In this document: positions 1 to 64,000 of the stretch, in pieces
Layout of the letters: every line of letters starts with the position of its first letter
Numbering within the stretch: the stretch's first letter is position 1
Source of the DNA: Escherichia coli
GTDB taxonomy: Bacteria > Pseudomonadota > Gammaproteobacteria > Enterobacterales > Enterobacteriaceae
NCBI RefSeq assembly: GCF_024502345.1
Contig: NZ_JALDNN010000001.1
DNA length: 64,000 nucleotides
Reading direction: 5' to 3' (one strand)
Program-made: the position numbers and the translations under genes
Notes under the pieces: generated by a model
Database searches by the model: none
What the model was told of the DNA's origin: nothing
Seen by the model: only the letters and a program-made list of their open reading frames with translations

Positions 1-1
1 C

Positions 2-352
2 TACGGTCTGGTAGGGGTTATCGTTAAGATTGATGACCTGGGGTATTGGCTGGCGGAAAAATCCAGCGCGCTGATGCAGGCATTAGGTAAAGGGTTATTG
101 ATCATTGCGCCCTGGCTGATGAAAGCGTTATCGATTGTCGGCACGCTGGCGATGTTCCTCGTCGGCGGCGGGATTGTGGTACATGGTATTGCGCCGCTGC
201 ATCACGCCATTGAACATTTCGCCGGGCAGCAAAGTGCAGTGGTGGCGATGATATTACCGACTGTTTTAAATCTGATTCTTGGATTTATCATCGGCGGCAT
301 CGTGGTGCTGGGAGTGAAAGCCGTAGCGAAAATACGCGGTCAGGCACATTAA
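2..352 (+). CDS. yedI: Inner membrane protein YedI (DUF808), C-terminal part; 5' end lies outside the window
   Basis: Open frame runs from position 2 with no stop; hydrophobic membrane-protein sequence; conserved position next to yodC/dgcQ. Confidence 0.7.
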
Positions 353-430
353 TACTCGCACAGGCTATTATGCAAAATTCGCCATCTTCAACTAAGGTGA
401 ACAAGTTTCACTCGAAAAAAGGAGGCGAGT

Positions 431-613
431 ATGAGCTTTATGGTTAGTGAGGAAGTTACGGTTAAAGAGGGCGGCCCGCGGATGATTGTCACCGGATACT
501 CCAGCGGTATGGTTGAGTGTCGTTGGTATGACGGTTACGGGGGCAAGCGGGAAGCTTTTCATGAAACCGAGCTTGTTCCGGGGGAGGGGAGTCGTTCTGC
601 GGAAGAAGTTTGA
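431..613 (+). CDS. yodC: Small protein YodC
   Basis: 60-aa ORF preceded by a GGAGG Shine-Dalgarno; conserved synteny. Confidence 0.65.
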   Translation: MSFMVSEEVTVKEGGPRMIVTGYSSGMVECRWYDGYGGKREAFHETELVPGEGSRSAEEV

Positions 614-768
614 AAGGGTATCATTAACACCAGGCCGGATCACTTCCGGCCTGGTGTGCCAATGCCTGCAATGAATGATAGTCGCGTCTTATCATGCCAC
701 CATTATAAAATTATCGCTGTTTTGCGGTACGCTATCGCCAGGTTATGCCAGAATCATAAAAAAGCAGG

Positions 769-3308
<2,540 letters not shown>

Positions 3309-3487
3309 TTACCAGGATGATTCTCAAAACAGCACAAATAATCAAAGATGATTTTTTCGGGAGCGATCCCGTTGACGCCAGAGCCACCAAGGGGTGACGC
3401 ACGTCACATTTCTATTCATAAGTAGCGTTAATCATTCATATCGCGAATATTTTCTTGTCAGCGAAAAAAATTGCGGATAAGGTGATG

Positions 3488-3574
3488 AACACATCAGATT
3501 TCCTGGTGTAACGAATTTTTTAAGTGCTTCTTGCTTAAGCAAGTTTCATCCCGACCCCCTCAGGGTCGGGATTT
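3488..3574 (+). ncRNA. dsrA: DsrA small regulatory RNA (Hfq-dependent regulator of rpoS and hns)
   Basis: Sequence AACACATCAGATTTCCTGGTGTAACGAATTTTTTAAGTGCTTCTTGCTTAAGCAAGTTTCATCCCGACCCCCTCAGGGTCGGGATTT matches DsrA as recalled, including the terminal intrinsic-terminator hairpin and T-run. Confidence 0.8.
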
Positions 3575-3587
3575 TTTTATTGTGCAT

Positions 3588-3815
3588 TCAACGATTCACT
3601 TCAGAGACGCTGAAGTCATGAATATCCAGTTCGAAGGCATCCGCCAATTCACGCCATGTATGATATTCACGTCCATCGACGCTAACGTGTTCAGAATCGT
3701 TCTGGCTGCGATGAACTTCGCTTTCGCTAATTTCATTGATCGCCGCCAGCAGGGCATCGACATCGACGCTGACCTCACGTTTTGCGGTATCGCTGTACTC
3801 TTTTGCGGTTTTCAT
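3588..3815 (-). CDS. yodD: Stress-induced small protein YodD
   Basis: ORF containing MKTAKEYSDTAKREV...; conserved location between dsrA and dsrB. Confidence 0.7.
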   Translation of the reverse strand: MKTAKEYSDTAKREVSVDVDALLAAINEISESEVHRSQNDSEHVSVDGREYHTWRELADAFELDIHDFSVSEVNR

Positions 3816-3887
3816 CATCTTTCCTCGCAACCGTTACTCTGTTGTTGCCGCCAGTCGTTAAGTCCGCCTGGCATCTCTTAAGTATAG

Positions 3888-4166
<279 letters not shown>

Positions 4167-4209
4167 TCTTATTCAGCCTGACTGGTGGGAAACCACCAGT
4201 CAGAATGTG

Positions 4210-4833
4210 TTAGCGCATGTTGACAAAAATACCATTAGTCACATTATCCGTCAGTCGGACGACATGGTAGATAACCTGTTTATTATGCGTTTTGATCTTA
4301 CGTTTAATATTACCTTTATGCGATGAAACGGTCTTGGCTTTGATATTCATTTGGTCAGAGATTTGAATGGTTCCCTGACCTGCCATCCACATTCGCAACA
4401 TACTCGATTCGGTTCGGCTCAATGATAACGTCGGCATATTTAAAAAAGAGGTTATCGTTGTCTCTTTTTTCAGAATATCGCCAAGGATATCGTCGAGAGA
4501 TTCCGGTTTAATCGATTTAGAACTTATCAATAAATTTTTTCTGACCAATAGATATTCATCAAAATGAACATTGGCAATTGCCATAAAAACGATAAATAAC
4601 GTATTGGGATGTTGATTAATGATGTGCTTGATGTGCTGACTGTTAGAAGCATCATGGATGAAACAGTCCTCATTAATAAACACCACTGAAGGGCGCTGTG
4701 AATCACAAGCTATGGCAAGGTCATCAACGGTTTCAATGTCGTTGATTTCTCTTTTTTTAACCCCTCTACTCAACAGATACCCGGTTAAACCTAGTCGGGT
4801 GTAACTACATAAATCCATAATAATCGTTGACAT
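4210..4833 (-). CDS. rcsA: Colanic acid capsule transcriptional activator RcsA (LuxR-type HTH)
   Basis: 207-aa [24 protein letters not shown]..., C-terminal LuxR-family HTH. Confidence 0.9.
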
Positions 4834-5117
4834 GGCATACCCTCACTCAATGCGTAACGATAATTCCCCTTACCTGAATATTTCATCATGACTAAACGGA
4901 ACAACATGGGTCACCTAATGCGCCACTCTCGCGATTTTTCAGGCGGACTTACTATCCCGTAAAGTGTTGTATAATTTGCCTGGAATTGTCTTAAAGTAAA
5001 TGTTGCGATATGTGAGTGAGCTTAAAACAAATATTTCGCCGCAGGAGTATCCTGGAAGATGTTCGTAGGTATTATTTTTCGGATAATCCTTAGGATAACA
5101 TGATAAACGTTACGGAA

Positions 5118-5903
5118 TTATATTAATGGCAATTCACTAATAATATCAGCCAGCAAATTAAACATCTCACTGAATAAATGTTCGCAAAAAGGTGCAATTA
5201 ACGGCATTAATGCCGCCATTAAAGAGATACCGACAGTCAGAGTTAATGGAAATCCAATAACAAAAATGGATAATTGCGGGGCCATACGATTCAGTAAACC
5301 TAATGCCAGATTCAGGGTCAGCAGCAGAGTAATGAGCGGTAACGCCAGCATCAGCCCGTTAAGGAAAATCAAACTCCCTGCTTTGGTGAGTGCCAGAAAC
5401 GCATTGCTGTTCAACGGTTCGCCACCAATTGGCAGGGTGTGAAAGGTATCGACCAGCAGTGAAATCAACCATAAATGACCATTAAATGTCAGGAACAGCA
5501 ATAACGCCAGCATATCCATGATACGGGCTAGAACGGGCATATTTAGATGGCTGGCCGGATCGACAAACGTCGCAAATGACAGCCCCATTTGCAGACCGAT
5601 AATTTCGCCAGCGGTTCGCACAGCGGCAAAGGCAAATTGCATGGTGAAACCAAGCGCAATGCCGATCAGGATCTGCTGCACGGCCAGCCACAGAGCAAAG
5701 AACGAAAAAACAGGAACATCGTTGGCAGGTAATGATGGGGCAATAGCGAACGTGATCATCATTGCCAGACCCAGTTTTACCCGTTTCGGCACGCTGCGTT
5801 CGCTCAGAATTGGCGCGGTAGAAATGAGCGCCAGCACGCGCAGTAACGGCCAGAAGTACAGACTTAGCCAGGAAAGCCATTGATCGCTTGTCACCTGCAT
5901 CAT
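5118..5903 (-). CDS. fliR: Flagellar export apparatus protein FliR
   Basis: 261-aa polytopic membrane protein; last gene of the fliL-R operon. Confidence 0.9.
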
Positions 5904-5911
5904 TGTACGGG

Positions 5912-6181
5912 CTACCCGATGATATACGGCAGGTTAGTGAACAAGGTGCGGACGTAATCCAGCAACAGATTGAGCATCCACGGTCCGGCAATAATAATGG
6001 CAATAAATACGGCGATGATTTTTGGAATAAACGACAGCGTCATTTCGTTGATCTGCGTGGCGGCCTGCAAAATACTGATGATAAGGCCCGTGACCAGCGC
6101 CACCAGCAACAGCGGGGCAGCCAGTGCCAGCGCGACTTTCATCGCTTCAGTCCCCATCATCATGACCGATTCAGGTGTCAT
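5912..6181 (-). CDS. fliQ: Flagellar export apparatus protein FliQ
   Basis: 89-aa membrane protein in conserved operon position. Confidence 0.9.
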
Positions 6182-6190
6182 TTTGCCTCT

Positions 6191-6928
6191 CTAGCTGTAA
6201 AAGCTCTGCGCCAGCGAACCGACCAGCAATTGCCAGCCATCCACCAGTACAAACAGCATCAGTTTAAAGGGCAGAGCAATGGTGGCGGGGGGAACCATCA
6301 TCATCCCTAATGCCATCAACACGCTGGCTATCACCAGGTCGATAATCAAAAAAGGGATGAAAATCGTGAAGCCTATCTGAAATGCGGTTTTCAACTCGCT
6401 GGTCACGTAGGCCGGGAGCAAAATGCGCATCGGCACGGCTTCAGGTCCCTGCAACGGGCCGGTATTCGCCAGTCTGGCAAACAACCCTAAATCTGCCTCA
6501 CGGGTCTGACGCAGCATAAACTCACGCAGCGGCTGCGCCCCTTTTTCCAGCGCCTCCTGCATTGATATTTTCTCTTCGCTGAATGGCTGGTACGCATCGA
6601 CATAAATTTTGTCGATCACCGGTGACATAATAAAAAAGGTCAAAAACAGTGCCAGCCCCAGCAATACCTGGTTAGGTGGCGCGGAGGGTGTTCCCAGCGC
6701 GTTACGCAATAAACCAAAAACAATGATGATGCGGGTGAAACTGGTCATCATCAGTAAAATTGCCGGAATAAACGTCAACGAGGTGATGAACACCAGCGTC
6801 TGCACCGGGAGCGACCAGCTTTGTCCACCGCCAGGCAGCGGCTGGCTGGTGATACCCGGCAGTTGCGCGAAGGCGAGGGGCGTAATCAGCCAGAGAAGGA
6901 CAGGTGCGACAGACAATAAACGACGCAT
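6191..6928 (-). CDS. fliP: Flagellar export apparatus protein FliP
   Basis: 245-aa ORF with signal peptide and conserved FliP core. Confidence 0.9.
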
Positions 6929-7293
6929 CAGGATCTCCCGCTACGCTTAAGCAAATTTTTCATGACCGACTGAAAATCGGTCTGCGGTATCTCTTCTGTT
7001 GGTGCAGAAGGGGGAAGTTTATGCAGCAGATTGATTTGCCCTGCGGTAACGCCGAGCACCAGCCGTGCATCATCCACATCGACCACCACAACCCGTTCAC
7101 GCGCGCCCAGCGAAGCACTGGCGCTAATTTTCAGACCGTTAACGCCAGTGCGTTTAGGGACAAATCCCAACCGTTTTACCAGCCAGGCAGCAGCGAGGAT
7201 CAGGGCAATAATGGCGATGAGTGCGCCGCTCACCTGCAGCAGTGGCGCAGCAGAAACCGGCGCGGAAGATTGCACAGTAGCGTGGTTATTCAT
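6928..7293 (-). CDS. fliO: Flagellar biosynthesis protein FliO
   Basis: About 121-aa single-pass membrane protein; operon position. Confidence 0.85.
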
Positions 7294-7295
7294 CA

Positions 7296-7709
7296 CTAAC
7301 GGCTCAGGCGGCGCATTCGCTCAGACGGAGTAATGATATCGGTGATCCGCACGCCATATTTATCGGCAACGACCACCACTTCGCCCTGGGCAATTAAATA
7401 ACCGTTGATCAGAATATCCAGTGGTTCGCCCGCCAGACCGTCCAGCGCCACGACGGACCCTTGCGTCAGACGCAACAGCTCTTTGATGGTCATCCGCGTA
7501 CGGCCCAGCTCGACGGTCAGCTTGACCGGAATATCCATAATCAGGTCGATATCCTGCAACGTTCCGCTGACATCACCACCGCCAAATTGCTGGAACACCG
7601 CGTCGGCAGCGCTTTTGCTGCTGGTTGATTTTTGTTCGCTCAAAGCTTCAGCCCACAGATCGTCCATTGCGCCGTTGTTGTCATCGGCCGGATTATTCAT
7701 GTCACTCAT
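7296..7709 (-). CDS. fliN: Flagellar motor switch protein FliN
   Basis: 137-aa ORF with SpoA-like C-terminal domain. Confidence 0.9.
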   Translation of the reverse strand: MSDMNNPADDNNGAMDDLWAEALSEQKSTSSKSAADAVFQQFGGGDVSGTLQDIDLIMDIPVKLTVELGRTRMTIKELLRLTQGSVVALDGLAGEPLDILINGYLIAQGEVVVVADKYGVRITDIITPSERMRRLSR

Positions 7710-8710
7710 TTGGGCTGTTCCTCGTTCAGAGAATTTAAAATCGGGTTAATCAAATGTTCTATCCGTAACGCATACTGACCGTTGAGGGTGCCGTACTGAC
7801 TGGTCAGTACCGGAACGCCGTCAACATGAGCGATGATGCGATCGGGTTTTTCTATCGGCAGGACGTCGCCGGGTTTCAGTTTTAAAATCTGCGACAGGCG
7901 TAGCGAGATATCGGCAAAGTTGGCGACCAACTCCAGCTGTGAATGCTGCACCTGGCGCACCAGGTTATCGCGCCAGTTCTGATCTTCATTACGCGAGTTT
8001 TCCAGCGGCGGGTTAACCAACAATTCCCGTAGCGGCTCGATCATGCTGAATGGCAGACAGATATTAAATTCGCCGGTCAGGTTGCCAATCTCCACATGGA
8101 ACGGCGTGTTAACCACAATGTCGTTCGGCGAGGTGGTGATATTGGTAAATTTCACCTGCATTTCCGAACGCACGTACTCAACTTCCAGCGGATTAATCGC
8201 CTTCCAGGCGTCGCTATAGCCTTCAAGCGCCAGCTTTAACATGCGGTTGATGACGCGCTGTTCGGTATGGGTAAACTCGCGACCTTCCACTTTGGTCGGG
8301 AAGCGTCCATCGCCGCCAAACAGGTTATCCACGGCGATAAACACCAGACTCGGTGAAAACACCACCAGCCCTGTGCCGCGCAGCGGTTTCAGATGGATAA
8401 GGTTCAGGTTGGTCGGCACCGGCAGGTTGCGGGCAAATTCATGGTACGGCTGAATGCGGATGGACCCGACGGTTATATCCGGGCTACGACGCAGCAGGTT
8501 GAACAGCCCCATACGAAAATGGCGGGCAAAGCGCTCATTAATGATTTCCAGCGCCTGCAAACGTTCGCGCACAACCCGTCGTTGGGTATTCGGATCGTAC
8601 GGACGAATGTCACTTTCGCCGCTAACACTGGCTGTCGGTTCGTCTTTGACTTCGCTGTCACCATTCAACAGCGCATCAATTTCAGCTTGAGAAAGAATAC
8701 TATCGCCCAT
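7706..8710 (-). CDS. fliM: Flagellar motor switch protein FliM; start taken at MGDSILSQAEIDALL, the longer ORF-track start is probably spurious
   Basis: Conserved FliM N-terminus and length (about 334 aa); overlaps the fliN start. Confidence 0.9.
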   Translation of the reverse strand: MGDSILSQAEIDALLNGDSEVKDEPTASVSGESDIRPYDPNTQRRVVRERLQALEIINERFARHFRMGLFNLLRRSPDITVGSIRIQPYHEFARNLPVPTNLNLIHLKPLRGTGLVVFSPSLVFIAVDNLFGGDGRFPTKVEGREFTHTEQRVINRMLKLALEGYSDAWKAINPLEVEYVRSEMQVKFTNITTSPNDIVVNTPFHVEIGNLTGEFNICLPFSMIEPLRELLVNPPLENSRNEDQNWRDNLVRQVQHSQLELVANFADISLRLSQILKLKPGDVLPIEKPDRIIAHVDGVPVLTSQYGTLNGQYALRIEHLINPILNSLNEEQPK

Positions 8711-8714
8711 GTCG

Positions 8715-9179
8715 TTATCGCAGAATAAAAGCGGTATACAGCACGTCGGTGACATCCTGTTTCGGTTGCCCGGCAACAAGCGGGGTGGAAAGCGTGGTTT
8801 TAATCTCGGCAATCAGGTTTTTCTTGCCTTCTTCTGTCGCCAGTACGGCAGCATCCTGACGCGAAAACAGTAACAGCAAACGGCTACGGACTTCCGGCAA
8901 ATACTCACTCAGCCGCGAGCGGGTAGCTTCATCTTTCAGGCGCAGGGTTATGCCGATATAAAGTACGCGATCTGCATCGCCCAGATTGACCGTAAAGGTA
9001 TCCAGCGCATAGAAGACCGGGGAGGGCACGACGCGTTGCTGCGCTTTGTCGTCAGCGGCAACCTGATGCGAATGCCAGTAGCTGTAACCTGCGCTGGCAC
9101 AGGCCGCGAGGGTAATGAATACCAGAATCGGGATCCAAAGCGATCGCTTGCTTTTCTTGCTTATCGCGTAATCAGTCAT
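8715..9179 (-). CDS. fliL: Flagellar basal-body-associated protein FliL
   Basis: 154-aa single-pass membrane protein; first gene of the fliL operon. Confidence 0.9.
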
Positions 9180-9283
9180 GTGTTGCGGTCTTCCTGTGTC
9201 GCTACTGCTTATCGGCTAATTATCCTGCGTCTTGAGCGCAACAAAGCGGGGAAAAGACGCGGATTACGGTGCTACCTCTGACG

Positions 9284-10411
9284 TTAGGCGAAAATATCAA
9301 CGCCGCTGTTGCCTGTTACACGTACTTGTAAAGAGACGGGAACCGGAAGCGTATCGTCGTCTTCCCCCGCCAGAGGTTCATGGTTTGCTGTGCGTTGGCT
9401 TTGCTGTTGCTGGGAAGCGGCCTGCTGCTGACCACTAAAGCTTTCGCCACTGATGTTGCTTTGCCCTAACTGAATGCCACTTTCGGCCAGCTGCGTTCGC
9501 AGTACCGGAAGCGCTGCTTCCAGGGCGGCGCGTACGTGTTGATGCGGTGAAACCATCTGGATTTGCGCCTGGTTATCATCCACTTTGAGGGAGATTTGCA
9601 CTTCACCTAAATCCTGCGGGTGCAGACGCAACTCTGCACTTTGTTGCCCCTGGCGGGTGAACAGCGAAATATGCTGGCTTAATGATTGTTGCCATTCGTG
9701 AGAACCCAGCGGTGCACTCAACACAGGCGCGGCGACGGTGGGCAGTGGCTGTGTCTGGTGTGGAGTGATTAGCGGGCTGGCGGCAGCGGTCACCGGTGAA
9801 GGTGTGCTGATGACTTCCGCTTTACCCTGGGCTTCTGCTACCAGCGGTGTTAATGGCTGAGCTGGCGTGCCGGGGGCATCATCAGGCTGTGCTGTTGTGA
9901 GTTGCGCAGAAGTCAGTTTTGTGAAGAGCGTTGGTTTCTCTGCCGGTAACACGGTTGACGGCACATCAGTCACTTTGGGCGTATTGTCAAAACCCGGCAA
10001 CATCGCAAAAAGGGCGCTCAGGCTTGCGGTGACGTCTTCATTCAGATCATCCGCTTTTTCGTCTTTTGCCGTATTGTTGCCAGCCACCGCAGCCAACGTC
10101 ATCGTTTGAGCGGTGGTTAATGGTGTTGATGTGGATTGTTCGTCGTTGATGACAGGCGGTGTTTCATCCACAGGGATCAGTAAATCCGCTTGTTGCGCAT
10201 CGGCAAGAATCTCGCTGACCAGCGGCTCGCCTTTTGTCGTGGGCTTATCTGTTGCCACCAGCAACTGGGGGGCCGCTTTGTCGGTAGTTGTCTCGCCTGC
10301 TAATGCTTCGCTCAACAACGCGAGAAAATCTTGTGCAGCATCGCTGGCTTTGCCGCCAGGCAATGTGGTGGTGTCAACGTCGGCGGTAATTAAGGGCGCT
10401 AAGCGAATCAT
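9284..10411 (-). CDS. fliK: Flagellar hook-length control protein FliK
   Basis: 375-aa Pro/Thr/Gln-rich protein with conserved C-terminal domain. Confidence 0.9.
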
Positions 10412-10851
10412 TCAGGTTTCCTCATGGCGGCGCGCTGGGCGAACTCATCCATCTTTTTCTGATCGAGGCGGTTTTCTGCAAGCAGTGCCGCCGTGGATTG
10501 CCGTTCCTGCAGTGTCTGCCAGGCCTGCAAACGTTGTTTCTTTTCTCGCCAGCTGTTCAGGGCAATGTCAACTTTCTGCGTCCACTGATTAAGTTGCTGG
10601 CGATGCTGAGTAATGGCTTTTTCCAGCGTCTGGATAAACTGCTGATAGTTGATCCAGCGGTTGCTGGTCATCCCGGCACTCATATCGCTGTTGAGGTTAT
10701 TGCGATATTCATTCTGATAATCGATCAGCATTTTGAGCTGTTCTTCCGCCTGCTGACACCCGCGACGCATTTCACCCAGCAGGCGCGCGGCATCCTCTAC
10801 CTCTTTTTCTGCCAGATCTTTCAGGGTCGCCAGCGCGCCATGTTCTGCCAT
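10408..10851 (-). CDS. fliJ: Flagellar export chaperone/stalk protein FliJ
   Basis: 147-aa coiled-coil protein. Confidence 0.9.
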
Positions 10852-10869
10852 CTGCCGTTATCTCCTGGG

Positions 10870-12242
10870 TTATGACACTGTCGGGAAAATACGCTTCAGC
10901 CCCTGGAGAGACGCTTCCCAGTCCGCGCGTTCAAAAATGCCTTGTTGCAAATAGCCCTCCAGCTGCGGCCACAGGGCGATGGCTTTGTCGAGCATCGGAT
11001 CGCTGCCTTTGGCATACGCGCCGACGCTAACCAGATCGCGGTTACGCTGAAAACTCGACAACAGCTGTTTGAAGGTGCGCACTCGCGCGTAATGTTGCTC
11101 ACTGATCAACGCCGTCATTGCGCGGCTGATCGACGCTTCAATATCGATAGCCGGATAGTGCCCGGCTTCCGCCAGTCGGCGAGACAGCACAATGTGACCG
11201 TCGAGGATTGCCCGCGCAGAGTCGGCAATGGGGTCCTGCTGGTCATCGCCTTCAGTGAGCACGGTATAAAACGCGGTAATCGATCCGCCGCCGCTAATGC
11301 CATTTCCGGCACGCTCGACCAGTGCCGGTAATTTGGCAAACACCGACGGGGGATAACCTTTAGTGGCGGGTGGTTCGCCAATCGCCAGCGCAATTTCACG
11401 CTGGGCCATCGCGTAGCGGGTGAGGGAGTCCATAATCAGCAACACATGCTGACCACGATCGCGAAAATCTTCGGCAATGCGCGTGGCATAGGCGGCACCC
11501 TGCATTCGCAGGAGAGGAGAAACATCCGCCGGAGCGGCAATCACCACGGAGCGTGCACGCCCTTCGGCACCGAGGATATTCTCAATAAAATCTTTTACTT
11601 CGCGTCCGCGTTCACCAATCAAACCCACGACAATGACATCGGCGCGGGTGTAACGTGCCATCATCCCCAGCAGCACACTTTTACCAACGCCGGACCCGGC
11701 AAACAGCCCCATACGCTGCCCACGCCCAACGGTAAGCAGGGCATTGATTGGGCGCACGCCGGTGTCCAGCACATGTTCAATCGGTGTACGTTGCAACGGG
11801 TTAAATGGCGGGGTAATCAGCGCACCGGTTTCCGTCGTATCGGGGGAGGGCAGGCCATCGAGTGGCTTACCGCTGCCGTCCAGAACGCGACCTAATAACG
11901 CCGGACCGAGCGGCAACTGCTTGCTGCTTTGCAGTCCTTCAGCCGAAATGTTTTTGGCATAAACCCGCGCGCCGGGCAGGACACCTTCCACTTCCTCCAG
12001 CGGCATTAAAAACAGCCGTTGACCGTTAAAGCCAACGACTTCGCTTTCTACTTCGTGCGTTTCGCTGCCGTTCTGGCGTTCAATGACACAGGTTGCGCCG
12101 AGCGGCAATTGTAATCCGGTGGCTTCCAGCACCAGCCCGGTAGCGCGGGTTAATCGCCCATAGCGACGTACCGCAGGCAACTGCGCCATTTTGGCTTCAA
12201 AGTTATCCAGCGTGGTTAGCCAGCGAGTCAGGCGCGTGGTCA

Positions 12243-12243
<1 letters not shown>
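10870..12243 (-). CDS. fliI: Flagellum-specific ATPase FliI
   Basis: 457-aa ORF with Walker A GSGVGKS and F1-ATPase-like core. Confidence 0.95.
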
Positions 12244-15568
<3,325 letters not shown>

Positions 15569-15782
15569 CGCGCACCTCGTGGCTGATTATGGACGGCGTT
15601 ATTGGCAAAGTGGAACAAGACTCACTCCCGGGTCAGCAAACTCGAAAAATTGACGCTGCCATTATTTGTGCTTTCGTTTTTTTCTATCCGCCAATAAACC
15701 CGTTTTTTTGTTGCTATTTAGCGCCTTTGTCTTATTGACTTACTGGTAGGCTTTGCTACCAGAAATTATCCAGGAGACGAAA
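15569..15782. promoter_or_regulatory. Divergent fliF / fliE promoter region (class 2, FlhDC-dependent, by established knowledge of the flagellar regulon)
   Basis: Intergenic region between divergently oriented fliF and fliE; individual sites not mapped here. Confidence 0.5.
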
Positions 15783-16097
15783 ATGTCAGCGATACAGGGG
15801 ATTGAAGGGGTTATCAGCCAGTTACAGGCTACGGCGATGAGTGCGCGTGCGCAGGATTCACTGCCGCAACCGACCATTAGTTTTGCCGGGCAGCTGCACG
15901 CCGCGCTCGATCGCATTAGCGATACACAAACAGCTGCCCGCACGCAGGCAGAAAAATTCACCCTCGGTGAACCCGGCGTGGCGTTAAACGATGTGATGAC
16001 CGATATGCAAAAAGCCTCAGTTTCTATGCAAATGGGGATTCAGGTGCGTAATAAGCTGGTGGCGGCGTATCAGGAAGTGATGTCCATGCAGGTGTAG
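15783..16097 (+). CDS. fliE: Flagellar hook-basal body protein FliE
   Basis: [16 protein letters not shown]... about 104 aa; ORF-track start is 10 codons upstream. Confidence 0.85.
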
Positions 16098-16299
16098 GTT
16101 TTGTAACCTGTTGTTAATTACTTCCAATCTCACCGCTTGGGGCATGGATGGGGCAAACTCACTCAATTTCTGGTTTAAAATGGATACCTGATCCTGAAAG
16201 TTTTCTGCCATCCACGATCCGTAAACGCGATAACATGTTTTGTCGGTGATGCTGCCAACTTACTGATTTAGTGTATGATGGTGTTTTTGAGGTGCTCCA

Positions 16300-16575
16300 G
16301 TGGCTTCTGTTTCTATCAGCTGTCCCTCCTGTTCAGCTACTGACGGGGTGGTGCGTAACGGCAAAAGCACCGCCGGACATCAGCGCTATCTCTGCTCTCA
16401 CTGCCGTAAAACATGGCAACTGCAGTTCACTTACACCGCTTCTCAACCCGGTACGCACCAGAAAATCATTGATATGGCCATGAATGGCGTTGGATGCCGG
16501 GCAACCGCCCGCATTATGGGCGTTGGCCTCAACACGATTTTCCGCCATTTAAAAAACTCAGGCCGCAGTCGGTAA
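16300..16575 (+). CDS. insA: IS1 InsA (transposition inhibitor / N-terminal part of transposase)
   Basis: 91-aa [46 protein letters not shown]... Confidence 0.9.
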
Positions 16576-16997
16576 CCTCGCGCATACAGCCGGGCAGTGA
16601 CGTCATCGTCTGCGCGGAAATGGACGAACAGTGGGGATACGTCGGGGCTAAATCGCGCCAGCGCTGGCTGTTTTACGCGTATGACAGGCTCCGGAAGACG
16701 GTTGTTGCGCACGTATTCGGTGAACGCACTATGGCGACGCTGGGGCGTCTTATGAGCCTGCTGTCACCCTTTGACGTGGTGATATGGATGACGGATGGCT
16801 GGCCGCTGTATGAATCCCGCCTGAAGGGAAAGCTGCACGTAATCAGCAAGCGATATACGCAGCGAATTGAGCGGCATAACCTGAATCTGAGGCAGCACCT
16901 GGCACGGCTGGGACGGAAGTCGCTGTCGTTCTCAAAATCGGTGGAGCTGCATGACAAAGTCATCGGGCATTATCTGAACATAAAACACTATCAATAA
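16494..16997 (+). CDS. insB: IS1 InsB frame (expressed as the InsAB' fusion)
   Basis: 167-aa ORF in the -1 frame relative to insA, inside IS1. Confidence 0.9.
16551..16557 (+). promoter_or_regulatory. IS1 programmed -1 ribosomal frameshift motif (AAAAAAC) generating the InsAB' transposase
   Basis: A6C heptamer at the insA/insB overlap. Confidence 0.75.
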
Positions 16998-17352
16998 GTT
17001 GGAGTCATTACCTTGCGTAAGATAGATGAGACAAACTGAGACGCATAATGGTTTGCAAGGCTCTAATACTTTGATGTTGAGGATGTGATGGGGCATGTAC
17101 GGGGCATAGTACAATGATGTCCATGCTGGTGTAGATAATCTCCAGGCTTATCCGGTGCGCCGTAAAACCCCGTCCTTCAGGGCAGGGATATAAGGCGTGG
17201 TTTTCCACCTAACCAGGTGTTTGCTGTTGTTCAATGTATTGGCGGATGACGGATATTGGCGCACCTCCGCAGCTACTGGCAAAATAGCCAGCACTCCACA
17301 AAACGCCTTTGTAGTAATACCTGACTGCAATATCTGGTCGATCTCGTCGCAG

Positions 17353-17640
17353 TCACCTACCCGATACGCCTTTGAGGCTGTTTACCAGACTGGATATCGC
17401 CAGTTTGGGAGGATAGTTAATTAACAAATGGACGTGATCTGGTTCGCCATCCATTTCAACCAGTTCAGCTTCAAAATCAGCACATACATTTGAAAAGTAA
17501 GTGCGTAGTTTTTCTGTCGCGTCATGGTCAAAAATCTGACGTCGGTATCTGGTGACAAAGACCAGGTGAACATGCATCAGGAAAACACAATGCCTTCCAC
17601 GCCGGATATCGGTTTCTTTTTTCACAGACCAAAGTATCAT
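17353..17640 (-). pseudogene. tnpA: IS200/IS605-family transposase TnpA, C-terminally truncated (HuH motif present, catalytic Tyr region missing)
   Basis: 95-aa ORF with the HuH motif HVHLL; IS200-type TnpA normally continues for about 50 more residues including the catalytic tyrosine. Confidence 0.6.
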
Positions 17641-17647
17641 TTGGCCT

Positions 17648-18856
17648 GTGAAACGACTACAAGCATTTAAATTCCAGTTAAGACCCGGTGGTCAACAGGA
17701 GCGTGAAATGAGGCGCTTCGCAGGCGCATGTCGTTTCGTTTTCAATCGTGCTCTGGCACGTCAGAATGAGAATCATGAGGCCGGTAATAAATACATCCCT
17801 TACGGGAAAATGGCTTCCTGGCTGGTTGAGTGGAAAAATGCCACTGAAACGCAATGGCTTAAAGATGCCCCGTCACAGCCATTGCAACAGTCACTGAAAG
17901 ACCTTGAGCGGGCTTACAAAAACTTCTTCCAGAATCGGGCTGCTTTTCCCCGATTCAAAAAGCGGGGACAGAATGATGTATTCCGCTACCCGCAGGGCGT
18001 TAAGCTCGATCAGGAAAACAGCCGTATTTTTCTGCCGAAACTGGGCTGGATGCGCTACCGGAACAGCCGTCAGGTCACGGGTGTTGTGAAAAATGTCACT
18101 GTCAGCCAGTCCTGCGGTAAGTGGTACATCAGTATTCAGACAGAAAGTGAAGTATCAACTCCGGTTCACCCTTCAGCATCAATGGTCGGGCTGGATGCTG
18201 GCGTGGCTAAACTCGCCACGCTGTCAGATGGCACAGTCTTTGAGCCTGTAAACAGTTTTCAGAAAAACCAGAAGAAGCTGGCGAGACTTCAGCGACAGTT
18301 AAGCCGCAAGGTCAAATTCAGCAACAACTGGCAGAAGCAGAAACGCAAAATACAGCGACTGCATTCCTGTATCGCAAATATCCGCAGGGACTACCTTCAC
18401 AAAGTCACAACGACCGTCAGCAAAAACCACGCAATGATAGTCATTGAGGATTTGAAGGTCAGCAACATGTCAAAGTCAGCAGCGGGTACGGTCAGCCAGC
18501 CGGGGCGCAATGTCCGGGCAAAATCAGGTTTAAACCGTTCGATACTGGATCAGGGCTGGTATGAAATGCGCCGCCAGCTTGAGTACAAGCAGCTCTGGCG
18601 TGGCGGTCAGGTGCTTGCTGTTCCGCCAGCGTACACAAGCCAGCGTTGCGCGTGCTGTGGTCATACAGCGAAAGAAAACCGCCTGTCACAAAGTAAATTC
18701 AGATGCCAGGTATGTGGATATACAGCGAACGCCGATGTAAATGGCGCTCGTAACATTTTAGCGGCGGGGCACGCCGTTCTTGCCTGTGGAGAGATGGTGC
18801 AGTCAGGCCGCCCGTTGAAGCAGGAACCCACCGAAATGATTCAGGCGACAGCCTGA
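17648..18856 (+). CDS. tnpB: IS200/IS605-family TnpB (OrfB): RuvC-like nuclease with C-terminal zinc finger, RNA-guided nuclease family
   Basis: 402-aa ORF; RuvC motifs (GLDAGV..., IVIEDLKV) and CxxC...CxxC zinc finger (CACCGH...CQVCGY); divergent from tnpA. Confidence 0.85.
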
Positions 18857-18895
18857 ACGTAGCAGGGATCCTCGTCCTTCAGGGCGTGGAGGATG

Positions 18896-19621
18896 TCAAC
18901 AAACAGGTTGAATTAACTCCGCGCCCTGGTTTTTGACATTACCTACCGCGCGCGATACCGGGTGCCAGGTGAACTGGTTTGCTGGCACACAGCCGTTGGT
19001 AGCAATTTCTGATGCTTCTTTACCGCCAATCTCTTGCCGCATCCATTCCTGTGCAGCTTCTGGCGACAGAACCAGCGGGCGGCGGTCATGAATGTCTACC
19101 AGACCCTGGTCTGCTGCAGCAGTGACAATTAAAAATCCTTCGGCTTCGTCACCACGCTCAAATGGTGTGCTACCTATCGCGGCCATAAAAATAGGTTGTC
19201 CATCAGCACGATAGATAAAAAAAGGCTGTTTTTTGTCGCCTTCTTTTTTCCACTCAAACCAGCCATCGGCAAAACAGATTGCCCGACCATGTTGCCAGAG
19301 CGGTTTAAACATGCGACTGGTTGCGGCAGTTTCTACGCGGGCGTTAATCAGCGGCGGTTTATCCCACCATCCGGGAGCATATCCCCAGAAAACCGGATCC
19401 AGATGAAGGTGTTCATCACGTTCACTGAGCAGAAGAACTTTGGTTCCCGGCGCGACGTTGTATCTGCCAATGGGTTCGGGATCGTAGGGAATATCGCGTT
19501 CAATATCTTCCGCGAGAAGCGCAAGGTAATCTTCACGCGAGGGAATATCGCGTTCAATATCTTCCGCGAGAAGCGCAAGGTAATCTTCACGCGTTTGGGA
19601 TTGGGCAAAGCGTCCACACAT
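18896..19621 (-). CDS. yedK: SOS-response-associated peptidase YedK (abasic-site crosslinking, SRAP family), carrying an in-frame 18-aa tandem duplication
   Basis: MCGRFAQS... with N-terminal catalytic Cys2; REDYLALLAEDIERDIP unit present twice. Confidence 0.85.
   Translation of the reverse strand: MCGRFAQSQTREDYLALLAEDIERDIPSREDYLALLAEDIERDIPYDPEPIGRYNVAPGTKVLLLSERDEHLHLDPVFWGYAPGWWDKPPLINARVETAATSRMFKPLWQHGRAICFADGWFEWKKEGDKKQPFFIYRADGQPIFMAAIGSTPFERGDEAEGFLIVTAAADQGLVDIHDRRPLVLSPEAAQEWMRQEIGGKEASEIATNGCVPANQFTWHPVSRAVGNVKNQGAELIQPVC
19497..19604. repeat. Perfect 54-bp tandem duplication (2 copies) inside yedK
   Basis: AGGGAATATCGCGTTCAATATCTTCCGCGAGAAGCGCAAGGTAATCTTCACGCG occurs twice head-to-tail (19497-19550 and 19551-19604). 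Confidence 0.9.
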
Positions 19622-19727
19622 AGAAACCTCCTGAGATCATACTGAAAAGAATAGGAGAGGGGGCGGGTAAAATCTATGTGTCAGAGGCAACGATGTTCCC
19701 GCTGTGGGTCACAGCGGGAATGAGGGA

Positions 19728-19961
19728 TTACTTCTGAATTAAATAACGAATGGTCGGCCCGTCTTGCTGAATATCCAGCACCGTATAGCCGTGATTACGC
19801 GCATCCAGTGGAATATTATTGATCGACTGCGGACAGTCGCTCACCACTTCCAGGATTTCCCCTTTTTTTAACTGCGGCATCGCCTCAAGGGTTGCGACTG
19901 CCGGATAAGGGCAGGGTTCACCCACCATATCAAGGCGGTAATCAGGAACGATATTTTTCAT
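19728..19961 (-). CDS. yedF: TusA-like sulfurtransferase YedF
   Basis: 77-aa ORF with the CPxP motif (GEPCPYP). Confidence 0.85.
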   Translation of the reverse strand: MKNIVPDYRLDMVGEPCPYPAVATLEAMPQLKKGEILEVVSDCPQSINNIPLDARNHGYTVLDIQQDGPTIRYLIQK

Positions 19962-21163
19962 GCGATCTCCTTAGCAGTCTGCGGTGCCGCACGGCGGAAG
20001 AAGCGTTTTTCCCAGCCGATAATCAACATCAGCGCAGCAAACAACAGCAAATATGTCACCAGCAGGCCACCCATCGGACCAAAGGTTTTCAGCAGGTTGA
20101 TTTTGTCCCAGTCGGTGGCCAGCGCCGGAGCGAAATCATCCCAGTAATACGCCAGAATCGTTGAGCCGATCACATTGCCCAGACCGACCCACCAGTAGTG
20201 CACCTGGCCTTCTACCGCGCGGTACATCCAGCCGGTTTCGCAGCCGCCAGCCAGCACGATGCCAAAACCAAACAGTAAACCACCAATTACCGCGTTTGGT
20301 CCCGCCCACATAATTTTGGGTTCAACGCCTAACTGTACGTAACTGAAGATCCCGATGGCACTCACCGCCATACCAATAATGATTGCTTTCGCCATATGGG
20401 TACGTCCGGTGATCCACATATCGCGGAACGCCGAAGTAAAGCAGATTTGCGCACGTTCAATCAGTAAACCAAAGCCGACGCCAAACAGCATTGCCAGCCC
20501 CAGTTTGGGTTGGTTCATCGCTGTGAGCAGCGCCCAGCCCAGCATGCCGAAAAAGACCAGCATCCCGAGACGAAAACGACGCCGCGCCTGATCCGGTTTT
20601 TGCGTCAGCGGTGAGGCGGCAGAAACTTTCTGCATTTTCACGGGAATACGGAAGATGGGCAGCAGGGTAAAGCGCGCGCCAAACCATGAACCAATGGCAG
20701 TGGCGATGGCAAAGAACCAGGCATGCAGCGAGAACTGAGGAATACCGGTAAAGAACGCCGCCAGGTTACAGCCCATTGCCAGACGCGCGCCAAAACCGGC
20801 GATAATGCCGCCAATGATGGCCTGCATAATGCGGATACGGCTGCGCGGCATTCGCAGTTTGACATTGTTGGCCCACAGCGCTGCGGCAAAGCAGCCGCCA
20901 AACATACCGAGGATCATCATCCCGTCGATGCGGGTTAATGGCGATCCTTCCAGATGGATAATTTTAAAGTAACCCCACTCTTCAGCATGGACGCCGAACA
21001 GTTGCAGGAGCTGGCCGCCCCAACGGGTAAATTCACCCGTGACAGCCCAAAAAGTGCCAGTAATGCCAAAATAGTAAGTGGAGAGAATACCCGCCGCGAT
21101 GACCGCGGGGATGGGCGCCCAGAATTTAATCAACCAGGAGTGTTTGAATTGCTGCCATGACAT
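19958..21163 (-). CDS. yedE: YedE family inner-membrane transporter (sulfur/selenium-related)
   Basis: 401-aa polytopic membrane protein; overlaps the yedF start. Confidence 0.85.
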   Translation of the reverse strand: MSWQQFKHSWLIKFWAPIPAVIAAGILSTYYFGITGTFWAVTGEFTRWGGQLLQLFGVHAEEWGYFKIIHLEGSPLTRIDGMMILGMFGGCFAAALWANNVKLRMPRSRIRIMQAIIGGIIAGFGARLAMGCNLAAFFTGIPQFSLHAWFFAIATAIGSWFGARFTLLPIFRIPVKMQKVSAASPLTQKPDQARRRFRLGMLVFFGMLGWALLTAMNQPKLGLAMLFGVGFGLLIERAQICFTSAFRDMWITGRTHMAKAIIIGMAVSAIGIFSYVQLGVEPKIMWAGPNAVIGGLLFGFGIVLAGGCETGWMYRAVEGQVHYWWVGLGNVIGSTILAYYWDDFAPALATDWDKINLLKTFGPMGGLLVTYLLLFAALMLIIGWEKRFFRRAAPQTAKEIA

Positions 21164-21346
21164 GAATGTAGCCTCTGAACTCAGAAGGTTTGAAACAAGA
21201 GTCGCGAATCATACACCATGCAAATTTATTTTCGGGGTAATAATTCACAAAAATAATAGTTAGATCAAATTTCTCTCTGAACCTGGAAAGGCTGGCGACA
21301 TCAGGGCTTTAATGCCACAATCCTCTTTTCTTCTCATGCAGGACGA

Positions 21347-21763
21347 ATGATGAAAAAACTCGCAATTGCAGGCGCGCTCATGTTGCTGGCGGGCTGTGCC
21401 GAAGTCGAAAACTATAACAATGTCGTGAAAACCCCCGCGCCGGACTGGCTGGCGGGCTACTGGCAGACCAAAGGGCCGCAACGTGCGCTGGTCAGCCCGG
21501 AAGCGATAGGCAGCCTGATTGTCACTAAAGAGGGCGATACCCTGGATTGCCGTCAGTGGCAGCGGGTGATTGCCGTGCCGGGTAAGTTGACATTGATGTC
21601 TGATGATCTCACTAACGTTACCGTAAAACGTGAGCTGTACGAGGTTGAGCGTGACGGTAACACCATTGAGTACGATGGTATGACGATGGAGCGTGTGGAT
21701 CGCCCGACAGCAGAGTGTGCCGCCGCGCTGGATAAAGCGCCGTTACCGACGCCACTGCCGTAA
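21347..21763 (+). CDS. yedD: Lipoprotein YedD
   Basis: 138-aa ORF with lipoprotein signal peptide (LLAGC lipobox). Confidence 0.8.
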   Translation: MMKKLAIAGALMLLAGCAEVENYNNVVKTPAPDWLAGYWQTKGPQRALVSPEAIGSLIVTKEGDTLDCRQWQRVIAVPGKLTLMSDDLTNVTVKRELYEVERDGNTIEYDGMTMERVDRPTAECAAALDKAPLPTPLP

Positions 21764-21796
21764 TGAAATCTCCCCGGCTTGCCGCCGGGGATGAAT

Positions 21797-23284
21797 TTAA
21801 ATCACCTCTTCGATAACCCACACGCTGACGCTGCCGCCGTTGCAAAAGAAGGTTGCTTCGCCGTTTTCGTCGGTCACTACGCTCTCTTGCCGGTTCCCCA
21901 GAAAATCACGCCAGGTTTTATTGCCGTAATTCTCTCCCAGATGAATGGTTTTTTCGCCATCATCCCCATTCGACATGACCACCACGCAGCCGGGATATTC
22001 GTCGGTGCCACTGCGGCTAAAGGCAATGCAGTTCGGATGGTCGAAAAATAACGTCTGTACACCGTGGGCGAAACGCTGACGGGCGAGAATTAACTCATCA
22101 AGCTGTTCGATTATTGGCATATCTATCGGATAGGTTTGCCCGTCACCACCGACATCTTCGTAATGCGCACCGTAGAGGTCCGGATAGAATACCGAAGGAA
22201 CGCCATTTTCCCGCAACAAAATTAAGGCATACGCCAGCGGTTTAAACCACGGTTCGACCGGCGCTTCGAGGGCTTGCAACGGTTGGGTGTCGTGATTGGC
22301 AACGAGCGTCACGGCGTGGAAAGGATCGGCTTCCACTAATGTACCCGTGAAAATCTGCGTCATGTCGTAGTCGCGCCCCATGCGCGATGCTTCATGGAAT
22401 TTCATCTGCAGCGGCGCATCGAACAGCATGGTTTTGCCTTCCACCTGATCAATATACGTTTGCAGTTTATCGACTTCATGCGACCAGTACTCCGCCACAA
22501 TAAACAGCGGCTTTGGCGCAACTTCCTGTACGTGTTCGATCCACTCTTTATAAAACCAGGCTGGAATATGTTTGACCGCATCAAGACGAAAACCGTCGCA
22601 TTGCGTTTGTTCCATCACCCAGCGCGCCCAGTATTTAATCTCTTCCGTCACGGCATGATTGCGAAAATCGATATTCTCGCCCATCAGATAATCGAAATTA
22701 CCTAATTCATCATCAACCTGATCGTTCCAGCCTTCGCCGGTGTAGTCGTTAACAATTTTAAATATGCCATCTTCATCAGGGTTTTCGATATGGTCGATAC
22801 CGCTAAAACATTTGAAATCCCAGATAAACTGTGAGTATTGCCCGGCACGGGCGGGGAAGGTGTAACGCGTCCAGCCTTCGCACTCAATGATTTCTTCATC
22901 AATTTGCGTACGGTCGTCAGCATTTACACGCTGCACGCGAATAGCTTCTTTTTCATCCGCGCCCATTTTGTGGTTGACTACCACGTCCAACAGCACCGCA
23001 ATGTCATTACGTTTCAGGGCGTCAATGGCGGCCAGCAGTTGTACTTTATCGCCATATTTAGTAGGGATGCTGCCTTTCTGATCAAACTCACCTAAATCAA
23101 ATAAATCATAGGAGTCGTAGCCGACCGAATACCCGCCCGATGCGCCTTTATAGGCGGGCGGCAACCAGACCATATTGATACCAATATCATTAAAACCGTC
23201 GGCGCGCTCGGCCAGTTCAGGCCAGAGCTTACCGCCTTCCGGGTAATACCAGTGAAAACATTGTAACAGCGTGGGATTACGCAT
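21797..23284 (-). CDS. amyA: Cytoplasmic alpha-amylase AmyA (GH13)
   Basis: 495-aa ORF, no signal peptide, GH13 motifs ([15 protein letters not shown]). Confidence 0.9.
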
Positions 23285-23361
23285 TCTTCGACTCCATTCA
23301 AGGGGAACATTAGAAGCGTAGCCGTAATCGGATTATTCGCGAGCCATCGACTCATTCAGAT

Positions 23362-23727
23362 TCAAAAGAGGTTATCCTGCGGAGCCAGCACAAAGCCGCC
23401 CTGATCGCCATAGGCACTTAACACCGATTTTTGCACCGATGACTGACCGACCAGTTTCGCCAGTTCATCCATCCGAATCTGTAATAACTGCTTTACCTTG
23501 CTTTCGTTGTCGAGAATCAGGCGCAGCATCGGGCGGAGCTGCTCCTGCATCGTGGTGGACGGGTCAATCTCTTCAGTCAGATGTGCAATCTCCTGCACCG
23601 CATTCACATACGCCATTTCGCTGGCGATGAGTTTGTCCCATTGTTCTTCCGTTGCCAGGCGTAACATGAGCTGGCTTTTTTCGACGAGTTGTTGCCAGGC
23701 GAAATACAAATGCGGTGCATGGTTCAT
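23362..23727 (-). CDS. fliT: Flagellar chaperone / anti-FlhDC factor FliT
   Basis: 121-aa ORF downstream of fliS. Confidence 0.85.
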
Positions 23728-24137
23728 CAGACTGGGTCCTGAATCAAAGAAGGGGAGAGTAACGACTCTTTCCAGGCATCGGCAATATTGCGCATTAATG
23801 TTTCCACTTCTTCGACTGCGGAGACATCGTTGCGTAAATTGGCTTGCAGCAAACGCCTGACCATATAGCTATAAAGAGCAATCAAGTTTTGGGTTAATTC
23901 GTCTTTGCTCTCTTCATCAAGACTCACCCGCAGTCCGTTCTCAATAATGTTGATCGCTTTTGACAAAGAGACGCCTTTGCCTTGCTGATTGTTGTCCTGC
24001 ATAAACAGGCGCGCTCTAACCAGTGCGCTCAGCACTCCATCAAATAGCATGGTGACCAGCTGCTGCTGGCTGGCGCTCATTACGGCGCTTTCGACGCCAA
24101 TTTGTGCATAGGCCTGGGTGCCTTTTGCCGCGTACAT
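23727..24137 (-). CDS. fliS: Flagellin-specific chaperone FliS
   Basis: 136-aa ORF; operon position. Confidence 0.9.
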
Positions 24138-24161
24138 GACCTGTCTCCCGATGAATATTGC

Positions 24162-25568
24162 TTACTTGGAATTACTGTTGTTTTCGAACTGCTGCGTTAA
24201 GTAGCTGCTTGTGCTGTTTAACGAGGTCATTAAAACGTCCAGTTGGGTAAATTGTTCTTTGTAGCGCGCGACCTGCGCATCAATGCGATCGCTGGCGGCG
24301 TTGTAGTCTTTAGTTAATTTATTCAGGGTCTTACTAACGCCATCGGTAGCGGCTTTAATAATGCCCGTTGTCGAAAGCCAACTGGTCAGGTTGCTGCCGA
24401 TGGTGGTCGTGATGCCGGTTTTTTTACCATCGCCAACAATCAATGCACCTACGCCGCTGGCATCTTTTTTCAGTGCAGCGGTGAGTTTGTCGGCATCCAG
24501 TTCCAGTTTGCCATCGCTGGGATCGGTCGTGATACCAATCTGCGCCAACGTTTTATAGCTGGAAGAACTGACGGTATTACTCAGCATCGACTTCAACTGC
24601 GTCTGAATCGTCCGCAGCGTGGAGTCGCCGAGCAGTGCGCCATTGCTAGAACTCTGGCTATCAGCTCCCGCATCTACGGCGGTGTATTTGGTCAGGCTGC
24701 TGAAGGTATCTATTAGCGAGTTATAGGCATTCACCCAGTCTTTAATCGCCGTTTGCGCTTTGGAGGTGTCCTGAGTGATGGTTAGCGTCTGGTTGCCCGT
24801 GATGACATCGTTCAGGTTCAGGGTGATGTTTTCCAGCGCGTCGCTGATGGTGTTGCTGCTGTTCTCAATGGCGACGTTGTTGACCGTCAGCTGCGCATTC
24901 TGGGCGGCGACCGAGACTTCCATACCGTTGCTGCTGGCACTGGCGTCATAGCCCATAAAACTTTGTAGCGCATCATCACCGCTGACCGAGAGTGTCATCG
25001 CATTATCAAGGCCGGTGTCATTTGATGTGACTGACAGACGATATTCACCGTTACCCACGTTAATGATGCTCGCACTTACTCCCGCTTTTGCGTTGTTGAT
25101 GGCATCACGGATCCCGCTTAACGACGAGTTAGCCGCGCTGATATCAATGGTAATCGGATCTTTGTCGCCGCCTTGTTGAATGGTGAGTTTACTGTCGCTG
25201 GTGGCGATCGCCGTTTTCGTATCATCTCTGGTGGTGCGCGTGGTCAGGGTTTGCGCCTGCGCCAGATGGGTGACGCTGATGGTGTATTTCCCGGCGATGG
25301 CGTTACCCGCGGTGGTGGCACTGAACGCGGTGGTGCTGCTGGTAGTGCTGGTGGCGGAAAAAAGATCGGCTTTAGACAATGCAGTATTGGCGGTCTGGAA
25401 AGTCGTCAACGCGCTTTTCAGCGTACCGTAGGCGCTAAGTTTAGCGGTAAACGACGATTGCTGATTTGAAATAGGGGTTAGCGTCGCTTTTTGCGCGGCG
25501 GTGAGGCTATCAAGGATTGAACTTAAATCCAGGCCTGACCCGACTCCCAGCGATGAAATACTTGCCAT
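24162..25568 (-). CDS. fliD: Flagellar filament cap protein FliD
   Basis: 468-aa ORF; first gene of fliDST. Confidence 0.9.
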   Translation of the reverse strand: MASISSLGVGSGLDLSSILDSLTAAQKATLTPISNQQSSFTAKLSAYGTLKSALTTFQTANTALSKADLFSATSTTSSTTAFSATTAGNAIAGKYTISVTHLAQAQTLTTRTTRDDTKTAIATSDSKLTIQQGGDKDPITIDISAANSSLSGIRDAINNAKAGVSASIINVGNGEYRLSVTSNDTGLDNAMTLSVSGDDALQSFMGYDASASSNGMEVSVAAQNAQLTVNNVAIENSSNTISDALENITLNLNDVITGNQTLTITQDTSKAQTAIKDWVNAYNSLIDTFSSLTKYTAVDAGADSQSSSNGALLGDSTLRTIQTQLKSMLSNTVSSSSYKTLAQIGITTDPSDGKLELDADKLTAALKKDASGVGALIVGDGKKTGITTTIGSNLTSWLSTTGIIKAATDGVSKTLNKLTKDYNAASDRIDAQVARYKEQFTQLDVLMTSLNSTSSYLTQQFENNSNSK

Positions 25569-25730
25569 GCGATTTCCTTTTATCTTTCGACACGTAAAAC
25601 GAATACCGGGGTTATCGGCCTGAATTGCGCAAAGTTTACGTTTAATTGTTTTTTTTAATAGCGGGAATAAGGGGCAGAGAAAAGAGTATTTCGGCGACTA
25701 ACAAAAAATGGCTGTTTGTGAAAAAAATTC

Positions 25731-25757
25731 TAAAGGTTGTTTTACGACAGACGATAA
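25731..25757 (+). promoter_or_regulatory. Sigma-28 (FliA) class 3 promoter of fliC
   Basis: TAAA-N15-GACGATAA matching the sigma-28 consensus TAAA-N15-GCCGATAA, about 80 bp upstream of the fliC start. Confidence 0.65.
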
Positions 25758-25833
25758 CAGGGTTGACGGCGATTGAGCCGACGGGTGGAAACCCAATACG
25801 TAATCAACGACTTGCAATATAGGATAACGAATC

Positions 25834-27846
25834 ATGGCACAAGTCATTAATACCAACAGCCTCTCGCTGATCACTCAAAATAATATCAACAAGAACCAGT
25901 CTGCGCTGTCGAGTTCTATCGAGCGTCTGTCTTCTGGCTTGCGTATTAACAGCGCGAAGGATGACGCCGCAGGTCAGGCGATTGCTAACCGTTTTACTTC
26001 TAACATTAAAGGCCTGACTCAGGCTGCACGTAACGCCAACGACGGTATTTCTGTTGCGCAGACCACCGAAGGCGCGCTGTCCGAAATCAACAACAACTTA
26101 CAGCGTATTCGTGAACTGACGGTTCAGGCGACGACCGGAACTAACTCCACCTCTGATCTGGACTCCATTCAGGACGAAATCAAATCCCGTCTTGATGAAA
26201 TTGACCGCGTATCCGGCCAAACCCAGTTCAACGGCGTGAACGTACTGTCAAAAGATGGCTCGATGAAAATTCAGGTCGGCGCGAACGATGGCGAAACGAT
26301 TACTATTGATCTGAAGAAAATTGACTCTGATACGCTGAATCTGGCTGGTTTTAACGTTAACGGTAAAGGTTCTGTAGCGAATACAGCTGCGACAAGCGAC
26401 GATTTAAAACTGGCTGGTTTCACTAAGGGCACCACAGATACCAATGGCGTGACCGCGTATACAAACACAATTAGTAATGACAAAGCCAAAGCTTCCGATC
26501 TGTTAGCTAATATCACCGATGGATCAGTGATCACTGGGGGAGGGGCAAACGCTTTTGGCGTGGCTGCAAAGAATGGTTACACCTATGATGCAGCAAGTAA
26601 ATCTTATAGTTTTGCTGCAGATGGTGCCGATTCAGCGAAGACGTTAAGCATCATTAATCCAAACACCGGTGATTCGTCGCAGGCGACAGTGACTATTGGT
26701 GGTAAAGAGCAGAAAGTTAATATTTCCCAGGATGGAAAAATTACTGCGGCAGATGATAATGCGACGCTGTATTTAGATAAACAGGGAAACTTGACAAAAA
26801 CGAATGCAGGTAACGATACCGCAGCGACTTGGGATGGTTTAATTTCCAACAGCGATTCTACCGGTGCGGTTCCAGTTGGGGTTGCAACTACAATTACAAT
26901 TACTTCTGGTACAGCTTCCGGAATGTCTGTTCAGTCCGCAGGAGCAGGAATTCAGACCTCAACAAATTCTCAGATTCTTGCAGGTGGTGCATTTGCGGCT
27001 AAGGTAAGTATTGAGGGAGGCGCTGCTACAGACATTTTGGTAGCAAGTAATGGAAACATAACAGCGGCTAATGGTAATGCACTTTATCTTGATGCGACTA
27101 CTGGTGGATTCACTACAACGGCTGGAGGAAATACAGCTGCTTCGTTAGATAATTTAATTGCTAACAGTAAGGATGCTACCTTAACCGTAACTTCAGGTAC
27201 CGGCCAGAACACTGTTTATAGCACAACAGGAAGTGGCGCTCAGTTCACCAGTTTAGCAAAAGTAGACACTGTCAATGTTACCAACGCACATGTCAGTGCC
27301 GAAGGTATGGCAAATCTGACAAAAAGCAATTTTACCATTGATATGGGCGGTACAGGTACAGTAACTTACACAGTTTCCAATGGGGAGGTGAAAGCTGCTG
27401 CAAATGCTGATGTTTATGTCGAAGATGGTGCACTTTCAGCCAATGCTACAAAAGATGTAACCTACTTTGAACAAAAAAATGGGGCTATTACCAACAGCAC
27501 CGGTGGTACCATCTATGAAACAGCTGATGGTAAGTTAACAACAGAAGCTACTACTGCATCCAGTTCCACCGCCGATCCCCTGAAAGCTCTGGACGAAGCG
27601 ATCAGCTCCATCGACAAATTCCGTTCTTCCCTGGGTGCGGTGCAGAACCGTCTGGATTCCGCAGTCACCAACCTGAATAACACCACTACCAACCTGTCCG
27701 AAGCGCAGTCCCGTATTCAGGACGCCGACTATGCGACCGAAGTGTCCAACATGTCGAAAGCGCAGATCATTCAGCAGGCCGGTAACTCCGTGCTGGCAAA
27801 AGCCAACCAGGTACCGCAGCAGGTTCTGTCTCTGCTGCAGGGTTAA
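25834..27846 (+). CDS. fliC: Flagellin FliC, long-variant (670 aa) with extended central variable domain
   Basis: Conserved N-terminus MAQVINTNSLSLITQNN... and C-terminus ...NQVPQQVLSLLQG; long Thr/Gly/Ala-rich central region. Confidence 0.95.
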   Translation: MAQVINTNSLSLITQNNINKNQSALSSSIERLSSGLRINSAKDDAAGQAIANRFTSNIKGLTQAARNANDGISVAQTTEGALSEINNNLQRIRELTVQATTGTNSTSDLDSIQDEIKSRLDEIDRVSGQTQFNGVNVLSKDGSMKIQVGANDGETITIDLKKIDSDTLNLAGFNVNGKGSVANTAATSDDLKLAGFTKGTTDTNGVTAYTNTISNDKAKASDLLANITDGSVITGGGANAFGVAAKNGYTYDAASKSYSFAADGADSAKTLSIINPNTGDSSQATVTIGGKEQKVNISQDGKITAADDNATLYLDKQGNLTKTNAGNDTAATWDGLISNSDSTGAVPVGVATTITITSGTASGMSVQSAGAGIQTSTNSQILAGGAFAAKVSIEGGAATDILVASNGNITAANGNALYLDATTGGFTTTAGGNTAASLDNLIANSKDATLTVTSGTGQNTVYSTTGSGAQFTSLAKVDTVNVTNAHVSAEGMANLTKSNFTIDMGGTGTVTYTVSNGEVKAAANADVYVEDGALSANATKDVTYFEQKNGAITNSTGGTIYETADGKLTTEATTASSSTADPLKALDEAISSIDKFRSSLGAVQNRLDSAVTNLNNTTTNLSEAQSRIQDADYATEVSNMSKAQIIQQAGNSVLAKANQVPQQVLSLLQG

Positions 27847-27882
27847 TCGTCCTAACCTGATTAACTGAGACTGACGGCAACG

Positions 27883-27988
<106 letters not shown>

Positions 27989-28021
27989 AACATAAAGCGC
28001 AATTTGTCAGCAACGTGCTTC

Positions 28022-28046
28022 CCCGCCACCGGCGGGGTTTTTTCTG
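28022..28046 (+). terminator. Rho-independent terminator downstream of fliC
   Basis: GC hairpin CCCCGCCACCGGCGGGG followed by a T-run. Confidence 0.7.
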
Positions 28047-28165
28047 CATGGAATTTACCGGTAACCCCCAAATAACCCCTCATTTCACCCACTAATCGTC
28101 CGATTAAAAACCCTGCAGAAACGGATAATCATGCCGATAACTCATATAACGCAGGGCTGTTTATC

Positions 28166-28885
28166 GTGAATTCACTCTATACCGCTGAAGGTGTAATGGA
28201 TAAACACTCGCTGTGGCAGCGTTATGTCCCGCTGGTGCGTCACGAAGCATTGCGCCTGCAGGTTCGACTGCCCGCGAGCGTGGAACTTGACGATCTGCTA
28301 CAGGCGGGCGGCATTGGGTTACTTAATGCCGTCGAACGCTATGACGCCCTACAAGGAACGGCATTTACAACTTACGCAGTGCAGCGTATCCGTGGCGCTA
28401 TGCTGGATGAACTTCGCAGCCGTGACTGGGTGCCGCGCAGCGTGCGTCGCAACGCGCGTGAAGTGGCACAGGCAATAGGGCAACTGGAGCAGGAACTTGG
28501 CCGCAACGCCACGGAAACTGAGGTAGCGGAACGTTTAGGGATCGATATTGCCGATTATCGCCAAATGTTGCTCGACACCAATAACAGCCAGCTCTTCTCC
28601 TACGATGAGTGGCGCGAAGAGCACGGCGATAGCATCGAACTGGTTACTGATGATCATCAGCGAGAAAACCCGCTACAACAACTGCTGGACAGTAATCTGC
28701 GCCAGCGGGTGATGGAAGCCATCGAAACGTTGCCGGAGCGCGAAAAACTGGTATTAACCCTCTATTACCAGGAAGAGCTGAATCTCAAAGAGATTGGTGC
28801 AGTGCTGGAGGTCGGGGAATCGCGGGTCAGTCAGTTACACAGCCAGGCCATTAAACGGTTACGCACTAAACTGGGTAAGTTATAA
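28166..28885 (+). CDS. fliA: Flagellar sigma factor sigma-28 FliA
   Basis: 239-aa sigma-70-family protein, MNSLYTAEGVMDKHSLWQRY... Confidence 0.95.
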   Translation: MNSLYTAEGVMDKHSLWQRYVPLVRHEALRLQVRLPASVELDDLLQAGGIGLLNAVERYDALQGTAFTTYAVQRIRGAMLDELRSRDWVPRSVRRNAREVAQAIGQLEQELGRNATETEVAERLGIDIADYRQMLLDTNNSQLFSYDEWREEHGDSIELVTDDHQRENPLQQLLDSNLRQRVMEAIETLPEREKLVLTLYYQEELNLKEIGAVLEVGESRVSQLHSQAIKRLRTKLGKL

Positions 28886-28930
28886 CGTCAGTAAATGCCG
28901 CACTTTAACTTTGACTACCAGGAGTTCTTA

Positions 28931-29482
28931 ATGATGGTGCAGCACCTGAAAAGACGGCCATTAAGCCGCTATCTTAAAGACTTTAAACACAGCCAGACCC
29001 ATTGCGCGCATTGCCGTAAATTACTCGACCGCATTACCCTCGTTCGCGACGGCAAAATAGTGAATAAAATCGAGATTTCCCGCCTGGACACGCTGCTTGA
29101 TGAAAATGGCTGGCAAGTGGAACAACAATCATGGGCGGCATTGTGCCGATTTTGCGGTGATTTACACTGCAAAACGCAGAGTGATTTTTTCGATATTATC
29201 GGCTTTAAGCAATTTCTTTTTGAGCAAACTGAAATGAGCCCAGGTACGGTGCGTGAATATGTCGTTCGTCTGCGCCGTTTGGGGAATCATCTACACGAGC
29301 AAAATATTTCCCTCGATCAGCTGCAGGACGGTTTCCTTGATGAAATCCTCGCCCCGTGGCTGCCCACCACCAGCACCAACAATTACCGCATCGCATTACG
29401 GAAGTATCAACACTATCAGCGTCAAACGTGTACCGGACTTGTGCAGAAATCCTCCAGCCTGCCTGCTTCTGATATATATTAA
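28931..29482 (+). CDS. fliZ: Regulator FliZ; start taken at MMVQHLKRRPL
   Basis: Immediately downstream of fliA; ORF track begins 12 codons earlier. Confidence 0.85.
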   Translation: MMVQHLKRRPLSRYLKDFKHSQTHCAHCRKLLDRITLVRDGKIVNKIEISRLDTLLDENGWQVEQQSWAALCRFCGDLHCKTQSDFFDIIGFKQFLFEQTEMSPGTVREYVVRLRRLGNHLHEQNISLDQLQDGFLDEILAPWLPTTSTNNYRIALRKYQHYQRQTCTGLVQKSSSLPASDIY

Positions 29483-29569
29483 ATAAGAATAAGATGTAGC
29501 GGAGTTGTTTTTGTGTTTACAAACAATGGCTCTACACTGCAAACAGACATAACAACATTCGGGGTGAAT

Positions 29570-31461
<1,892 letters not shown>

Positions 31462-31475
31462 CTCCGGGAACGCTC

Positions 31476-32144
31476 ATGCAAGAAAGTATACAACTGGTTA
31501 TTGATTCCTTGCCGTTCCTGCTGAAAGGGGCTGGGTATACGCTGCAACTCAGTATCGGCGGCATGTTTTTTGGCTTACTGCTCGGGTTTATTCTCGCGCT
31601 GATGCGCCTGTCGCCAATCTGGCCCGTGCGCTGGCTGGCGCGTTTTTATATCTCTATTTTTCGTGGTACGCCGCTCATCGCACAACTGTTTATGATCTAT
31701 TACGGCCTGCCGCAGTTTGGTATCGAATTAGATCCCATTCCGTCAGCAATGATTGGTCTGTCGCTCAACACTGCCGCCTATGCTGCCGAAACGCTGCGCG
31801 CCGCCATTTCTTCTATTGATAAAGGTCAGTGGGAAGCAGCTGCCAGTATTGGTATGACGCCATGGCAGACTATGCGTCGCGCGATTTTGCCACAGGCGGC
31901 GCGGGTGGCGTTGCCGCCGCTGTCGAACAGCTTTATCAGCCTGGTAAAGGATACGTCGCTGGCCGCGACAATCCAGGTGCCGGAGCTGTTCCGTCAAGCG
32001 CAGTTGATTACCTCGCGCACGCTGGAGGTGTTCACCATGTACCTGGCGGCTTCGCTCATCTACTGGATCATGGCGACAGTATTATCGACGTTGCAGAACC
32101 ATTTTGAGAATCAACTTAATCGCCAGGAGAGAGAACCAAAATGA
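31476..32144 (+). CDS. tcyL: Cystine ABC transporter permease TcyL (YecS)
   Basis: 222-aa polar-amino-acid ABC permease. Confidence 0.85.
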   Translation: MQESIQLVIDSLPFLLKGAGYTLQLSIGGMFFGLLLGFILALMRLSPIWPVRWLARFYISIFRGTPLIAQLFMIYYGLPQFGIELDPIPSAMIGLSLNTAAYAAETLRAAISSIDKGQWEAAASIGMTPWQTMRRAILPQAARVALPPLSNSFISLVKDTSLAATIQVPELFRQAQLITSRTLEVFTMYLAASLIYWIMATVLSTLQNHFENQLNRQEREPK

Positions 32145-32893
32145 GTGCCATTGAAGTTAAGAACCTGGTGAAAAAATTTCACGGTCAGACGGTGCTGCAC
32201 GGTATCGACCTTGAGGTAAAGCCTGGCGAAGTGGTGGCAATTATCGGTCCGAGTGGTTCCGGCAAAACCACGTTGCTACGTAGCATAAATCTGCTGGAAC
32301 AACCGGAAGCGGGAACGATCACCGTTGGCGATATCACTATTGATACTGCACGTTCATTAAGTCAGCAAAAATCGCTGATTCGCCAGTTGCGTCAGCACGT
32401 CGGGTTTGTCTTCCAGAACTTTAATTTGTTTCCGCATCGTACGGTGCTGGAAAACATTATTGAAGGGCCGGTGATCGTCAAAGGCGAACCGAAAGAAGAG
32501 GCCACGGCGCGCGCTCGCGAGCTGCTGGCGAAAGTTGGGCTGGCCGGTAAAGAAACCAGCTATCCACGTCGTTTGTCTGGCGGTCAACAGCAGCGTGTTG
32601 CGATTGCGCGTGCGCTGGCAATGCGTCCTGAGGTGATTTTGTTTGACGAGCCAACGTCAGCGCTGGATCCAGAGCTGGTGGGCGAAGTCCTGAACACAAT
32701 CCGCCAGCTGGCGCAGGAAAAGCGCACGATGGTGATTGTGACGCACGAAATGAGCTTTGCCCGGGATGTTGCGGACCGGGCGATTTTTATGGACCAGGGG
32801 CGGATAGTCGAGCAGGGGGCAGCAAAAGCGTTATTTGCCGATCCCCAGCAGCCTCGCACCCGACAGTTCCTCGAGAAGTTTCTGCTGCAATAA
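32141..32893 (+). CDS. tcyN: Cystine ABC transporter ATP-binding protein TcyN (YecC)
   Basis: Walker A GPSGSGKTT, ABC signature LSGGQQQRVAIARAL, Walker B ILFDEPTSALD. Confidence 0.9.
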   Translation: MSAIEVKNLVKKFHGQTVLHGIDLEVKPGEVVAIIGPSGSGKTTLLRSINLLEQPEAGTITVGDITIDTARSLSQQKSLIRQLRQHVGFVFQNFNLFPHRTVLENIIEGPVIVKGEPKEEATARARELLAKVGLAGKETSYPRRLSGGQQQRVAIARALAMRPEVILFDEPTSALDPELVGEVLNTIRQLAQEKRTMVIVTHEMSFARDVADRAIFMDQGRIVEQGAAKALFADPQQPRTRQFLEKFLLQ

Positions 32894-33088
32894 TAAGAAA
32901 AAATCAGCCCCGACGATTCACCTGTCGGGGCGGGACGCCATTTCAAGCGTGATAAAACTGCTTAACAAATCAGCATAACTCATTAATAACATAAGAGAAT
33001 GCGATGGCTTGCAAAAGTAATTCATTGCCTGAATAATATAAATTATATATAAATCTTATTTATGTGATAGTTTGAATTATCATTATAA

Positions 33089-33844
33089 ATGATACTCACT
33101 CTCAGGGGCGTTGCGGTTTACTATGCAGATACGGATTTTTTCAGCTGGCGTCGCACGATGCTGTTGCGTTTTCAGAGGATGGAGGCCGCAGAAGAGGTCT
33201 ACCATGAAATAGAGCTTCAGGCTCAGCAGCTGGAGTACGATTACTATTCGTTATGTGTTCGCCACCCGGTACCATTCACGCGACCTAAAGTGGCTTTCTA
33301 CACCAATTACCCTGAGTCGTGGGTTAGTTATTATCAGGCAAAAAATTTTCTCGCAATTGATCCTGTGCTGAACCCTGAAAACTTTAGTCAGGGCCATTTA
33401 ATGTGGAATGATGACTTATTCAGCGAAGCACAGCCATTATGGGAAGCCGCGCACGCACATGGTTTACGCCGCGGTGTCACTCAGTATTTAATGCTGCCAA
33501 ATCGGGCGCTGGGCTTTTTGTCCTTTTCCTGTTGCAGCACGCGCAAAATACCCATTCTTAGTGATGAACTGCAATTAAAAATGCAGTTACTGGTGCGCGA
33601 AAGTCTGATGGCTCTGATGCGCTTAAATGATGAAATAGTGATGACGCCAGAGATGAATTTCAGCAAGCGCGAAAAAGAAATTCTGAAATGGACGGCGGAA
33701 GGGAAGACATCAGCAGAGATAGCGATGATTTTGTCAATCTCTGAGAATACGGTCAATTTCCATCAGAAAAACATGCAGAAAAAAATCAATGCACCAAATA
33801 AGACCCAGGTGGCCTGTTACGCGGCCGCTACTGGCTTAATTTGA
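33089..33844 (+). CDS. sdiA: LuxR-type quorum-sensing regulator SdiA, with atypical N-terminus in this sequence
   Basis: Body matches SdiA as recalled (FFSWRRTMLLRFQRME...ACYAAATGLI); the canonical MQDKDFF start is not in frame here. Confidence 0.8.
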   Translation: MILTLRGVAVYYADTDFFSWRRTMLLRFQRMEAAEEVYHEIELQAQQLEYDYYSLCVRHPVPFTRPKVAFYTNYPESWVSYYQAKNFLAIDPVLNPENFSQGHLMWNDDLFSEAQPLWEAAHAHGLRRGVTQYLMLPNRALGFLSFSCCSTRKIPILSDELQLKMQLLVRESLMALMRLNDEIVMTPEMNFSKREKEILKWTAEGKTSAEIAMILSISENTVNFHQKNMQKKINAPNKTQVACYAAATGLI

Positions 33845-33870
33845 TCGCTTTTCTTTCTGCGTGCCAGATG

Positions 33871-33908
33871 CAAAAACCGGCTGAAAGGCACGCTCTCAGC
33901 CGGTTTTA
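33871..33908. terminator. Bidirectional intrinsic terminator between convergent sdiA and yecF
   Basis: Hairpin AAAACCGGCTGAAAGGCACGCTCTCAGCCGGTTTT with A/T runs on both sides. Confidence 0.65.
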
Positions 33909-33910
33909 TA

Positions 33911-34135
33911 TTACTGACGGTAGGCTTGTTTAATTTGCTTAACCGTTTTGGAAAATACTGCAGCCTGGGTTTCGTCTTCGATCAGCGCAAGCTGTTTTTC
34001 CATCTTTAACATCACGCGGCCCGCGTCAGCTTGTCCCATCGCCTGCAGCATCAGCGTCAGCATCGCTTTCAGGCAGGAGACTTCATTTGCCAGTTCTTGA
34101 TTATTCTCGGCAGTAGAAAAATCAGGCGTACTCAT
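33911..34135 (-). CDS. yecF: Small protein YecF (DUF2594)
   Basis: 74-aa ORF; conserved neighbour of sdiA. Confidence 0.75.
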
Positions 34136-34471
34136 TTATTTTCCTCGTCATGTTGCAATGAAAATTTGCGGTGAAAAATGTTAAGGCGGCGGAGTATACC
34201 ATAAGCTTTGCTAAAAATAGCAGTGGTTGTTTTTTGAGCGTGATATCGGCAGTGCTATAAAATACGTTAATATAATGACCAATAAATATTTTTATCATGA
34301 ATGTTTTTTGCCCGTATTGTTCGGGTTAATTAATGTTACATATTCAGCGGGCTGATTTTCATTTTTGCTGAATAAAGTCAATTTTTGTCACATTTCATCG
34401 CCGGGCTTACTGTGAAACGATCCCGGAAGCCGTTGGTGACGGGCGTGACCATAACTGTGGACAATCGAATT

Positions 34472-35528
34472 GGCTTTGTTGAATAAATCAGATTTCGGGT
34501 AAGTCTCCCCCGTAGCGGGTTGTGTTTTCAGGCAATACGCACGCTTTCAGGCATACCTGCTTTCGTCATTTTGTTCAGCGCTCGTACCAGGGCCATAGCC
34601 TCTGCAACCTGACCATCGTAGTCACGCAGTGTCAGTGAACCCCCGAACAGCTGTTTTACCCGGTACATCGCCGTTTCCGCTATCGAGCGACGGTTGTAAT
34701 CTGTTGTCCATTTCCACCGCGCATTACTCCCGGTCATTCGCTGATTAGCCACTGCACGGTTACGGTCTGCATATTCACCGGGCCAGTAACCCGCACCTTT
34801 TCGGGGAGGGATAAGCGCGCTGATTTTCTTACGCCGCAGTTCATCGTGACATAGCCGGGTATCGTAAGCGCCATCGGCGGCGGCTGACCTGATTTTCCGG
34901 TGGGTTTGCCGGATTAACCCGGGGAAGGCCTCTGAGTCCGTAACGTTGTTCAGCGACAGGTCAGCGCAGATGATTTCATGTGTTTTACTGTCAACGGCGA
35001 GATGCAGCTTACGCCAGATACGGCGGCGTTCCTGGCCATGCTTTTTGACTTTCCACTCGCCTTCACCGAAGACCTTCAGCCCGGTGGAATCAATTACCAG
35101 GTGTGCGATTTCACCCCGGGTGGGCGTTTTGAAACTGACATTAACCGACTTTGCCCGCCTGCTGACACAGCTGTAATCCGGGCAGCGTAGCGGAACGTTC
35201 ATCAGAGAAAAAATGGAATCAATAAAGCCCTGCGCAGCGCGCAGGGTCAGCCTGAATACGCGTTTAATGACCAGCACAGTCGTGATGGCAAGGTCAGAAT
35301 AGCGCTGAGGTCTGCCTCGTGAAGAAGGTGTTGCTGACTCATACCAGGCCTGAATAGCTTCATCATCCAGCCAGAAAGTTATGGAGCCACGGTTGATGAG
35401 GGCTTTATTGTAGGTGGGCCAGTTGGTGATTTTGAACTTTTGCTTTGCCACGGAACGGTCTGCGTTGTCGGGAAGATACGTGATCTGATCCTTCAACTCA
35501 GCAAAAGTTCGATTTATTCAACAAAGCC
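34472..35528 (-). mobile_element. IS903-type (IS5 family) insertion sequence, complete 1057 bp, flanked by 9-bp target-site duplication AATCGAATT
   Basis: Terminal inverted repeats GGCTTTGTTGAATAAATC at both ends; identical 9-mers at 34463-34471 and 35529-35537. Confidence 0.9.
34528..35496 (-). CDS. IS903-type DDE transposase
   Basis: ORF MKDQITYLPDNADRSVAKQKFKITNWPTYNKALINRGS... inside the IS. Confidence 0.9.
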   Translation of the reverse strand: MKDQITYLPDNADRSVAKQKFKITNWPTYNKALINRGSITFWLDDEAIQAWYESATPSSRGRPQRYSDLAITTVLVIKRVFRLTLRAAQGFIDSIFSLMNVPLRCPDYSCVSRRAKSVNVSFKTPTRGEIAHLVIDSTGLKVFGEGEWKVKKHGQERRRIWRKLHLAVDSKTHEIICADLSLNNVTDSEAFPGLIRQTHRKIRSAAADGAYDTRLCHDELRRKKISALIPPRKGAGYWPGEYADRNRAVANQRMTGSNARWKWTTDYNRRSIAETAMYRVKQLFGGSLTLRDYDGQVAEAMALVRALNKMTKAGMPESVRIA

Positions 35529-35659
35529 AATCGAATTTACAAAAACGAGAGAAAAATCGAATACCCACCATTTTTAACGTTTCAAAGTTGCAATAAAAAC
35601 CGCTAATATACGAATGACTAACTATCAGTAGCGTTATCCCTATTTCTGGAGATATTCCT

Positions 35660-36316
35660 TTGATCAACGTTCTACTTGTTGATGACCACGAACTGGTGCG
35701 CGCAGGGATACGACGCATTCTGGAAGATATAAAGGGTATAAAAGTCGTCGGTGAGGCATCGTGCGGTGAAGACGCCGTTAAGTGGTGCCGGACAAATGCC
35801 GTTGACGTGGTGCTAATGGACATGAGTATGCCGGGCATTGGCGGTCTTGAGGCGACGCGTAAAATCGCGCGTTCCACAGCTGATGTCAAAATCATCATGC
35901 TTACCGTCCATACAGAAAACCCTTTACCAGCGAAAGTCATGCAGGCCGGTGCTGCGGGCTACCTCAGCAAAGGCGCGGCTCCGCAGGAAGTCGTGAGTGC
36001 GATTCGTTCTGTCTATTCAGGGCAGCGTTACATTGCTTCTGACATCGCTCAACAAATGGCGTTAAGCCAGATCGAACCAGAAAAAACAGAAAGCCCATTT
36101 GCCAGTTTGTCTGAACGTGAATTGCAGATTATGCTGATGATCACCAAGGGCCAGAAGGTCAATGAGATCTCAGAACAGCTCAATCTCAGTCCGAAAACGG
36201 TGAACAGCTACCGCTATCGTATGTTCAGTAAACTAAACATTCATGGCGATGTTGAGCTGACTCACCTGGCAATTCGCCATGGTCTGTGTAATGCGGAGAC
36301 ATTATCAAGTCAGTGA
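35660..36316 (+). CDS. uvrY: Response regulator UvrY (BarA/UvrY two-component system, NarL/FixJ family)
   Basis: 218-aa [22 protein letters not shown]..., receiver domain plus LuxR HTH. Confidence 0.9.
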
Positions 36317-38145
36317 GTGATCAGTTTGACGCAAAAGCGTTTTTAAAAACCGTAACCAGCCAGCCAGGCGTTTATCGCATGTACGATGCTGGTGGTACGG
36401 TTATCTATGTCGGCAAAGCGAAAGACCTGAAAAAACGGCTTTCCAGCTATTTCCGTAGCAACCTCGCTTCGCGCAAAACCGAAGCGCTGGTCGCCCAGAT
36501 CCAGCAAATTGATGTAACGGTTACTCACACAGAAACCGAAGCGCTGTTGCTGGAACACAACTACATCAAACTCTATCAGCCGCGTTACAACGTTTTGCTA
36601 CGCGATGATAAATCATATCCTTTTATCTTCCTGAGTGGTGATACCCACCCGCGTCTGGCGATGCATCGTGGTGCGAAGCATGCCAAAGGTGAATATTTCG
36701 GCCCGTTCCCGAATGGCTATGCCGTACGTGAAACACTGGCGCTACTGCAAAAGATATTCCCCATTCGCCAGTGCGAAAATAGTGTTTATCGCAATCGCTC
36801 GCGTCCGTGTCTGCAATATCAGATAGGGCGCTGTCTGGGACCGTGCGTTGAAGGACTGGTGAGTGAAGAAGAATACGCTCAGCAGGTCGAGTATGTGCGC
36901 CTGTTTTTGTCTGGCAAAGATGATCAGGTGCTTACGCAACTCATTAGCCGTATGGAAACTGCCAGCCAGAATCTGGAGTTTGAAGAAGCTGCACGTATTC
37001 GCGACCAAATTCAGGCGGTGCGACGCGTCACCGAAAAACAATTCGTTTCCAATACCGGCGACGACCTCGACGTTATTGGTGTGGCGTTCGATGCGGGCAT
37101 GGCTTGTGTCCACGTATTGTTCATTCGTCAGGGCAAAGTGCTCGGCAGCCGCAGCTATTTCCCGAAAGTGCCTGGCGGTACGGAACTGAGCGAGGTGGTA
37201 GAAACCTTCGTAGGCCAGTTCTATTTACAAGGCAGCCAGATGCGCACCTTACCGGGTGAGATCCTGCTCGATTTTAATCTTAGCGATAAAACGCTGCTCG
37301 CCGATTCCCTTTCAGAACTGGCGGGACGCAAGATTAATGTTCAAACCAAACCTCGCGGCGATAGGGCGCGTTATCTGAAACTCGCGCGCACCAATGCGGC
37401 GACGGCCTTAACCAGCAAACTTTCGCAGCAATCTACCGTTCACCAGCGACTGACCGCGCTTGCCAGCGTGTTGAAATTGCCGGAAGTGAAGCGGATGGAG
37501 TGCTTTGACATCAGCCATACCATGGGCGAACAAACCGTCGCTTCCTGTGTGGTGTTTGATGCTAACGGCCCGCTGCGTGCGGAGTATCGGCGCTATAACA
37601 TTACAGGCATCACGCCGGGCGATGATTATGCGGCGATGAATCAGGTGCTGCGTCGGCGTTATGGTAAAGCCATTGACGACAGTAAGATCCCGGATGTGAT
37701 CCTTATCGACGGCGGCAAAGGCCAGCTTGCGCAGGCGAAAAATGTCTTCGCCGAACTGGATGTCTCATGGGATAAAAATCATCCACTGCTACTTGGCGTT
37801 GCCAAAGGAGCAGATCGTAAGGCTGGGCTGGAAACACTGTTCTTTGAGCCGGAAGGTGAGGGATTCAGTTTGCCGCCAGATTCTCCCGCGCTGCATGTTA
37901 TCCAGCATATTCGCGATGAATCACACGATCACGCGATTGGCGGGCACCGTAAAAAACGGGCGAAGGTCAAAAATACCAGCTCCCTGGAAACCATTGAAGG
38001 CGTCGGGCCAAAACGTCGGCAAATGTTGTTGAAATATATGGGCGGTTTGCAAGGTTTACGTAACGCCAGCGTCGAGGAAATTGCAAAAGTGCCGGGTATT
38101 TCGCAAGGTCTGGCAGAAAAGATCTTCTGGTCGTTGAAACATTGA
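36313..38145 (+). CDS. uvrC: Excinuclease ABC subunit C UvrC
   Basis: 610-aa ORF with GIY-YIG N-terminus ([23 protein letters not shown]) and C-terminal HhH. Confidence 0.9.
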
Positions 38146-38201
38146 TGTCTCTGTAGCAACATAGGGGTAATCTTACTGACAACAGATAGTTACCCGTCAT
38201 T

Positions 38202-38750
38202 ATGCAATTTAATATCCCTACGTTGCTTACACTGTTCCGTGTCATCCTTATCCCATTCTTTGTATTGGTCTTTTATCTGCCTGTCACCTGGTCGCCGTTT
38301 GCCGCCGCGCTCATTTTCTGCGTCGCGGCGGTGACTGACTGGTTCGATGGTTTTCTGGCACGCCGCTGGAACCAGAGTACCCGGTTTGGTGCTTTCCTTG
38401 ACCCTGTCGCAGATAAAGTTCTCGTGGCTATCGCCATGGTGCTGGTAACCGAGCATTATCACAGCTGGTGGGTGACCTTACCGGCAGCAACGATGATCGC
38501 CCGTGAAATTATTATTTCTGCGCTACGCGAATGGATGGCGGAGTTGGGTAAACGCAGTAGCGTGGCTGTCTCCTGGATTGGGAAAGTGAAAACCACTGCC
38601 CAGATGGTGGCGTTGGCATGGCTGCTGTGGCGTCCGAACATTTGGGTTGAGTACGCCGGTATTGCACTTTTCTTTGTGGCTGCGGTACTGACTCTGTGGT
38701 CAATGTTGCAATATTTGAGCGCTGCGCGTGCAGATTTGCTTGATCAGTGA
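38202..38750 (+). CDS. pgsA: CDP-diacylglycerol--glycerol-3-phosphate 3-phosphatidyltransferase PgsA
   Basis: 182-aa membrane protein with CDP-alcohol phosphatidyltransferase motif (DGFLAR...G...DPVADK). Confidence 0.9.
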
Positions 38751-38901
38751 TCGTTTCGGCGCAATTTTCAGCAAACGATCAAAAGTGGTGAAAAATATCG
38801 TTGACTCATCGCGCCAGGTAAGTAGAATGCAACGCATCGAACGGCGGCACTGATTGCCAGACGATAATAAAATCAAGTGATTAACTGATTGCTTGATGAA
38901 T

Positions 38902-38977
<76 letters not shown>

Positions 38978-39031
38978 GTTTAAAAGACATCGGCCTCAAG
39001 CGGATGTCTGGCTGAAAGGCCTGAAGAATTT

Positions 39032-39105
39032 GGCGCGTTAACAAAGCGGTTATGTAGCGGATTGCAAATCCGTCTAGTCCGGTTCGACTCCGGAACGCGC
39101 CTCCA
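39032..39105 (+). tRNA. cysT: tRNA-Cys (GCA anticodon)
   Basis: GGCGCGTTAACAAAGCGGTTATGTAGCGGATTGCAAATCCGTCTAGTCCGGTTCGACTCCGGAACGCGCCTCCA. Confidence 0.9.
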
Positions 39106-39117
39106 CTTTCTTCCCGA

Positions 39118-39204
39118 GCCCGGATGGTGGAATCGGTAGACACAAGGGATTTAAAATCCCTCGGCGTTCGCGCTGTGTGGGTTCAAGTCCCACTCCGGGT
39201 ACCA
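39118..39204 (+). tRNA. leuZ: tRNA-Leu (UAA anticodon), class II tRNA with long variable arm; integration site of the downstream island
   Basis: GCCCGGATGGTGGAATCGGTAGACACAAGGGATTTAAAATCCCTCGGCGTTCGCGCTGTGTGGGTTCAAGTCCCACTCCGGGTACCA. Confidence 0.9.
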
Positions 39205-39245
39205 TGGGAAACATCAGAATAATCAAAGCAATAAGCAGTGTCGTT

Positions 39246-39269
39246 AAACCACCTCCGGGTGGTTTTTTT
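39246..39269 (+). terminator. Rho-independent terminator of the glyW-cysT-leuZ operon
   Basis: AAACCACCTCCGGGTGGTTTTTTT hairpin plus T-run. Confidence 0.8.
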
Positions 39270-39445
39270 GTGCCTGAAATTCATGTCCTGTGCATATCCT
39301 GTGCTCACGGGGTGCGATGAGCTGCAATCTCCAGCCTGGCAATGACGAATCGAACGTGTCGCCTCCAGCATAGAGAACCAGGCCGCTTTGCCTGTTTTCC
39401 GGTACGCTTCCGGGAAGGGGGGCCTGCTGAGCAAGCTGTAATGCT

Positions 39446-40186
39446 CTAGCCACCCTGAGTACAAAGTTGCTTAATTCGTGCAATCACCTCATCTCTGTAC
39501 TTCTGGTGTCCGCGCATAGCCCGTGGATGGGCAATTCTGAAACAGATTGCATTACCTGTTTTGAACTCCCATAGCTTCCCCGGAATGACTGAAGAAGTCT
39601 CATAGCCGCCCAGCTCAGTAAGCACCTGTTTTATGATGTAGTCTGTTCTCCGGGCTCCAGATGCAAAGATGATGAAATCAGGCTCAAGGTGTTTAATTTG
39701 TACCGCCAGCAGCTTCAGCGAGGCTAATATGACTTCCTGCACTTCATTTTGAGGGCGATTGAGAGGGGTCAGTCCGTCGTAATCCCACGCCAGTAGATTG
39801 GCATACACGATTGCCTGGGGAAGAATATTAAGCTCCCGGGCCAGCCTGAAATGATATTGCGTGAAGCGGCTACGTGATTTGAGGTTGGTGGTGCCATCAT
39901 TTTGTACCGGAAGATGATTCCTGTAACGATCTACAGCTTCTTCAACCACCTGCCCGATGGTGACGTCAGGTATAAGTCCCAACACCCGTGATATCGTATT
40001 CTTACCATTCAGCGTATTCCAGCCTGCGGTTTCACGTCCAACCAGCATGATTTTTATCGGTGAATGCCAGTATTCTTCAAACGGCACGGGTAAAAAGACG
40101 CCTGAGTATTTATCTTCATTCAGGTTAAATGACTGGGCGTCAACTTCCTGTAATATCCGTTTGTACGCGTCTAATAGCTTTTCCAT
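39446..40186 (-). CDS. Island-encoded hypothetical protein, possibly a divergent uracil-DNA-glycosylase-superfamily protein
   Basis: 246-aa ORF between leuZ and the integrase; weak resemblance to UDG motifs (IMLVGRETAG; C-terminal IAHPRAMRG); assignment tentative. Confidence 0.45.
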   Translation of the reverse strand: MEKLLDAYKRILQEVDAQSFNLNEDKYSGVFLPVPFEEYWHSPIKIMLVGRETAGWNTLNGKNTISRVLGLIPDVTIGQVVEEAVDRYRNHLPVQNDGTTNLKSRSRFTQYHFRLARELNILPQAIVYANLLAWDYDGLTPLNRPQNEVQEVILASLKLLAVQIKHLEPDFIIFASGARRTDYIIKQVLTELGGYETSSVIPGKLWEFKTGNAICFRIAHPRAMRGHQKYRDEVIARIKQLCTQGG

Positions 40187-40236
40187 TCTTCAATCCTGCC
40201 CCGTAATAAAAACACCTTCAGATATATATTATCTCC

Positions 40237-41484
40237 ATGATATCAATCAGATACATGAGGATAAATATGCAAAAATCCTTCCGATTCACCAATTCATCCA
40301 TCAAAGCCCTTCCGGCAAACACAGATACCCGATCTACAGAGCTTGAGGTATCAGATACCGAGGTCATAGGCCTCAAATGTCTCTCAGGTCGAACGGGTAA
40401 CAAACGTTTCCTCCTGCGCTACACATTCCACGGTACCAAAAAAAGTATCAGTATTGGCAGATTCCCTGAAATCGATGTGGGGACAGCCCGTCAGATAGCT
40501 CGCCGTCATAAGGAGGCGATTGCACTTGGAAATGACCCCAAGGCAGAGCGCGATAATTATCGTGCGATGCCAACGCTTAGTGAGTTTTTTCACCTGACCT
40601 ATGTTCCGTTCATCAAGCGCCATAAAAAGTCCTGGGATAAGGATGTTCAGCGTTTCACGCAATACATTGAACCTCGTCTGGGGAAGATACGTTACTGCGA
40701 TCTCAGGGCCAGAGAGATACAACAGGTGCTGTTTGACATGCTGGAGGGGCGTATTCACGGGCAGCAATATGCGCCGTCTACCTGTAACAGAGCCCTTGCT
40801 ATTCTGAAAACGATGGGGCGTTATGCGTTGCGACAGGATGTGCTGGAAAAGAATGAAGCCGATAAGATCCCTTTACTGAAAGAGAATAATCAGCGGACGC
40901 GCTTTTTTGATGCTGATGAGATCAGGCGCATTCTTGACGCTGCTACCCAATATCCCAACAAAGCTGCCGGGGGATTGATAGCCATGTTGTTGTTAACCGG
41001 TACACGCAAATCAGAAATGCTTAATGTCAGGCATGAACATATCGACCGGGCCAATCGTACTCTGTTCATTCCTTATACAAAAAATGGTCGCAGTCGGACG
41101 GTATATCTAAGCGATGCAGCATTATCGATTATTGATGCTATCCCACGAGTTGGCAGTAATCCGTATCTGTTCGCCATTAAGGATAATGGAAAACCGATAT
41201 CGGAACCCCGATGGGCATATGAAAAAATACTGGCACAGTGCGGTATAGACAAGAATGAAGTCTGTTTTCACACCACACGTCATTCTGTTGCCTCTTTACT
41301 GGTTTCGAGTGGTCAATTCAGCCTGTATGACGTTAAAGCACAACTGGCGCATGCCAGTATTCAAAGTACGGAGCGCTACGCGAAATTGACACCAGAGCGT
41401 ATGCGTCAGACCGGGCAGGGCGTAACTGACCTTCTTTTGAACACCGTTACTGCCGGTAACAATGATGATTTTAGCACCCCTTGA
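40237..41484 (+). CDS. int: P4-type tyrosine recombinase / integrase (probable start MQKSFRFTNSSIKALP at about 40267)
   Basis: C-terminal catalytic region with HTTRHSVASLL and LAHASIQSTERYAKL; immediately next to a tRNA gene. Confidence 0.85.
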   Translation: MISIRYMRINMQKSFRFTNSSIKALPANTDTRSTELEVSDTEVIGLKCLSGRTGNKRFLLRYTFHGTKKSISIGRFPEIDVGTARQIARRHKEAIALGNDPKAERDNYRAMPTLSEFFHLTYVPFIKRHKKSWDKDVQRFTQYIEPRLGKIRYCDLRAREIQQVLFDMLEGRIHGQQYAPSTCNRALAILKTMGRYALRQDVLEKNEADKIPLLKENNQRTRFFDADEIRRILDAATQYPNKAAGGLIAMLLLTGTRKSEMLNVRHEHIDRANRTLFIPYTKNGRSRTVYLSDAALSIIDAIPRVGSNPYLFAIKDNGKPISEPRWAYEKILAQCGIDKNEVCFHTTRHSVASLLVSSGQFSLYDVKAQLAHASIQSTERYAKLTPERMRQTGQGVTDLLLNTVTAGNNDDFSTP

Positions 41485-41493
41485 ACGTGGAGT

Positions 41494-41751
41494 ATGAGTA
41501 TGCCGTTAAAATGTCCTAAGTGTGGTAGCCGAAATACAGTGACAGAAACTGCCGGAAAGATAGCAGAAGTGACTCGCGATGACCGGTTCCTGACATCGAC
41601 ATCCGGTTATATTAGCCCGGAGCAATTACCAGAATTGCTTAAAGAAATCATCAGGGCGATACAACGTCTCTTTAGATTCCTTGAACAGCGTGAAAGGAAT
41701 AATGCGCCAGTGCTGATCTGCAAGGATTGTGGATATTATGAAAGAATATAG
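41494..41751 (+). CDS. Small zinc-ribbon protein (two CxxC pairs)
   Basis: 85-aa ORF, CPKCGS...CKDCGY. Confidence 0.5.
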   Translation: MSMPLKCPKCGSRNTVTETAGKIAEVTRDDRFLTSTSGYISPEQLPELLKEIIRAIQRLFRFLEQRERNNAPVLICKDCGYYERI

Positions 41752-41796
41752 ATGACCACTGAAGGCAATTCCAGATTCTTTAGCCTGTCTATGTAA

Positions 41797-41830
41797 CCCC
41801 GATACTTAAAACGTATCGGGTTTTTTGTTT
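41797..41830 (+). terminator. Rho-independent terminator
   Basis: Hairpin CCCGATAC-TTAAAACG-TATCGGG followed by TTTTTTGTTT. Confidence 0.65.
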
Positions 41831-41844
41831 ATGAGGATTATTCA

Positions 41845-42216
41845 ATGAAATTTGTCTCGAACTGGCAAGACCTGCCGTCGCTCCTTCTTCCGGAGTCAGT
41901 AATGAGTCTGTTGAAAACAGAGCTGGTACTCCCATTTGAAGATGAATACTCTGCAATGAGTTTCTGGGATGAAGTCGGGGTGACATTAATATATGTCGAG
42001 CCCGATGATGTACCTGAAGATATTAAAGCGCAGGTATTAAATGTGATTCATCAGTTAATTGCAAATCCAGAATTTGTAGTCCGTCTGACAGATGACTATT
42101 ACCTGATGCTTTCTGTTACGGAAGATAACGGGAACGGTATTTATCTGTTATTTCACCCCGATTGCCCTCTGAAGGGTATTGATTTATTAATTTCTATGGC
42201 CGAATCACGCTATTAA
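41845..42216 (+). CDS. Hypothetical acidic protein
   Basis: 123-aa ORF with plausible SD; first of three co-oriented island genes. Confidence 0.45.
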   Translation: MKFVSNWQDLPSLLLPESVMSLLKTELVLPFEDEYSAMSFWDEVGVTLIYVEPDDVPEDIKAQVLNVIHQLIANPEFVVRLTDDYYLMLSVTEDNGNGIYLLFHPDCPLKGIDLLISMAESRY

Positions 42217-42241
42217 ACACAAGCAAAACCTGGAACGCAAA

Positions 42242-42775
42242 ATGAGTAAATCAAAATTAGTTAAAAATAATGTTGAGTCAGTTTCGAAGGAGATTAAAAA
42301 TGAGGCAGAGGTTATTCATGAAAATCTCAGTGCAGATGAACAAACATTATCTGATATAAAAGACTATCAGTTGCTCATTGAAACAGGCCAGGCAGAAAAA
42401 ATCAGTCCTAAGGCAAGTGGTATTCTGACATGGCAACTGGCGATATCAGAGGTGGACAATGAACTTTATCTTCGTCTGGTGGCAAATGGCTGTGGAGGGT
42501 TGTTCTCTAAGGACTGGATCTCACTTTCTAAGATTGCAACTGTTCTGGAAACACAACCTGCTACCGGCTTCTCATCCGGAGTATTCAGGCCGCTATTCAA
42601 AGGGGCAAGCGCCAACAATGCAGGTTTTCTGGCTGCTGTTTTACGCTCCCCGGATATATGTCTGCTGGAGGCACATCCAGAGAAGTTATTTACTCATGTA
42701 TTATACCCGGACTGGAGGGAGCGGTTGAATAAACTTAATACGATCAGTAGCCAGGGAAAGATTACAGAGGATTAA
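42242..42775 (+). CDS. Hypothetical protein
   Basis: 177-aa ORF, 25 bp after the preceding gene. Confidence 0.45.
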   Translation: MSKSKLVKNNVESVSKEIKNEAEVIHENLSADEQTLSDIKDYQLLIETGQAEKISPKASGILTWQLAISEVDNELYLRLVANGCGGLFSKDWISLSKIATVLETQPATGFSSGVFRPLFKGASANNAGFLAAVLRSPDICLLEAHPEKLFTHVLYPDWRERLNKLNTISSQGKITED

Positions 42776-42847
42776 TTTATTTCCTGCACTGTTATACAAC
42801 CAGAAATCACCACACACCACTATTTACTTTCTAAAGGAAAATTTATT

Positions 42848-43282
42848 ATGCAAACCCAATATGCCTTAAAACAGGCAGGATTAACTCTGCCTGTTACTAA
42901 AGAATTTCAGCAGCATATTACTACTCTTCTGGCAAATCAGGTTTTACAAAAAATAACTGAGGCAGTGGTTATTAATTTCCGCGATCCGGACTACAGTGCA
43001 GAATCCGGGGGCTTTCATCCCGTTGAAATACGGTTTATCCGTAAGAATAATGAATGGTATTTTGATTATGTCACAGATTTTAGTTATATGGGGCGTGTCT
43101 ACCCTGAGCTGGAAAAAGAAATTGATTTTTGCTGGTCGGGGAATTATGTCTTCCATTATCTGATTGGGGATATTTCACTGGCAGCAGAGAGGAATGAACT
43201 CTGGTCTCTGTGGGAGCGTAATTTTATGGAGTATCTCTCTATGGGGATTTACCGGGTAACGGTAACTGTGGAAAGTTGTTGA
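42848..43282 (+). CDS. Hypothetical protein
   Basis: 144-aa ORF, co-oriented. Confidence 0.45.
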   Translation: MQTQYALKQAGLTLPVTKEFQQHITTLLANQVLQKITEAVVINFRDPDYSAESGGFHPVEIRFIRKNNEWYFDYVTDFSYMGRVYPELEKEIDFCWSGNYVFHYLIGDISLAAERNELWSLWERNFMEYLSMGIYRVTVTVESC

Positions 43283-43583
43283 CCCGTTATGAACAGGAAG
43301 AAAGCGGGCGGCTTTGTAATCTACAGCATGTGGTGTGCATCACAGCATGGAGATGATGTCTCTTTTTCCTGGCTGTTCGCATAAACAAGTGCAGACACGG
43401 GGGATCTCAGATCCCTCGTGATTTTTGCCCCCTATGGTGCATTCTTCTGTAGCAGGGTGATAACGGTTAATCCATTACCCCAACGACAGTATTACACCGG
43501 TAATAAATGTTCATGAATACAGTTAGTTATGTGGGTTTTGAGGTGGGCTATGTCATCGTTGACGATAACTGAAGGTTTTACAG

Positions 43584-43811
43584 ATGTATAAAACTCGCGG
43601 TGAAAGGATCGCAGAAAGGCTGTGCTGGATATTACTTCAACTGTATACCGGTAATACGGTATCGGTTAATGATATATGTCAGCGTTTCGCGGTCAGTCGC
43701 CGAACCGGACAGCGTGATTTGTTGAGAGTTGAAACTGTAACGGAAACTATTTCACCTGGAAGGGTAAGGCTGGCAAATTTGATAAGGGAACGAGTTAGAC
43801 GAAATTTTTAA
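43584..43811 (+). pseudogene. Remnant of a WYL/BrxR-type regulator gene (N-terminal HTH only)
   Basis: 75-aa ORF resembling the N-terminal HTH of the 300-aa regulator at 44773-45675; no WYL domain follows. Confidence 0.4.
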
Positions 43812-43892
43812 TCGAATCCATATCAATTCTATAAAATATGAAACTTAACGGGAGTAAATATACACTCCCGTTATAATGCAACCTTTTTTTAA

Positions 43893-44711
43893 CTACTCAA
43901 ATGATATTAATTTAGGTGCGACAGTGTTTTTATGACATGTTAAATTCGCAAGATCAATAATATCATGAAACAATTTTATGTCGTCGTCAGTGAGCTCTAC
44001 GTCTGGATCAGCTAAATCGGCACAGGTAACATTTAACCAGTGTGTTAATGAATCAATCCTGTTTGAAGTAATATATTCAGTGTGACCAATATCCCACTTC
44101 CAGTTGATCACCCGAGCAGGTCTGAATCTCACCTCCCGAACCCCAATTGGCGTTACTGACTCTACGAGAGGGTATATCGTGTTAAGTACTTTATCATGTT
44201 CACTGTAGATATTTAAATGCCCCATTTTTGAACCGTAAGCCATTTTCATTATGTTCTCTGTATAACTTGTTATTGGGGTGGCTCCGGCCATAGAGATTGT
44301 TAAGAGAATATTATCATTTTTAATATAGGGTAATGTATTGTTTATTAATCGAGTCCCTAAAGAATGACCCATTATGATCACATTACGCTTTTCTTTAACG
44401 TATATCTCGTTTATTACGTGTGCTAATTTTTCTCTGTTATTAACTGCTGCTTTCGTTGCATTATACCAGGCCTGACGCGCTTTAAATGGAATGGAGATTG
44501 ATGACAATAAAGGAGATGTTCTCAGGGGGAAGAGAGTATATAACCCCCACTTGTTCGCTATGTCAGAACTTAATATGGATAGTAGATTTGCCGATTCCCA
44601 TTTATAGTATCTGACATCAAGGCCACACCCTGCTTTAATTCGGTTAAACCATGATATATCATTTTCGGTCAGAAACCCTGATACAACAAGAAGAACCGGG
44701 CATTTTTTCAT
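43893..44711 (-). CDS. Alpha/beta-hydrolase-fold protein with GHSLG nucleophile elbow (esterase/lipase-like), function unknown
   Basis: 272-aa ORF; GxSxG motif GHSLG; candidate Asp/His downstream; immediately downstream of the WYL regulator gene. Confidence 0.6.
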   Translation of the reverse strand: MKKCPVLLVVSGFLTENDISWFNRIKAGCGLDVRYYKWESANLLSILSSDIANKWGLYTLFPLRTSPLLSSISIPFKARQAWYNATKAAVNNREKLAHVINEIYVKEKRNVIIMGHSLGTRLINNTLPYIKNDNILLTISMAGATPITSYTENIMKMAYGSKMGHLNIYSEHDKVLNTIYPLVESVTPIGVREVRFRPARVINWKWDIGHTEYITSNRIDSLTHWLNVTCADLADPDVELTDDDIKLFHDIIDLANLTCHKNTVAPKLISFE

Positions 44712-44772
44712 GGTAACTCCATTTTTTAGCTTACAAAAATAGCACTCAATGAAAATTATATTATCCGTGTCA

Positions 44773-45675
44773 TTACGGGGCGTTACTTGGCTGGGTGTAA
44801 CGTTTCAGTGCGGATTGTATATCTTCAGCAAGTTGTTGACGGATTGAGGCCGGTTGTATTACTTCGACATCCGGTATCCAGTATTTCATTAAAGGCATTA
44901 TCTGATCTGTGTGTGTTACACGTGATATCACCAGTAAATCGCCAGACCGGGAAGTATGAATTATTTCCTGTCCTGGCAATAGATGACGGTGGGTAAACCA
45001 CGGAGCAACATGTGCGGAAACTGAAATAAGAACTTCGATAAGGTCTTCGCTATACCAGATACCATCTGTCTTTTCTATTTTTTCATTAATTTCGGGGATT
45101 ATCCTGAAAGAGATATTACTCATGCAAACGTCTTTGACAGATGAGATAACAAAGCTTTTTAATGTACTGTCATGGGCGGCAGCGAGATACCACAATCCGT
45201 TGTCATTAACCAGCCTGTATGGCTCAACAGCCCGAAACTCTTTATCTTTGTAATTAAAATTTACTTTCTTCTGTGACAGGATGGCATCGGATAATACATT
45301 CAGAATTGACATGAATGATCCGCAGTTTTCGTATGGACGTTGTTTTATCAGAAACGGGTTGTTTTTCGTGTTACCTAACAAAATACTCAGTAGTCTGTCA
45401 TCCCAGCGAGGGAACAGCCCTTCAATACCCAGGATGCGCGTGAAATGACGTAAATCAGCATTGCTGCGTTGACCGAGAACACCGTCAGACAGGCGATAGC
45501 GACCATTTTGTCGAATCAGATTAAGATAGGACAGGCGCTGAGTAAGATCACGACGGATAGTTTTTTCGCAAACGTTAAATTCCTCAGATAACTCCCGGAC
45601 GGCTAGTGACTCACCATTGTTCAGGCGAGTTAATATCAATCCGAGTCGATATCCAAGTTTATCGTGCTTACCCAT
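44773..45675 (-). CDS. HTH + WYL-domain transcriptional regulator (BrxR/CapW-like, defence-island regulator family)
   Basis: 300-aa ORF; N-terminal DeoR-like HTH ([22 protein letters not shown]), central WYL-type segment ([10 protein letters not shown]). Confidence 0.65.
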
Positions 45676-45723
45676 TCGTTTATCCGGTTAATGCCAGCGA
45701 AGAGGATATTTTCAGCAAAGTAA

Positions 45724-45836
45724 CGGACAGGATGAGTCCACTTTTACTGTGACGGAGAAAAAAATTAACTCATTAATTATCAATATATTAAAACATTGCT
45801 GGAATCATCGAATAACATGTGGACTCATCCTGTCCA
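45724..45836. promoter_or_regulatory. Perfect 17-bp inverted repeat pair upstream of the WYL regulator gene (candidate operator)
   Basis: GGACAGGATGAGTCCAC at 45724-45740 and its exact reverse complement at 45820-45836. Confidence 0.45.
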
Positions 45837-46054
45837 TGTGTATTTTTACGTTCAGGGTGATAATTATTATCCTGACCTGTACATGACATGTTTTTGCTGC
45901 ATATTTGACCATGCACTTTTGCCATCAAGTCGGAGAGGCAGGGGGGAACGTAAGATCCGAAGGTTAGAGAGGTTATCAGCAATTACAATGATGATTAATA
46001 TTTTCATAATATCGGAGAACATCATATTAGTTGAAATAACATAAAGGTGGTTCT

Positions 46055-46381
46055 ATGTATTTACATATCAGAAAGTATCAACTCGTAAATGCGAGATGGC
46101 GTGATGTCATTGATCTGACAGATTATGAAGAAACAATCAGGCAGGTTGTCGGTACATTATTTGGAAATGATTTTATTGAGGTCAGCGTTGAAACAAATTG
46201 TTTTACTCTGACAGTAAACAGTACAAGCAGTAAAATACCACACGGCATACTGGTGAATATGGGGAAAAGGCTGGCGGCTAATCTCCAGAGTATCACCTGT
46301 CATGCCATGCGGATCTATCATGTAAATGGCCATCCTGACGCGCGGCAGTTATTTCACTGTTTTGATGCCGATTGCCTGTGA
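46055..46381 (+). CDS. Hypothetical protein
   Basis: 108-aa ORF convergent with the piPolB gene; weak support. Confidence 0.3.
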   Translation: MYLHIRKYQLVNARWRDVIDLTDYEETIRQVVGTLFGNDFIEVSVETNCFTLTVNSTSSKIPHGILVNMGKRLAANLQSITCHAMRIYHVNGHPDARQLFHCFDADCL

Positions 46382-46429
46382 TTAAGCCCCCAACTTCTGT
46401 TAAAGGAGTTGGGGGAGATTTAACGGTTA

Positions 46430-49093
46430 TCAGACTGGAAGACAGAATGTCGGATATTTACGGGCTATGATATCCATCAGTGACTTCATTCGCGGTGTTA
46501 CAGAACTAAATTTCATTTGGGGTATTTTTGCTCTTACCGCATTTTTTACATCAGTCACCGTTACTGAATAGCCTTCTGACGTCAGCCATTCAGCAACCTC
46601 TTTACAGGAATAACTTTTTTTATCTTTCAGCATCAGCCCCCATTGGCACTGAGTCAGCGCCCGGAGAAATAGTCTGACTAAAATATCATCACTACGTTTG
46701 CTTCCGACTTTTAGTTTCATATCAGAAAACACCGTCCGGCAATAGAGAAAATCACACCAGTCATCCCAGTCAGCCAGGGTCTTCAGTGTATGCGTTTGCC
46801 GCCAGTCGTCGAAAAGGGAGCGCTGCTGCAGAGCCTCTTCCATATTATCCCATGGGCGGGAAAACATCAGTAAATGCCCTTCATTCATGGCGGGCTGTAC
46901 GGGCTGGCGTTTGAAATCGAATTCCAGATTAAGACGGATATCCTGTTCCCGGGATACCAGATCGCTTTCCGACAGCCACATCTCACGCGTTGATATCAAC
47001 GTACTTCGGGATAAAGTCTGACCGGGTAAACGATTAAGGTAAAGATCTACCATATAGTCGTTATAGTCACTGCGTGGAATATCGGCAGGAGGTTTGACGC
47101 CAGCCCTGGCATGAACAACAGGTTTTCCCTGAATAGCTCTATAGGTTAACTGCCCCCGGGTTTTCATGGCGATAAGCTGGCTGACTTCATGCTTACATGT
47201 CAACATTGATGAACCCGGATCAACAATATCGCACAGCGACTGGAAGCGGGAAGACAGTGGACCGCTCATGTTTATCTTGTTAAGTGGGCAATTTGTCAAA
47301 AAGCCATCGGTTGTGACGCTGACAACCGATGAATCAGAAGGCAAAGCATTCATGAGTTCCCCGGCAACGGCGCGGATAAATCCCGTTACATGCGCAGCAA
47401 AGAATGGCTGAGTAACCGATGATGGTGGGAGGGATCTGTTTAATCCACGGGCAGTATCAAAGGCGGTTTTGGCGCGAAGGCCCTGAGCAAGTTTGCCATA
47501 AAGCGAGTTGCCAATTTCTTTCCAGAATTTCTCCTCCAGAGAACCTTTAATATGGCGATTACGGTTCTCACGGACCTGTTGAACAAAGGGAAGAAACACC
47601 GATGTTGATTCGCTGTTATGTGGGGAGGTGTCACAGATCCAGGGGACGATGATCCCATTATGGATCGTCATCTCTGCCCCGAGCGACAGAGCAAGTTCGA
47701 TTTCAGGTGCCGTTGCCCATGATTCGCCACTTAATGGAAAGAATAACCCATATTGATCGGTCCGAACCGGCAGGCTGGGATAGGGAACTGATTCCGGGAA
47801 CCGAAATGTGACAAGCGCAAATCCCATTACATGCCCACAGTAATCGTCCGGATTTTTACTGAGGCGGATGTTCCCGTAATCGGGTGTGAGGATATCTAAT
47901 AGCCCGGTGGTATACGCTCCAGCCAGATCGTAGTCATACCAGTGATCAGACGGTGTAACCCCCATCATAAAACACTCATTGCGTCCGCCGTGGTAACAGT
48001 TGATCGGGAACGTTTCAAACAACTCTCTTGAAGGAACACTGGCGGGGTTTTTAATCGTCCGGAATGCCTGTTTCTCCGTGAGCCAGAGTTCACGGGTTTT
48101 AATGTGTGTCCCAAGGCAGACTTCAGGAGACATATTGTTTTCTTTAAGTGTTTTGGTGAACCGTGAAACTGCCATCGCCCCGATGGTGGCGGGGACACGA
48201 TCAATCATCAGCTCCCGGGCGCAAAAATTGCGAACCTGTAAAGCATAACGAACCGCAATCTCGGCATCCCGCAGAGCATAGGCTTCAAACCCTGCTCTGT
48301 CGCCCAGAAGATATTCACGCATATTGGTTATGGAATAAGGTGCAGGAATGGTGAGTTTGGGAAGACCCAGTAATTCACCACATTCAGCCAGACCCATACC
48401 CCCGGGAGTGATAAGCAGTGTATCGATGAAAGCTACGTTACTGCAACGCGGAGGGGAAGTTCGTTTGTCAAACATTATCTGTTCAGTCTTTACGCGACGT
48501 TCCTGCTGTTCATCAAAATCGATACCGTAACGATTTTTGAAGCTGCTGACAGTACCGCGTATTCCTTTCAGAAGAATTTTGTAGTCTGACCAGAAATTGG
48601 CAAAGGAGGCGATATCCGCACGAATGAAATGCGCATATATATTAATAATACCGGGCCATTTTGTAATCACACCCGTTTCAAGAAGCGGTGTAATCGTTTG
48701 ACAGAGAAATTCCTTAAAAGACAGCCGGGATTTTTTCTGTGAGTCAGGTGGATAGATAATGTTCGATATACCTGTATTATCGGGTAAGATAACATAACTC
48801 TGATATGACAGAATATCATTCTGTCGTGTTTCAGGGTTGAAAACATATTCGGTATCAAAACCGATATGGAGTGTCAGGTCACTTGAAATAACAGATACTT
48901 TTTTTGATGCAGGTGGTATCACAGGATAATCATCAAGCGTTTTAGGTCTTTTACGATTGAGCGCTGGCTCTGAAGTCACGGACTGATACCCCGAGGCGGC
49001 AGCGAGGATGTCCTGCAAATTATTGCTCATAGTTAACTCCGAAAAAATGCCGGGAGCTGTGTCCCGGCATAAAGAATCAGGATTTAATAACAT
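46430..49093 (-). CDS. Family B DNA polymerase of the primer-independent (piPolB) type, pipolin hallmark gene
   Basis: 887-aa ORF; Exo I FDTE; motif B KEIGNSLYGK; motif C-like VTTDGF; KTRG in place of the canonical KxY motif (IAMKTRGQLTY). Confidence 0.8.
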   Translation of the reverse strand: MLLNPDSLCRDTAPGIFSELTMSNNLQDILAAASGYQSVTSEPALNRKRPKTLDDYPVIPPASKKVSVISSDLTLHIGFDTEYVFNPETRQNDILSYQSYVILPDNTGISNIIYPPDSQKKSRLSFKEFLCQTITPLLETGVITKWPGIINIYAHFIRADIASFANFWSDYKILLKGIRGTVSSFKNRYGIDFDEQQERRVKTEQIMFDKRTSPPRCSNVAFIDTLLITPGGMGLAECGELLGLPKLTIPAPYSITNMREYLLGDRAGFEAYALRDAEIAVRYALQVRNFCARELMIDRVPATIGAMAVSRFTKTLKENNMSPEVCLGTHIKTRELWLTEKQAFRTIKNPASVPSRELFETFPINCYHGGRNECFMMGVTPSDHWYDYDLAGAYTTGLLDILTPDYGNIRLSKNPDDYCGHVMGFALVTFRFPESVPYPSLPVRTDQYGLFFPLSGESWATAPEIELALSLGAEMTIHNGIIVPWICDTSPHNSESTSVFLPFVQQVRENRNRHIKGSLEEKFWKEIGNSLYGKLAQGLRAKTAFDTARGLNRSLPPSSVTQPFFAAHVTGFIRAVAGELMNALPSDSSVVSVTTDGFLTNCPLNKINMSGPLSSRFQSLCDIVDPGSSMLTCKHEVSQLIAMKTRGQLTYRAIQGKPVVHARAGVKPPADIPRSDYNDYMVDLYLNRLPGQTLSRSTLISTREMWLSESDLVSREQDIRLNLEFDFKRQPVQPAMNEGHLLMFSRPWDNMEEALQQRSLFDDWRQTHTLKTLADWDDWCDFLYCRTVFSDMKLKVGSKRSDDILVRLFLRALTQCQWGLMLKDKKSYSCKEVAEWLTSEGYSVTVTDVKNAVRAKIPQMKFSSVTPRMKSLMDIIARKYPTFCLPV

Positions 49094-49715
49094 TTACTAC
49101 AGATTTGAAAATATCGGTTTTGTGTGATTCATCATCTACATGGATAAAGGAAACGAGTTTCCTGCCTGCTTTAATCAGGATACCGCGTTGCGTCTTTTCC
49201 ACAGACGGGGTAACGTGTGCAGATAACAGACAATGTTCATGTAAATGAAGAAACTTTTTTGAGGCGTAGCCGCCATGTAATCGGGCTTGAATGTCAAGAT
49301 ACATATCATCAAGAGAACCGGGTTCTCCTGATTCACTCAATACCGGATAACCCTTCTTATCAAAGAGGTTAAGGATAGATTTACTATCATGTTCGAACAG
49401 GGTAACACCGTAAATGTATTTCATTCGAAAGGTGAGGGAATCGGTGGTGTAGACCTCCTCCTGACGATTGAAATTTTTGAGACGCCTGGCTAATTCATTA
49501 AAAACAGCACGAGCAGTAGCCGTGTCCTGCAGGGTGTAGGTATAAAGTACGAAGCCATCTGTGCCGATGAGCTTTACTAAGTTGTCCATAATCGTGATAG
49601 CGAGAACTAATGCAAAGGACAGATATTTTTCATCGTTGTCTACAGCTGTGTTTGCTGCTTCAGGAAGAATGTTCAGTGCATTATTAGCATTATTTGCTGT
49701 GTTCTTAGTAACCAT
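49077..49715 (-). CDS. Hypothetical protein, overlapping and probably translationally coupled to piPolB
   Basis: 212-aa ORF; stop overlaps the piPolB start; start overlaps the alpA-like stop. Confidence 0.5.
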   Translation of the reverse strand: MVTKNTANNANNALNILPEAANTAVDNDEKYLSFALVLAITIMDNLVKLIGTDGFVLYTYTLQDTATARAVFNELARRLKNFNRQEEVYTTDSLTFRMKYIYGVTLFEHDSKSILNLFDKKGYPVLSESGEPGSLDDMYLDIQARLHGGYASKKFLHLHEHCLLSAHVTPSVEKTQRGILIKAGRKLVSFIHVDDESHKTDIFKSVVNVIKS

Positions 49716-49905
49716 TTATATCACCTTTAAGTTTGTTTTGACGATGTGCATTTTCCCACTCAACAATATCATCAAGAGAGAATCGTATAGCCCGCCCAAT
49801 TCTGATGAAGGGCGGGAGTTTTCCTGGGTTGCGCGATATATCTGACGCAACCGTGGATGCGGAAAGATTAAATCTTTCTGCAAACTGCTTAATGGTTAAA
49901 TACAT
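49705..49905 (-). CDS. AlpA-family HTH protein (excisionase / transcriptional regulator)
   Basis: 66-aa ORF, MYLTIKQFAERFNLSASTV...; typical partner of integrases in islands. Confidence 0.65.
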   Translation of the reverse strand: MYLTIKQFAERFNLSASTVASDISRNPGKLPPFIRIGRAIRFSLDDIVEWENAHRQNKLKGDINGY

Positions 49906-50055
49906 AAACCTCCGGTTTTAGAGAAGAAGAAACCACGCGGATTTAATATCAATCCACATTCTTTGATGACTTAATGCAGGGCCCTGCAGAAGCATGCAAT
50001 GACAATACCGTCCTTAAACGAGTGTTGCATCAATCACGAATCACAGATCATAGGT

Positions 50056-51186
50056 TCATTTTTTCGTGTCATAACTTTCTATGACCTGAGAAACCACTGC
50101 GTGCGATGTCGCTGCATTGTGAAAAGCGTAGCGACGGGTCGCCGTGAGTGAATGGTGATTTAGCAGATGGGAAGCGATTGCAATATCCCCGGTCGCCTGT
50201 AGTACCCGGGTGGCAAAGGTACGGCGCAGGTCATGCATCCGCAGGTTATCAATGTTGGCATCCCGACAAATACGGGCAAAGGTTGCACGCGGATATGCCA
50301 GAGGGCGGGCATTGTCGGTTAGTTGTGGAAAAATGTAAGTTTTGCTGAGCATCAGGTCTTGCTGGCACTGGACAACTGCAATGGCTGGAGGTGCAAGTGG
50401 GCAGGTGAAAGGGTGTCCGGACTTTGTATCAGGCAGTATGAGTTGATGCATATCCGGGTGCCAGTACTCCCATTTCAGGGTACATACCTCACCAATACGC
50501 ATCCCCGTATAAAGAGCAAGCAATATAGAATCAGCTGCCGGTGTTTGCAGCGCTGTTGCCGCGTCAATAAAGCGCGGGATTTCTGTCGCTGATAGTGTGC
50601 GATAGCGAATGTTATTTTCTTTCAGATAGCGGACATGTGACATCGGGGAATGTGTGATCCATCCAGCACGTACTGCCAGAGAGCATATTTTGGACAATAT
50701 TGCGAGGATACGGTTTACTGTTGACGGACGTAATTTTTCCCGTAAGCCAGCAGCATATTGTTCTAGTTCCCCTGCCGTGATGTCGCGAAGTTGCCGCTTG
50801 CCCCAGAACGGGCGAACGTAGAGGTTGAGTTTTGACAACTCTGACTGAGGACTCTTTTTATACAACTGCAAATCCGGTAGCCACAGGTCATTGATGGCCT
50901 GTTCCACAGTGAATCGACGGGACTGAACCGCAAGACGATTTTTATCAGCAAGCAGTTTCATCACATGCTGACGGGCATCCTCAACGCAGAGCTGAGGGAA
51001 CTGACCCAGGGTTTCATATATACGCTGATTGTTTATAGTGGCACGAAAGGCCAGCGTGATCCGATTGGGATACACCAGAGCACGCAGGTTTTGGCAGTGA
51101 ATATCACGGTATTCCTGACAACCCGTGAGGGGATGTGGAAGTTGGTGAAGTGATTTGTTGCTGAAACGCAGATCCAGAATAGGCAT
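50056..51186 (-). CDS. Second tyrosine recombinase (XerC/D-like integrase)
   Basis: C-terminal catalytic motifs HDLRRTFATR, LLNHH, TATRRYAF. Confidence 0.8.
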   Translation of the reverse strand: MPILDLRFSNKSLHQLPHPLTGCQEYRDIHCQNLRALVYPNRITLAFRATINNQRIYETLGQFPQLCVEDARQHVMKLLADKNRLAVQSRRFTVEQAINDLWLPDLQLYKKSPQSELSKLNLYVRPFWGKRQLRDITAGELEQYAAGLREKLRPSTVNRILAILSKICSLAVRAGWITHSPMSHVRYLKENNIRYRTLSATEIPRFIDAATALQTPAADSILLALYTGMRIGEVCTLKWEYWHPDMHQLILPDTKSGHPFTCPLAPPAIAVVQCQQDLMLSKTYIFPQLTDNARPLAYPRATFARICRDANIDNLRMHDLRRTFATRVLQATGDIAIASHLLNHHSLTATRRYAFHNAATSHAVVSQVIESYDTKK

Positions 51187-51329
51187 CGTATTTCTCCTGT
51201 AAATGACACTGGAAAAATACGATGTGAGGTTATAGTCTGCCAGTTACAGCTTTCACAGTTCATCAGGTGAAAAAACGCAGATTCGGATATAATGGCAACA
51301 CAATTCCATGTCGCCATTATATTAAGAAA

Positions 51330-52460
51330 CTACAGTTTCATGATCTTGTTCGCTATTTTTTCGAAGTAAACCTCATTCTTAAGAAGAGTGATATTGTTTG
51401 TTTGAACACCCAGACCACTGGAGGTTGACTGGAAGTTGAGTGAACCACTTATCACTGTGGACTTTCCTGATAAAAATGAAATCAACTCCTTGGAAGATGG
51501 TGCCCACTCAGGGTTTAAGAGTAATGCAATATAGATATATGTCTTACGAAGCAATTGTTCTATATCTTTTTTATGCCCTGTAGTGTTTTGCTTACCTTTA
51601 ATGCAAATAGATTTGATTATGAACTCATCAGGGCTGGTTAAAGGCGTTTTAAACTCACTCAGTGATCCATCGTTATGAATGACTTCATAAGGCAGCATAG
51701 ATAAAATGATCAATGCAATCATTTTAGGATGATAAAGGTAGTTATCACGAATGATTTTTCCTGCCTTCATTGTATTGAGCGTTGTTTGAATAAATACAAA
51801 AAGATATTCAGAGCAAAAGTAACAAAACACAAGCCAGGATAGGTCAATGGATGGAATGTTAATATCCTTAGGTAGTTTGTTTAGCCAGTATTCAGACTTC
51901 AAAAAGGTCCTGATTTCAACAGTATATTCATGCATTTTTGCGCTGAAATCAAGCATTGCTACTTGACCTGATTGTTCCGTAACTGTGTGGTCTATAAATG
52001 TTAGTGTATTGCACATTTTATCCAGCGTGTTTTGAAAACAAGAAAGGAGTTCGGCATTATTATTACCATTAACCGCAGATGAAAGTTCAGTTTTAATAAA
52101 TGCATCCAGTAGCATACAGATTTCTTTCGGAATGACATTTTTACGGGATTGCTGTGAATAGAAATGTACTGCCAGTAAATTAAAGGCAGTGCACTCCTTT
52201 TTTAACCATTGTTCGAGCACTGGGACGTGCTGAAAAAAATTGATATGCTTAGCAGTAGATGCTGATGGAGATAGTACATGAAGAATATCTACAGCAGGCT
52301 TCATTTGCAATATTTGATCGGATTCGGTAGTCGTCATTAGTTCCAGTAATTGCTGTTCAGAAAATAGTTTAGACAGGTGATCAATGTCTTTTTGGTATTG
52401 ATTAAGTTTTGTTAAATTCCCCGGTATACGGGTTACATTGTTTTTCATTTTCTCGAACAT
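51330..52460 (-). CDS. Hypothetical protein (AT-rich gene, no recognisable motifs)
   Basis: 376-aa ORF, Lys/Asn/Ile-rich; long uninterrupted frame in a strongly AT-rich stretch. Confidence 0.5.
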   Translation of the reverse strand: MFEKMKNNVTRIPGNLTKLNQYQKDIDHLSKLFSEQQLLELMTTTESDQILQMKPAVDILHVLSPSASTAKHINFFQHVPVLEQWLKKECTAFNLLAVHFYSQQSRKNVIPKEICMLLDAFIKTELSSAVNGNNNAELLSCFQNTLDKMCNTLTFIDHTVTEQSGQVAMLDFSAKMHEYTVEIRTFLKSEYWLNKLPKDINIPSIDLSWLVFCYFCSEYLFVFIQTTLNTMKAGKIIRDNYLYHPKMIALIILSMLPYEVIHNDGSLSEFKTPLTSPDEFIIKSICIKGKQNTTGHKKDIEQLLRKTYIYIALLLNPEWAPSSKELISFLSGKSTVISGSLNFQSTSSGLGVQTNNITLLKNEVYFEKIANKIMKL

Positions 52461-52966
52461 AATTTTATCCTCGTTTGAATTATTACACTGATTTAAAAAG
52501 TAGCATGTCGTGTTAGCGAGGTAATCCTAAAACGTGAATGGCAGCAGGGGCAAGCTTGAATCTGCGTAAGGATATGGCTTGAATTTAATGGTGTAATCAG
52601 TGAGTTAGAGGCTTATAGCCATTTAAATACAATAAGTTATGATAATATATGGCGGGTGTAAATCGGTTAGTTTTTATGGTTAAAATATGAGCATTGTGAG
52701 ATTTGAGATATGATGGTTTTTAAATTACATACAAGTTACCCCTGATGATCAGTATTAATACCAGAATGATACATGCGAGCAGCACCCAATCCTGTACTAT
52801 TTATGATGGCTATACAAGGCTGAAACTTTGAGTCGTATGTTGCCAGGAGGATTAATGTCCACAAGGCCCAGATAGAATGATTTCTCAGATATTAAAGTTG
52901 AAACTTATTAACTATGTGAGAGGCTGATATTTATTCAGTCTCTCATTTGTTTTTATCGTTTTAAAG

Positions 52967-54202
52967 TTAAAAGGAAATAAATAATGCCTTCCGCCGATGA
53001 ATCAGTGTACTGATTTCTCGAAAATCAGCCTCAATACTACCAACATCACCAAAGACTTCACCACTAATCTCTCTTCGATTTTTCATGAAATTGGTGCTTA
53101 ATAAGCTTTCTTTTTTTAGTGTCACTAATTTTGGTTTTATATCGTTATAGAAATGCTTACGGCTTACCCTGATGCTATGAATCGAGTAGTAAACTGTTTT
53201 ATACATCAAAAATATAAGTAACTGGCCGAGAAGATATTCTTTTTCAATGTATTTATATTGAGAGGATTTTTCGCGTTTCGCCAGGTAGAAAACATGAGGT
53301 GCGATGATGGTGGGGATGAAATCCAGTGCTGGAGAGGTTTTGGTTTTTTCTGTTTCTCTTCCGGATTGAAGATGTTGAAGTACAGAGTATACAATGCTTA
53401 AAATTATGGCGTTACTTATATTATTAATTGCAGTTGGGTAAATATGCAGATTGCTTATCAATTCTGAAAGGCAAAGTAAAACACCAGTGATGTTGGGTTT
53501 TCTGCCGGAGATTGTGGTGCTGTTGAAAATGTGACGATTCTTACGACTTATATTGACAAGTTTATGAGTGCAGAACTCTATATGTTCGACGATTTTATCT
53601 TGACTATTTTTAATGTATTTTGAAATGTTAGTGATCCGGCCATTCAACGTTAGTTCATCAAGCAATATATCATTTTTAATATTGCGAATTTCATCGCAAT
53701 GTTCACATTGAGAAACTATCTCATGTAATACATAACTCGACGTATTGCGGGGTGACGCTGATATGTAATCTAAAATAGAAGGCTCGATTTTGATTTTTTG
53801 TTTGTATTTTTTAATGCACTGTTTGATTGTTTTTTGTAGAGTATTTGAGATGTGTTTTTTATATTCTTTTAGAAAATCTTGCTCTAAAAAGAGTGAGGAG
53901 AAGATCAACTGCTGGCGAGATAATTTAATCTCAGGCTTGATCAATTTAATCCGAAAAACTCTTCCCTCCAACTCATAGCTGAACATGGAAGATAAGTCAT
54001 AGTGGGGTGATAAATGTTCGAGTAACGACATTCGTGTATTCATTAGCCGCTTGAATTTATGGTCAGCATACATAAGTGTTTTTTTTATTTGCTCATCATA
54101 AAGTGGGCCGATAGCGCAGTTGGCAATACTCATTCTATCCGGAGACCTCCAGTCAGCAGGGGAATCACATTGACGGTCATCATTACTATCAAAGGGCATC
54201 AA
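52967..54202 (-). CDS. Hypothetical protein (AT-rich gene, no recognisable motifs)
   Basis: 411-aa ORF, similar composition to the preceding gene; divergent from hsdM. Confidence 0.5.
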   Translation of the reverse strand: MMPFDSNDDRQCDSPADWRSPDRMSIANCAIGPLYDEQIKKTLMYADHKFKRLMNTRMSLLEHLSPHYDLSSMFSYELEGRVFRIKLIKPEIKLSRQQLIFSSLFLEQDFLKEYKKHISNTLQKTIKQCIKKYKQKIKIEPSILDYISASPRNTSSYVLHEIVSQCEHCDEIRNIKNDILLDELTLNGRITNISKYIKNSQDKIVEHIEFCTHKLVNISRKNRHIFNSTTISGRKPNITGVLLCLSELISNLHIYPTAINNISNAIILSIVYSVLQHLQSGRETEKTKTSPALDFIPTIIAPHVFYLAKREKSSQYKYIEKEYLLGQLLIFLMYKTVYYSIHSIRVSRKHFYNDIKPKLVTLKKESLLSTNFMKNRREISGEVFGDVGSIEADFREISTLIHRRKALFISF

Positions 54203-54505
54203 CGTTGCCGATTATGGATCATGTCAGCTCCACACACCAGAACGGGTGATATATGGATCATCATTACCCCAACGGCAGTTTTACACCATGGCTAATATGG
54301 ATGCTATCTTACTAAGATAATTGGTTTTTAGCGAGTGACGAGCCCGGTTGTGTCAGTCTGTCTCATGTCGATATTACGGGGATGATGCAAACCTGAATGC
54401 TGCGATATTGGCGTGTCAGGGGAGGCATCTTACGGTATCATTTACCGCAATTTTTAAGATGCAAAGCCCTGCATCGCTAGCTTTTTCTTCAGACCAGGAT
54501 GATTC

Positions 54506-56029
54506 ATGAACGACAAAATCAGTCAGGACACGATCAACAAAGCCCTGTGGGCCGCGTGTGATACGTTCCGTGGCACCATCAGTGCTGATACCTATAAAGA
54601 CTTTATCCTTACCATGCTATTCCTTAAGTACATTTCGGATGTCTGGCAGGATCACTACGACGAATATAAAGTGCAATATGGTGATGAGCCGGAACTGATT
54701 GAAGCGATGATGGCGAACGAGCGCTTCGTGTTGCCGAAAAGCGCCAGTTTCTATGCGTTGTACGAGCGACGTCATGAGCCGGGCAACGGTGAGCGTATCG
54801 ATCAGGCGCTGCATGCGATTGAAGAAGCCAACGGCACCAAACTGAAAGATGCCGGGAAAAGTGTCTTCCAGGATATTTCGTTTAACACTGACCGTCTGGG
54901 CGAAGAAAAACAGAAGAACACCATCCTGCGTCAGTTGCTGGAAGACTTTGCCGGTGAAGATCTTAACCTGAAGCCAAGCCGTGTCGGTACGCTGGACGTT
55001 ATCGGTAATGCTTACGAATATCTGATCAAAAACTTTGCTGCCAGCGGTGGGCAGAAAGCCGGGGAATTCTATACCCCACCGGAAGTTTCGGATCTCATCG
55101 CTGAACTGCTTGATCCTCAACCCGGTGATACAATCTGCGACCCGGCCTGTGGTTCCGGTTCGTTGCTAATGAAGTGCGGGCGTAAAATTGTCTCAGGACA
55201 TGATAGCCGCAACTATGCGTTGTTCGGTCAGGAAGCGATTGGCTCCACGTGGTCGCTGGCGAAAATGAACATGTTCCTGCACGGCGAAGATAACCACAAA
55301 ATCGAGTGGGGCGATACCATTCGTAACCCGAAGTTGTTGGATAAAAACGGCGACCTGATGCTGTTTGATATCGTGACCGCAAACCCACCGTTCAGCCTGG
55401 ATAAGTGGGGCCATGACGAGGCCGAGAATGATAAGTTTGGGCGTTTCCGTCGCGGTGTACCGCCGAAGACTAAAGGGGATTACGCCTTTATCTCGCATAT
55501 GATCGAAACCCTGAAACCGGGAACGGGTCGTATGGGCGTAGTGGTGCCGCACGGTGTGCTGTTCCGTGGCTCCAGCGAAGGCAAAATTCGTCAGAAGCTG
55601 ATTGATGAAAACCTACTCGATGCGGTGATTGGCCTGCCTGAAAAACTGTTCTACGGTACGGGTATTCCTGCTGCAATTCTGATTTTTAAAAAGCAGAAAG
55701 TGGATGACAAGGTGCTGTTTATCGACGCCAGCCGTGAATTTAAGGCAGGTAAAAACCAGAACCAGCTCAGCGCAGAAAACATCGAGAAAATCGTCAAGAC
55801 CTACCGTGATGGCGATAGCGTCGAGAAATATGCCTACCTTGCCAGCCTGAAGGAGATTCAGGACAACGATTACAACCTCAATATTCCGCGCTATGTCGAT
55901 ACCTTTGAAGAAGAAGAAGATATCGATTTACTTGCCGTTCGTGCTGAGCGGGAGGAATTGAAAGCGGAACTGGCGAAATTGGAAACGCAGATGGCGGGTT
56001 ATCTGGAGGAGCTGGGTTATGGTGCCTAA
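54506..56029 (+). CDS. hsdM: Type I restriction-modification system methyltransferase subunit HsdM
   Basis: 507-aa ORF; SAM-binding motif DPACGSGSLL and catalytic NPPF (TANPPFSLDKW). Confidence 0.9.
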   Translation: MNDKISQDTINKALWAACDTFRGTISADTYKDFILTMLFLKYISDVWQDHYDEYKVQYGDEPELIEAMMANERFVLPKSASFYALYERRHEPGNGERIDQALHAIEEANGTKLKDAGKSVFQDISFNTDRLGEEKQKNTILRQLLEDFAGEDLNLKPSRVGTLDVIGNAYEYLIKNFAASGGQKAGEFYTPPEVSDLIAELLDPQPGDTICDPACGSGSLLMKCGRKIVSGHDSRNYALFGQEAIGSTWSLAKMNMFLHGEDNHKIEWGDTIRNPKLLDKNGDLMLFDIVTANPPFSLDKWGHDEAENDKFGRFRRGVPPKTKGDYAFISHMIETLKPGTGRMGVVVPHGVLFRGSSEGKIRQKLIDENLLDAVIGLPEKLFYGTGIPAAILIFKKQKVDDKVLFIDASREFKAGKNQNQLSAENIEKIVKTYRDGDSVEKYAYLASLKEIQDNDYNLNIPRYVDTFEEEEDIDLLAVRAEREELKAELAKLETQMAGYLEELGYGA

Positions 56030-57266
56030 GGGGTGGAAACGAGTACCGATTAAGGATGTGTGCGAGTCTATAATCGATTGCGTAAATAAAACAGCTCCAG
56101 TTGTTGATTATGAAACTCCCTTTAAGATGATTCGTACCACGAATGTACGTAATGGAAGGGTTAATACTGAAGACGTCAGATATGTGACTGAAGACACTTA
56201 CCTGCAATGGGTTCGACGCGGAAAACCGCAAGTAGGTGATATCATCTTTACACGTGAAGCACCTGTAGGAGAAGCAGGTGTCCTGCAAGATGCTGAAGGT
56301 ATTTTCCTCGGGCAAAGAACGATGATGTATCGAGCTGATACCTGCCTTTCAGATAACTATTTCTTGTTCTACTCGTTATCAAGTCCCTTCTGCCAGAAAC
56401 AAATTGAAGATTTTAGCAATGGCGGTACTGTAGCTCATATGAGAGTTCCAGATTGCGGTGAGATATTGATCAATCTACCGCCTTTCCTCGAACAAAAGAA
56501 AATCGCCCAAATCCTGTCAACCTGGGATAAGGCGATTTCGGTGACGGAAAAGCTTCTCACCAACAGCCAGCAGCAGAAAAAAGCCCTGATGCAGCAATTG
56601 CTTACTGGGAAGAAACGCTTGCTGGATGAGAATGGGACAAGGTTTTCTGAAACTTGGAAATTATATGCCTTATCGAAATTATTTCAGAGAGTTACGACTA
56701 AAAACAATGGAAAAAGCAACAATGTTGTAACCATTTCTGGACAACATGGTTTGATTAAACAGGAAGACTTTTTCAAGAAAACAGTCGCATCAGATACCCT
56801 TGATGGTTATTTCTTATTAAAAAAAGGGCAGTTTGCTTACAATAAAAGTTACTCTAATGGTTATCCGATGGGTGCAATAAAAAGATTAAATCGATATCCA
56901 GAGGGAGTAGTAACAACTCTGTATATATGTTTTGAACTTACTACACCCAAAAAATCATGTGGTGACTATTGGGAGCATTATTTTGAGTCAGGGCTTTTGA
57001 ATAACAGTTTGTCTCAAATTGCTCATGAAGGTGGACGGGCTCATGGCTTGCTAAATGTAAAACCTTCGGACTTCTTTTCATTAAAAGTTGCGGTTCCTGG
57101 CTTTGAAGAGCAACAAAAAATCGCATTAGTTCTGTCCGCTGCCGACACCGAAATCTCCACACTGGAGAAAAAACTCGCCTGCCTGAAAGACGAGAAGAAA
57201 GCCTTGATGCAGCAACTGCTGACCGGGAAACGTCGGGTGAAAGTGGATGAGGCGGTTGCCGTATGA
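56019..57266 (+). CDS. hsdS: Type I restriction-modification system specificity subunit HsdS
   Basis: 415-aa ORF with two target-recognition domains separated by conserved repeats (KKALMQQLLTGKKRLL and KKALMQQLLTGKRRVK); overlaps the hsdM end. Confidence 0.85.
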   Translation: MVPKGWKRVPIKDVCESIIDCVNKTAPVVDYETPFKMIRTTNVRNGRVNTEDVRYVTEDTYLQWVRRGKPQVGDIIFTREAPVGEAGVLQDAEGIFLGQRTMMYRADTCLSDNYFLFYSLSSPFCQKQIEDFSNGGTVAHMRVPDCGEILINLPPFLEQKKIAQILSTWDKAISVTEKLLTNSQQQKKALMQQLLTGKKRLLDENGTRFSETWKLYALSKLFQRVTTKNNGKSNNVVTISGQHGLIKQEDFFKKTVASDTLDGYFLLKKGQFAYNKSYSNGYPMGAIKRLNRYPEGVVTTLYICFELTTPKKSCGDYWEHYFESGLLNNSLSQIAHEGGRAHGLLNVKPSDFFSLKVAVPGFEEQQKIALVLSAADTEISTLEKKLACLKDEKKALMQQLLTGKRRVKVDEAVAV

Positions 57267-57946
57267 AACTGACGAAAAGCGGTCCACTGACTGACCGGGA
57301 AATCGACTGGCTGGAAGAAATATTAATGAAGTATGGAATGGATGATTCTGTACTCTGTTTCTCTGAGCTGGATGGATTGCTGACGGCGATTTTATCAGGT
57401 CCAAATATGGTTTCACCCAATATCTGGCTGAGTGCTATTTGGGGAGGAGGCGATTATCATCCGAAATGGTCATCTGAGAGAGAGATGGAGCGTTTTGTCA
57501 GTCTGTGTTTTCAGCATATGAACGATATCGCTGGTTGCCTTTATGACGCCCCTGAACTGTTTGAGCCGATTTTCAATGAGCGTGAGGTAAAGGGGGAAAA
57601 ATATACCATTGTGGAAGAGTGGTGTTTTGGTTATATGAAAGGAAAGTCACTGGATGACTGGTCTGGTCTTCCCGGTGAGTTACGGCCTTCTCTGGAAGTG
57701 ATCGCTCTTCATGGCGTGGAGAAGAATTTTCCTGTACTTGAGAAAATGACCGGAGAGCAGTTTGAGAAAAGTATTTCCCTTATTCAGCCTGCTGCACTGG
57801 CACTTTATCAGTACTGGTTGTCAGTGAGAATGTCAGAGGCATCATCCCGGCCTGTTCCAGTGAAGGGGGCAGAAAACATGCCCGGGCGAAATGACCCGTG
57901 TCCGTGTGGCAGCGGTAAAAAATTTAAGAAGTGCTGTCTGCATTGA
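57263..57946 (+). CDS. YecA-like (UPF0149) protein with C-terminal SEC-C zinc motif, embedded in the Type I R-M operon
   Basis: 227-aa ORF; C-terminal GRNDPCPCGSGKKFKKCCLH; start overlaps the hsdS stop (ATGA). Confidence 0.8.
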   Translation: MKLTKSGPLTDREIDWLEEILMKYGMDDSVLCFSELDGLLTAILSGPNMVSPNIWLSAIWGGGDYHPKWSSEREMERFVSLCFQHMNDIAGCLYDAPELFEPIFNEREVKGEKYTIVEEWCFGYMKGKSLDDWSGLPGELRPSLEVIALHGVEKNFPVLEKMTGEQFEKSISLIQPAALALYQYWLSVRMSEASSRPVPVKGAENMPGRNDPCPCGSGKKFKKCCLH

Positions 57947-57995
57947 TGAATCTTCATGTGACCAGTAGCGAGTAGCGCCAGAAAGAAAAGGATTA

Positions 57996-60900
57996 ATGAT
58001 GAACCAGACGTACACGCCAAAATTCCAGGAAGAATACAGCGCCAAAATTCCGGCACTGACGTTACTGACCAGCCTCGGCTGGACGTTTTTATCTCCGAAA
58101 CAGATTATGGATTACCGGGGCTATAAACAGGATGAGGTGGTGCTGCGTCCGGTTCTGCGTGAAGAGCTGTCGAAGCGTTCCTTTATGGCGGGTGGCAAAA
58201 CCTGCCAGTTATCGGAAAAAGCACTGGATAACCTGATATCACAGGTCTGTTCTCCGGCGCTGAATGAAGGGCTGCTCAAAGCCAATGAACGGATGTATAA
58301 CCATCTGCTCTACGGTATCGCCGTCACGGAGTTTGTCGATGGCAAGAAGGTCAACCCCACCATTGCGCTGATCGACTGGGAACATCCGGAAAATAACCAG
58401 TTCCACTTTACTGAAGAATTTACGGTATTGCGGTCAGGTGGTGTTGAAACCCGGAGGCCAGATATTGTCTGCTTTGTTAATGGTATCCCGCTGGCTGTTA
58501 TTGAAGCGAAAAGCCCGGCTGGTCATGGCAAGAAAGGGCCAACCATTGACGAGGGGATATCCCAGAGTATCCGCAACCAGTTCAACGATGAAATCCCGCA
58601 GCTGTTTGTCTACAGCCAGTTATTACTTTCGATTAACGGTCATGACGGGCGCTACGGTACATGCCATACGCCAATGAAATTCTGGGCGGCATGGCGCGAA
58701 GAAGATATTACCGATGCGCAGATGTATGCTCTGCGCAACCATCCTTTATCGACTGAACAAATTCATGCGTTGTTTGATCATCGTCCATCAGCCGATCTCA
58801 ACTGGTACCAACAGTTAATCGCCGCCGGTGAACTGGCTGTCAGTGGACAGGACAAACTGCTCATCAGCCTGCTTTCGCCGGAACGTCTGCTGGAGATGAC
58901 CCGCTTCTTCACTCTGTTTGATAAAAAGACCGGGAAAATTGTCGCCCGCTATCAGCAGGTGTTCGGTATTAAAAGACTGCTGGAGCGCATCAGTACCCGC
59001 AGACCCGATGGGGGCAGGGAAGGTGGTGTTATCTGGCATACCACCGGCTCTGGCAAATCGTACACCATGGTGTTCCTCAGCAAGGCGCTGATTCTTCATG
59101 ACAGCCTGAAGCGGTGTCGTATCGTGGTGGTGACGGACCGTATCGATCTTGAAGAACAGCTCAGCAGTACCTTTGCATCCGGCGGCGAGTTGGCCGGGAA
59201 AAAAGACAAAGCCAATGCAATGGCGACATCCGGGCAGATGCTGGCGAAACAGATTGGCTCCGGTAAAGAACGCATCATTTTCACCCTAATCCAGAAATTT
59301 AATTCAGCGACAAAACTTCCTGAATGCGTCAATACCAGCCCCGATATCATCGTTCTGGTTGATGAAGGACACCGTAGCCAGGGTGGTGAGAACCATGTGC
59401 GAATGAAACTGGCACTGCCGAACGCCGCCTTTGTGGCATTTACTGGTACGCCATTGCTAAAAGAAGATAAGACCACCAATAAATTCGGACCGATTGTCCA
59501 CGCTTATACCATGCAGCGAGCGGTAGAAGATAAAGCCGTTACACCTTTGCTGTATGAAGAACGTATTCCCGACCTTGAGGTTAACGATCGGGCAATAGAT
59601 GCCTGGTTTGATCGTATTACCGATGGGTTAAGCGAAGCGCAAAAAGCCGACCTGAAGCGTAAATATGCCCGTAAAGGTGAGGTTTATAGTGCAGATGATC
59701 GCATCCGTCTGATCGCACTCGATATCGCCACGCACTTCTCGAAGAATATTGATGAGGGACTGAAAGGCCAGCTTGCCTGCGACAGCAAGATTTCCGCCAT
59801 CAAATATAAAAAGTATCTTGATGAAGCCGGGTTGTTTGAGTCAGCTGTAGTTATCAGCCCGCCGGATACCCGGGAAGGGAATACCGAAGTGGATGAAAGC
59901 AAACTGCCGGAAGTGACGAAATGGTGGAAGGATAATGTCGGCACGCAGGATGAGTCTGTGTATACCCGTAATGTCATCAGTCGTTTCGATACCGATGAGA
60001 AGCTCAAATTGCTGATAGTCGTTGATAAACTGCTCACCGGGTTTGATGAGCCGAAGAATACCGTGCTGTATATCGACAAGCCGCTTAAGTCCCACAACCT
60101 TATCCAGGCGATTGCGCGGGTGAACCGACTGCATCCACTAAAAAAGTTCGGTCTGCTGATTGATTATCGCGGTATTCTGGCTGAGCTGGACACGACTATC
60201 GGCAAATATCAGGACCTCGCCTCCCGAACTCAGGGCGGATACGATATCAAAGATATTGACGGGCTGTACAGCGCCATGAGCTCTGAATACAAGCGCCTGC
60301 CGCATCTGTATAACCAGCTGTGGGCCATATTTGCCGGTGTTAAAAACAAAAATGATACTGAGCAGTTACGTGCGGTACTGGTGCCTAAAATGGAAGAACG
60401 TGACGGAGAGATGGTCGATATCCATCAGAAAACCCGTGATGATTTCTTCGAGGCGTTAACGGCCTTTGCCGGATGCCTGAAAGTGGCACTGCAGTCCGCT
60501 ACCTTCTTCACCGACAAGAGCTTTACGGAACAAGACCGAAATCTCTATAAAGAAACCGTAAAACAGATGTCCAGCCTGCGCCAGTGGGCGATGCAGGTAA
60601 GTGGAGAGCAGGTCAATTATGACGACTACGCTGAGCAGGTGAAAAAACTGCTGGATAAGCATGTCACCGGCGTTGAAGTTCGTGAACCGGATGGCGTGTA
60701 TGAAGTCGGTAAAATGGGCAAGAGCGAAAAGCCCGAAGAGTGGGACAACAATAAAACCCGCAATGAAACCGACATCATTAAAACCCGTGTGACAAAGATG
60801 ATTGAGCAGGAATTGCGTGATGACCCGTATGCTCAGGAGGCATTTTCAAAACTCCTGCGTATGGCTATCGAAGAGGCTGAAAAACTGTTTGACCATCCGC

Positions 60901-61283
60901 TGAAACAGTACCTTTTGTTCCGTGAATTTGAAGAACAGGTTGAAGCCCGTAAGCTCAGCGATATCCCGGATGCACTGGCGGTAAACAAGCATGCTCAGGC
61001 GTATTACGGTGTATTTAAAAAAGAGCTACCTGAGGTTTTTGCGGTAAACGACGTTCAGGTGCAGGATAAGTGGACGAAGCTGGCTTTTGAAGTGGACAAC
61101 ATTATCGTCAAAGCGGTGGCAGAAAACTCCCTGAACCCCCAGGACATTGAGAAAGTCGTTAAGACAAGTCTGCTACCACTGCTGTTTACGGCCTGCCGGG
61201 AAATTGGTGCCGGAATGAATCAGGTTAACCGTATTGTTGAAACCATCATCCAGATACTGCGCGTTGGTTTGATGAAATCATGA
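57996..61283 (+). CDS. hsdR: Type I restriction-modification system endonuclease/helicase subunit HsdR
   Basis: 1095-aa ORF; Walker A TGSGKS, DEAH-type motif VLVDEGHRSQ, helicase C region. Confidence 0.9.
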   Translation: MMNQTYTPKFQEEYSAKIPALTLLTSLGWTFLSPKQIMDYRGYKQDEVVLRPVLREELSKRSFMAGGKTCQLSEKALDNLISQVCSPALNEGLLKANERMYNHLLYGIAVTEFVDGKKVNPTIALIDWEHPENNQFHFTEEFTVLRSGGVETRRPDIVCFVNGIPLAVIEAKSPAGHGKKGPTIDEGISQSIRNQFNDEIPQLFVYSQLLLSINGHDGRYGTCHTPMKFWAAWREEDITDAQMYALRNHPLSTEQIHALFDHRPSADLNWYQQLIAAGELAVSGQDKLLISLLSPERLLEMTRFFTLFDKKTGKIVARYQQVFGIKRLLERISTRRPDGGREGGVIWHTTGSGKSYTMVFLSKALILHDSLKRCRIVVVTDRIDLEEQLSSTFASGGELAGKKDKANAMATSGQMLAKQIGSGKERIIFTLIQKFNSATKLPECVNTSPDIIVLVDEGHRSQGGENHVRMKLALPNAAFVAFTGTPLLKEDKTTNKFGPIVHAYTMQRAVEDKAVTPLLYEERIPDLEVNDRAIDAWFDRITDGLSEAQKADLKRKYARKGEVYSADDRIRLIALDIATHFSKNIDEGLKGQLACDSKISAIKYKKYLDEAGLFESAVVISPPDTREGNTEVDESKLPEVTKWWKDNVGTQDESVYTRNVISRFDTDEKLKLLIVVDKLLTGFDEPKNTVLYIDKPLKSHNLIQAIARVNRLHPLKKFGLLIDYRGILAELDTTIGKYQDLASRTQGGYDIKDIDGLYSAMSSEYKRLPHLYNQLWAIFAGVKNKNDTEQLRAVLVPKMEERDGEMVDIHQKTRDDFFEALTAFAGCLKVALQSATFFTDKSFTEQDRNLYKETVKQMSSLRQWAMQVSGEQVNYDDYAEQVKKLLDKHVTGVEVREPDGVYEVGKMGKSEKPEEWDNNKTRNETDIIKTRVTKMIEQELRDDPYAQEAFSKLLRMAIEEAEKLFDHPLKQYLLFREFEEQVEARKLSDIPDALAVNKHAQAYYGVFKKELPEVFAVNDVQVQDKWTKLAFEVDNIIVKAVAENSLNPQDIEKVVKTSLLPLLFTACREIGAGMNQVNRIVETIIQILRVGLMKS

Positions 61284-62035
61284 GTGAAAAAGAATCGCCA
61301 TCAATGAAAGCGTTACGCATTGTCTATGGTGATGAGGTCATCGTCGTACAGTGTGTTCCGCGTCAGGTCGTAAAGGGCAGGGTGCTCATTAAGGTTTATC
61401 CGGACTGCCGGGTTGTGGCCTCTGTACCGCCTGAAACACCGGAGCACGAGGTATTGTCTGCGCTGAAAAAACGTGGGCGCTGGATATACCAGCAACTGCG
61501 TGATTTCAGGGAGCAACAGATACACATTGTTCCGCGTCAGTATGTCAGCGGAGAAAGCCATTATTATCTCGGTAAGCAATATCAGTTGAAAGTGACAGAA
61601 GACGCTACTGTGCCGCAACGAGTGAAAATGTTGCGTGGACGTCTGGAAGTGACTGTCAGACACAAATCGGCAGAAAAGATTAAAGCCTTGCTGGCTGAAT
61701 GGTATCGGGAACGTGCCAGAGATGTTTTTCAGCGCAGGCTTGATTTACTGATTCCGCAGACCCTTTGGGTCAGTGAGCGTCCTCCGATACGTCTGCGGGC
61801 GATGCAAACGCAATGGGGCAACTGTTCAGCAAAAGGCTGTCTGACCCTGAATCCATGGCTGGTTAAGGCATCTTCAGAATGTATCGATTATGTTTTGCTA
61901 CATGAGTTATGCCATGTGGCTGAGCACAACCACAGCGAGGAGTTTTACCGTCTGATGGGACAGGTTATGCCGGGCTGGGAAAAGGTTAAGAAGCGACTGG
62001 ATGGTATGGCTGGGATGTTGTTGGCAGATATGTAA
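61280..62035 (+). CDS. YgjP-like (DUF45 / M48 family) zinc metallopeptidase, coupled to hsdR
   Basis: 251-aa ORF with HExxH motif (LLHELCHVAEHNH); start overlaps the hsdR stop (ATGA). Confidence 0.75.
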   Translation: MSEKESPSMKALRIVYGDEVIVVQCVPRQVVKGRVLIKVYPDCRVVASVPPETPEHEVLSALKKRGRWIYQQLRDFREQQIHIVPRQYVSGESHYYLGKQYQLKVTEDATVPQRVKMLRGRLEVTVRHKSAEKIKALLAEWYRERARDVFQRRLDLLIPQTLWVSERPPIRLRAMQTQWGNCSAKGCLTLNPWLVKASSECIDYVLLHELCHVAEHNHSEEFYRLMGQVMPGWEKVKKRLDGMAGMLLADM

Positions 62036-62060
62036 CTTATCAATATGAGTTCTTAAGAGT

Positions 62061-63932
62061 TTGGTCAGTCTCGTTAATGCAGGGAGTATAATAATGAGTA
62101 AGTTAGATAATAAAATTGAAGCACGCCATCGTAATTTGTTTGATGTTCTAAATGCGCAAAAATATACCGTTGATTACTTTCAGCGCGAGTATAGCTGGGG
62201 TGAGAAACATATTGAAGAGTTGGTTACAGACTTAACATCTGCGTTTCTCAATGAATACACAGTCGGTGATTCTCGGGAGCAGGGTGAAAACTACAATAAT
62301 TATTACTTAGGACCATTTGTTGTGAGTAGTAAAGATGGAAAGCGGAGTATTATTGATGGTCAGCAACGACTGACTTCATTAACTTTATTTCTAATTTACC
62401 TCCATAATCTTCAGAAAGAACTTAAATATGAAGAGAAAATAGAATCAATGATTTTCTCCGAGCTACGTGGCAGCAAATCATTCAATATAGTAGTTGAAGA
62501 CAGAATTCCTTGCATGGAAGCATTGTTTAATTTTGGTAGCTATAGTTTAGTTGATGGGGATGATGAGTCAACCCATAACATGGTGGAGAGATATCAGAAT
62601 ATCACAGATGCTTTTCCTGATGAGTTAAAAGGTCAGGCTTTTCCTTTTTTTATCGACTGGCTTAAGTATAACGTTATTATGGTTGAGATAGTCGCCTATT
62701 CAGATGAAAACGCATATACCATCTTTGAGACTATGAATGACCGAGGATTGAATCTTACTCCGTCCGAAATGCTTAAAGGTTTTTTACTTTCACGTTTTCA
62801 TCAGGGAGATAAACGCCAAAAGGCAAATGAACTCTGGAAAAAAGCGATGATGGATTTAAAAAGCTATGACAAAGATGAAGACCAACGTTTTTTCCAGTCA
62901 TGGTTGCGTGCTCAATATGCTGATACAATACGCCCGGGTAAAGCTGGTTCAAAAAATGAAGACTTTGAAAAAATAGGTACGCGTTTTCATAGCTGGGTTA
63001 GAGATAATCTTCAGGCGGTGGGATTGGACCCAGATAATGGTGAGACATTCGAACGATTTATACAAAAAAACTTTTTGTTTTATTTGAATGCCTATACACA
63101 AATACTGAATGCTGAGAGAGTATTAACGCACCAACTGGAATATGTATTTTATATCCACCATTGGGGTATTGCACCTACTTTAAGTTTTCCTTTGATGTTG
63201 GCTCCATTAAATGTAGGTGACAGTCCTGAGGCTGTGATAGCCAAAATAAACCTAGTGGCTCGCTATATTGAAACGTTTGTTGTTCGTCGTTCTGTTAATT
63301 TCCGAAAATTCTCTGCCAGTTCTATTCGTTACACAATGTACAGTCTTGTTAAAGAGATTCGTGGTAAAAGTTTTGAAGAATTAAAAGATTTATTATCTAA
63401 GAAGTTATCCGAAATGCCAGATACTTTTGCAGGAATGGAAGAGTTTCGTCTCCATGGTCAAAACTATCGTTTTGTGAAGTTTTTGCTTTCTCGTATAACT
63501 GCGTGGGTTGAGCAACAAGCCGGAATGAGTACAACCTTCATTACATATTATCAGCCAGAACACGGTAAGCCATTTGAAGTCGAGCATATTTGGGCCGATA
63601 AATATGAACGTTACTCTGATGAGTTTGAACAAGAGCACGAATTTAACAATTACAGAAATCGCTTAGGTGATTTGGTTTTATTACCTAGAGGCTCAAACCA
63701 GTCATATGGTGATTTGTGTTACGATCAAAAGCAACCTCATTACATCAAAGAGAATCTCCTGGCTAAATCGTTATGCCCATTGGCATATATGAATAACCCT
63801 AATTTCAATCAGTTGAGAAATGTATTCGGATTGCCTTTCAAACCACATGATTCATTTAAAAAACAAGATGTCGATGAACGACAGTCTTTGTATAAAATAA
63901 TTTGTGAGAATATTTGGGGCCATAATTTATAG
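62061..63932 (+). CDS. GmrSD-family Type IV restriction endonuclease (N-terminal DUF262 ParB-like domain, C-terminal DUF1524 HNH-like nuclease)
   Basis: 623-aa ORF; DUF262 signature IIDGQQRLTSL; C-terminal segment EVEHIWADKYERYSDEFEQEHEFNNYRNRLGDLVLLP. Confidence 0.75.
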   Translation: MVSLVNAGSIIMSKLDNKIEARHRNLFDVLNAQKYTVDYFQREYSWGEKHIEELVTDLTSAFLNEYTVGDSREQGENYNNYYLGPFVVSSKDGKRSIIDGQQRLTSLTLFLIYLHNLQKELKYEEKIESMIFSELRGSKSFNIVVEDRIPCMEALFNFGSYSLVDGDDESTHNMVERYQNITDAFPDELKGQAFPFFIDWLKYNVIMVEIVAYSDENAYTIFETMNDRGLNLTPSEMLKGFLLSRFHQGDKRQKANELWKKAMMDLKSYDKDEDQRFFQSWLRAQYADTIRPGKAGSKNEDFEKIGTRFHSWVRDNLQAVGLDPDNGETFERFIQKNFLFYLNAYTQILNAERVLTHQLEYVFYIHHWGIAPTLSFPLMLAPLNVGDSPEAVIAKINLVARYIETFVVRRSVNFRKFSASSIRYTMYSLVKEIRGKSFEELKDLLSKKLSEMPDTFAGMEEFRLHGQNYRFVKFLLSRITAWVEQQAGMSTTFITYYQPEHGKPFEVEHIWADKYERYSDEFEQEHEFNNYRNRLGDLVLLPRGSNQSYGDLCYDQKQPHYIKENLLAKSLCPLAYMNNPNFNQLRNVFGLPFKPHDSFKKQDVDERQSLYKIICENIWGHNL

Positions 63933-64000
63933 CAAAGTTGGGGTGTTAATTAATGTGTAATGGCATCATGATTTTTAAAAGGAGGTTGAATTGCGTTCTG

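What the first reader, a model, noticed from the sequence alone, without database searches (positions are those of the whole stretch)
54242..54288. Second copy of the junction repeat in the divergent promoter region between orf411 and hsdM (copy B)
Copy B lies 40 bp upstream of the 411-aa ORF start (minus strand) and about 220 bp upstream of hsdM. Copy A is followed by the remnant of a WYL-regulator gene, so the Type I R-M module may once have had, or responds to, a similar regulator. Alternatively the repeat marks the boundary where the R-M/GmrSD cargo block was spliced into the element.
Basis: inference. Interest (0 to 1): 0.5.

Follow-up and report, generated by a model that had tools for sequence, protein, structure and literature searches.

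The report
Conserved twin motif inside a pipolin
A 24-base sequence occurs exactly twice, in the same orientation and at the same two gene junctions, in a family of mobile defence islands (pipolins) of E. coli and related bacteria; it is real and strongly conserved, and is most likely a protein-binding control site at two promoters rather than a splice scar, though what binds it is unknown.

Summary
The repeat is real. Copy B (54244-54287) and copy A (43455-43498) share GGGTGATA-N10 and a 24-nt core, TTACCCCAACG-nnn-GT-n-TTACACC. No Markov resample of the window gave such a pair.

The island is a known element: an E. coli pipolin integrated at tRNA-Leu (leuZ). The core occurs only in such pipolins, at two fixed positions:
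- A lies between the DUF2787 terminator and a conserved 75-aa HTH gene. This gene is intact and under purifying selection; it is not a WYL remnant.
- B lies between the hypervariable orf38x/orf411 head of the IntP2-Exc-piPolB operon and hsdM.

Twenty of 24 core positions are invariant in Escherichia, Citrobacter, Buttiauxella, Intestinirhabdus, Enterobacter, Serratia, Salmonella and Edwardsiella, while the flanks are unalignable.

About 500 genomes and 38 metagenome hits show no A x B recombinant. A and B differ in the core centre within most elements, and the element-side flanks are the variable ones. A -35-like TTTACA at the 3' end of the core is followed by -10-like hexamers at fixed spacing.

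Best reading (0.45): a protein-binding operator/promoter module. The binder is unknown (small HTH or Exc most plausible; WYL unlikely). Main rival (0.2): IntP2 recombination sites bracketing the piPolB module. The motif was not found described in the pipolin papers read.

The parts
54244..54287 (+). Copy B unit: GGGTGATA (54244-54251), a 10-nt variable stretch, CA, then the 24-nt core TTACCCCAACGGCAGTTTTACACC (54264-54287)
   Evidence: the core is identical or differs by 1 base in all lineages
43455..43498 (+). Copy A unit: GGGTGATA (43455-43462), a 10-nt variable stretch, CA, then the core TTACCCCAACGACAGTATTACACC (43475-43498)
54280..54310 (+). Predicted rightward promoter at B: -35-like TTTACA (54280-54285, the 3' end of the core), a 19-nt spacer, TGc, and -10-like TATCTT (54305-54310)
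   Evidence: PWM scan. TATC[T/C/A][T/C] sits at the same register in all eight B lineages although the spacer sequence differs. This is a prediction only; no transcription start site (TSS) data are available.
43491..43523 (+). Predicted rightward promoter at A: -35-like ATTACA (TTTACA in other lineages) and a weak -10 region (ATGAAT/TACAGT; GAnATT at 16-nt spacing in other lineages)
   Evidence: The promoter is weak in the E. coli lineage. The distance from the core to the start of the small HTH gene is conserved at 80-85 nt.
43584..43811 (+). Small stand-alone HTH gene (75 aa, HTH_11/DeoR-like), directly downstream of copy A; candidate autoregulator
   Evidence: dN/dS 0.03-0.09; 75-79% aa identity across lineages
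43396..43420 (+). Intrinsic-terminator hairpin ending the IntSXT-DUF2787 transcription unit, 55 nt left of the A core; conserved in all lineages
52967..54202 (-). orf411, first gene left of copy B in this lineage. It is absent from other lineages, where the orf376 homolog abuts B.
51330..52460 (-). orf376, a member of the hypervariable 'orf38x' family (36-50% aa identity between pipolins). It heads the IntP2 operon in most lineages.
50056..51186 (-). IntP2-type tyrosine recombinase
   Evidence: PMC11551731
49705..49905 (-). AlpA/Xis-like excisionase (HTH_17), 66 aa; candidate binder
46430..49093 (-). piPolB (primer-independent family-B DNA polymerase), the hallmark gene of pipolins
   Evidence: PMC7385651, PMC11551731
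44773..45675 (-). HTH-WYL-WCX regulator
54413..54441 (+). hsdM proximal promoter (GTGTCA-17-TATCAT). It is conserved in hsd modules that lack copy B.
39149..39279 (+). The pipolin's outer att repeat at leuZ. A 133-bp copy recurs next to yecA in complete relatives.
   Evidence: PMC7385651

Best explanation
The two copies are instances of a cis-acting, protein-bound control element specific to one clade of Enterobacterales pipolins. The invariant blocks TTACCCCAACG and GT-n-TTACACC contain two direct TTAC[C/A]CC boxes 17 bp apart. I read them as the recognition site of a sequence-specific DNA-binding protein. The 3' end of the core (TTTACA) doubles as the -35 hexamer of a rightward promoter.

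At A this module heads the small HTH gene, or whatever gene replaces it. At B it sits in the divergent region between the head of the orf38x-IntP2-Exc-piPolB operon and the cargo-facing hsdM leader. One factor could therefore co-ordinate the element's own mobility and replication operon with its cargo side.

Shown: the existence of the element, its copy number, orientation, fixed synteny, extreme conservation, and the positional conservation of the hexamers.

Inferred: protein binding, promoter activity, and the identity of the binder. Candidates, in order, are the small HTH encoded next to A (autoregulation), the AlpA/Xis-like Exc, and then a host factor. The WYL regulator is unlikely.
For: 1. 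Conservation. 20 of 24 core positions are invariant across 24 distinct A and B sequences, from lineages whose piPolB and IntP2 proteins are only 65-80% identical. The flanks are unalignable or replaced: there are at least five unrelated versions of the B left flank.

2. Site architecture. Variation is confined to 4 central positions between two invariant blocks, as expected for a bipartite binding site. A and B of the same element differ there in 6 of 8 lineages.

3. Location and spacing. Both copies lie in intergenic promoter regions, and a gene follows each on the same strand. The distance from A to the small HTH start is 80-85 nt in all lineages. The distance from B to the hsdM ATG is 217-222 nt, although the intervening sequence is unalignable.

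4. Promoter signals. The -35-like TTTACA is followed by TATC[T/C/A][T/C] at exactly 19 nt in all eight B lineages, and by GAnATT at 16 nt in the non-E. coli A lineages. The spacers differ in sequence.

5. Retention through rearrangements. When downstream or upstream DNA is replaced, the core is kept. This is seen in L050, where a 160-aa ORF replaces the HTH gene; in L023 and L062, where new cargo follows an hsdM stub; and in L002, where a different orf38x allele ends at the left edge of the unit.

6. Specificity. The motif occurs only in these two contexts: 467 E. coli genomes with a median of 2 places each, and 38 metagenome matches that are all A-type or B-type.

7. Precedent. Small autoregulated HTH repressors that bind direct repeats at defence-island or type I R-M promoters are known, for example RptR (PMC12255303).
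Against: - No transcription start site or binding data exist, and the promoter calls are weak. The B spacer is 19 nt, and the E. coli-type A has only ATTACA and a poor -10.
- The core has no dyad symmetry, which most HTH dimers prefer.
- L050 keeps both cores but lacks the small HTH and WYL genes. L063 has a small-HTH homolog with no motif. The leading candidate binder is therefore not obligatorily linked to the motif.
- In L017, two diverged units (X and B') arrived with a foreign piPolB-IntP2 segment, share a derived centre (CCCCTAATGG), and bracket that module. X points into the 3' end of piPolB, where a promoter has no obvious use.
- All copies lie on the same strand. An orientation-free operator would not require that.
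Confidence: 0.45

Rival explanations
1. The two units are recombination sites (att- or lox-like) for the IntP2 tyrosine recombinase and its Exc partner. They would bracket a nested, excisable piPolB-IntP2 element, or mark the junctions of a cointegrate between that element and an IntSXT defence island.
For: - The repeats are direct and bracket exactly the segment that encodes IntP2, Exc and piPolB, with variable accessory genes next to each repeat, as in integrated elements.
- In L017 a foreign IntP2 (34% identity) and piPolB (48% identity) segment brings its own pair of diverged units, which share a derived centre and bracket a compact 6.5-kb int-xis-polB module.
- All copies lie on one strand.
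- PMC11551731 suggests that IntP2 was acquired from another mobile genetic element.
Against: - The composite-junction search found no precise A x B deletion among the 529 E. coli genomes with a match. The single near-case, strain I4, is an illegitimate deletion that keeps both copies.
- None of the 38 metagenome occurrences has a hybrid A-left/B-right or B-left/A-right context.
- A and B differ in the central positions within most elements. This is incompatible with a shared crossover spacer, if the spacer is central.
- The core has no inverted recombinase-binding arms.
- The element-side flanks, which would carry the attP arm sites for an integrase with an arm-binding domain, are the hypervariable ones. 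IntP2 itself is 98.7% identical between the window and L002.
- Similarity between A and B extends beyond the core (GGGTGATA on the left, a TTAC block on the right). This is not expected for attL/attR.
- The breakpoints of the L017 module swap lie 183-235 bp outside the units.
Confidence: 0.2
2. The units are two copies of an ordinary sigma-70 promoter cassette with no dedicated regulator. The region upstream of the -35 would be conserved because it contacts RNA polymerase or a host nucleoid protein.
For: A -35-like TTTACA and positionally conserved -10-like hexamers are present. A gene follows each copy on the same strand.
Against: - Eleven invariant G+C-rich bases upstream of the -35 do not resemble an UP element.
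- The hexamers and spacers are suboptimal.
- hsdM already has its own proximal promoter.
- Twenty invariant positions across genera exceeds what a promoter alone needs.
Confidence: 0.12
3. The repeat is the operator of the WYL regulator at 44773-45675, which would couple the type I R-M cargo to a BrxR/CapW-like sensor.
For: - WYL regulators are core pipolin genes and often control neighbouring defence genes (PMC11551731 and the references it cites).
- The 11-mer CAGGGTGATAA of the left block of copy A recurs in a palindrome 180 bp upstream of the WYL gene, in the E. coli lineage only.
Against: - There is no core copy upstream of the WYL gene.
- That region has a different dyad, TGGAC-N6-GTCCA, which is conserved in three lineages and fits a WYL autoregulatory operator better.
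- Both cores are intact in L050, which has no WYL gene.
- The core is not palindromic.
Confidence: 0.07
4. The units are iteron-like or DnaA-box-like replication elements, or another non-transcriptional DNA site (partition, looping anchors) used by the piPolB module.
For: Repeated TTAC[C/A]CC boxes occur within and next to the core. TTTTACACC resembles the relaxed DnaA box TTWTNCACA at 8/9 positions (my reading of the sequence). The copies bracket the polymerase module.
Against: - Only two boxes per site are well conserved.
- From the literature as I recall it, piPolB initiates without sequence-specific origins.
- Two origins in direct orientation 10.8 kb apart have no known precedent.
Confidence: 0.05
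5. The repeat is a functionless relic of an old duplication, kept similar by gene conversion or by recurrent homologous recombination between pipolins ('boundary sequence').
For: B coincides with a homology breakpoint between the window and L002. Pipolins are mosaic (PMC11551731).
Against: - A neutral 24-mer would not stay 20/24 invariant while adjacent bases are saturated with change across eight genera.
- 24 bp is below the efficient length for RecA-mediated exchange.
- Most mosaic breakpoints are not at the core.
Confidence: 0.04

Closest known systems
Operators of small autoregulated HTH repressors at defence-island / type I R-M promoters (RptR of the EPEC RptR-RMS-DarTG-M48 island, PMC12255303)
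   Same: A small (about 79 aa) HTH protein is encoded next to its site. Short direct-repeat boxes overlap promoter elements. The hsd operon has the same architecture (hsdM-hsdS-embedded gene-hsdR-M48). Tight control of a toxic R-M operon is needed on a mobile island.
   Different: The window has no rptR gene. The small HTH here gives no sequence match to any PDB chain, and RptR has a deposited crystal structure. RptR boxes are contiguous 9-bp repeats around the palindrome TAGCTA that overlap the -10. Here there is a 24-nt bipartite core upstream of and overlapping a -35, with one copy 10.8 kb away from the hsd genes. TAGCTA occurs next to B only in some lineages.
Operators of WYL-domain regulators of defence islands (BrxR / CapW / PafBC type)
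   Same: A WYL regulator is a core gene of the island, and a conserved motif lies upstream of a defence operon.
   Different: From my own knowledge of that family, those operators are inverted repeats upstream of the regulator's own gene. The core is not a dyad, is absent upstream of the WYL gene, and persists without the WYL gene.
attL/attR of a nested integrative element with a P2-type integrase and an AlpA/Xis directionality factor
   Same: Direct repeats bracket int, xis and a replication gene. Accessory genes cluster next to the repeats.
   Different: No empty site or circle junction was found. There are central mismatches between the partner sites, no inverted core-type sites, and variable element-side arms. 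Similarity extends beyond the core on both sides.
Simple tyrosine-recombinase sites (lox, FRT, dif: arm-spacer-arm)
   Same: The length is 24-28 bp, with conserved outer blocks and a variable centre.
   Different: The outer blocks are direct repeats, not inverted. The centre differs between the two copies of one element, which would block exchange.
Pipolin terminal att repeats at tRNA-Leu (PMC7385651, PMC9710591)
   Same: Same element family; direct repeats.
   Different: Those repeats are about 130 bp long, overlap leuZ and delimit the whole island (39149-39279 here). The 24-nt core is internal, unrelated in sequence, and was not mentioned in the pipolin papers I read.

Membership tests
Pipolin (piPolB-encoding integrative element) - the context of the repeat | Encodes a piPolB family-B polymerase | tested here: met
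   The 887-aa ORF at 46430-49093 is annotated as a DNA polymerase / type-B family protein in RefSeq relatives. It has 566 representative homologs at E<=1e-30, with weak PF03175 hits in relatives.
Pipolin (piPolB-encoding integrative element) - the context of the repeat | Integrated at the 3' end of tRNA-Leu and flanked by ~130-bp direct repeats | tested here: met
   leuZ is at 39118-39204. The 133-bp repeat at 39149-39279 recurs beside yecA in L001, L002 and L005. The right end lies beyond the window.
Pipolin (piPolB-encoding integrative element) - the context of the repeat | Gammaproteobacterial core synteny: IntSXT, DUF2787, WYL, piPolB, Exc, IntP2 (PMC11551731) | tested here: met
attL/attR pair of a tyrosine recombinase | Direct repeats flank a segment that encodes the recombinase | tested here: met
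   A and B flank IntP2/Exc.
attL/attR pair of a tyrosine recombinase | Presence/absence polymorphism with a precise single-copy junction, or a circle junction | tested here: not met
   No precise junction among the 529 E. coli genomes matching the composite query. The I4 deletion keeps both copies. None of the 38 metagenome contexts is hybrid.
attL/attR pair of a tyrosine recombinase | The crossover region is identical in the two partner sites | tested here: inconclusive
   The central positions differ between A and B in 6 of 8 lineages, but the invariant blocks are identical. The position of any crossover is unknown.
attL/attR pair of a tyrosine recombinase | Inverted core-type binding sites, and conserved arm sites on the element side | tested here: not met
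   The core has no inverted symmetry. The B-left and A-right flanks are the variable ones, although IntP2 is 98.7% identical between the window and L002.
Regulated sigma-70 promoter with operator | -35 and -10 hexamers at 16-19 bp, positionally conserved, with a gene downstream on the same strand | tested here: met
   TTTACA + 19 nt + TATC[T/C/A][T/C] in all B lineages; TTTACA + 16 nt + GAnATT in non-E. coli A lineages; weak in E. coli-type A.
Regulated sigma-70 promoter with operator | A mapped transcription start and demonstrated protein binding | not testable with these tools
   The only in-vivo data set found (CRP ChIP-seq in H10407, PMC4287617) has a peak on a CRP motif 131 bp left of core A, not on the core.
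WYL-regulator operator (BrxR/CapW type) | A dyad-symmetric site upstream of the regulator's own gene that co-occurs with the regulator | tested here: not met
   No core lies upstream of the WYL gene. A different dyad is found there. The cores are intact in WYL-less L050.
RptR operator of type I R-M islands | An rptR gene upstream of hsdM, and two or more TAGCTA-type 6-bp palindromes in 9-bp direct repeats over the -10 | tested here: not met
   No ORF lies between B and hsdM. TAGCTA occurs once, and only in some lineages. The small HTH has no PDB sequence match.

The most novel reading that the evidence does not exclude
The twin units are the sites at which a self-replicating piPolB-IntP2-Exc mini-element is recombined into, and could be released from, an IntSXT-type defence island. 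'Bimodular' pipolins would then be cointegrates of two mobile elements joined at a lox-like 24-bp site. The diverged unit pair that travels with the foreign polymerase module in L017 would be the footprint of this process.
Probability: 0.18. Interest if true: 0.75.

Novelty: new member of a known kind. Interest (0 to 1): 0.5.

Why it matters
Pipolins are a widespread class of defence islands. No excision has been detected so far (PMC7385651), and the pipolin papers read here say nothing on how they are regulated or replicated. PMC11551731 lists their core genes but no cis element.

A 24-nt sequence that is more conserved than any pipolin protein occurs exactly twice, and brackets the polymerase-integrase operon at the core/cargo border. 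That gives an experimental handle:
- It can serve as a probe to pull down the controlling protein.
- It provides two promoters to fuse to reporters.
- It offers a direct PCR test of whether the polymerase module is a separable element.

It would also explain how new defence cargo inserted behind the retained B-hsdM leader inherits regulated expression.

Tried and rejected
- **Known RNA family or riboswitch:** the Rfam scan of 43000-55000 found nothing relevant. The GGGTGAT/ATTACCC hairpin is not kept at B in other lineages.
- **Part of the hsd module:** rejected. Related hsd modules on plasmids share only the proximal promoter from 54408 onward and lack the core. The 341 Klebsiella plasmids that carry IS1|copy B|hsd all share one IS1 junction, so they represent a single capture event.
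- **AlpA-type antiterminator site:** the P. aeruginosa AlpA is a larger, Q-like protein with a 6-bp site between the -35 and -10. It is not comparable to the 66-aa Exc here.
- **RptR operator:** rejected.
- **CRP ChIP-seq peak 'at copy A' in H10407:** after calibrating a ~177-bp coordinate offset between the paper and RefSeq, the peak lies on a CRP motif at 43329-43344, not on the core.
- **Third copy at 52736-52762:** this sequence (TTACCCC...CAGTATTAATACC) lies in a lineage-specific insert that is absent from the Edwardsiella and Salmonella relatives. I do not treat it as functional.
- **Leftward promoter abutting B:** a good extended -10 (TGTTATACT) exists only in the L023/L024/L050 flank type and is not positionally conserved.
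- **More distant pipolins (piPolB 42-45% identity; L018, L021, L022):** these have no such motif pair. L022 has an unrelated triple repeat around its integrase gene.
- **Searches that added little:** the protein search for piPolB homologs returned only near-identical E. coli sequences and wasted one search. PHROGs, PADLOC and NCBIfam gave no function for orf376, orf411, orf212 or the small ORFs of the IntSXT arm. The viral-contig scans added nothing.

Full report
**Observation.** Copy B is at 54244-54287 and copy A at 43455-43498, both on the + strand. Each unit consists of GGGTGATA, ten divergent bases, CA and a 24-nt core: TTACCCCAACGGCAGTTTTACACC in B and TTACCCCAACGACAGTATTACACC in A. Apart from a 54-nt tandem duplication at 19486-19593, this is the only direct pair in the window that reaches 24/26 identity. 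None of 40 first-order Markov resamples produced one. No other copy exists in the window at up to 7 mismatches, and neither half of the core recurs.

**Context.** The window is E. coli chromosome. The tRNA genes glyW-cysT-leuZ lie at 38902-39204, and an island starts there. Its first 131 bp (39149-39279) recur beside yecA in complete relatives. The gene order is:
- IntSXT-type integrase (40237-41484), three small ORFs, DUF2787
- copy A
- a 75-aa HTH gene, DUF726, the WYL regulator, and an 887-aa family-B polymerase
- orf212, AlpA/Xis-like Exc, IntP2-type integrase, orf376, orf411
- copy B
- hsdM-hsdS-(embedded gene)-hsdR-M48, then a DUF262/GmrSD gene.

This is the published architecture of enterobacterial pipolins: a conserved core near tRNA-Leu and a distal defence cargo (PMC7385651; PMC11551731). 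Those papers describe the ~130-bp terminal att repeats. Text searches of both papers, for terms such as 'promoter' and 'intergenic', found no mention of an internal motif.

**Distribution.** In 5,426 complete E. coli genomes the core occurs in 467, at 735 places (median 2, maximum 4). Genomes with more than two places include 1916D6 (three places), which carries a second copy of the element. Genomes with one copy have IS1-mediated or other deletions. The core also appears at both orthologous positions in:
- Citrobacter, Buttiauxella, Intestinirhabdus and an Enterobacter MAG (piPolB about 70% identical)
- Serratia marcescens and C. freundii
- Edwardsiella and Salmonella.

A scan of public metagenome contigs gave 38 matches, every one in an A-type or a B-type context. 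Across 24 distinct sequences the consensus is TTACCCCAACG-n-c-a-GT-n-TTACACC, with 20 invariant positions, while the sequence on either side is replaced or unalignable. The proteins of the same elements are far less conserved: 71% identity for piPolB, 78-79% for IntP2 and 36-50% for orf376 homologs. The core is therefore under strong direct constraint.

**Anatomy at A.** A follows a conserved terminator hairpin (43396-43420) that ends the IntSXT-DUF2787 unit. That ORF is an intact gene with these properties:
- It is 75-78 aa long, with Pfam HTH_11/DeoR hits.
- It is 75-79% identical across lineages, including L017, whose piPolB is only 48% identical.
- Its dN/dS is 0.03-0.09.
- It forms a narrow family of 26 clusters in Enterobacterales.
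- It is only a distant paralog of the WYL regulator's N-terminus (27% identity).

**Anatomy at B.** B lies between the head of the leftward operon and hsdM. In most lineages the first leftward gene is a member of a hypervariable family (orf376/380/382/391/402). This window, Edwardsiella and Salmonella have an extra gene, orf411. The left flank of B exists in at least five unrelated versions that run right up to the unit. Homology between this window and strain EC1722-1 (L002) breaks at 51274 and resumes at 54246, the left edge of the unit. The right flank keeps AT(A/G)GCT, a variable stretch, and TATC[T/C/A][T/C] at a fixed register. The distance from the core to the hsdM ATG is 217-222 nt, although the middle is unalignable.

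hsdM has its own proximal promoter (54413-54441) and a leader hairpin. These are shared with hsd modules outside pipolins that have no core, so B belongs to the pipolin platform and not to the R-M module. In Serratia and Salmonella the hsd genes have been replaced by other defence genes, but B and a 5' stub of hsdM remain. Cargo exchange therefore happens downstream of B, not at it.

**Promoter signals.** A simple weight-matrix scan, using hexamer frequencies from my memory of published compilations, was run on all distinct A and B regions. It finds one arrangement that is conserved in position. The 3' end of the core, TTTACA, serves as the -35, followed at 19 nt by TATC[T/C/A][T/C] at B (preceded by TGn in the E. 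coli type), and at 16 nt by GAnATT at A in the non-E. coli lineages. The E. coli-type A is weaker (ATTACA; a poor -10). Leftward candidates are not positionally conserved. These are predictions only.

**Tests of the recombination reading.** A and B are direct repeats that bracket IntP2, Exc and piPolB, which invites an attL/attR reading. I tested what could be tested.
- A composite query, A-left + core + B-right, found no precise junction in the 529 genomes that matched it. The one near-hit, strain I4, has an illegitimate deletion from inside the HTH gene to inside orf411 and keeps both copies 260 bp apart.
- No metagenome context is a hybrid of A and B flanks.
- Within single elements, A and B differ in the central positions in 6 of 8 lineages.
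- The core has no inverted arms.
- The flanks that would be attP arms (B-left, A-right) are the variable ones, even between elements whose IntP2 is 98.7% identical.
- Similarity between A and B extends beyond the core on both sides.

**The L017 exception.** L017 is an Enterobacterales contig in which a 7-kb segment (L017 5907-12878) carrying orf513, IntP2 (34% identity), Exc, orf139 and piPolB (48% identity) has replaced the standard one. The rest of the island is 70-86% identical in DNA to standard relatives. The standard copy A is intact there. The foreign segment carries two diverged units of its own:
- B' is TTATCCCCCTAATGGGTTATTACAC, between orf513 and hsdM.
- X is GGGGTGATAACGATAATGTCAACACCCCTAATGGTTTACTACACC, between the piPolB stop and the region upstream of WYL.

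Both lie on the same strand as A and share the derived centre CCCCTAATGG. So the units co-vary with the polymerase-integrase module and bracket it in a second clade. This is expected if the binder is encoded in that module (Exc, IntP2 or orf139/212), and it is also what a recombination site would show. Against exchange at the units, the breakpoints of the swap lie 183 and 235 bp outside X and B'.

**The binder.** The small HTH is the natural candidate because A sits in its promoter region. However, L050, a metagenome pipolin, has both cores intact yet lacks the small HTH and WYL genes; a 160-aa ORF follows A there. A more distant piPolB-less relative, L063, has a small-HTH homolog with no motif. 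The WYL regulator is a poor candidate. Its own upstream region has no core but carries a dyad, TGGAC-N6-GTCCA (45820-45836), that is conserved in three lineages. The 66-aa AlpA/Xis-like Exc is the other plausible candidate, because directionality factors commonly bind direct-repeat boxes and act as regulators (my knowledge of P2 Cox and P4 Vis, not tested here). The core contains two TTAC[C/A]CC boxes 17 bp apart. No family search gave a function to the other small proteins.

**In-vivo data.** The closest sequenced relative with functional genomics is ETEC H10407 (L003, 97-99% identical). Its CRP ChIP-seq table lists a peak at '2126754' with the site TGTGGCGTGCATCACA (PMC4287617, Table S3). 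In RefSeq coordinates that number falls 23 bp from core A. Calibration on the yedP site shows the paper's coordinates are about 177 bp lower than RefSeq's. The peak is therefore on the CRP motif (window 43329-43344), 131 bp left of core A. It says nothing about the core.

**Verdict.** The best-supported mechanism is a protein-bound operator/promoter module present at two promoters (confidence 0.45). The main rival is a pair of IntP2/Exc recombination sites bracketing the polymerase module (0.2). The element is a new member of a known kind (cis-regulatory or recombination site) inside a known element family. It is of moderate interest because it gives the first concrete handle on pipolin control.

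Noticed in passing
window 43329-43344: A CRP-consensus site, TGTGGTGTGCATCACA, lies between the DUF2787 stop and the terminator hairpin. The orthologous site in ETEC H10407 is a reported CRP ChIP-seq peak (PMC4287617 Table S3). The paper's coordinates run about 177 bp below RefSeq's, which must be corrected before mapping.
   Followed up: yes
window 45820-45836 (also L010 ~12712-12728, L017 ~12783-12799): A conserved dyad, TGGACnnnnnnTGTCCA, lies about 150 bp upstream of the WYL regulator gene in three divergent lineages. It is a better candidate WYL operator than the junction repeat.
   Followed up: partly
window 45853-45874: The palindrome CAGGGTGATAATTATTATCCTG shares the 11-mer CAGGGTGATAA with the left block of copy A (43453-43463). 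It is present in E. coli-type pipolins only, at the position where L017 carries its extra unit X.
   Followed up: partly
L017 12650-12695 and 6142-6166 (minus strand): Two diverged copies of the unit (X and B') share the centre CCCCTAATGG. They lie inside a 7-kb foreign piPolB-IntP2 segment (L017 5907-12878) that replaced the standard module. The standard copy A is retained at 16723.
   Followed up: partly
window 51330-52460 (orf376) and homologs in L002, L010, L023, L024, L050: The gene at the head of the IntP2 operon is hypervariable, at 36-50% aa identity, between pipolins whose integrase and polymerase are 70-99% identical. This suggests diversifying selection or allele replacement. No family hit was found in NCBIfam, PHROGs or PADLOC.
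   Followed up: partly
window 52736-52762: The core-like sequence TTACCCCTGATGATCAGTATTAATACC lies between orf376 and orf411. It sits in an insert that is absent from the Edwardsiella and Salmonella relatives, so it is a possible decayed third copy or a chance match.
   Followed up: yes
window 54433-54484: Two terminator-like hairpins lie in the hsdM leader (3 sites found against 0.3 expected). An equivalent leader hairpin is present in an unrelated hsd module on a Klebsiella plasmid (L065). This may be an attenuator or a stabilising 5' structure.
   Followed up: partly
window 54211 onward; L004 and 341 Klebsiella plasmids: The hsdM-hsdS-yecA-like-hsdR-M48 block, with copy B attached, was captured once by IS1 (junction at window 54211). 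It is now widespread on conjugative Klebsiella plasmids.
   Followed up: yes
window 57263-57946: The YecA-like (SEC-C/UPF0149) gene embedded between hsdS and hsdR matches the PADLOC candidate defence family PDC-S12 (E=4e-99). It occupies the same slot as DarTG2 in the EPEC RptR island, and another strain (1916D6) has an additional cold-shock-domain gene there.
   Followed up: partly
L006 (E. coli strain I4) 6600-6640: A natural deletion joins codon ~12 of the small HTH gene to the 5' region of orf411. It removes the whole WYL-piPolB-IntP2 segment but leaves copies A and B 260 bp apart.
   Followed up: yes
window 19486-19593: A perfect 54-nt tandem duplication lies outside the island.
   Followed up: no
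L022 7620-7646, 8913-8939, 9164-9190: A distant pipolin (piPolB 42% identical, G+C-rich host) has three direct copies of a 27-nt motif around its integrase gene. The motif is unrelated in sequence to the core described here.
   Followed up: no
L063 (metagenome contig, orf411 homolog 45% identical): This pipolin-like island has DUF2787, an LRAT-like gene, a small HTH, and IntP2-like and IntSXT-like integrases, but a DUF927 primase-like gene in place of piPolB. It has no core motif.
   Followed up: partly

What the first reader, a model, noticed from the sequence alone, without database searches (positions are those of the whole stretch)
54506..63932. Stacked restriction cargo: Type I R-M operon with two embedded accessory genes followed by a GmrSD Type IV enzyme
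hsdM and hsdS overlap by 11 bp; a yecA-like gene starts on the hsdS stop (ATGA); hsdR follows; an M48/YgjP-like metallopeptidase gene starts on the hsdR stop (ATGA); a GmrSD-family gene follows 25 bp later. The tight junctions argue for one coupled transcription unit combining methylation-dependent and methylation-independent restriction.
Basis: partly seen in the sequence, partly recalled or inferred. Interest (0 to 1): 0.55.

Follow-up and report, generated by a model that had tools for sequence, protein, structure and literature searches.

The report
Type I restriction module plus GmrSD
This is an intact, already catalogued anti-phage gene array carried by a mobile element (a pipolin) in E. 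coli. [quoted passage not shown]

Summary
Six intact + strand genes lie at 54506-63932: hsdM, hsdS (11-bp overlap), a YecA-family gene (ATGA overlap), hsdR, a YgjP-like metallopeptidase labelled "M48" (ATGA overlap) and a GmrSD-family gene. One correction: the GmrSD start is more likely ATG 62094 (58-bp gap) than TTG 62061.

The array sits in the cargo arm of a pipolin integrated at tRNA-Leu (leuZ). From 56476 to 64000 it is 99.4% identical to the ETEC H10407 pipolin.

Comparison with 20+ loci shows a fixed backbone, hsdM-hsdS-yecA'-[slot 1]-hsdR-M48-[slot 2]. YecA' always abuts hsdS, and M48 always overlaps the hsdR stop, down to 31% identity. Both are under purifying selection.

GmrSD is exchangeable slot-2 cargo. 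Homology and GC content break exactly at the M48 stop, and other loci carry GmrSD genes only 22-27% identical in the same place. So "one coupled unit" is plausible for hsdM to M48 but unproven for GmrSD.

The kind is known: the EPEC RRDM island, TgvAB in a Vibrio Type I system, and published pipolin cargo lists (Type 1 RM, PDC-S12, HEC-06). New here is only an hsdS TRD1 absent from 5,426 complete E. coli genomes.

The roles of YecA' and M48 remain open. My best guess is subunit chaperoning and HsdR turnover.

The parts
54413..54441 (+). Candidate sigma-70 promoter for hsdM (GTGTCA-17-TATCAT)
   Evidence: Consensus scan. The number of promoter-like sites in the region is no more than chance. 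However, the -10 block GGTATCAT is kept in diverged loci L009 and L011. No rptR gene and no RptR-type palindromes lie upstream.
54506..56029 (+). hsdM, Type I m6A methyltransferase subunit (507 aa)
   Evidence: TIGR00497 4.5e-84, above the curated cut-off. PADLOC MTase_I 5e-133. Motifs DPACGSG at residue 212 and NPPF at 293. dN/dS about 0.03.
56019..57266 (+). hsdS, specificity subunit (415 aa): TRD1, CR1, TRD2, CR2
   Evidence: PADLOC Specificity_I 1e-113 over the full length. There are two variable TRDs and two conserved KKALMQQLLTGK(K/R)R regions. TRD1 (about 56039-56475) differs from H10407 and has no megablast match in 5,426 complete E. coli genomes. TRD2 is identical to H10407.
57263..57946 (+). 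yecA' : YecA-family paralogue (UPF0149 domain plus SecA-like SEC-C metal-binding domain), equivalent to PADLOC candidate PDC-S12
   Evidence: NF007704 at 356.7 bits against a cut-off of 149. PDC-S12 3.9e-99. Pfam UPF0149 plus SEC-C. It is 57% identical to the core E. coli YecA. It forms a distinct 75-100% identity clade that always abuts hsdS. dN/dS is 0.075-0.12.
57947..58016 (+). Cargo slot 1 (empty here): the yecA'-hsdR spacer plus the first 21 nt of hsdR
   Evidence: Homology to other loci stops at the yecA' stop and resumes at 58017. Other loci carry a 620-aa CSD-domain gene, a 594-aa unknown gene or a GmrSD gene here.
57996..61283 (+). hsdR, restriction/translocase subunit (1095 aa; RefSeq homologues start at the second ATG, 57999)
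   Evidence: TIGR00348 6.9e-138. PADLOC REase_I at 1375 bits over the full length. Motifs PD...IEAK, TGSGKS, DEGH and QAIARVNR. Only a remote match to EcoR124I HsdR, 3e-33 in the motor domain. dN/dS is 0.03-0.08.
61280..62035 (+). YgjP-like zinc metallopeptidase ('M48 family' in RefSeq), 251 aa, start overlapping the hsdR stop
   Evidence: PF01863 7.6e-58, with weak WLM and SprT-like matches. H208-E209-x-x-H212 and H218 are invariant in 125 diverse homologues. AF2 model pLDDT 95.8. The C-terminal domain matches the minigluzincins proabylysin, jannalysin and selecase, and more weakly Wss1 and IrrE. dN/dS is 0.03-0.05 in all but the nearly identical H10407 comparison (0.11).
62036..62093 (+). 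Boundary of cargo slot 2: spacer between M48 and GmrSD
   Evidence: In about 540 E. coli genomes, homology with hsdR-M48 ends at the M48 stop. GC drops from 0.496 to 0.367. No terminator-like hairpin lies on the + strand here.
62094..63932 (+). GmrSD-family (DUF262 plus DUF1524) nuclease, 612 aa; alternative TTG start at 62061
   Evidence: Pfam GmrSD_N 4.6e-33 and GmrSD_C 1.5e-07. PADLOC HEC-06 1.3e-39. Motifs QR, DGQQR, FxxxN and the His-Me finger EVEH...N...N. This allele is found in 157 of 5,426 complete E. coli genomes and is directly adjacent to M48 in 5 of 5 cross-checked. It is 99% identical in Buttiauxella.
63991..64000 (+). Start (TTG, with AGGAGG RBS at 63980) of the next same-strand gene, cut off by the window end
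   Evidence: By colinearity with H10407 (99.4% identity to position 64000), this is the PD-(D/E)XK protein gene. That protein matches PADLOC PDC-S26 at 7.6e-50.

Best explanation
The region is the first part of the defence-cargo arm of an E. coli pipolin integrated at leuZ.

**Backbone.** It holds an intact Type I restriction-modification module with a fixed five-gene backbone: hsdM-hsdS-yecA'-hsdR-M48.

**How the core works.** This is inferred from the Type I families. M2S methylates a bipartite target set by the two TRDs of HsdS. R2M2S translocates along unmethylated DNA and cuts it.

**Slots.** The backbone contains two recombination slots. Slot 1, between yecA' and hsdR, is empty here. Slot 2, after M48, holds a GmrSD-family NTPase/His-Me nuclease.

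**GmrSD.** By family analogy it attacks DNA whose base modifications let it escape Type I cleavage. That gives a layered defence.

**The two accessory genes.** They are conserved, selected parts of the module and are coupled to different subunits. YecA' is translationally coupled to HsdS. The YgjP-like metallopeptidase is translationally coupled to HsdR.

**Most likely roles (inferred, not shown).** YecA' is a ribosome/SecB-binding holdase paralogue that stabilises or assembles newly made HsdS or the methylase core. The peptidase removes HsdR, giving a ClpXP-independent form of restriction alleviation or establishment control.
For: **Gene identities and intact motifs:**

**Pipolin context.**
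- The island starts after the leuZ tRNA gene.
- A piPolB-like 887-aa ORF carries DTEY, GNSLYGK, KTRG and TTDG motifs.
- Two tyrosine recombinases are present.
- From 56476 to 64000 the sequence is 99.4% identical to ETEC H10407. H10407 is a published pipolin strain (PMC7385651).
- The pipolin paper lists Type 1 RM, PDC-S12, HEC-06 and mza as enterobacterial pipolin cargo.

**Backbone and slots.**
- Sharp homology breaks lie at the yecA' stop, at hsdR +21 and at the M48 stop.
- Slot contents vary between loci.

**YecA'-hsdS coupling.**
- All 8 YecA'-clade loci among 80 species-level hits have hsdM and hsdS abutting. None of the 72 core yecA loci do.
- In E. coli, 29 of 29 full-length rows listed overlap hsdS.
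- The coupling holds with an hsdM that is only 42% identical to the window's.

**M48-hsdR coupling** is kept at 53% and 31% identity and in EPEC RRDM.

**Selection:** dN/dS is 0.02-0.12 for all four backbone genes tested.

**Peptidase:** invariant HExxH plus H218 and a minigluzincin-like model.

**Background.**
- Core YecA/AscA is a holdase that binds ribosomes and SecB through its metal-binding domain (preprint). That domain is conserved in YecA'.
- HsdR proteolysis by ClpXP is the known restriction-alleviation route for Types IA and IB. Type IC is ClpXP-insensitive and its mechanism is unresolved.
- GmrSD homologues are known to associate with Type I loci.
Against: - There are no expression, methylome or phage data for this locus.
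- Promoter-like sites in the region are no more frequent than chance.
- Neither YecA' nor the peptidase has any tested function. The EPEC study cloned M48 with the island but did not assign it a role.
- YecA' evolves about three times faster (in dN/dS) than HsdM, HsdR or M48. That would also fit an arms-race role such as sensor, decoy or effector.
- YgjP-like proteins also occur outside R-M contexts.
- This GmrSD matches HEC-06 profiles only in pieces. It has no close solved relative: the best hit is 9jfl at 1.8e-09. Its substrate is unknown, and family members such as SspE sense phosphorothioate rather than modified cytosine.
- The Pfam match of the putative piPolB is weak (E = 0.015).
Confidence: 0.8

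Rival explanations
1. One reading: all six genes form one coupled operon that evolved as a unit, combining modification-blocked and modification-dependent restriction.
For: All genes are on one strand. Gaps are at most 58 bp. Two junctions share ATGA. No terminator-like hairpin lies in any junction. GmrSD-family genes recur next to this module in several genera.
Against: The GmrSD gene is a separate cassette. Homology and GC content break exactly at the M48 stop. Only 157 of about 540 E. coli hsdR-M48 modules carry this allele. Other loci carry GmrSD genes 22-27% identical, a TgvAB-like pair or unrelated genes in the same slot. The same GmrSD allele (99% aa) sits beside an 83%-identical YecA' in Buttiauxella. 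The same-strand array continues past GmrSD.
Confidence: 0.35
2. YecA' and/or the peptidase are defence genes in their own right. They would act as a guard or abortive-infection effector triggered when a phage inhibits the Type I enzyme, in the manner of PrrC within EcoprrI. Alternatively, they would act as a factor against anti-restriction proteins such as Ocr or ArdA.
For: YecA' occupies the same hsdS-hsdR position as PrrC, DarTG2 and Abi_2 in related loci. PADLOC lists it as the single-gene candidate PDC-S12. YecA' evolves faster than its neighbours. The peptidase fold has weak similarity to IrrE/PprI-type signal-responsive proteases.
Against: YecA' has no toxin, nuclease or NTPase domain. 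It keeps the full architecture and the metal-binding domain of a housekeeping chaperone. It is fixed in the backbone, while true cargo inserts downstream of it. It is never found apart from hsdS. M48 is tied to hsdR across very deep divergence, which fits a housekeeping role for the enzyme better than a phage-specific counter-measure.
Confidence: 0.2
3. The module is a decaying or methylase-only remnant with no restriction function, for example an epigenetic regulator.
For: Some relatives are disrupted by IS elements or truncated (H50 and H64).
Against: In the window all six genes are full-length with intact catalytic motifs. Strong purifying selection acts on hsdR and M48.
Confidence: 0.05

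Closest known systems
ETEC H10407 pipolin cargo (Type 1 RM + PDC-S12 + HEC-06 + PDC-S26 + MZA), as catalogued for enterobacterial pipolins (PMC7385651; PMC11551731)
   Same: Same integration site (leuZ) and the same gene order. Identity is 99.4% from the centre of hsdS to the window end, including identical YecA' and 99.3-99.8% identical HsdR, M48 and GmrSD.
   Different: The hsdM allele is diverged (dS 0.53). TRD1 of hsdS is different and is not seen in 5,426 complete E. coli genomes, so the predicted recognition half-site is new.
EPEC E2348/69 RRDM island: rptR-hsdM-hsdS-darT-darG-hsdR-M48 (PMC12255303)
   Same: A Type I module with an insertion site between hsdS and hsdR and an M48-labelled metallopeptidase gene directly after hsdR. 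It is experimentally anti-phage.
   Different: The window has no rptR and no TAGCTA-type operator. YecA' follows hsdS instead of DarTG2. A GmrSD gene lies downstream. Sequence homology to the EPEC genes was not tested directly.
Vibrio cholerae VPI-2 Type I R-M with embedded TgvAB; RloF in Campylobacter; Machnicka's survey of GmrSD in Type I loci
   Same: GmrSD-family (DUF262/DUF1524) genes are physically nested with a Type I system and are proposed to cover modified phages. Locus L009 even has a TgvAB-like pair after M48.
   Different: In the window there is a single fused GmrSD placed after the module, not a two-protein system between hsd genes. Its activity and substrate are untested.
EcoprrI-PrrC (Type IC locus with an embedded anticodon nuclease)
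   Same: An extra gene lies between hsdS and hsdR of a Type I operon.
   Different: PrrC is an ATPase plus anticodon nuclease that guards the enzyme. YecA' is a UPF0149/SEC-C chaperone-like protein with no nuclease domain. HsdR here is only remotely related to Type IC HsdR.
Core E. coli YecA/AscA
   Same: Full-length homology at 57% identity, the same two-domain architecture, and a near-identical SecA-like metal-binding domain.
   Different: YecA' belongs to a distinct clade (at least 75% identical within the clade, at most 60% to any core YecA). It is found only fused into Type I operons on mobile elements. The core yecA lies at the far end of the island. Its proximity is a by-product of the pipolin attachment site.

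Membership tests
Type I restriction-modification system | HsdM with AdoMet-binding and NPPF motifs | tested here: met
   TIGR00497 at 283 bits against a cut-off of 242.75. DPACGSG at residue 212 and NPPF at 293.
Type I restriction-modification system | HsdS with two target-recognition domains separated by conserved regions | tested here: met
   Full-length PADLOC Specificity_I match, 1e-113. The alignment shows two variable TRDs and two conserved regions.
Type I restriction-modification system | HsdR with a PD-(D/E)xK nuclease and a DEAD-box translocase | tested here: met
   TIGR00348 at 461 bits against a cut-off of 284.55. Motifs PD...IEAK, TGSGKS and DEGH.
Type I restriction-modification system | Sequence-specific m6A methylation, and ATP-dependent cleavage of unmodified DNA | not testable with these tools
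   Requires a methylome and restriction assays.
Type I subfamily IA-IE | Close sequence similarity or complementation with a prototype (EcoKI, EcoAI, EcoR124I, StySBLI, KpnBI) | tested here: inconclusive
   Only EcoR124I HsdR (Type IC) is matched among solved structures, and only in the motor domain at 3e-33.
GmrSD family Type IV restriction enzyme | N-terminal DUF262 with QR, DGQQR and FxxxN motifs | tested here: met
   PF03235 4.6e-33. FQREY at residue 29, DGQQR at 88 and FETMN at 211.
GmrSD family Type IV restriction enzyme | C-terminal DUF1524 His-Me finger nuclease | tested here: met
   PF07510 1.5e-07. EVEH at residue 495 and N-containing motifs at 522-537.
GmrSD family Type IV restriction enzyme | Cleavage dependent on DNA modification | not testable with these tools
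   Family-level inference only. Family members differ in substrate: BrxU and GmrSD act on modified cytosines, SspE senses phosphorothioate.
YecA family (NCBIfam NF007704, UPF0149 + SEC-C) | Score above the curated equivalog cut-off, with both domains present | tested here: met
   356.7 bits against a cut-off of 149. UPF0149 5.9e-30 and SEC-C 4.4e-10.
YecA family (NCBIfam NF007704, UPF0149 + SEC-C) | Orthology with the chromosomal yecA (same locus, same function) | tested here: not met
   It is 57% identical to core YecA, which is present separately next to tyrP. It forms a separate clade with a different, R-M-bound context. It is a paralogue or xenologue, not the orthologue.
YgjP-like / 'M48' zinc metallopeptidase | HExxH zinc site in a YgjP-like domain | tested here: met
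   PF01863 7.6e-58. H208, E209, H212 and H218 are invariant in 125 homologues. The model has a minigluzincin-like catalytic domain.
YgjP-like / 'M48' zinc metallopeptidase | Membership of MEROPS M48 proper (Ste24/HtpX type) | tested here: inconclusive
   No NCBIfam hit. The structural neighbours are minigluzincins. The M48-type BepA is matched only at E = 0.6. The 'M48' label is RefSeq's naming.
Pipolin | Encodes a primer-independent family-B DNA polymerase (piPolB) | tested here: inconclusive
   The 887-aa ORF at 46430-49093 (-) shows DTEY, GNSLYGK, KTRG and TTDG motifs. These are recognised from my own knowledge of piPolB. The Pfam DNA_pol_B_2 match is only E = 0.015.
Pipolin | Integration at tRNA-Leu between pgsA and yecA, with tyrosine recombinases | tested here: met
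   leuZ lies at 39118-39204, directly before the island. Recombinases lie at 40237-41484 and 50056-51186. The second att repeat lies outside the window.
RptR-regulated Type I island (RRDM type) | rptR upstream of hsdM, with at least two TAGCTA-type operators | tested here: not met
   None of the four operator variants occurs in 54203-54505. The only upstream + strand ORFs found are a 78-aa ORF of odd composition and a 54-aa ORF at 53814-53978 that was not examined. Neither was aligned to an RptR sequence.

The most novel reading that the evidence does not exclude
This Type I lineage carries its own proteostasis layer.

- A housekeeping ribosome/SecB-binding holdase (YecA/AscA) was duplicated and domesticated as a dedicated partner of HsdS. 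This would help frequently reshuffled specificity subunits fold and assemble.
- A minigluzincin-type peptidase, translationally coupled to HsdR, would carry out ClpXP-independent restriction alleviation or establishment control.

If true, the PADLOC candidate 'PDC-S12' is not a stand-alone defence system but an R-M assembly factor. It would also supply a missing mechanism for how Type I families outside IA and IB avoid self-restriction.
Probability: 0.25. Interest if true: 0.6.

Novelty: new member of a known kind. Interest (0 to 1): 0.3.

Why it matters
As a locus it is ordinary. The same array is in 64 complete E. coli genomes, and its components are already listed as pipolin cargo.

Its value lies in the anatomy revealed by comparison. 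First, there is a fixed hsdM-hsdS-yecA'-hsdR-M48 backbone with two razor-sharp cargo slots. This explains why PrrC-, DarTG-, Abi- and GmrSD-type genes keep turning up inside or beside Type I operons.

Second, it flags two conserved, selected but uncharacterised accessory proteins, each coupled to a different subunit. They are cheap to test genetically. They could explain how Type I families that do not use ClpXP control HsdR. They could also explain how reshuffled HsdS subunits stay functional.

Tried and rejected
1. **RptR control, as in EPEC RRDM.** Rejected. There are no operator palindromes and no credible rptR ORF upstream.
2. **YecA' captured from the neighbouring core yecA.** Rejected. 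It is only 55-57% identical to E. coli core YecA. It is slightly closer (59-60%) to Erwiniaceae core YecAs. The module also occurs at other chromosomal sites and on plasmids.
3. **Relationship of other pre-hsdR genes to YecA'.** The 225-aa gene in metagenomic locus L092 is unrelated.
4. **PADLOC identity of slot-1 cargo.** The 620-aa CSD-domain protein and the 594-aa protein gave no hits.
5. **Internal promoters or terminators that would split the operon.** The scans are uninformative. The promoter count equals the shuffle expectation, and no + strand terminator-like site lies in a junction.
6. **Rfam scan of the window.** Nothing lies in the region.
7. **Literature on DUF45/COG1451 links to R-M.** Text hits were false (DUF450). 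Titheradge 2001 on Type ID gene organisation is not held, so the Type I subfamily was left unassigned.
8. **Fold search for the N-terminal beta-rich half of the peptidase.** No PDB match by Foldseek.

Full report
**1. Observation**

Six + strand ORFs occupy 54506-63932, each with a single terminal stop: hsdM (54506-56029), hsdS (56019-57266), a YecA-family gene (57263-57946), hsdR (57996-61283), a YgjP-like metallopeptidase gene (61280-62035) and a GmrSD-family gene ending at 63932.

- an 11-bp hsdM/hsdS overlap;
- ATGA at hsdS/yecA';
- a 49-bp gap before hsdR;
- ATGA at hsdR/M48.

One correction is needed. The '25 bp' gap before GmrSD assumes a TTG at 62061 with no ribosome-binding site. ATG 62094 has GGGAG 7 nt upstream and is the RefSeq start of the 99.3%-identical H10407 protein. 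The gap is therefore more likely 58 bp.

Family assignments are strong, and all expected catalytic motifs are present.

**2. Context**

The window is E. coli chromosome; its core genes are about 99% identical to E. coli genomes. The glyW-cysT-leuZ tRNA cluster lies at 38902-39204. A lower-GC island begins directly after it.

The island encodes two tyrosine recombinases. It also encodes an 887-aa protein with the DTEY, GNSLYGK, KTRG and TTDG motifs that I recognise as primer-independent PolB. Pfam support for that protein is weak (E = 0.015).

From 56476 to the window end, the region is 99.4% identical to ETEC H10407. H10407 is a published pipolin-carrying strain, and E. coli pipolins integrate at Leu-tRNA. 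The 2024 pipolin study describes enterobacterial pipolins as bimodular. It lists Type 1 RM, PDC-S12, mza, hhe and HEC-06 among their exchangeable cargo, at the tRNA-Leu site between pgsA and yecA. That is the set found here and in H10407.

In H10407, GmrSD is followed by a PDC-S26 PD-(D/E)XK protein, an Mrr-like nuclease and the MZA system. The first of these starts at 63991 in the window and is cut off by its end.

**3. Anatomy by comparison**

Counts in 5,426 complete E. coli genomes:

| Segment | Genomes |
|---|---|
| hsdR-M48 pair | 540 |
| yecA' | 417 |
| This GmrSD allele | 157 |
| Whole 9.7-kb array | 64 |

Pairwise blastn against seven loci gives a clear modular map:

| Window coordinates | Segment |
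|---|---|
| to 56038 | hsdM (conserved) |
| about 56039-56475 | TRD1 (variable) |
| 56490-56645 | CR1 (conserved) |
| between CR1 and 57106 | TRD2 (variable) |
| 57106-57946 | CR2 plus yecA' (conserved block) |
| 57947-58016 | slot 1 |
| 58017-62034 | hsdR plus M48 (conserved block) |
| from 62035 | slot 2 |

Slot 1 is empty in the window, H10407, NCTC11023 and L009. Elsewhere it holds:
- a 620-aa cold-shock-domain protein in many E. coli and in Franconibacter;
- a 594-aa unknown protein in L011;
- a GmrSD gene in Morganella and Providencia.

Slot 2 holds:
- this GmrSD;
- a 169-aa gene plus a different GmrSD, 22% identical;
- a TgvAB-like DUF262 pair;
- unrelated genes.

The window's GmrSD allele recurs at 99% amino-acid identity in Buttiauxella, next to a YecA' that is only 83% identical. 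This shows cassette exchange.

**4. The accessory genes are backbone, not cargo**

*YecA'.* It is 57% identical over its full length to the core E. coli YecA. It belongs to a discrete clade: 75-100% identical within the clade and at most 60% to any core YecA.

In a scan of one genome per species, all 8 YecA'-clade loci have hsdM and hsdS abutting upstream. All 6 with enough sequence have hsdR and M48 downstream. None of the 72 core yecA loci has hsdM or hsdS. In E. coli, 29 of 29 full-length rows listed overlap an hsdS gene. In Morganella the coupling holds with an hsdM that is only 42% identical to the window's.

*The peptidase.* Its start overlaps the hsdR stop in every locus. This holds in metagenomic relatives at 53% and 31% identity, the latter with an Abi_2 gene between hsdS and hsdR. 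It also holds in the EPEC RRDM island. At least one relative at 35% identity sits in a non-R-M context.

*Selection.* All four backbone genes are under purifying selection:

| Gene | dN/dS |
|---|---|
| hsdM | about 0.03 |
| hsdR | 0.03-0.08 |
| M48 | 0.03-0.05 (0.11 in the near-identical H10407 pair) |
| yecA' | 0.075-0.12 |

Two separate couplings therefore exist: HsdS with YecA', and HsdR with M48.

**5. Mechanism**

*Supported by homology.* This is a complete Type I enzyme. The M2S methylase and R2M2S translocating nuclease mechanism follows from established knowledge of these families. It is followed by a GmrSD-type NTPase/His-Me nuclease.

The complementary-coverage idea is the accepted reading for GmrSD next to Type I or BREX systems: Type I acts on unmodified DNA, and GmrSD acts on DNA whose modifications block Type I. 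It is not demonstrated for this divergent allele.

*Inferred for YecA'.* Core YecA/AscA is reported in a preprint to be a holdase that binds ribosomes and SecB through its SecA-like metal-binding domain. YecA' keeps that domain almost unchanged, at 80% identity between clades, and keeps the UPF0149 domain.

It is translationally coupled to HsdS. It also diverges as one block with HsdS CR2: 80-83% nucleotide identity, while CR1 stays at 91-95%. I therefore favour a role as a dedicated HsdS or methylase assembly/stability factor, with probability about 0.35.

*Inferred for the peptidase.* It has an invariant HExxH plus H218 site. The model is confident (pLDDT 95.8). Its C-terminal domain matches minigluzincins and, more weakly, Wss1 and IrrE/PprI.

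HsdR proteolysis by ClpXP is the known restriction-alleviation mechanism for Types IA and IB, and other families lack it. I therefore favour HsdR turnover, with probability about 0.35.

The main rival is a guard or effector role of the PrrC or DarTG kind, with probability about 0.2.

**6. Transcription unit**

A promoter-like site at 54413-54441 has a -10 block conserved in diverged loci. No rptR gene and no RptR operator is present. No terminator-like hairpin lies in any + strand junction.

The overlaps argue for translational coupling of hsdM-hsdS-yecA' and of hsdR-M48. Co-transcription of GmrSD is allowed but not indicated by evolutionary linkage.

**7. Comparison and novelty**

The kind is known:
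- EPEC RRDM, with the order rptR-hsdMS-darTG-hsdR-M48;
- EcoprrI-PrrC;
- TgvAB in the VPI-2 Type I system, and RloF;
- pipolin cargo catalogues.

The instance differs from H10407 only in two ways. The hsdM allele is diverged (dS 0.53, against at most 0.03 for the downstream genes). TRD1 of hsdS is unmatched in complete E. coli genomes, which implies a new recognition half-site.

I rate it a new member of a known kind, with interest 0.3. The residual interest lies in the unassigned functions of YecA' (PDC-S12) and the HsdR-coupled peptidase.

Noticed in passing
window 39205-64000 (island), piPolB-like ORF 46430-49093 (-): The whole island after leuZ looks like a pipolin. It has a piPolB-like 887-aa ORF with DTEY, GNSLYGK, KTRG and TTDG motifs. 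Two tyrosine recombinases lie at 40237-41484 (+) and 50056-51186 (-). A putative regulator lies at 44773-45675 (-); it has only weak sub-threshold family hits (TIGR03985 2e-05, below its cut-off). The second att repeat is outside the window.
   Followed up: partly
window 56039-56475 (hsdS TRD1): This target-recognition domain has no megablast match in 5,426 complete E. coli genomes. TRD2 is identical to that of ETEC H10407. This implies a hybrid specificity not represented among complete genomes.
   Followed up: partly
window 54506-56476: There is a recombination breakpoint. hsdM differs from H10407 (dS 0.53, 92% nt identity), whereas everything from the centre of hsdS onward is 99.4% identical (dS 0.03 or less).
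   Followed up: yes
window 63980-64000: Another same-strand gene starts at TTG 63991, after an AGGAGG RBS, and is cut off by the window end. Its H10407 homologue is a PD-(D/E)XK protein matching PADLOC PDC-S26. It is followed by an Mrr-like nuclease and the five-gene MZA system.
   Followed up: partly
window 54458-54490: A hairpin (GATGCA...TGCATC) followed by a T-run lies in the predicted hsdM 5' leader, between the -10 box and the start codon. Diverged locus L011 keeps the stem with one apparently compensatory pair. It could be an attenuator or a stability element.
   Followed up: no
window 51330-52460 (-) and 52967-54202 (-): Two low-GC (0.34-0.38) ORFs of 376 and 411 aa have no NCBIfam or PADLOC match. 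They are nevertheless conserved directly upstream of hsdM in E. coli pipolins (H10407, L002, L003).
   Followed up: partly
L002/L004/L012 slot 1 (e.g. L002 5051-6913): A 620-aa protein with a single weak cold-shock domain (E = 2.4e-4) fills the yecA'-hsdR slot in many E. coli and in Franconibacter. Its start overlaps the last 56 nt of yecA'. It has no PADLOC hit, so it is a possible untested defence gene.
   Followed up: partly
L018 (Morganella) and L006-L008 (Providencia): YecA' also follows hsdS where the hsdM is only 42% identical to the window's. In those loci a GmrSD (HEC-06-like) gene sits directly after YecA', in slot 1. No hsdR-M48 pair was seen: the contig ends in Morganella, and the locus is IS-disrupted in Providencia.
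   Followed up: partly
window ~34528-35496 (-): An IS5-family (IS903B-like) element is inserted between sdiA and uvrY in the core chromosome.
   Followed up: no
window 3488-3574 (+): The DsrA small RNA gene is present (Rfam, 102.5 bits). It is an ordinary core-genome feature.
   Followed up: no
L049 (Citrobacter amalonaticus), L054 (C. koseri): hsdR-M48, with this GmrSD allele in L054, lies a few kb from the core yecA in Citrobacter too. This suggests that the same tRNA-Leu island site is used across genera.
   Followed up: no

What the first reader, a model, noticed from the sequence alone, without database searches (positions are those of the whole stretch)
57263..57946. YecA-like SEC-C-motif protein located between hsdS and hsdR
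In E. coli K-12, as I recall, yecA is the chromosomal gene directly after leuZ. Here a yecA-like ORF with the characteristic C-terminal zinc motif sits inside the Type I R-M operon, translationally coupled to hsdS. Either the island captured a host-gene paralogue, or this family has an unrecognised role with Type I systems, such as assembly, regulation, or restriction alleviation.
Basis: partly seen in the sequence, partly recalled or inferred. Interest (0 to 1): 0.5.

Follow-up and report, generated by a model that had tools for sequence, protein, structure and literature searches.

The report
YecA chaperone paralogue inside restriction operon
A diverged, horizontally mobile copy of the bacterial chaperone gene yecA sits as an optional extra gene inside a Type I restriction-modification operon; the association is real and widespread, but it is already listed as an untested phage-defence candidate (PADLOC PDC-S12) and its function is still unknown.

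Summary
Window 57263-57946(+) is an intact 227-aa YecA-family gene (UPF0149 domain plus SEC-C tail). Its ATG overlaps the hsdS stop codon (ATGA), and hsdR starts about 50 nt downstream.

It is not the host yecA. It is 57% identical to chromosomal YecA, which in a strain carrying the identical gene lies intact about 9 kb further on, at the end of the leuZ island (a pipolin).

The embedded copies form their own 227-aa clade (74-100% identity). That clade sits directly after hsdS in 417 of 5426 complete E. coli genomes, on about 346 plasmids (mostly Klebsiella) and in 8 other species. All 72 chromosomal orthologues examined (50-59% identity) are not embedded.

The gene is optional. 51 E. coli genomes carry sister operons with near-identical hsdR in which hsdS joins hsdR through 21 nt, and four of six sampled are fully intact. 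It is under purifying selection (dN/dS 0.07-0.19).

PADLOC already lists it as PDC-S12, an untested "guilt-by-embedding" candidate, and that HMM scores housekeeping YecA higher.

The mechanism is inferred only: a non-enzymatic holdase/adaptor acting either on the operon's own subunits or on phage proteins. Verdict: real, conserved, already catalogued, function open. Moderate interest.

The parts
57263..57946 (+). yecA-like gene, 227 aa (embedded YecA/AscA paralogue; PADLOC PDC-S12)
   Evidence: ORF. NCBIfam NF007704 356.7 bits. Pfam UPF0149 + SEC-C. PADLOC PDLC04917 328.9 bits. 57% identity to chromosomal YecA. AF2 model pLDDT 94, matching only the solved UPF0149 structures 4gyt and 1izm.
57305..57817 (+). 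UPF0149 domain (residues 15-185), the presumed client-binding part
   Evidence: Pfam PF03695 E=5.9e-30. 72 positions conserved identically in the embedded and chromosomal clades, 6 conserved but different.
57887..57937 (+). SEC-C / SecA-like metal-binding motif (residues 209-225, GRNDPCPCGSGKKFKKCCLH)
   Evidence: Pfam PF02810 E=4.4e-10. Matches the SecA and YchJ metal-binding peptides in the PDB. Conserved in both clades.
57263..57266 (+). ATGA overlap of the yecA-like start codon with the hsdS stop codon (translational coupling)
   Evidence: Read from the sequence. A 4-nt or 1-nt start/stop overlap is kept in all embedded copies examined.
54506..56029 (+). hsdM (507 aa)
   Evidence: TIGR00497 283 bits. 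Closest solved relatives include M.EcoR124 rather than M.EcoKI.
56019..57266 (+). hsdS (415 aa); the variable specificity subunit
   Evidence: NCBIfam type I S subunit model. Only 36-70% identical between otherwise near-identical operons.
57947..57995 (+). yecA-like/hsdR intergenic spacer with the RBS; no terminator
   Evidence: Sequence. No + strand terminator-like site there, and promoter-like hits in the region are not above the shuffled expectation.
57996..61283 (+). hsdR (1095 aa; RefSeq annotation starts at the second ATG, 57999)
   Evidence: TIGR00348 461 bits. PADLOC REase_I 1375 bits.
61280..62035 (+). M48/YgjP-like metallopeptidase, start overlapping the hsdR stop; present in operons with and without yecA-like
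   Evidence: HELCH motif in the translation. RefSeq annotation and Pfam YgjP-like in homologous loci.
39118..39204 (+). tRNA-Leu (leuZ), attachment site of the island (a pipolin) that carries the operon
   Evidence: ARAGORN. Same layout pgsA-tRNAs-island-yecA-tyrP in strain SLK172. The pipolin paper names this site.

Best explanation
SHOWN. The ORF is an intact gene for a YecA-family protein: a UPF0149 domain plus a C-terminal SecA-like SEC-C metal-binding tail. It is not the host yecA. It is a horizontally mobile paralogue that forms its own 227-aa clade. It occupies the slot between hsdS and hsdR of one lineage of Type I R-M operons carried by pipolins, other islands and Klebsiella conjugative plasmids, and its start codon always overlaps the hsdS stop codon. 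It is optional: sister operons with near-identical hsdM/hsdR/M48 genes join hsdS to hsdR through 21 nt. It is kept under purifying selection.

INFERRED. Like YecA/AscA, it is a non-enzymatic adaptor/holdase. The metal-binding tail docks on ribosomes and SecB, and the UPF0149 domain holds a client protein. Three features point to the operon's own newly made subunits as the most likely client (the variable, recombination-shuffled HsdS, or HsdR). First, the protein is made from the same mRNA in step with HsdS. Second, it is never separated from hsdS, even when further genes are inserted before hsdR. Third, it has no effector domain. On this reading it tunes the assembly or timing of restriction, for example when the operon enters a new host, and does not kill phage by itself.

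My probabilities: identity as an embedded accessory paralogue about 0.95; dispensable for basic R-M about 0.8; this particular client/mechanism about 0.3.
For: Domain identity.

Paralogue, not the host gene: 57% identity to the chromosomal YecA that lies intact 9 kb downstream in strain SLK172. At the DNA level, chromosomal yecA matches only the last 76 nt.

Separate clade: the homologue list has an identity gap between 74-98% and 60% or less; NJ bootstrap for the embedded clade is 92%.

Context split: 8/8 species-representative loci at >=75% identity lie directly after hsdS; 72/72 loci at 50-59% do not, and most of those sit beside tyrP.

Prevalence: 417/5426 E. coli genomes, with all 12 sampled full-length hits overlapping 'subunit S'. 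About 346 plasmids at >=80% identity, mostly conjugative Klebsiella plasmids, again next to subunit S.

Conserved start/stop overlap with hsdS in every embedded copy, including those where a 594-641-aa gene separates it from hsdR.

Optional: 51 genomes have the direct hsdS-hsdR junction, and fully intact examples exist. yecA-less operons are interleaved with yecA+ ones in the hsdR tree.

Purifying selection: dN/dS 0.07-0.19, against 0.02-0.10 for hsdM/hsdR.

Family core and metal-binding tail retained: 91 positions conserved identically in both clades, only 8 conserved but different.

YecA/AscA binds SecB and ribosomes through the tail and suppresses aggregation in vitro (preprint 10.1101/2020.07.21.215244).

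No enzymatic or toxin domain found in Pfam, NCBIfam or PADLOC.
Against: There is no direct evidence for any client. Intact copies persist where the hsd genes have decayed or are absent: Providencia, Serratia ficaria, L018 and L099. That hints at a value independent of the R-M system. Operons without the gene look complete. A Yersinia lineage keeps an intact R-M operon while a frameshift destroys the SEC-C motif. Other UPF0149 proteins act on transcription factors or RNA polymerase rather than as assembly chaperones. The constant position after hsdS could simply reflect one ancestral insertion spread by recombination. That HsdS is aggregation-prone on its own is my background knowledge, not tested here.
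Confidence: 0.35

Rival explanations
1. A genuine anti-phage gene (PDC-S12) that acts on phage proteins. It would work as a chaperone-type sensor, decoy or 'guard' of the R-M system, binding a nascent phage protein at the ribosome (for example an anti-restriction protein or a capsid protein). The outcome would be either protection of the restriction enzyme or a block on phage development, by analogy with PrrC at the same operon position or with the SecB-like chaperones of toxin-antitoxin-chaperone systems.
For: The slot between hsdS and hsdR is where PrrC sits in EcoprrI (review PMC12707154). In variant operons the same slot also holds a GmrSD/HEC-06-type enzyme or a 600-aa cold-shock-domain protein. 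PADLOC selected the family by guilt-by-embedding, and six other embedded candidates from that study were validated. A SEC-C-motif protein (Rugutis) is a validated lactococcal antiphage gene. TAC systems with SecB-like chaperones defend against phage. Intact copies outlive the hsd genes. Its dN/dS is 2-5 times higher than that of hsdM/hsdR.
Against: There is no effector, toxin or nuclease domain and no partner gene unique to it. Only 8 clade-specific conserved substitutions separate it from housekeeping YecA. dN/dS is still well below 1, with no sign of an arms race. PDC-S12 is explicitly untested, and its HMM scores housekeeping YecA higher.
Confidence: 0.3
2. A transcription-level regulator of the operon. 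Like the UPF0149 proteins YgfB (which binds the antiterminator AlpA) and MtvS (which binds the RNA polymerase beta-prime subunit and controls a CRISPR-Cas locus), it would modulate read-through or expression of hsdR. That would make it comparable to the controller proteins of Type II systems.
For: There are UPF0149 precedents: PMC9998450 and bioRxiv 10.1101/2024.09.12.612765. The gene sits exactly between the modification genes and hsdR, with no separate hsdR promoter evident.
Against: It belongs to the YecA branch (with a SEC-C tail), not the YgfB branch. No terminator lies between it and hsdR. yecA-less operons express hsdR from a 21-nt junction. No DNA-binding domain is present.
Confidence: 0.1
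3. A passenger with no R-M-linked function. On this reading it is a captured host chaperone gene that hitch-hikes in a recombination-prone slot. It would be retained because an extra generic chaperone is mildly useful, or simply because it is tightly linked to a selected operon.
For: It is dispensable: 51 genomes lack it, and its presence is polyphyletic on the hsdR tree. A frameshifted tail is tolerated in Yersinia. It has very few clade-specific changes relative to housekeeping YecA. Distant YecA-family genes are also passengers of Tn3-family transposons on Xanthomonas and Pseudomonas plasmids.
Against: The reading frame stays intact under purifying selection across saturated synonymous divergence (dS>1-2) in many genera. 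The start/stop coupling to hsdS is always kept. It is present in about 77% of E. coli genomes that carry this hsdR lineage.
Confidence: 0.15
4. It is the original chromosomal yecA, with the R-M genes inserted around it.
For: yecA is the host gene next to leuZ, and the island is integrated at leuZ.
Against: The chromosomal yecA (221 aa, 57% identical) is present separately beyond the island in a strain with the identical embedded gene and in yecA-less islands. The embedded gene travels with the operon to other chromosomal sites and to plasmids.
Confidence: 0.01

Closest known systems
E. coli YecA (AscA), the housekeeping UPF0149 + SecA-like metal-binding-domain protein
   Same: Same two-domain architecture over the full length, 57% identity, NCBIfam equivalog score well above the cut-off, an identical CPCGSGKKFK-CC-H tail and the same predicted fold. 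The reported activities of YecA (binding SecB and ribosomes through the tail; holdase activity in vitro) are the basis for the inferred biochemistry.
   Different: It forms a separate 227-aa clade. It is mobile (islands, plasmids), lies after hsdS instead of between leuZ and tyrP, coexists with the host copy, and has 8 conserved clade-specific substitutions (T4, I14, C32, F33, S51, C92, N105, K126).
PADLOC-DB 'PDC-S12' (phage defence candidate, single gene; Payne et al., bioRxiv 10.1101/2024.01.29.577857)
   Same: This protein matches model PDLC04917 over its full length (328.9 bits). The PDC set was defined from genes embedded in Type I R-M, BREX and DISARM loci. Type I R-M plus PDC-S12 is reported as frequent pipolin cargo.
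   Different: PDC-S12 is an untested label, not a mechanism. Its HMM scores the housekeeping chromosomal YecA higher (365.9 bits), so it does not separate the embedded paralogue from ordinary yecA.
PrrC in the EcoprrI Type IC locus (and the Rlo 'restriction-linked ORFs')
   Same: An extra gene embedded in a Type I hsd locus, as PrrC is in ecoprrI. That PrrC lies specifically between hsdS and hsdR is my background knowledge.
   Different: PrrC is an ABC-ATPase/anticodon nuclease that is activated when the restriction enzyme is inhibited. The protein here has no ATPase or nuclease domain.
UPF0149 regulators YgfB (P. aeruginosa) and MtvS (Francisella)
   Same: The same UPF0149 fold used as a protein-protein interaction module. 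MtvS controls expression of a defence system, Type V-A CRISPR-Cas.
   Different: These are YgfB-branch proteins rather than YecA-branch. They are encoded at housekeeping loci and act on AlpA or on the RNA polymerase beta-prime subunit.
Chaperone- or SEC-C-containing antiphage systems: SecB-like chaperones of TAC systems (CmdTAC) and lactococcal Rugutis
   Same: They show that chaperones and SEC-C-motif proteins can take part in antiphage defence.
   Different: TAC systems have a toxin and an antitoxin next to the chaperone, and none is present here. Rugutis shares only about 20 residues of SEC-C motif, at its N-terminus.

Membership tests
YecA/AscA family (NCBIfam NF007704; Pfam UPF0149 + SEC-C) | N-terminal UPF0149 domain | tested here: met
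   Pfam PF03695, residues 15-185, E=5.9e-30. The AF2 model (pLDDT 94) matches only the UPF0149 structures 4gyt and 1izm.
YecA/AscA family (NCBIfam NF007704; Pfam UPF0149 + SEC-C) | C-terminal SecA-like metal-binding motif (C-x-C ... C-C/H) | tested here: met
   Pfam SEC-C E=4.4e-10. Aligns to the SecA and YchJ metal-binding peptides in the PDB. C213, C215 and C224 are invariant in a 70-sequence alignment.
YecA/AscA family (NCBIfam NF007704; Pfam UPF0149 + SEC-C) | Full-length score above the curated equivalog cut-off | tested here: met
   356.7 bits against a cut-off of 149, profile positions 2-221 of 221.
Chromosomal yecA orthologue (the host gene) | Conserved position leuZ-yecA-tyrP, and membership of the chromosomal clade | tested here: not met
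   It lies after hsdS, and the true yecA-tyrP pair is found elsewhere. It belongs to a separate clade with 92% bootstrap.
YecA/AscA family: biochemical activity | Binds SecB and ribosomes through the tail; holdase activity | not testable with these tools
   Reported only for E. coli YecA. Here it is inferred from conservation of the motif.
PADLOC PDC-S12 | Match to HMM PDLC04917 | tested here: met
   328.9 bits, full length. The model is not specific, however: housekeeping YecA scores 365.9 bits.
PADLOC PDC-S12 | Embedded within a Type I R-M / BREX / DISARM locus | tested here: met
   Between hsdS and hsdR here and in every embedded-clade locus that still has an intact operon.
PADLOC PDC-S12 | Confers phage resistance | not testable with these tools
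   The source paper calls the 145 PDCs untested. No paper with experimental data was found.
PrrC-type guard of Type I R-M | ABC-ATPase domain plus anticodon-nuclease domain | tested here: not met
   No such domain in Pfam, NCBIfam or PADLOC.
Obligatory Type I R-M subunit | Present in all operons of the lineage | tested here: not met
   51 E. coli genomes have hsdS-21 nt-hsdR. Four of the six sampled are fully intact.
Toxin-antitoxin-chaperone (TAC) system | Adjacent toxin and antitoxin genes; SecB-like chaperone | tested here: not met
   The neighbours are hsdS and hsdR. The protein is YecA-like, not SecB-like.

The most novel reading that the evidence does not exclude
The embedded YecA paralogue is a dedicated, ribosome-docked chaperone that links a Type I restriction enzyme to the translation/SecB machinery. 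It could work in one of two ways. As a 'capacitor', it would keep newly recombined HsdS variants (or nascent HsdR) assembly-competent and delay restriction when the operon enters a new host. As a guard, it would capture nascent phage anti-restriction proteins. Either would be the first chaperone-type accessory factor shown for a restriction-modification system.
Probability: 0.2. Interest if true: 0.7.

Novelty: already known. Interest (0 to 1): 0.35.

Why it matters
Type I R-M systems are regarded as self-sufficient three-subunit enzymes. Here a conserved chaperone-like accessory gene is present in about 8% of complete E. coli genomes and on hundreds of Klebsiella conjugative plasmids, some of them in NDM-producing strains such as PittNDM01. 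If it has a function, that points to an unexplored layer of control over assembly, establishment in new hosts, or resistance to phage anti-restriction. It is also a clean natural case of a host gene next to a tRNA integration site being captured and re-used by mobile defence islands. There is a practical point too. The PADLOC PDC-S12 model scores ordinary chromosomal yecA higher than the embedded paralogue, so published 'PDC-S12' counts probably include the housekeeping gene. A clade-specific model, or a context filter (directly after hsdS), is needed.

Tried and rejected
1. Relic of the hsdS 3' end. An initial MAFFT alignment suggested such a relic downstream of yecA-like, which would have shown insertion rather than deletion. 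Local alignments against shuffled controls were not significant (p=0.09-0.99), so the direction of the indel is unresolved. The hsdR tree shows only that presence/absence is polyphyletic.

2. Separate hsdR promoter inside the 3' end of yecA-like (TTGTCA-16-CATCAT at 57818-57845). Promoter-like hits in the region are no more frequent than in shuffles (9 found against 11.1 expected).

3. Fold search for a mechanistic clue. Only the two uncharacterised UPF0149 structures match, and no full-length YecA structure is found by sequence.

4. Literature linking YecA to Type I R-M. The hits were coincidental gene lists. The held supplements of the PDC paper contain nothing on PDC-S12.

5. Fusion proteins as 'Rosetta stones'. 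The 450-640-aa YecA fusions carry DUF6933 or low-complexity N-termini, not Hsd domains. P0274 is a TrpR-YecA chimera, probably an assembly artefact.

6. Phage-encoded YecA. The phage-database and PHROG hits are host yecA included at prophage record ends.

7. Donor lineage. The non-embedded 74% copy (L016/L099) is not the ancestral locus. It sits beside that organism's own chromosomal yecA (46% identity) with transposase remnants.

8. Link between loss of yecA-like and decay of the operon. The first examples suggested such a link, but an unbiased sample gave 4 of 6 intact.
Full report
OBSERVATION

The ORF at 57263-57946(+) exists exactly as described. It is 227 aa with an ATG start, and that start overlaps the TGA stop of the upstream 415-aa hsdS ORF in the sequence GTATGAAAC. 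It carries a UPF0149 domain (residues 15-185, E=5.9e-30) and a SEC-C motif (residues 209-225, E=4.4e-10). It scores 356.7 bits on the NCBIfam YecA equivalog model, whose cut-off is 149. The operon reads hsdM (54506-56029), hsdS (56019-57266), yecA-like, hsdR (57996-61283), and an M48/YgjP-like peptidase whose start overlaps the hsdR stop (61280-62035). A DUF262/GmrSD-like gene follows. No + strand terminator-like site lies between hsdS and hsdR, and promoter-like matches are not above the shuffled expectation.

GENOMIC SETTING

tRNA-Gly, tRNA-Cys and tRNA-Leu(taa) lie at 38902-39204. Everything to their right is an island with two recombinases and a family-B DNA polymerase at 46430-49093(-). 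This makes it an E. coli pipolin, integrated at the tRNA-Leu between pgsA and yecA that the pipolin literature describes.

In strain SLK172 the embedded gene is 100% identical at the DNA level to the window. There the genuine chromosomal yecA-tyrP pair lies intact about 9 kb beyond the embedded gene, at the far end of the island. The two proteins are 57% identical over their full length. At the DNA level, chromosomal yecA matches only the last 76 bases, which encode the SEC-C motif.

A DISTINCT, MOBILE CLADE

A search of 5.8 billion protein clusters shows a clean gap. About twenty clusters are 74-98% identical to the query and nearly all are 227 aa. Everything else is at or below 60% and consists of the chromosomal YecA of Enterobacterales. 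In a neighbour-joining tree the first group is monophyletic (92% of 200 bootstraps). Together with the Enterobacterales chromosomal YecAs it separates from more distant representatives. This fits capture of a host yecA by a mobile element. Because yecA is the gene flanking the leuZ attachment site, capture by imprecise excision is an attractive origin. That origin is inference only.

Context separates the two groups completely.
- In one genome per species, all 8 loci at >=75% identity have the gene directly after hsdS. The species are Franconibacter, a Klebsiella michiganensis plasmid contig, Intestinirhabdus, Enterobacter, two Buttiauxella, Morganella and Citrobacter freundii.
- All 72 loci at 50-59% identity are unembedded, and most lie next to tyrP.
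- Cluster members carry names from Pantoea, Yersinia, Serratia, Providencia, Klebsiella and Citrobacter. Such a patchy distribution is typical of horizontal transfer.
- In E. coli, 417 of 5426 complete genomes carry a full-length copy, and all 12 sampled copies overlap a gene annotated as 'restriction endonuclease subunit S'.
- The operon also sits at other chromosomal sites (near fdoGHI-yiiE; near ydeP).
- About 346 plasmids carry a copy at >=80% protein identity, chiefly conjugative Klebsiella plasmids such as PittNDM01 p2.
- In Morganella the upstream hsdM is only 42% identical to the window's. The association therefore extends to a more distant hsd lineage.

COUPLED TO hsdS BUT OPTIONAL

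Every embedded copy keeps the start/stop overlap with hsdS, either ATGA or TGATG. This holds even where another gene has been inserted between it and hsdR: a 594-620-aa protein with a weak cold-shock domain in one allele class, or a 641-aa GmrSD/HEC-06-like enzyme in Morganella and Providencia.

The gene is nevertheless not part of the minimal system. The 5' end of this hsdR lineage is found in 543 E. coli genomes, and 51 of them have hsdS joined to hsdR by 21 nt with no gene between. Of six such operons taken from even-step samples of the ranking, four are fully intact (MB06101, CV839-06, EC20-72C-1, S163-2) and two are cut by IS elements. On an hsdR tree the yecA-less operons are interleaved with yecA+ ones, while the deepest branch is entirely yecA+. 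Gain or loss has therefore happened repeatedly, probably by recombination in the flanking conserved sequence.

I could not determine the direction of the event. An apparent relic of the hsdS terminus downstream of the gene is not statistically supported.

SELECTION

Against the window allele, dN/dS for yecA-like is 0.07-0.19 in ten operons, including pairs with saturated synonymous divergence. hsdM gives 0.02-0.04 and hsdR 0.03-0.10. Synonymous distances differ strongly between neighbouring genes of the same pair of operons, so the operons are mosaics.

The protein is thus maintained by selection, though under somewhat looser constraint than the enzymes. Compared with 72 chromosomal YecAs, the embedded clade shares 91 identically conserved positions, including the whole metal-binding tail. 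Only 8 positions are conserved in both groups but different. The AF2 model is confident (pLDDT 94) and matches only the two solved UPF0149 structures. The biochemistry is therefore probably that of YecA.

Three further observations bear on function.
- Intact copies persist where the hsd genes have decayed: Providencia, Serratia ficaria and two metagenomic contigs. In one of these contigs the copy lies beside the host's own yecA-ftnA-yecR.
- Lineage comparisons involving these copies still give dN/dS of about 0.1.
- In a Yersinia lineage a one-base frameshift destroys the SEC-C motif while the R-M genes stay intact.

WHAT IS KNOWN

RefSeq already annotates the gene as 'YecA family protein'. PADLOC-DB v2 has a model named PDC-S12 that matches it over its full length (328.9 bits). 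The PDC set consists of 145 explicitly untested 'phage defence candidates' chosen because they are embedded in Type I R-M, BREX or DISARM loci. The pipolin study lists Type I R-M and PDC-S12 among the frequent, recently exchanged cargo.

I also found that the PDC-S12 model scores housekeeping E. coli YecA higher (365.9 bits). Genome surveys that report PDC-S12 probably count the ordinary chromosomal gene as well.

For YecA itself, a preprint reports three things: binding to SecB and to ribosomes through the metal-binding tail, promiscuous co-purification with other proteins, and suppression of citrate synthase aggregation. Other UPF0149 proteins bind an antiterminator (YgfB-AlpA) or the RNA polymerase beta-prime subunit (MtvS, which regulates a CRISPR-Cas locus). 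Precedents for chaperones or SEC-C proteins in defence are the SecB-like chaperones of TAC systems and lactococcal Rugutis. The precedent for a functionally coupled gene embedded in a Type I hsd locus is PrrC.

MECHANISM (INFERRED)

The protein has no catalytic or toxic domain. It keeps the YecA core and tail, it is made in step with HsdS from the same transcript, and it is dispensable. Three readings follow.

- Accessory holdase/adaptor for the operon's own subunits (about 0.3). My preferred reading. It would act on the variable HsdS, which differs by 30-64% between otherwise near-identical operons, or on HsdR. The effect would be to tune assembly or the timing of restriction, for example on entry into a new host.
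- Factor acting on phage proteins, as guard, decoy or sensor (about 0.3). This is nearly as likely. It is favoured by the persistence of intact copies after the hsd genes have been lost and by the nature of other genes found in the same slot.
- Transcriptional regulator (0.1) or plain passenger (0.15). Neither is excluded.

None of these can be settled without experiments. The decisive ones are listed under next steps.

VERDICT

The finding is accurate and the association is real, conserved and widespread. The gene is an already catalogued, already annotated family member identical to a RefSeq protein, and nothing in the sequence reveals a new mechanism. Novelty: already known, as an untested candidate. 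Interest is moderate (0.35), because a chaperone-type accessory of a restriction enzyme would be new biology if demonstrated and is easy to test.

Noticed in passing
window 39118-54300: The island carrying the operon is a pipolin. It has the tRNA-Leu attachment site (39118-39204), an integrase (40237-41484), a family-B DNA polymerase/piPolB (46430-49093, minus strand) and a second tyrosine recombinase (50056-51186, minus strand). 203 complete E. coli genomes hold >=80% of window 39000-62000.
   Followed up: partly
window 51330-52460(-) and 52967-54202(-): Two AT-rich ORFs (34-38% GC; 376 and 411 aa) lie between the recombinase and hsdM. They have no PADLOC hit and are annotated 'hypothetical' in RefSeq. 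They travel with the operon in several strains. They could be an unrecognised cargo or defence pair.
   Followed up: partly
window 61280-62035: An M48/YgjP-like (SprT-like) metallopeptidase gene overlaps the hsdR stop codon (ATGA). It is present in every operon variant, with or without yecA-like. Its role next to hsdR is unknown. It gives no NCBIfam or PADLOC hit.
   Followed up: partly
L002 9629-11491; L009 3801-5585; also L019, L020, L022-L024: One allele class of the operon carries an extra 594-620-aa gene between yecA-like and hsdR. It shows only a weak N-terminal cold-shock domain (Pfam E=2e-4) and has no PADLOC or PHROG hit. In the loci examined, this gene always accompanies the 79-86% yecA-like alleles.
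   Followed up: partly
L025 6789-8714; L004/L005 8789-10723: In Morganella and Providencia the slot after yecA-like holds a GmrSD/HEC-06-like Type IV restriction enzyme. The space between hsdS and hsdR therefore acts as a general landing site for defence cargo, always downstream of yecA-like.
   Followed up: partly
PADLOC model PDLC04917 (no window coordinate): The PDC-S12 HMM scores housekeeping chromosomal YecA (365.9 bits) above the embedded paralogue (328.9 bits). PADLOC 'PDC-S12' calls reported in genome surveys, for example the Klebsiella papers, probably include ordinary yecA.
   Followed up: yes
L106 7001-7714 (Yersinia): A one-base frameshift inside the SEC-C motif (CPCG|MVKNLKN...) gives a 237-aa product without the metal-binding tail. 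hsdM, hsdS, hsdR and the peptidase gene remain intact. The variant is seen on 16 contigs.
   Followed up: partly
L103 5001-5699; L104 4974-5687: Distant YecA-family genes (25-29% identity) lie immediately downstream of a Tn3-family transposase, next to a PIN/RHH toxin-antitoxin pair, on conjugative Xanthomonas and Pseudomonas plasmids. 113 Xanthomonas plasmids have hits. This looks like a second, independent recruitment of the family by mobile elements.
   Followed up: partly
phage records ON470596 and NC_049344; phrog_24700: Several 'phage' records begin with host yecA at bases 4-672. These are prophages at the leuZ site deposited together with the flanking host gene, and a PHROG family consists of YecA. 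This shows how readily yecA is swept into mobile-element boundaries at this site.
   Followed up: no
L099 3511-6649: One metagenomic Enterobacterales contig has an intact embedded-clade copy (74% identity) with no hsd genes. It lies 1.9 kb upstream of that organism's own chromosomal yecA (46% identity, 191 aa, no SEC-C hit), followed by ftnA-yecR. Transposase remnants sit upstream.
   Followed up: partly
window 54506-61283 versus L001: The operon is a recombination mosaic. Against strain SLK172, yecA-like is identical (dS=0), hsdR has dS=0.12, hsdM has dS=0.50 and HsdS is only 70% identical. No complete E. coli genome has an hsdM more than 96.4% identical to the window's.
   Followed up: partly

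What the first reader, a model, noticed from the sequence alone, without database searches (positions are those of the whole stretch)
61280..62035. HExxH metallopeptidase gene coupled to the hsdR stop codon
A YgjP/DUF45-type zinc peptidase immediately follows hsdR, with the start codon overlapping the stop. Such peptidases recur next to Type I R-M genes and may control HsdR levels or activity, but the role is uncharacterised.
Basis: partly seen in the sequence, partly recalled or inferred. Interest (0 to 1): 0.45.

Follow-up and report, generated by a model that had tools for sequence, protein, structure and literature searches.

The report
Zinc peptidase gene coupled to hsdR
A small zinc-protease gene is welded to the end of the DNA-cutting subunit gene of a Type I restriction system, a pairing kept across many bacterial phyla; the gene is already annotated and its job is still untested, but it most likely controls or removes that cutting subunit.

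Summary
ORF 61280-62035 (+, 251 aa) starts with an ATG that overlaps the hsdR stop codon (ATGA). It is a full-length YgjP-like/DUF45 protein (Pfam PF01863, E=6.7e-58) with an invariant HExxHxxxxxH zinc site.

The structure model is confident. It has a C-terminal catalytic domain of about 100 aa that resembles the minigluzincins and, next, the Spartan/Wss1 proteases. It also has a basic N-terminal region of about 160 aa with no solved relative.

The link to hsdR is strong:
- Among the 80 closest loci from different species, 70 of 77 informative ones have a same-family hsdR directly upstream. In 45 of 67 measured junctions the codons overlap by 4 or 1 bases.
- In E. coli and in plasmids the two genes occur essentially one-to-one.
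- Peptidase divergence tracks HsdR (r=0.86) more closely than HsdM (0.62).
- Variable cargo genes insert between hsdS and hsdR but never between hsdR and the peptidase.

No paper tests the function. The pairing has been noted in print but left untested (EPEC RptR-RMS-DarTG-M48 island). My best inference, at about 40%, is a system-encoded protease that acts on DNA-engaged HsdR, for restriction alleviation or complex clearance. The gene itself is already known and common. The open question is what it does.

The parts
54506..56029 (+). hsdM, the Type I methyltransferase subunit (507 aa)
   Evidence: Pfam N6_Mtase E=8e-107 and HsdM_N; PADLOC MTase_I E=5e-133.
56019..57266 (+). hsdS, the specificity subunit (415 aa); it overlaps the hsdM end by 11 nt
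   Evidence: Pfam Methylase_S; PADLOC Specificity_I E=1e-113.
57263..57946 (+). Embedded cargo gene: a YecA-like UPF0149 + SEC-C protein (227 aa) whose start overlaps the hsdS stop
   Evidence: Pfam UPF0149 E=5e-30 and SEC-C; NCBIfam PRK10396 E=5.5e-107; PADLOC candidate PDC-S12 E=3.9e-99. It occupies the hsdS-hsdR cargo slot seen in 44 of 55 related loci.
57996..61283 (+). hsdR, the restriction/translocase subunit (1095 aa)
   Evidence: TIGR00348 hsdR 461 bits against a cut-off of 284.55; Pfam HSDR_N, SWI2_SNF2 and T1R_D3-like; PADLOC REase_I 1375 bits. The nearest solved relative, EcoR124I HsdR, matches only over the motor domains (E=3e-33).
61280..61283 (+). ATGA junction: the peptidase start codon overlaps the hsdR stop codon
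   Evidence: Read directly from the sequence. Overlaps of 4 nt or 1 nt occur in 45 of 67 related junctions.
61280..62035 (+). YgjP-like/DUF45 zinc metallopeptidase gene (251 aa)
   Evidence: PF01863 E=6.7e-58; 99%-identical cluster named 'M48 family metallopeptidase [E. coli]' with 1034 member sequences; AF2 mean pLDDT 95.4.
61280..61759 (+). N-terminal basic region (aa 1-160: two beta-rich units plus long helices) with a family-specific fold
61760..62032 (+). C-terminal catalytic domain (minigluzincin-like)
61901..61933 (+). Zinc-binding and catalytic motif HELCHVAEHNH (H208, E209, H212, H218)
   Evidence: These four residues are invariant in 64 of 64 diverse cluster representatives. HExxHxxxxxH is present in all 80 related loci. 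HELCH was part of the search pattern for those loci; the third His was not.

Best explanation
The gene encodes a soluble, cytoplasmic HExxH zinc metallopeptidase of the YgjP-like/DUF45 family. It has a basic N-terminal region of about 160 aa and a minigluzincin-type catalytic domain of about 100 aa. It is translated by coupling to the end of hsdR and forms an inherited two-gene module with hsdR. All of that is shown.

The rest is inferred. I think it most likely acts as a system-encoded protease directed at HsdR, or at the HsdR-containing complex, when that complex is engaged on DNA. In this it would resemble the way the structurally related Spartan/Wss1 proteases cleave DNA-bound proteins. 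The outcome would be one of two things: restriction alleviation that does not depend on the host's own ClpXP or Lon (protecting the chromosome when sites are unmodified, for example just after the mobile system enters a new host), or clearance of dead-end enzyme from cut DNA. Proteolysis would have to be conditional, on DNA or on a stalled state, because the protease is made together with its presumed substrate.
For: Identity and catalytic competence:
- PF01863 at E=6.7e-58.
- H208, E209, H212 and H218 are invariant in 64 diverse representatives.

Tie to HsdR specifically:
- 70 of 77 informative loci from Proteobacteria, Bacteroidota, Chloroflexota, Cyanobacteria, Planctomycetota, Actinomycetota and others have a same-family hsdR immediately upstream on the same strand.
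- 45 of 67 junctions overlap by 4 or 1 nt.
- Sampling from the HsdR side also finds the peptidase, at 67%, 36% and 30% HsdR identity.
- E. coli: the same 568 records match the peptidase alone and the hsdR 3' end plus peptidase.
- Plasmids: 375 records hold HsdR at >=90% identity and 376 hold the peptidase at >=90%.
- Pairwise divergence of the peptidase correlates with HsdR (r=0.855) better than with HsdM (r=0.618).
- Cargo genes insert between hsdS and hsdR in 44 of 55 loci, while the hsdR-peptidase junction stays tight.

Capacity to bind nucleic acid (circumstantial): every family member is basic (median pI 9.9, median net charge +16), and the charge sits in the non-catalytic N-terminal region.

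Host side rather than phage side: only 8 weak hits in 50,697 phage records.

Biological need:
- Proteolysis of HsdR by host ClpXP is the known alleviation mechanism for Type IA and IB systems. EcoR124I uses another route (PMC3874165 and PMC4231737).
- Lon/AsrA degrade HsdR in P. aeruginosa (bioRxiv 10.1101/2024.10.21.619520).
- A PAO1-like locus lacks this peptidase.
- The module rides on conjugative plasmids and on an integrase-bearing island.
Against: - No experiment on any member was found.
- No HsdR-peptidase fusion appears among the 150 best cluster representatives; all are <=322 aa.
- Seven of 77 loci carry catalytically intact orphan copies with no hsdR nearby. They are scattered among the linked sequences, so the enzyme can persist without an adjacent hsdR.
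- Co-inheritance and correlated divergence prove a shared module, not a substrate relationship.
- A basic surface would bind acidic DNA-mimic proteins as readily as DNA.
- SprT-like and WLM Pfam scores fall just below their cut-offs, so the Spartan/Wss1 analogy is structural only.
- ArdC, another Spartan-like metalloprotease tied to Type I systems, did not need its protease site for its phenotype (PMC7213743).
Confidence: 0.4

Rival explanations
1. Counter-counter-defence. The peptidase destroys phage or plasmid anti-restriction proteins (acidic DNA mimics such as Ocr or ArdA, or Stp-like peptides) and so keeps the Type I enzyme active.
For: The strongly basic non-catalytic region could bind acidic DNA mimics. 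The gene sits in defence islands and on plasmids alongside other defence genes. It is rare in phages.
Against: From established knowledge, DNA mimics bind the HsdM2S core. Yet the peptidase is coupled to hsdR and diverges with hsdR rather than hsdM. Its very even conservation across phyla, with an invariant core, is not the pattern expected of a protein in an arms race with diverse phage inhibitors.
Confidence: 0.15
2. Back-up abortive-infection effector. The peptidase is held inactive by HsdR and is released as a toxic protease when the restriction enzyme is inhibited, as the PrrC anticodon nuclease is with EcoprrI.
For: There is precedent for accessory effectors wired to Type I loci (PrrC, PMC12707154). 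Stoichiometric co-translation with HsdR would suit a complex that keeps the enzyme latent. The closest solved relatives, proabylysin and projannalysin, are deposited as zymogens.
Against: In this family the known accessory effectors occupy the variable hsdS-hsdR slot and are interchangeable, whereas the peptidase is constant. Catalytically intact orphan copies persist in ordinary chromosomal contexts with no obvious antidote gene next to them.
Confidence: 0.12
3. Not a protease acting on proteins. It is a small-molecule or nucleotide hydrolase, or a non-catalytic assembly or chaperone factor for HsdR. From memory, E. coli K-12 YgjP is listed as a nucleotide pyrophosphatase; I did not verify this here.
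For: The family has long been annotated 'metal-dependent hydrolase' (source names). No substrate is known.
Against: The best structural matches are bona fide peptidases with the same HExxH + His site. The catalytic Glu is invariant, which argues against a purely structural role.
Confidence: 0.08
4. A hitch-hiker. The gene has no functional relation to the R-M system and is merely carried along with it.
For: Orphan copies exist.
Against: The junction has stayed tight and overlapping across phyla while neighbouring positions are constantly reshuffled. The two genes co-occur one-to-one in E. coli and in plasmids.
Confidence: 0.03

Closest known systems
YgjP-like / DUF45 family (Pfam PF01863), including proabylysin (PDB 4jiu) and the other 'minigluzincins' (projannalysin, selecase)
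   Different: The archaeal minigluzincins are about 105-aa catalytic domains only. This protein adds a basic N-terminal region of about 160 aa with no solved relative and is tied to hsdR.
Spartan (SprT) and Wss1 (WLM), the DNA-dependent DNA-protein-crosslink proteases
   Different: The Pfam scores are below both gathering cut-offs (23.6 against 25.6; 25.8 against 26). It has no ubiquitin/SUMO-binding or Zn-ribbon DNA-binding modules. DNA dependence has not been tested.
Host-protease restriction alleviation: ClpXP degrading HsdR in E. coli Type IA/IB systems, and Lon/AsrA degrading HsdR in P. aeruginosa
   Same: This is the proposed functional analogue: conditional proteolysis of the R subunit to prevent self-restriction (PMC4231737, PMC3874165, bioRxiv 10.1101/2024.10.21.619520).
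   Different: Those are host AAA+ proteases encoded elsewhere in the genome. Here the candidate is a small ATP-independent zinc peptidase encoded in the operon. No HsdR cleavage has been shown.
EPEC RptR-RMS-DarTG-M48 (RRDM) island
   Same: Same architecture: hsdM-hsdS-[embedded cargo]-hsdR-'M48' peptidase. That paper's neighbourhood analysis also lists M48 as conserved next to Type I systems (PMC12255303).
   Different: The cargo there is DarTG2, here a YecA-like gene. No rptR was identified here. The peptidase was not tested separately in that work.
ArdC (plasmid R388)
   Different: ArdC belongs to the invading plasmid and acts against restriction. [quoted passage not shown]
Peptidase family M48 (Ste24/HtpX), the name NCBI gives this protein
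   Different: No Pfam Peptidase_M48 hit at E<=0.01. No membrane segment (highest 19-residue hydropathy 1.02). The third ligand is probably His218 rather than the downstream Glu of M48.

Membership tests
YgjP-like / DUF45 (PF01863) | Profile match above Pfam's gathering score over the whole domain | tested here: met
   196.6 bits against a cut-off of 26; profile positions 3-205 of 207.
YgjP-like / DUF45 (PF01863) | HExxH with a downstream His (HExxHxxxxxH) as the metal site | tested here: met
   H208, E209, H212 and H218 are invariant in 64 of 64 representatives. The motif reads HELCHVAEHNH.
YgjP-like / DUF45 (PF01863) | Zinc binding and peptide-bond hydrolysis | not testable with these tools
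   Inferred only, from fold similarity to proabylysin and selecase.
SprT-like (PF10263) / WLM (PF08325) DNA-protein-crosslink proteases | Profile match above the gathering score | tested here: not met
   SprT-like 23.6 bits against 25.6; WLM 25.8 bits against 26.
SprT-like (PF10263) / WLM (PF08325) DNA-protein-crosslink proteases | Shared catalytic-domain fold | tested here: met
   [not shown]
SprT-like (PF10263) / WLM (PF08325) DNA-protein-crosslink proteases | DNA-dependent cleavage of DNA-bound proteins | not testable with these tools
   The only evidence is circumstantial: a uniformly basic family, median pI 9.9.
Peptidase M48 (Ste24/HtpX) | Peptidase_M48 profile match and membrane anchoring | tested here: not met
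   [not shown]
Type I restriction-modification system (the operon that carries it) | hsdM, hsdS and hsdR all present and intact | tested here: met
   Pfam, NCBIfam and PADLOC matches for all three genes. All three ORFs are uninterrupted.
Type I restriction-modification system (the operon that carries it) | Assignment to a named family (IA-IE) | tested here: inconclusive
   HsdR matches the Type IC prototype EcoR124I only over the motor domains (E=3e-33). Type ID and IE prototypes were not available, and the Titheradge 2001 paper is not held.
Restriction-alleviation protease (functional class) | Conditional degradation of HsdR | not testable with these tools
   Needs HsdR stability assays. Only genomic linkage is shown.
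Known anti-phage defence component (PADLOC-DB v2) | Match to a PADLOC model | tested here: not met
   0 families for the peptidase. NCBIfam also returns none.

The most novel reading that the evidence does not exclude
The YgjP-like peptidase is a fourth functional component of a large, cross-phylum family of Type I R-M systems. On this reading it is a self-encoded, DNA- or stall-dependent Spartan/Wss1-like protease that cleaves HsdR engaged on DNA. That would give these highly mobile systems a form of restriction alleviation that does not depend on the host, a third mechanism beside ClpXP/Lon proteolysis and the EcoR124I-type dilution of free HsdR. It would also be a bacterial counterpart of DNA-protein-crosslink proteases acting on a defence enzyme.
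Probability: 0.3. Interest if true: 0.7.

Novelty: already known. Interest (0 to 1): 0.4.

Why it matters
Type I enzymes are dangerous to their own host whenever sites become unmodified. How families other than IA and IB avoid self-restriction is unresolved. This peptidase is the only constant gene besides hsdM, hsdS and hsdR in a family found from Actinomycetota to Bacteroidota. It is present in about 10% of complete E. coli genomes and on hundreds of Klebsiella conjugative plasmids. If it does control HsdR, that would explain how these systems establish themselves in new hosts after transfer. It would also add a component that current defence-system catalogues such as PADLOC do not model, and it would matter for plasmid spread and for engineering strains that are easy to transform. 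If it does not, the pairing is still one of the tightest unexplained gene linkages in restriction biology.

Tried and rejected
- **Literature searches** (YgjP, DUF45, PF01863, COG1451, M48/SprT + hsdR) found no functional study. The DUF45 word-start hits were DUF450 noise. The Payne 2024 'embedded defences' preprint and the EcoSal review do not mention the peptidase. Makarova 2011 and Titheradge 2001 are not held, so my recollection that COG1451 was flagged as linked to Type I R-M systems stays unverified.
- **Link to the P. aeruginosa PAO1 system, where HsdR proteolysis was studied:** a published primer sequence found three metagenome loci. Two show no Hsd or peptidase homologs and look like chance matches (L089, L091). 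The third (L090) has the PAO1 gene order but a different HsdR family (E=1e-20) and no YgjP-like gene. Those data therefore do not bear directly on this peptidase. The identity of L090 with PAO1 is probable, not proven.
- **A second protein search, seeded from a Pseudomonas homolog,** named no P. aeruginosa member.
- **HsdR-peptidase fusions:** none among the 150 best representatives.
- **The 'M48 family' label** is rejected as a membership claim.
- **PADLOC and NCBIfam** return nothing for the peptidase.
- **Co-folding of HsdR with the peptidase** was considered but dropped. The combined length exceeds the limit, and the tool returns no inter-chain contacts.
- **The antisense ORF 61313-61663 (-)** was ignored as a by-product of the coding strand.

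Caveats on the linkage counts:
- The 80 loci are the best 80 of at least 594 pattern hits, so they sample the clade nearest the query.
- The start codon in each locus was chosen as the in-frame candidate nearest the hsdR stop, which favours small gaps. The ATGA and TAATG strings are nevertheless visible directly in the sequences.
- PLSDB gene tables are incomplete.

Full report
**Observation.** The ORF exists exactly as described: 61280..62035 on the + strand, 251 aa, starting with ATG. hsdR runs 57996..61283, so the peptidase ATG (61280-61282) and the hsdR TGA (61281-61283) share the tetranucleotide ATGA. No good Shine-Dalgarno sequence lies upstream, and no promoter-like or terminator-like site lies between the two genes. 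The simplest reading is translation by termination-reinitiation. RefSeq annotates the same gene with the same overlap in E. coli H10407 and CT02.

**What the protein is.**
- Pfam places it in YgjP-like/DUF45 (PF01863) at E=6.7e-58 over essentially the whole profile. Hits to WLM and SprT-like fall just below their cut-offs. NCBIfam and PADLOC have no model for it.
- The family is very large: 22,082 cluster representatives at E<=1e-3.
- In an alignment of 64 representatives at 31-60% identity, H208, E209, H212 and H218 (HExxHxxxxxH), together with W179 and W233, are invariant. The catalytic machinery is therefore under selection.
- AlphaFold2 gives a confident model (pLDDT 95.4).
- The protein has no membrane segment. 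Like every family member examined, it is strongly basic (family median pI 9.9), and the charge sits in the N-terminal region.
- NCBI's label 'M48 family' is therefore only a remote-fold statement.

**Setting.**
- The operon reads hsdM (54506), hsdS, a YecA-like UPF0149/SEC-C gene (PADLOC candidate PDC-S12), hsdR, the peptidase, and then a GmrSD-like Type IV enzyme 58 nt further on.
- The window is E. coli. It is 99.9% identical over the peptidase gene to strain CT02 and about 98% identical over the nine-kilobase operon to H10407.
- The region is an integrase-bearing defence island beside chromosomal yecA-tyrP. In H10407 the island continues into an MZA system.

**Is the linkage conserved?** Yes, strongly.
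- A scan of one genome per species returned 80 loci at 31-64% identity from many phyla. I searched their ORFs with the window's Hsd proteins. Three loci have too little upstream DNA to judge. Of the other 77, 70 have an hsdR of the same family immediately upstream on the same strand.
- Among 67 measured junctions, 24 overlap by 4 nt (ATGA, GTGA or TTGA), 21 overlap by 1 nt (TAATG or TGATG), and 61 lie within 13 nt.
- Further examples at 32-35% identity, from Arcobacter and Mycolicibacterium plasmids, show the same overlap.
- Starting from HsdR instead, plasmid HsdR relatives at 67%, 36% and 30% identity are each followed by the peptidase. Two remote HsdR families, from Zymomonas and Bacillus, are not.
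- In complete E. coli genomes the peptidase occurs in 567 of 5,426. The same 568 records match a query made of the hsdR 3' end plus the peptidase.
- In plasmids, 375 records carry HsdR at >=90% identity and 376 carry the peptidase at >=90%, mostly on Klebsiella conjugative plasmids.
- Phages hardly ever carry it: 8 weak hits in 50,697 records.

**The unit is hsdR plus peptidase.**
- Across 38 loci with all genes complete, pairwise identity of the peptidase correlates with that of HsdR (Pearson 0.855) more than with HsdM (0.618). It even exceeds the HsdR-HsdM correlation (0.709).
- The interval between hsdS and hsdR is a cargo slot, longer than 600 nt in 44 of 55 loci. Cargo seen there includes YecA-like genes, McrBC, a nucleotidyltransferase with SLATT, Fic with AbiE, a GIY-YIG nuclease with a kinase, and DarTG in EPEC (PMC12255303). 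The hsdR-peptidase junction stays closed throughout.
- Exceptions exist. Seven loci hold catalytically intact orphan copies in ordinary chromosomal contexts. These are scattered among the linked sequences rather than forming one clade. There are also decay products: a truncated peptidase after a shorter hsdR, and hsdR fragments annotated beside an intact peptidase.

**Literature.**
- I found no functional test of any member.
- The clearest mention is the EPEC RptR-RMS-DarTG-M48 island. There the 'M48' gene lies downstream of hsdR and is listed as a conserved neighbour, but it was never dissected.
- Restriction alleviation by ClpXP proteolysis of translocating HsdR is established for Type IA and IB systems. 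EcoR124I (Type IC) alleviates restriction without proteolysis.
- In P. aeruginosa, Lon and AsrA degrade HsdR on hypomethylation. A locus with the PAO1 gene order, found through a published primer, has a different HsdR family and no YgjP-like gene.
- ArdC, a plasmid anti-restriction protein, carries a Spartan-like protease domain whose active site was dispensable for its phenotype.

**Mechanism.**
- Shown: an intact zinc-peptidase site, a soluble basic protein, co-translation with HsdR, and co-inheritance with HsdR across phyla.
- Inferred: the substrate is HsdR, or the HsdR-containing complex, on DNA. Cleavage would be conditional on DNA or on a stalled state, as in the Spartan/Wss1 relatives. 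The outcome would be either host-independent restriction alleviation or clearance of enzyme that stays bound after cutting.
- The argument is parsimony. Proteolysis of HsdR is the known control point of Type I systems. Systems that move between phyla cannot count on a host protease recognising their HsdR. And the peptidase follows hsdR rather than the methyltransferase genes.
- I put this reading at about 0.4.
- Rivals: an anti-anti-restriction protease (0.15), weakened because DNA mimics target the M2S core and not HsdR. A latent abortive-infection effector (0.12), weakened because effectors in this family occupy the variable slot whereas the peptidase is constant. A non-proteolytic hydrolase or assembly factor (0.08). 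A mere hitch-hiker (0.03).

**Comparison and novelty.** The protein is a member of PF01863 by every sequence feature I could test. It resembles SprT/WLM proteases in fold but not above their profile thresholds, and it is not an M48 peptidase. The same protein is already in RefSeq under a family name: a 99%-identical cluster with 1,034 member sequences. Its position next to hsdR has been printed. As an object it is already known. What is unknown is the function.

**Verdict.** The interest is moderate: a very tight, widely conserved and experimentally approachable linkage, but not a surprise to specialists.

Noticed in passing
window 57263-57946 (+): A YecA-like UPF0149 + SEC-C gene is embedded between hsdS and hsdR, with its start overlapping the hsdS stop. 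It matches the PADLOC defence candidate PDC-S12 (E=3.9e-99). In E. coli CT02 the island lies right next to the chromosomal yecA paralogue.
   Followed up: partly
window 57266-57996, and loci L002-L097: The hsdS-hsdR interval is a cargo hotspot in this Type I family, longer than 600 nt in 44 of 55 loci. Cargo seen includes McrBC (L002), DUF2188 + nucleotidyltransferase + SLATT (L084), Fic + AbiE (L097), GIY-YIG nuclease + Ser/Thr kinase (L096) and, in EPEC, DarTG. The hsdR-peptidase junction is never interrupted.
   Followed up: partly
window 62094-63932 (+): A GmrSD-like DUF262/DUF1524 Type IV restriction enzyme (Pfam GmrSD_N and GmrSD_C; PADLOC HEC-06 E=1.4e-39) starts 58 nt after the peptidase stop with no terminator between, so it may be co-transcribed. 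In H10407 it is followed by a PD-(D/E)XK nuclease, another restriction endonuclease and an MZA system.
   Followed up: partly
[not shown]
   Followed up: yes
L049, L050, L052, L063, L068, L074, L081: Orphan YgjP-like genes with intact HExxHxxxxxH have no hsdR within about 6 kb upstream or 4 kb downstream. Their nearest relatives are hsdR-linked copies (40-54% identity), which suggests repeated detachment rather than one paralogous clade.
   Followed up: partly
L085 (E. coli PSJ-16); hits H33 and H76: Decay variants occur: a truncated peptidase pseudogene after a 971-aa hsdR, and truncated hsdR fragments (one annotated 'UvrB domain 3-containing protein') next to an intact peptidase annotation.
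   Followed up: no
L090 (metagenome contig Ga0180220_1002050): This locus has the gene order of P. aeruginosa PAO1 PA2735-PA2730: a 792-aa hsdM, hsdS, a 354-aa ORF I took to be RhuM-like (not scanned), a 1160-aa hsdR, and a 201-aa ORF overlapping the hsdR end. It is a different HsdR family, and the overlapping downstream gene is unrelated and of unknown function.
   Followed up: partly
window 51330-54202 (-): Two large ORFs (376 and 411 aa) lie on the opposite strand just upstream of hsdM. RefSeq also annotates them only as hypothetical proteins. They sit between the island's integrase genes and the R-M operon.
   Followed up: no
plasmid hits H86-H104, H124-H150: The same hsdR-peptidase pair (peptidase about 97.6% and HsdR about 98.4% amino-acid identity) sits on more than 350 Klebsiella plasmids, mostly conjugative. 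The module therefore moves between E. coli chromosomal islands and clinical Klebsiella plasmids.
   Followed up: partly
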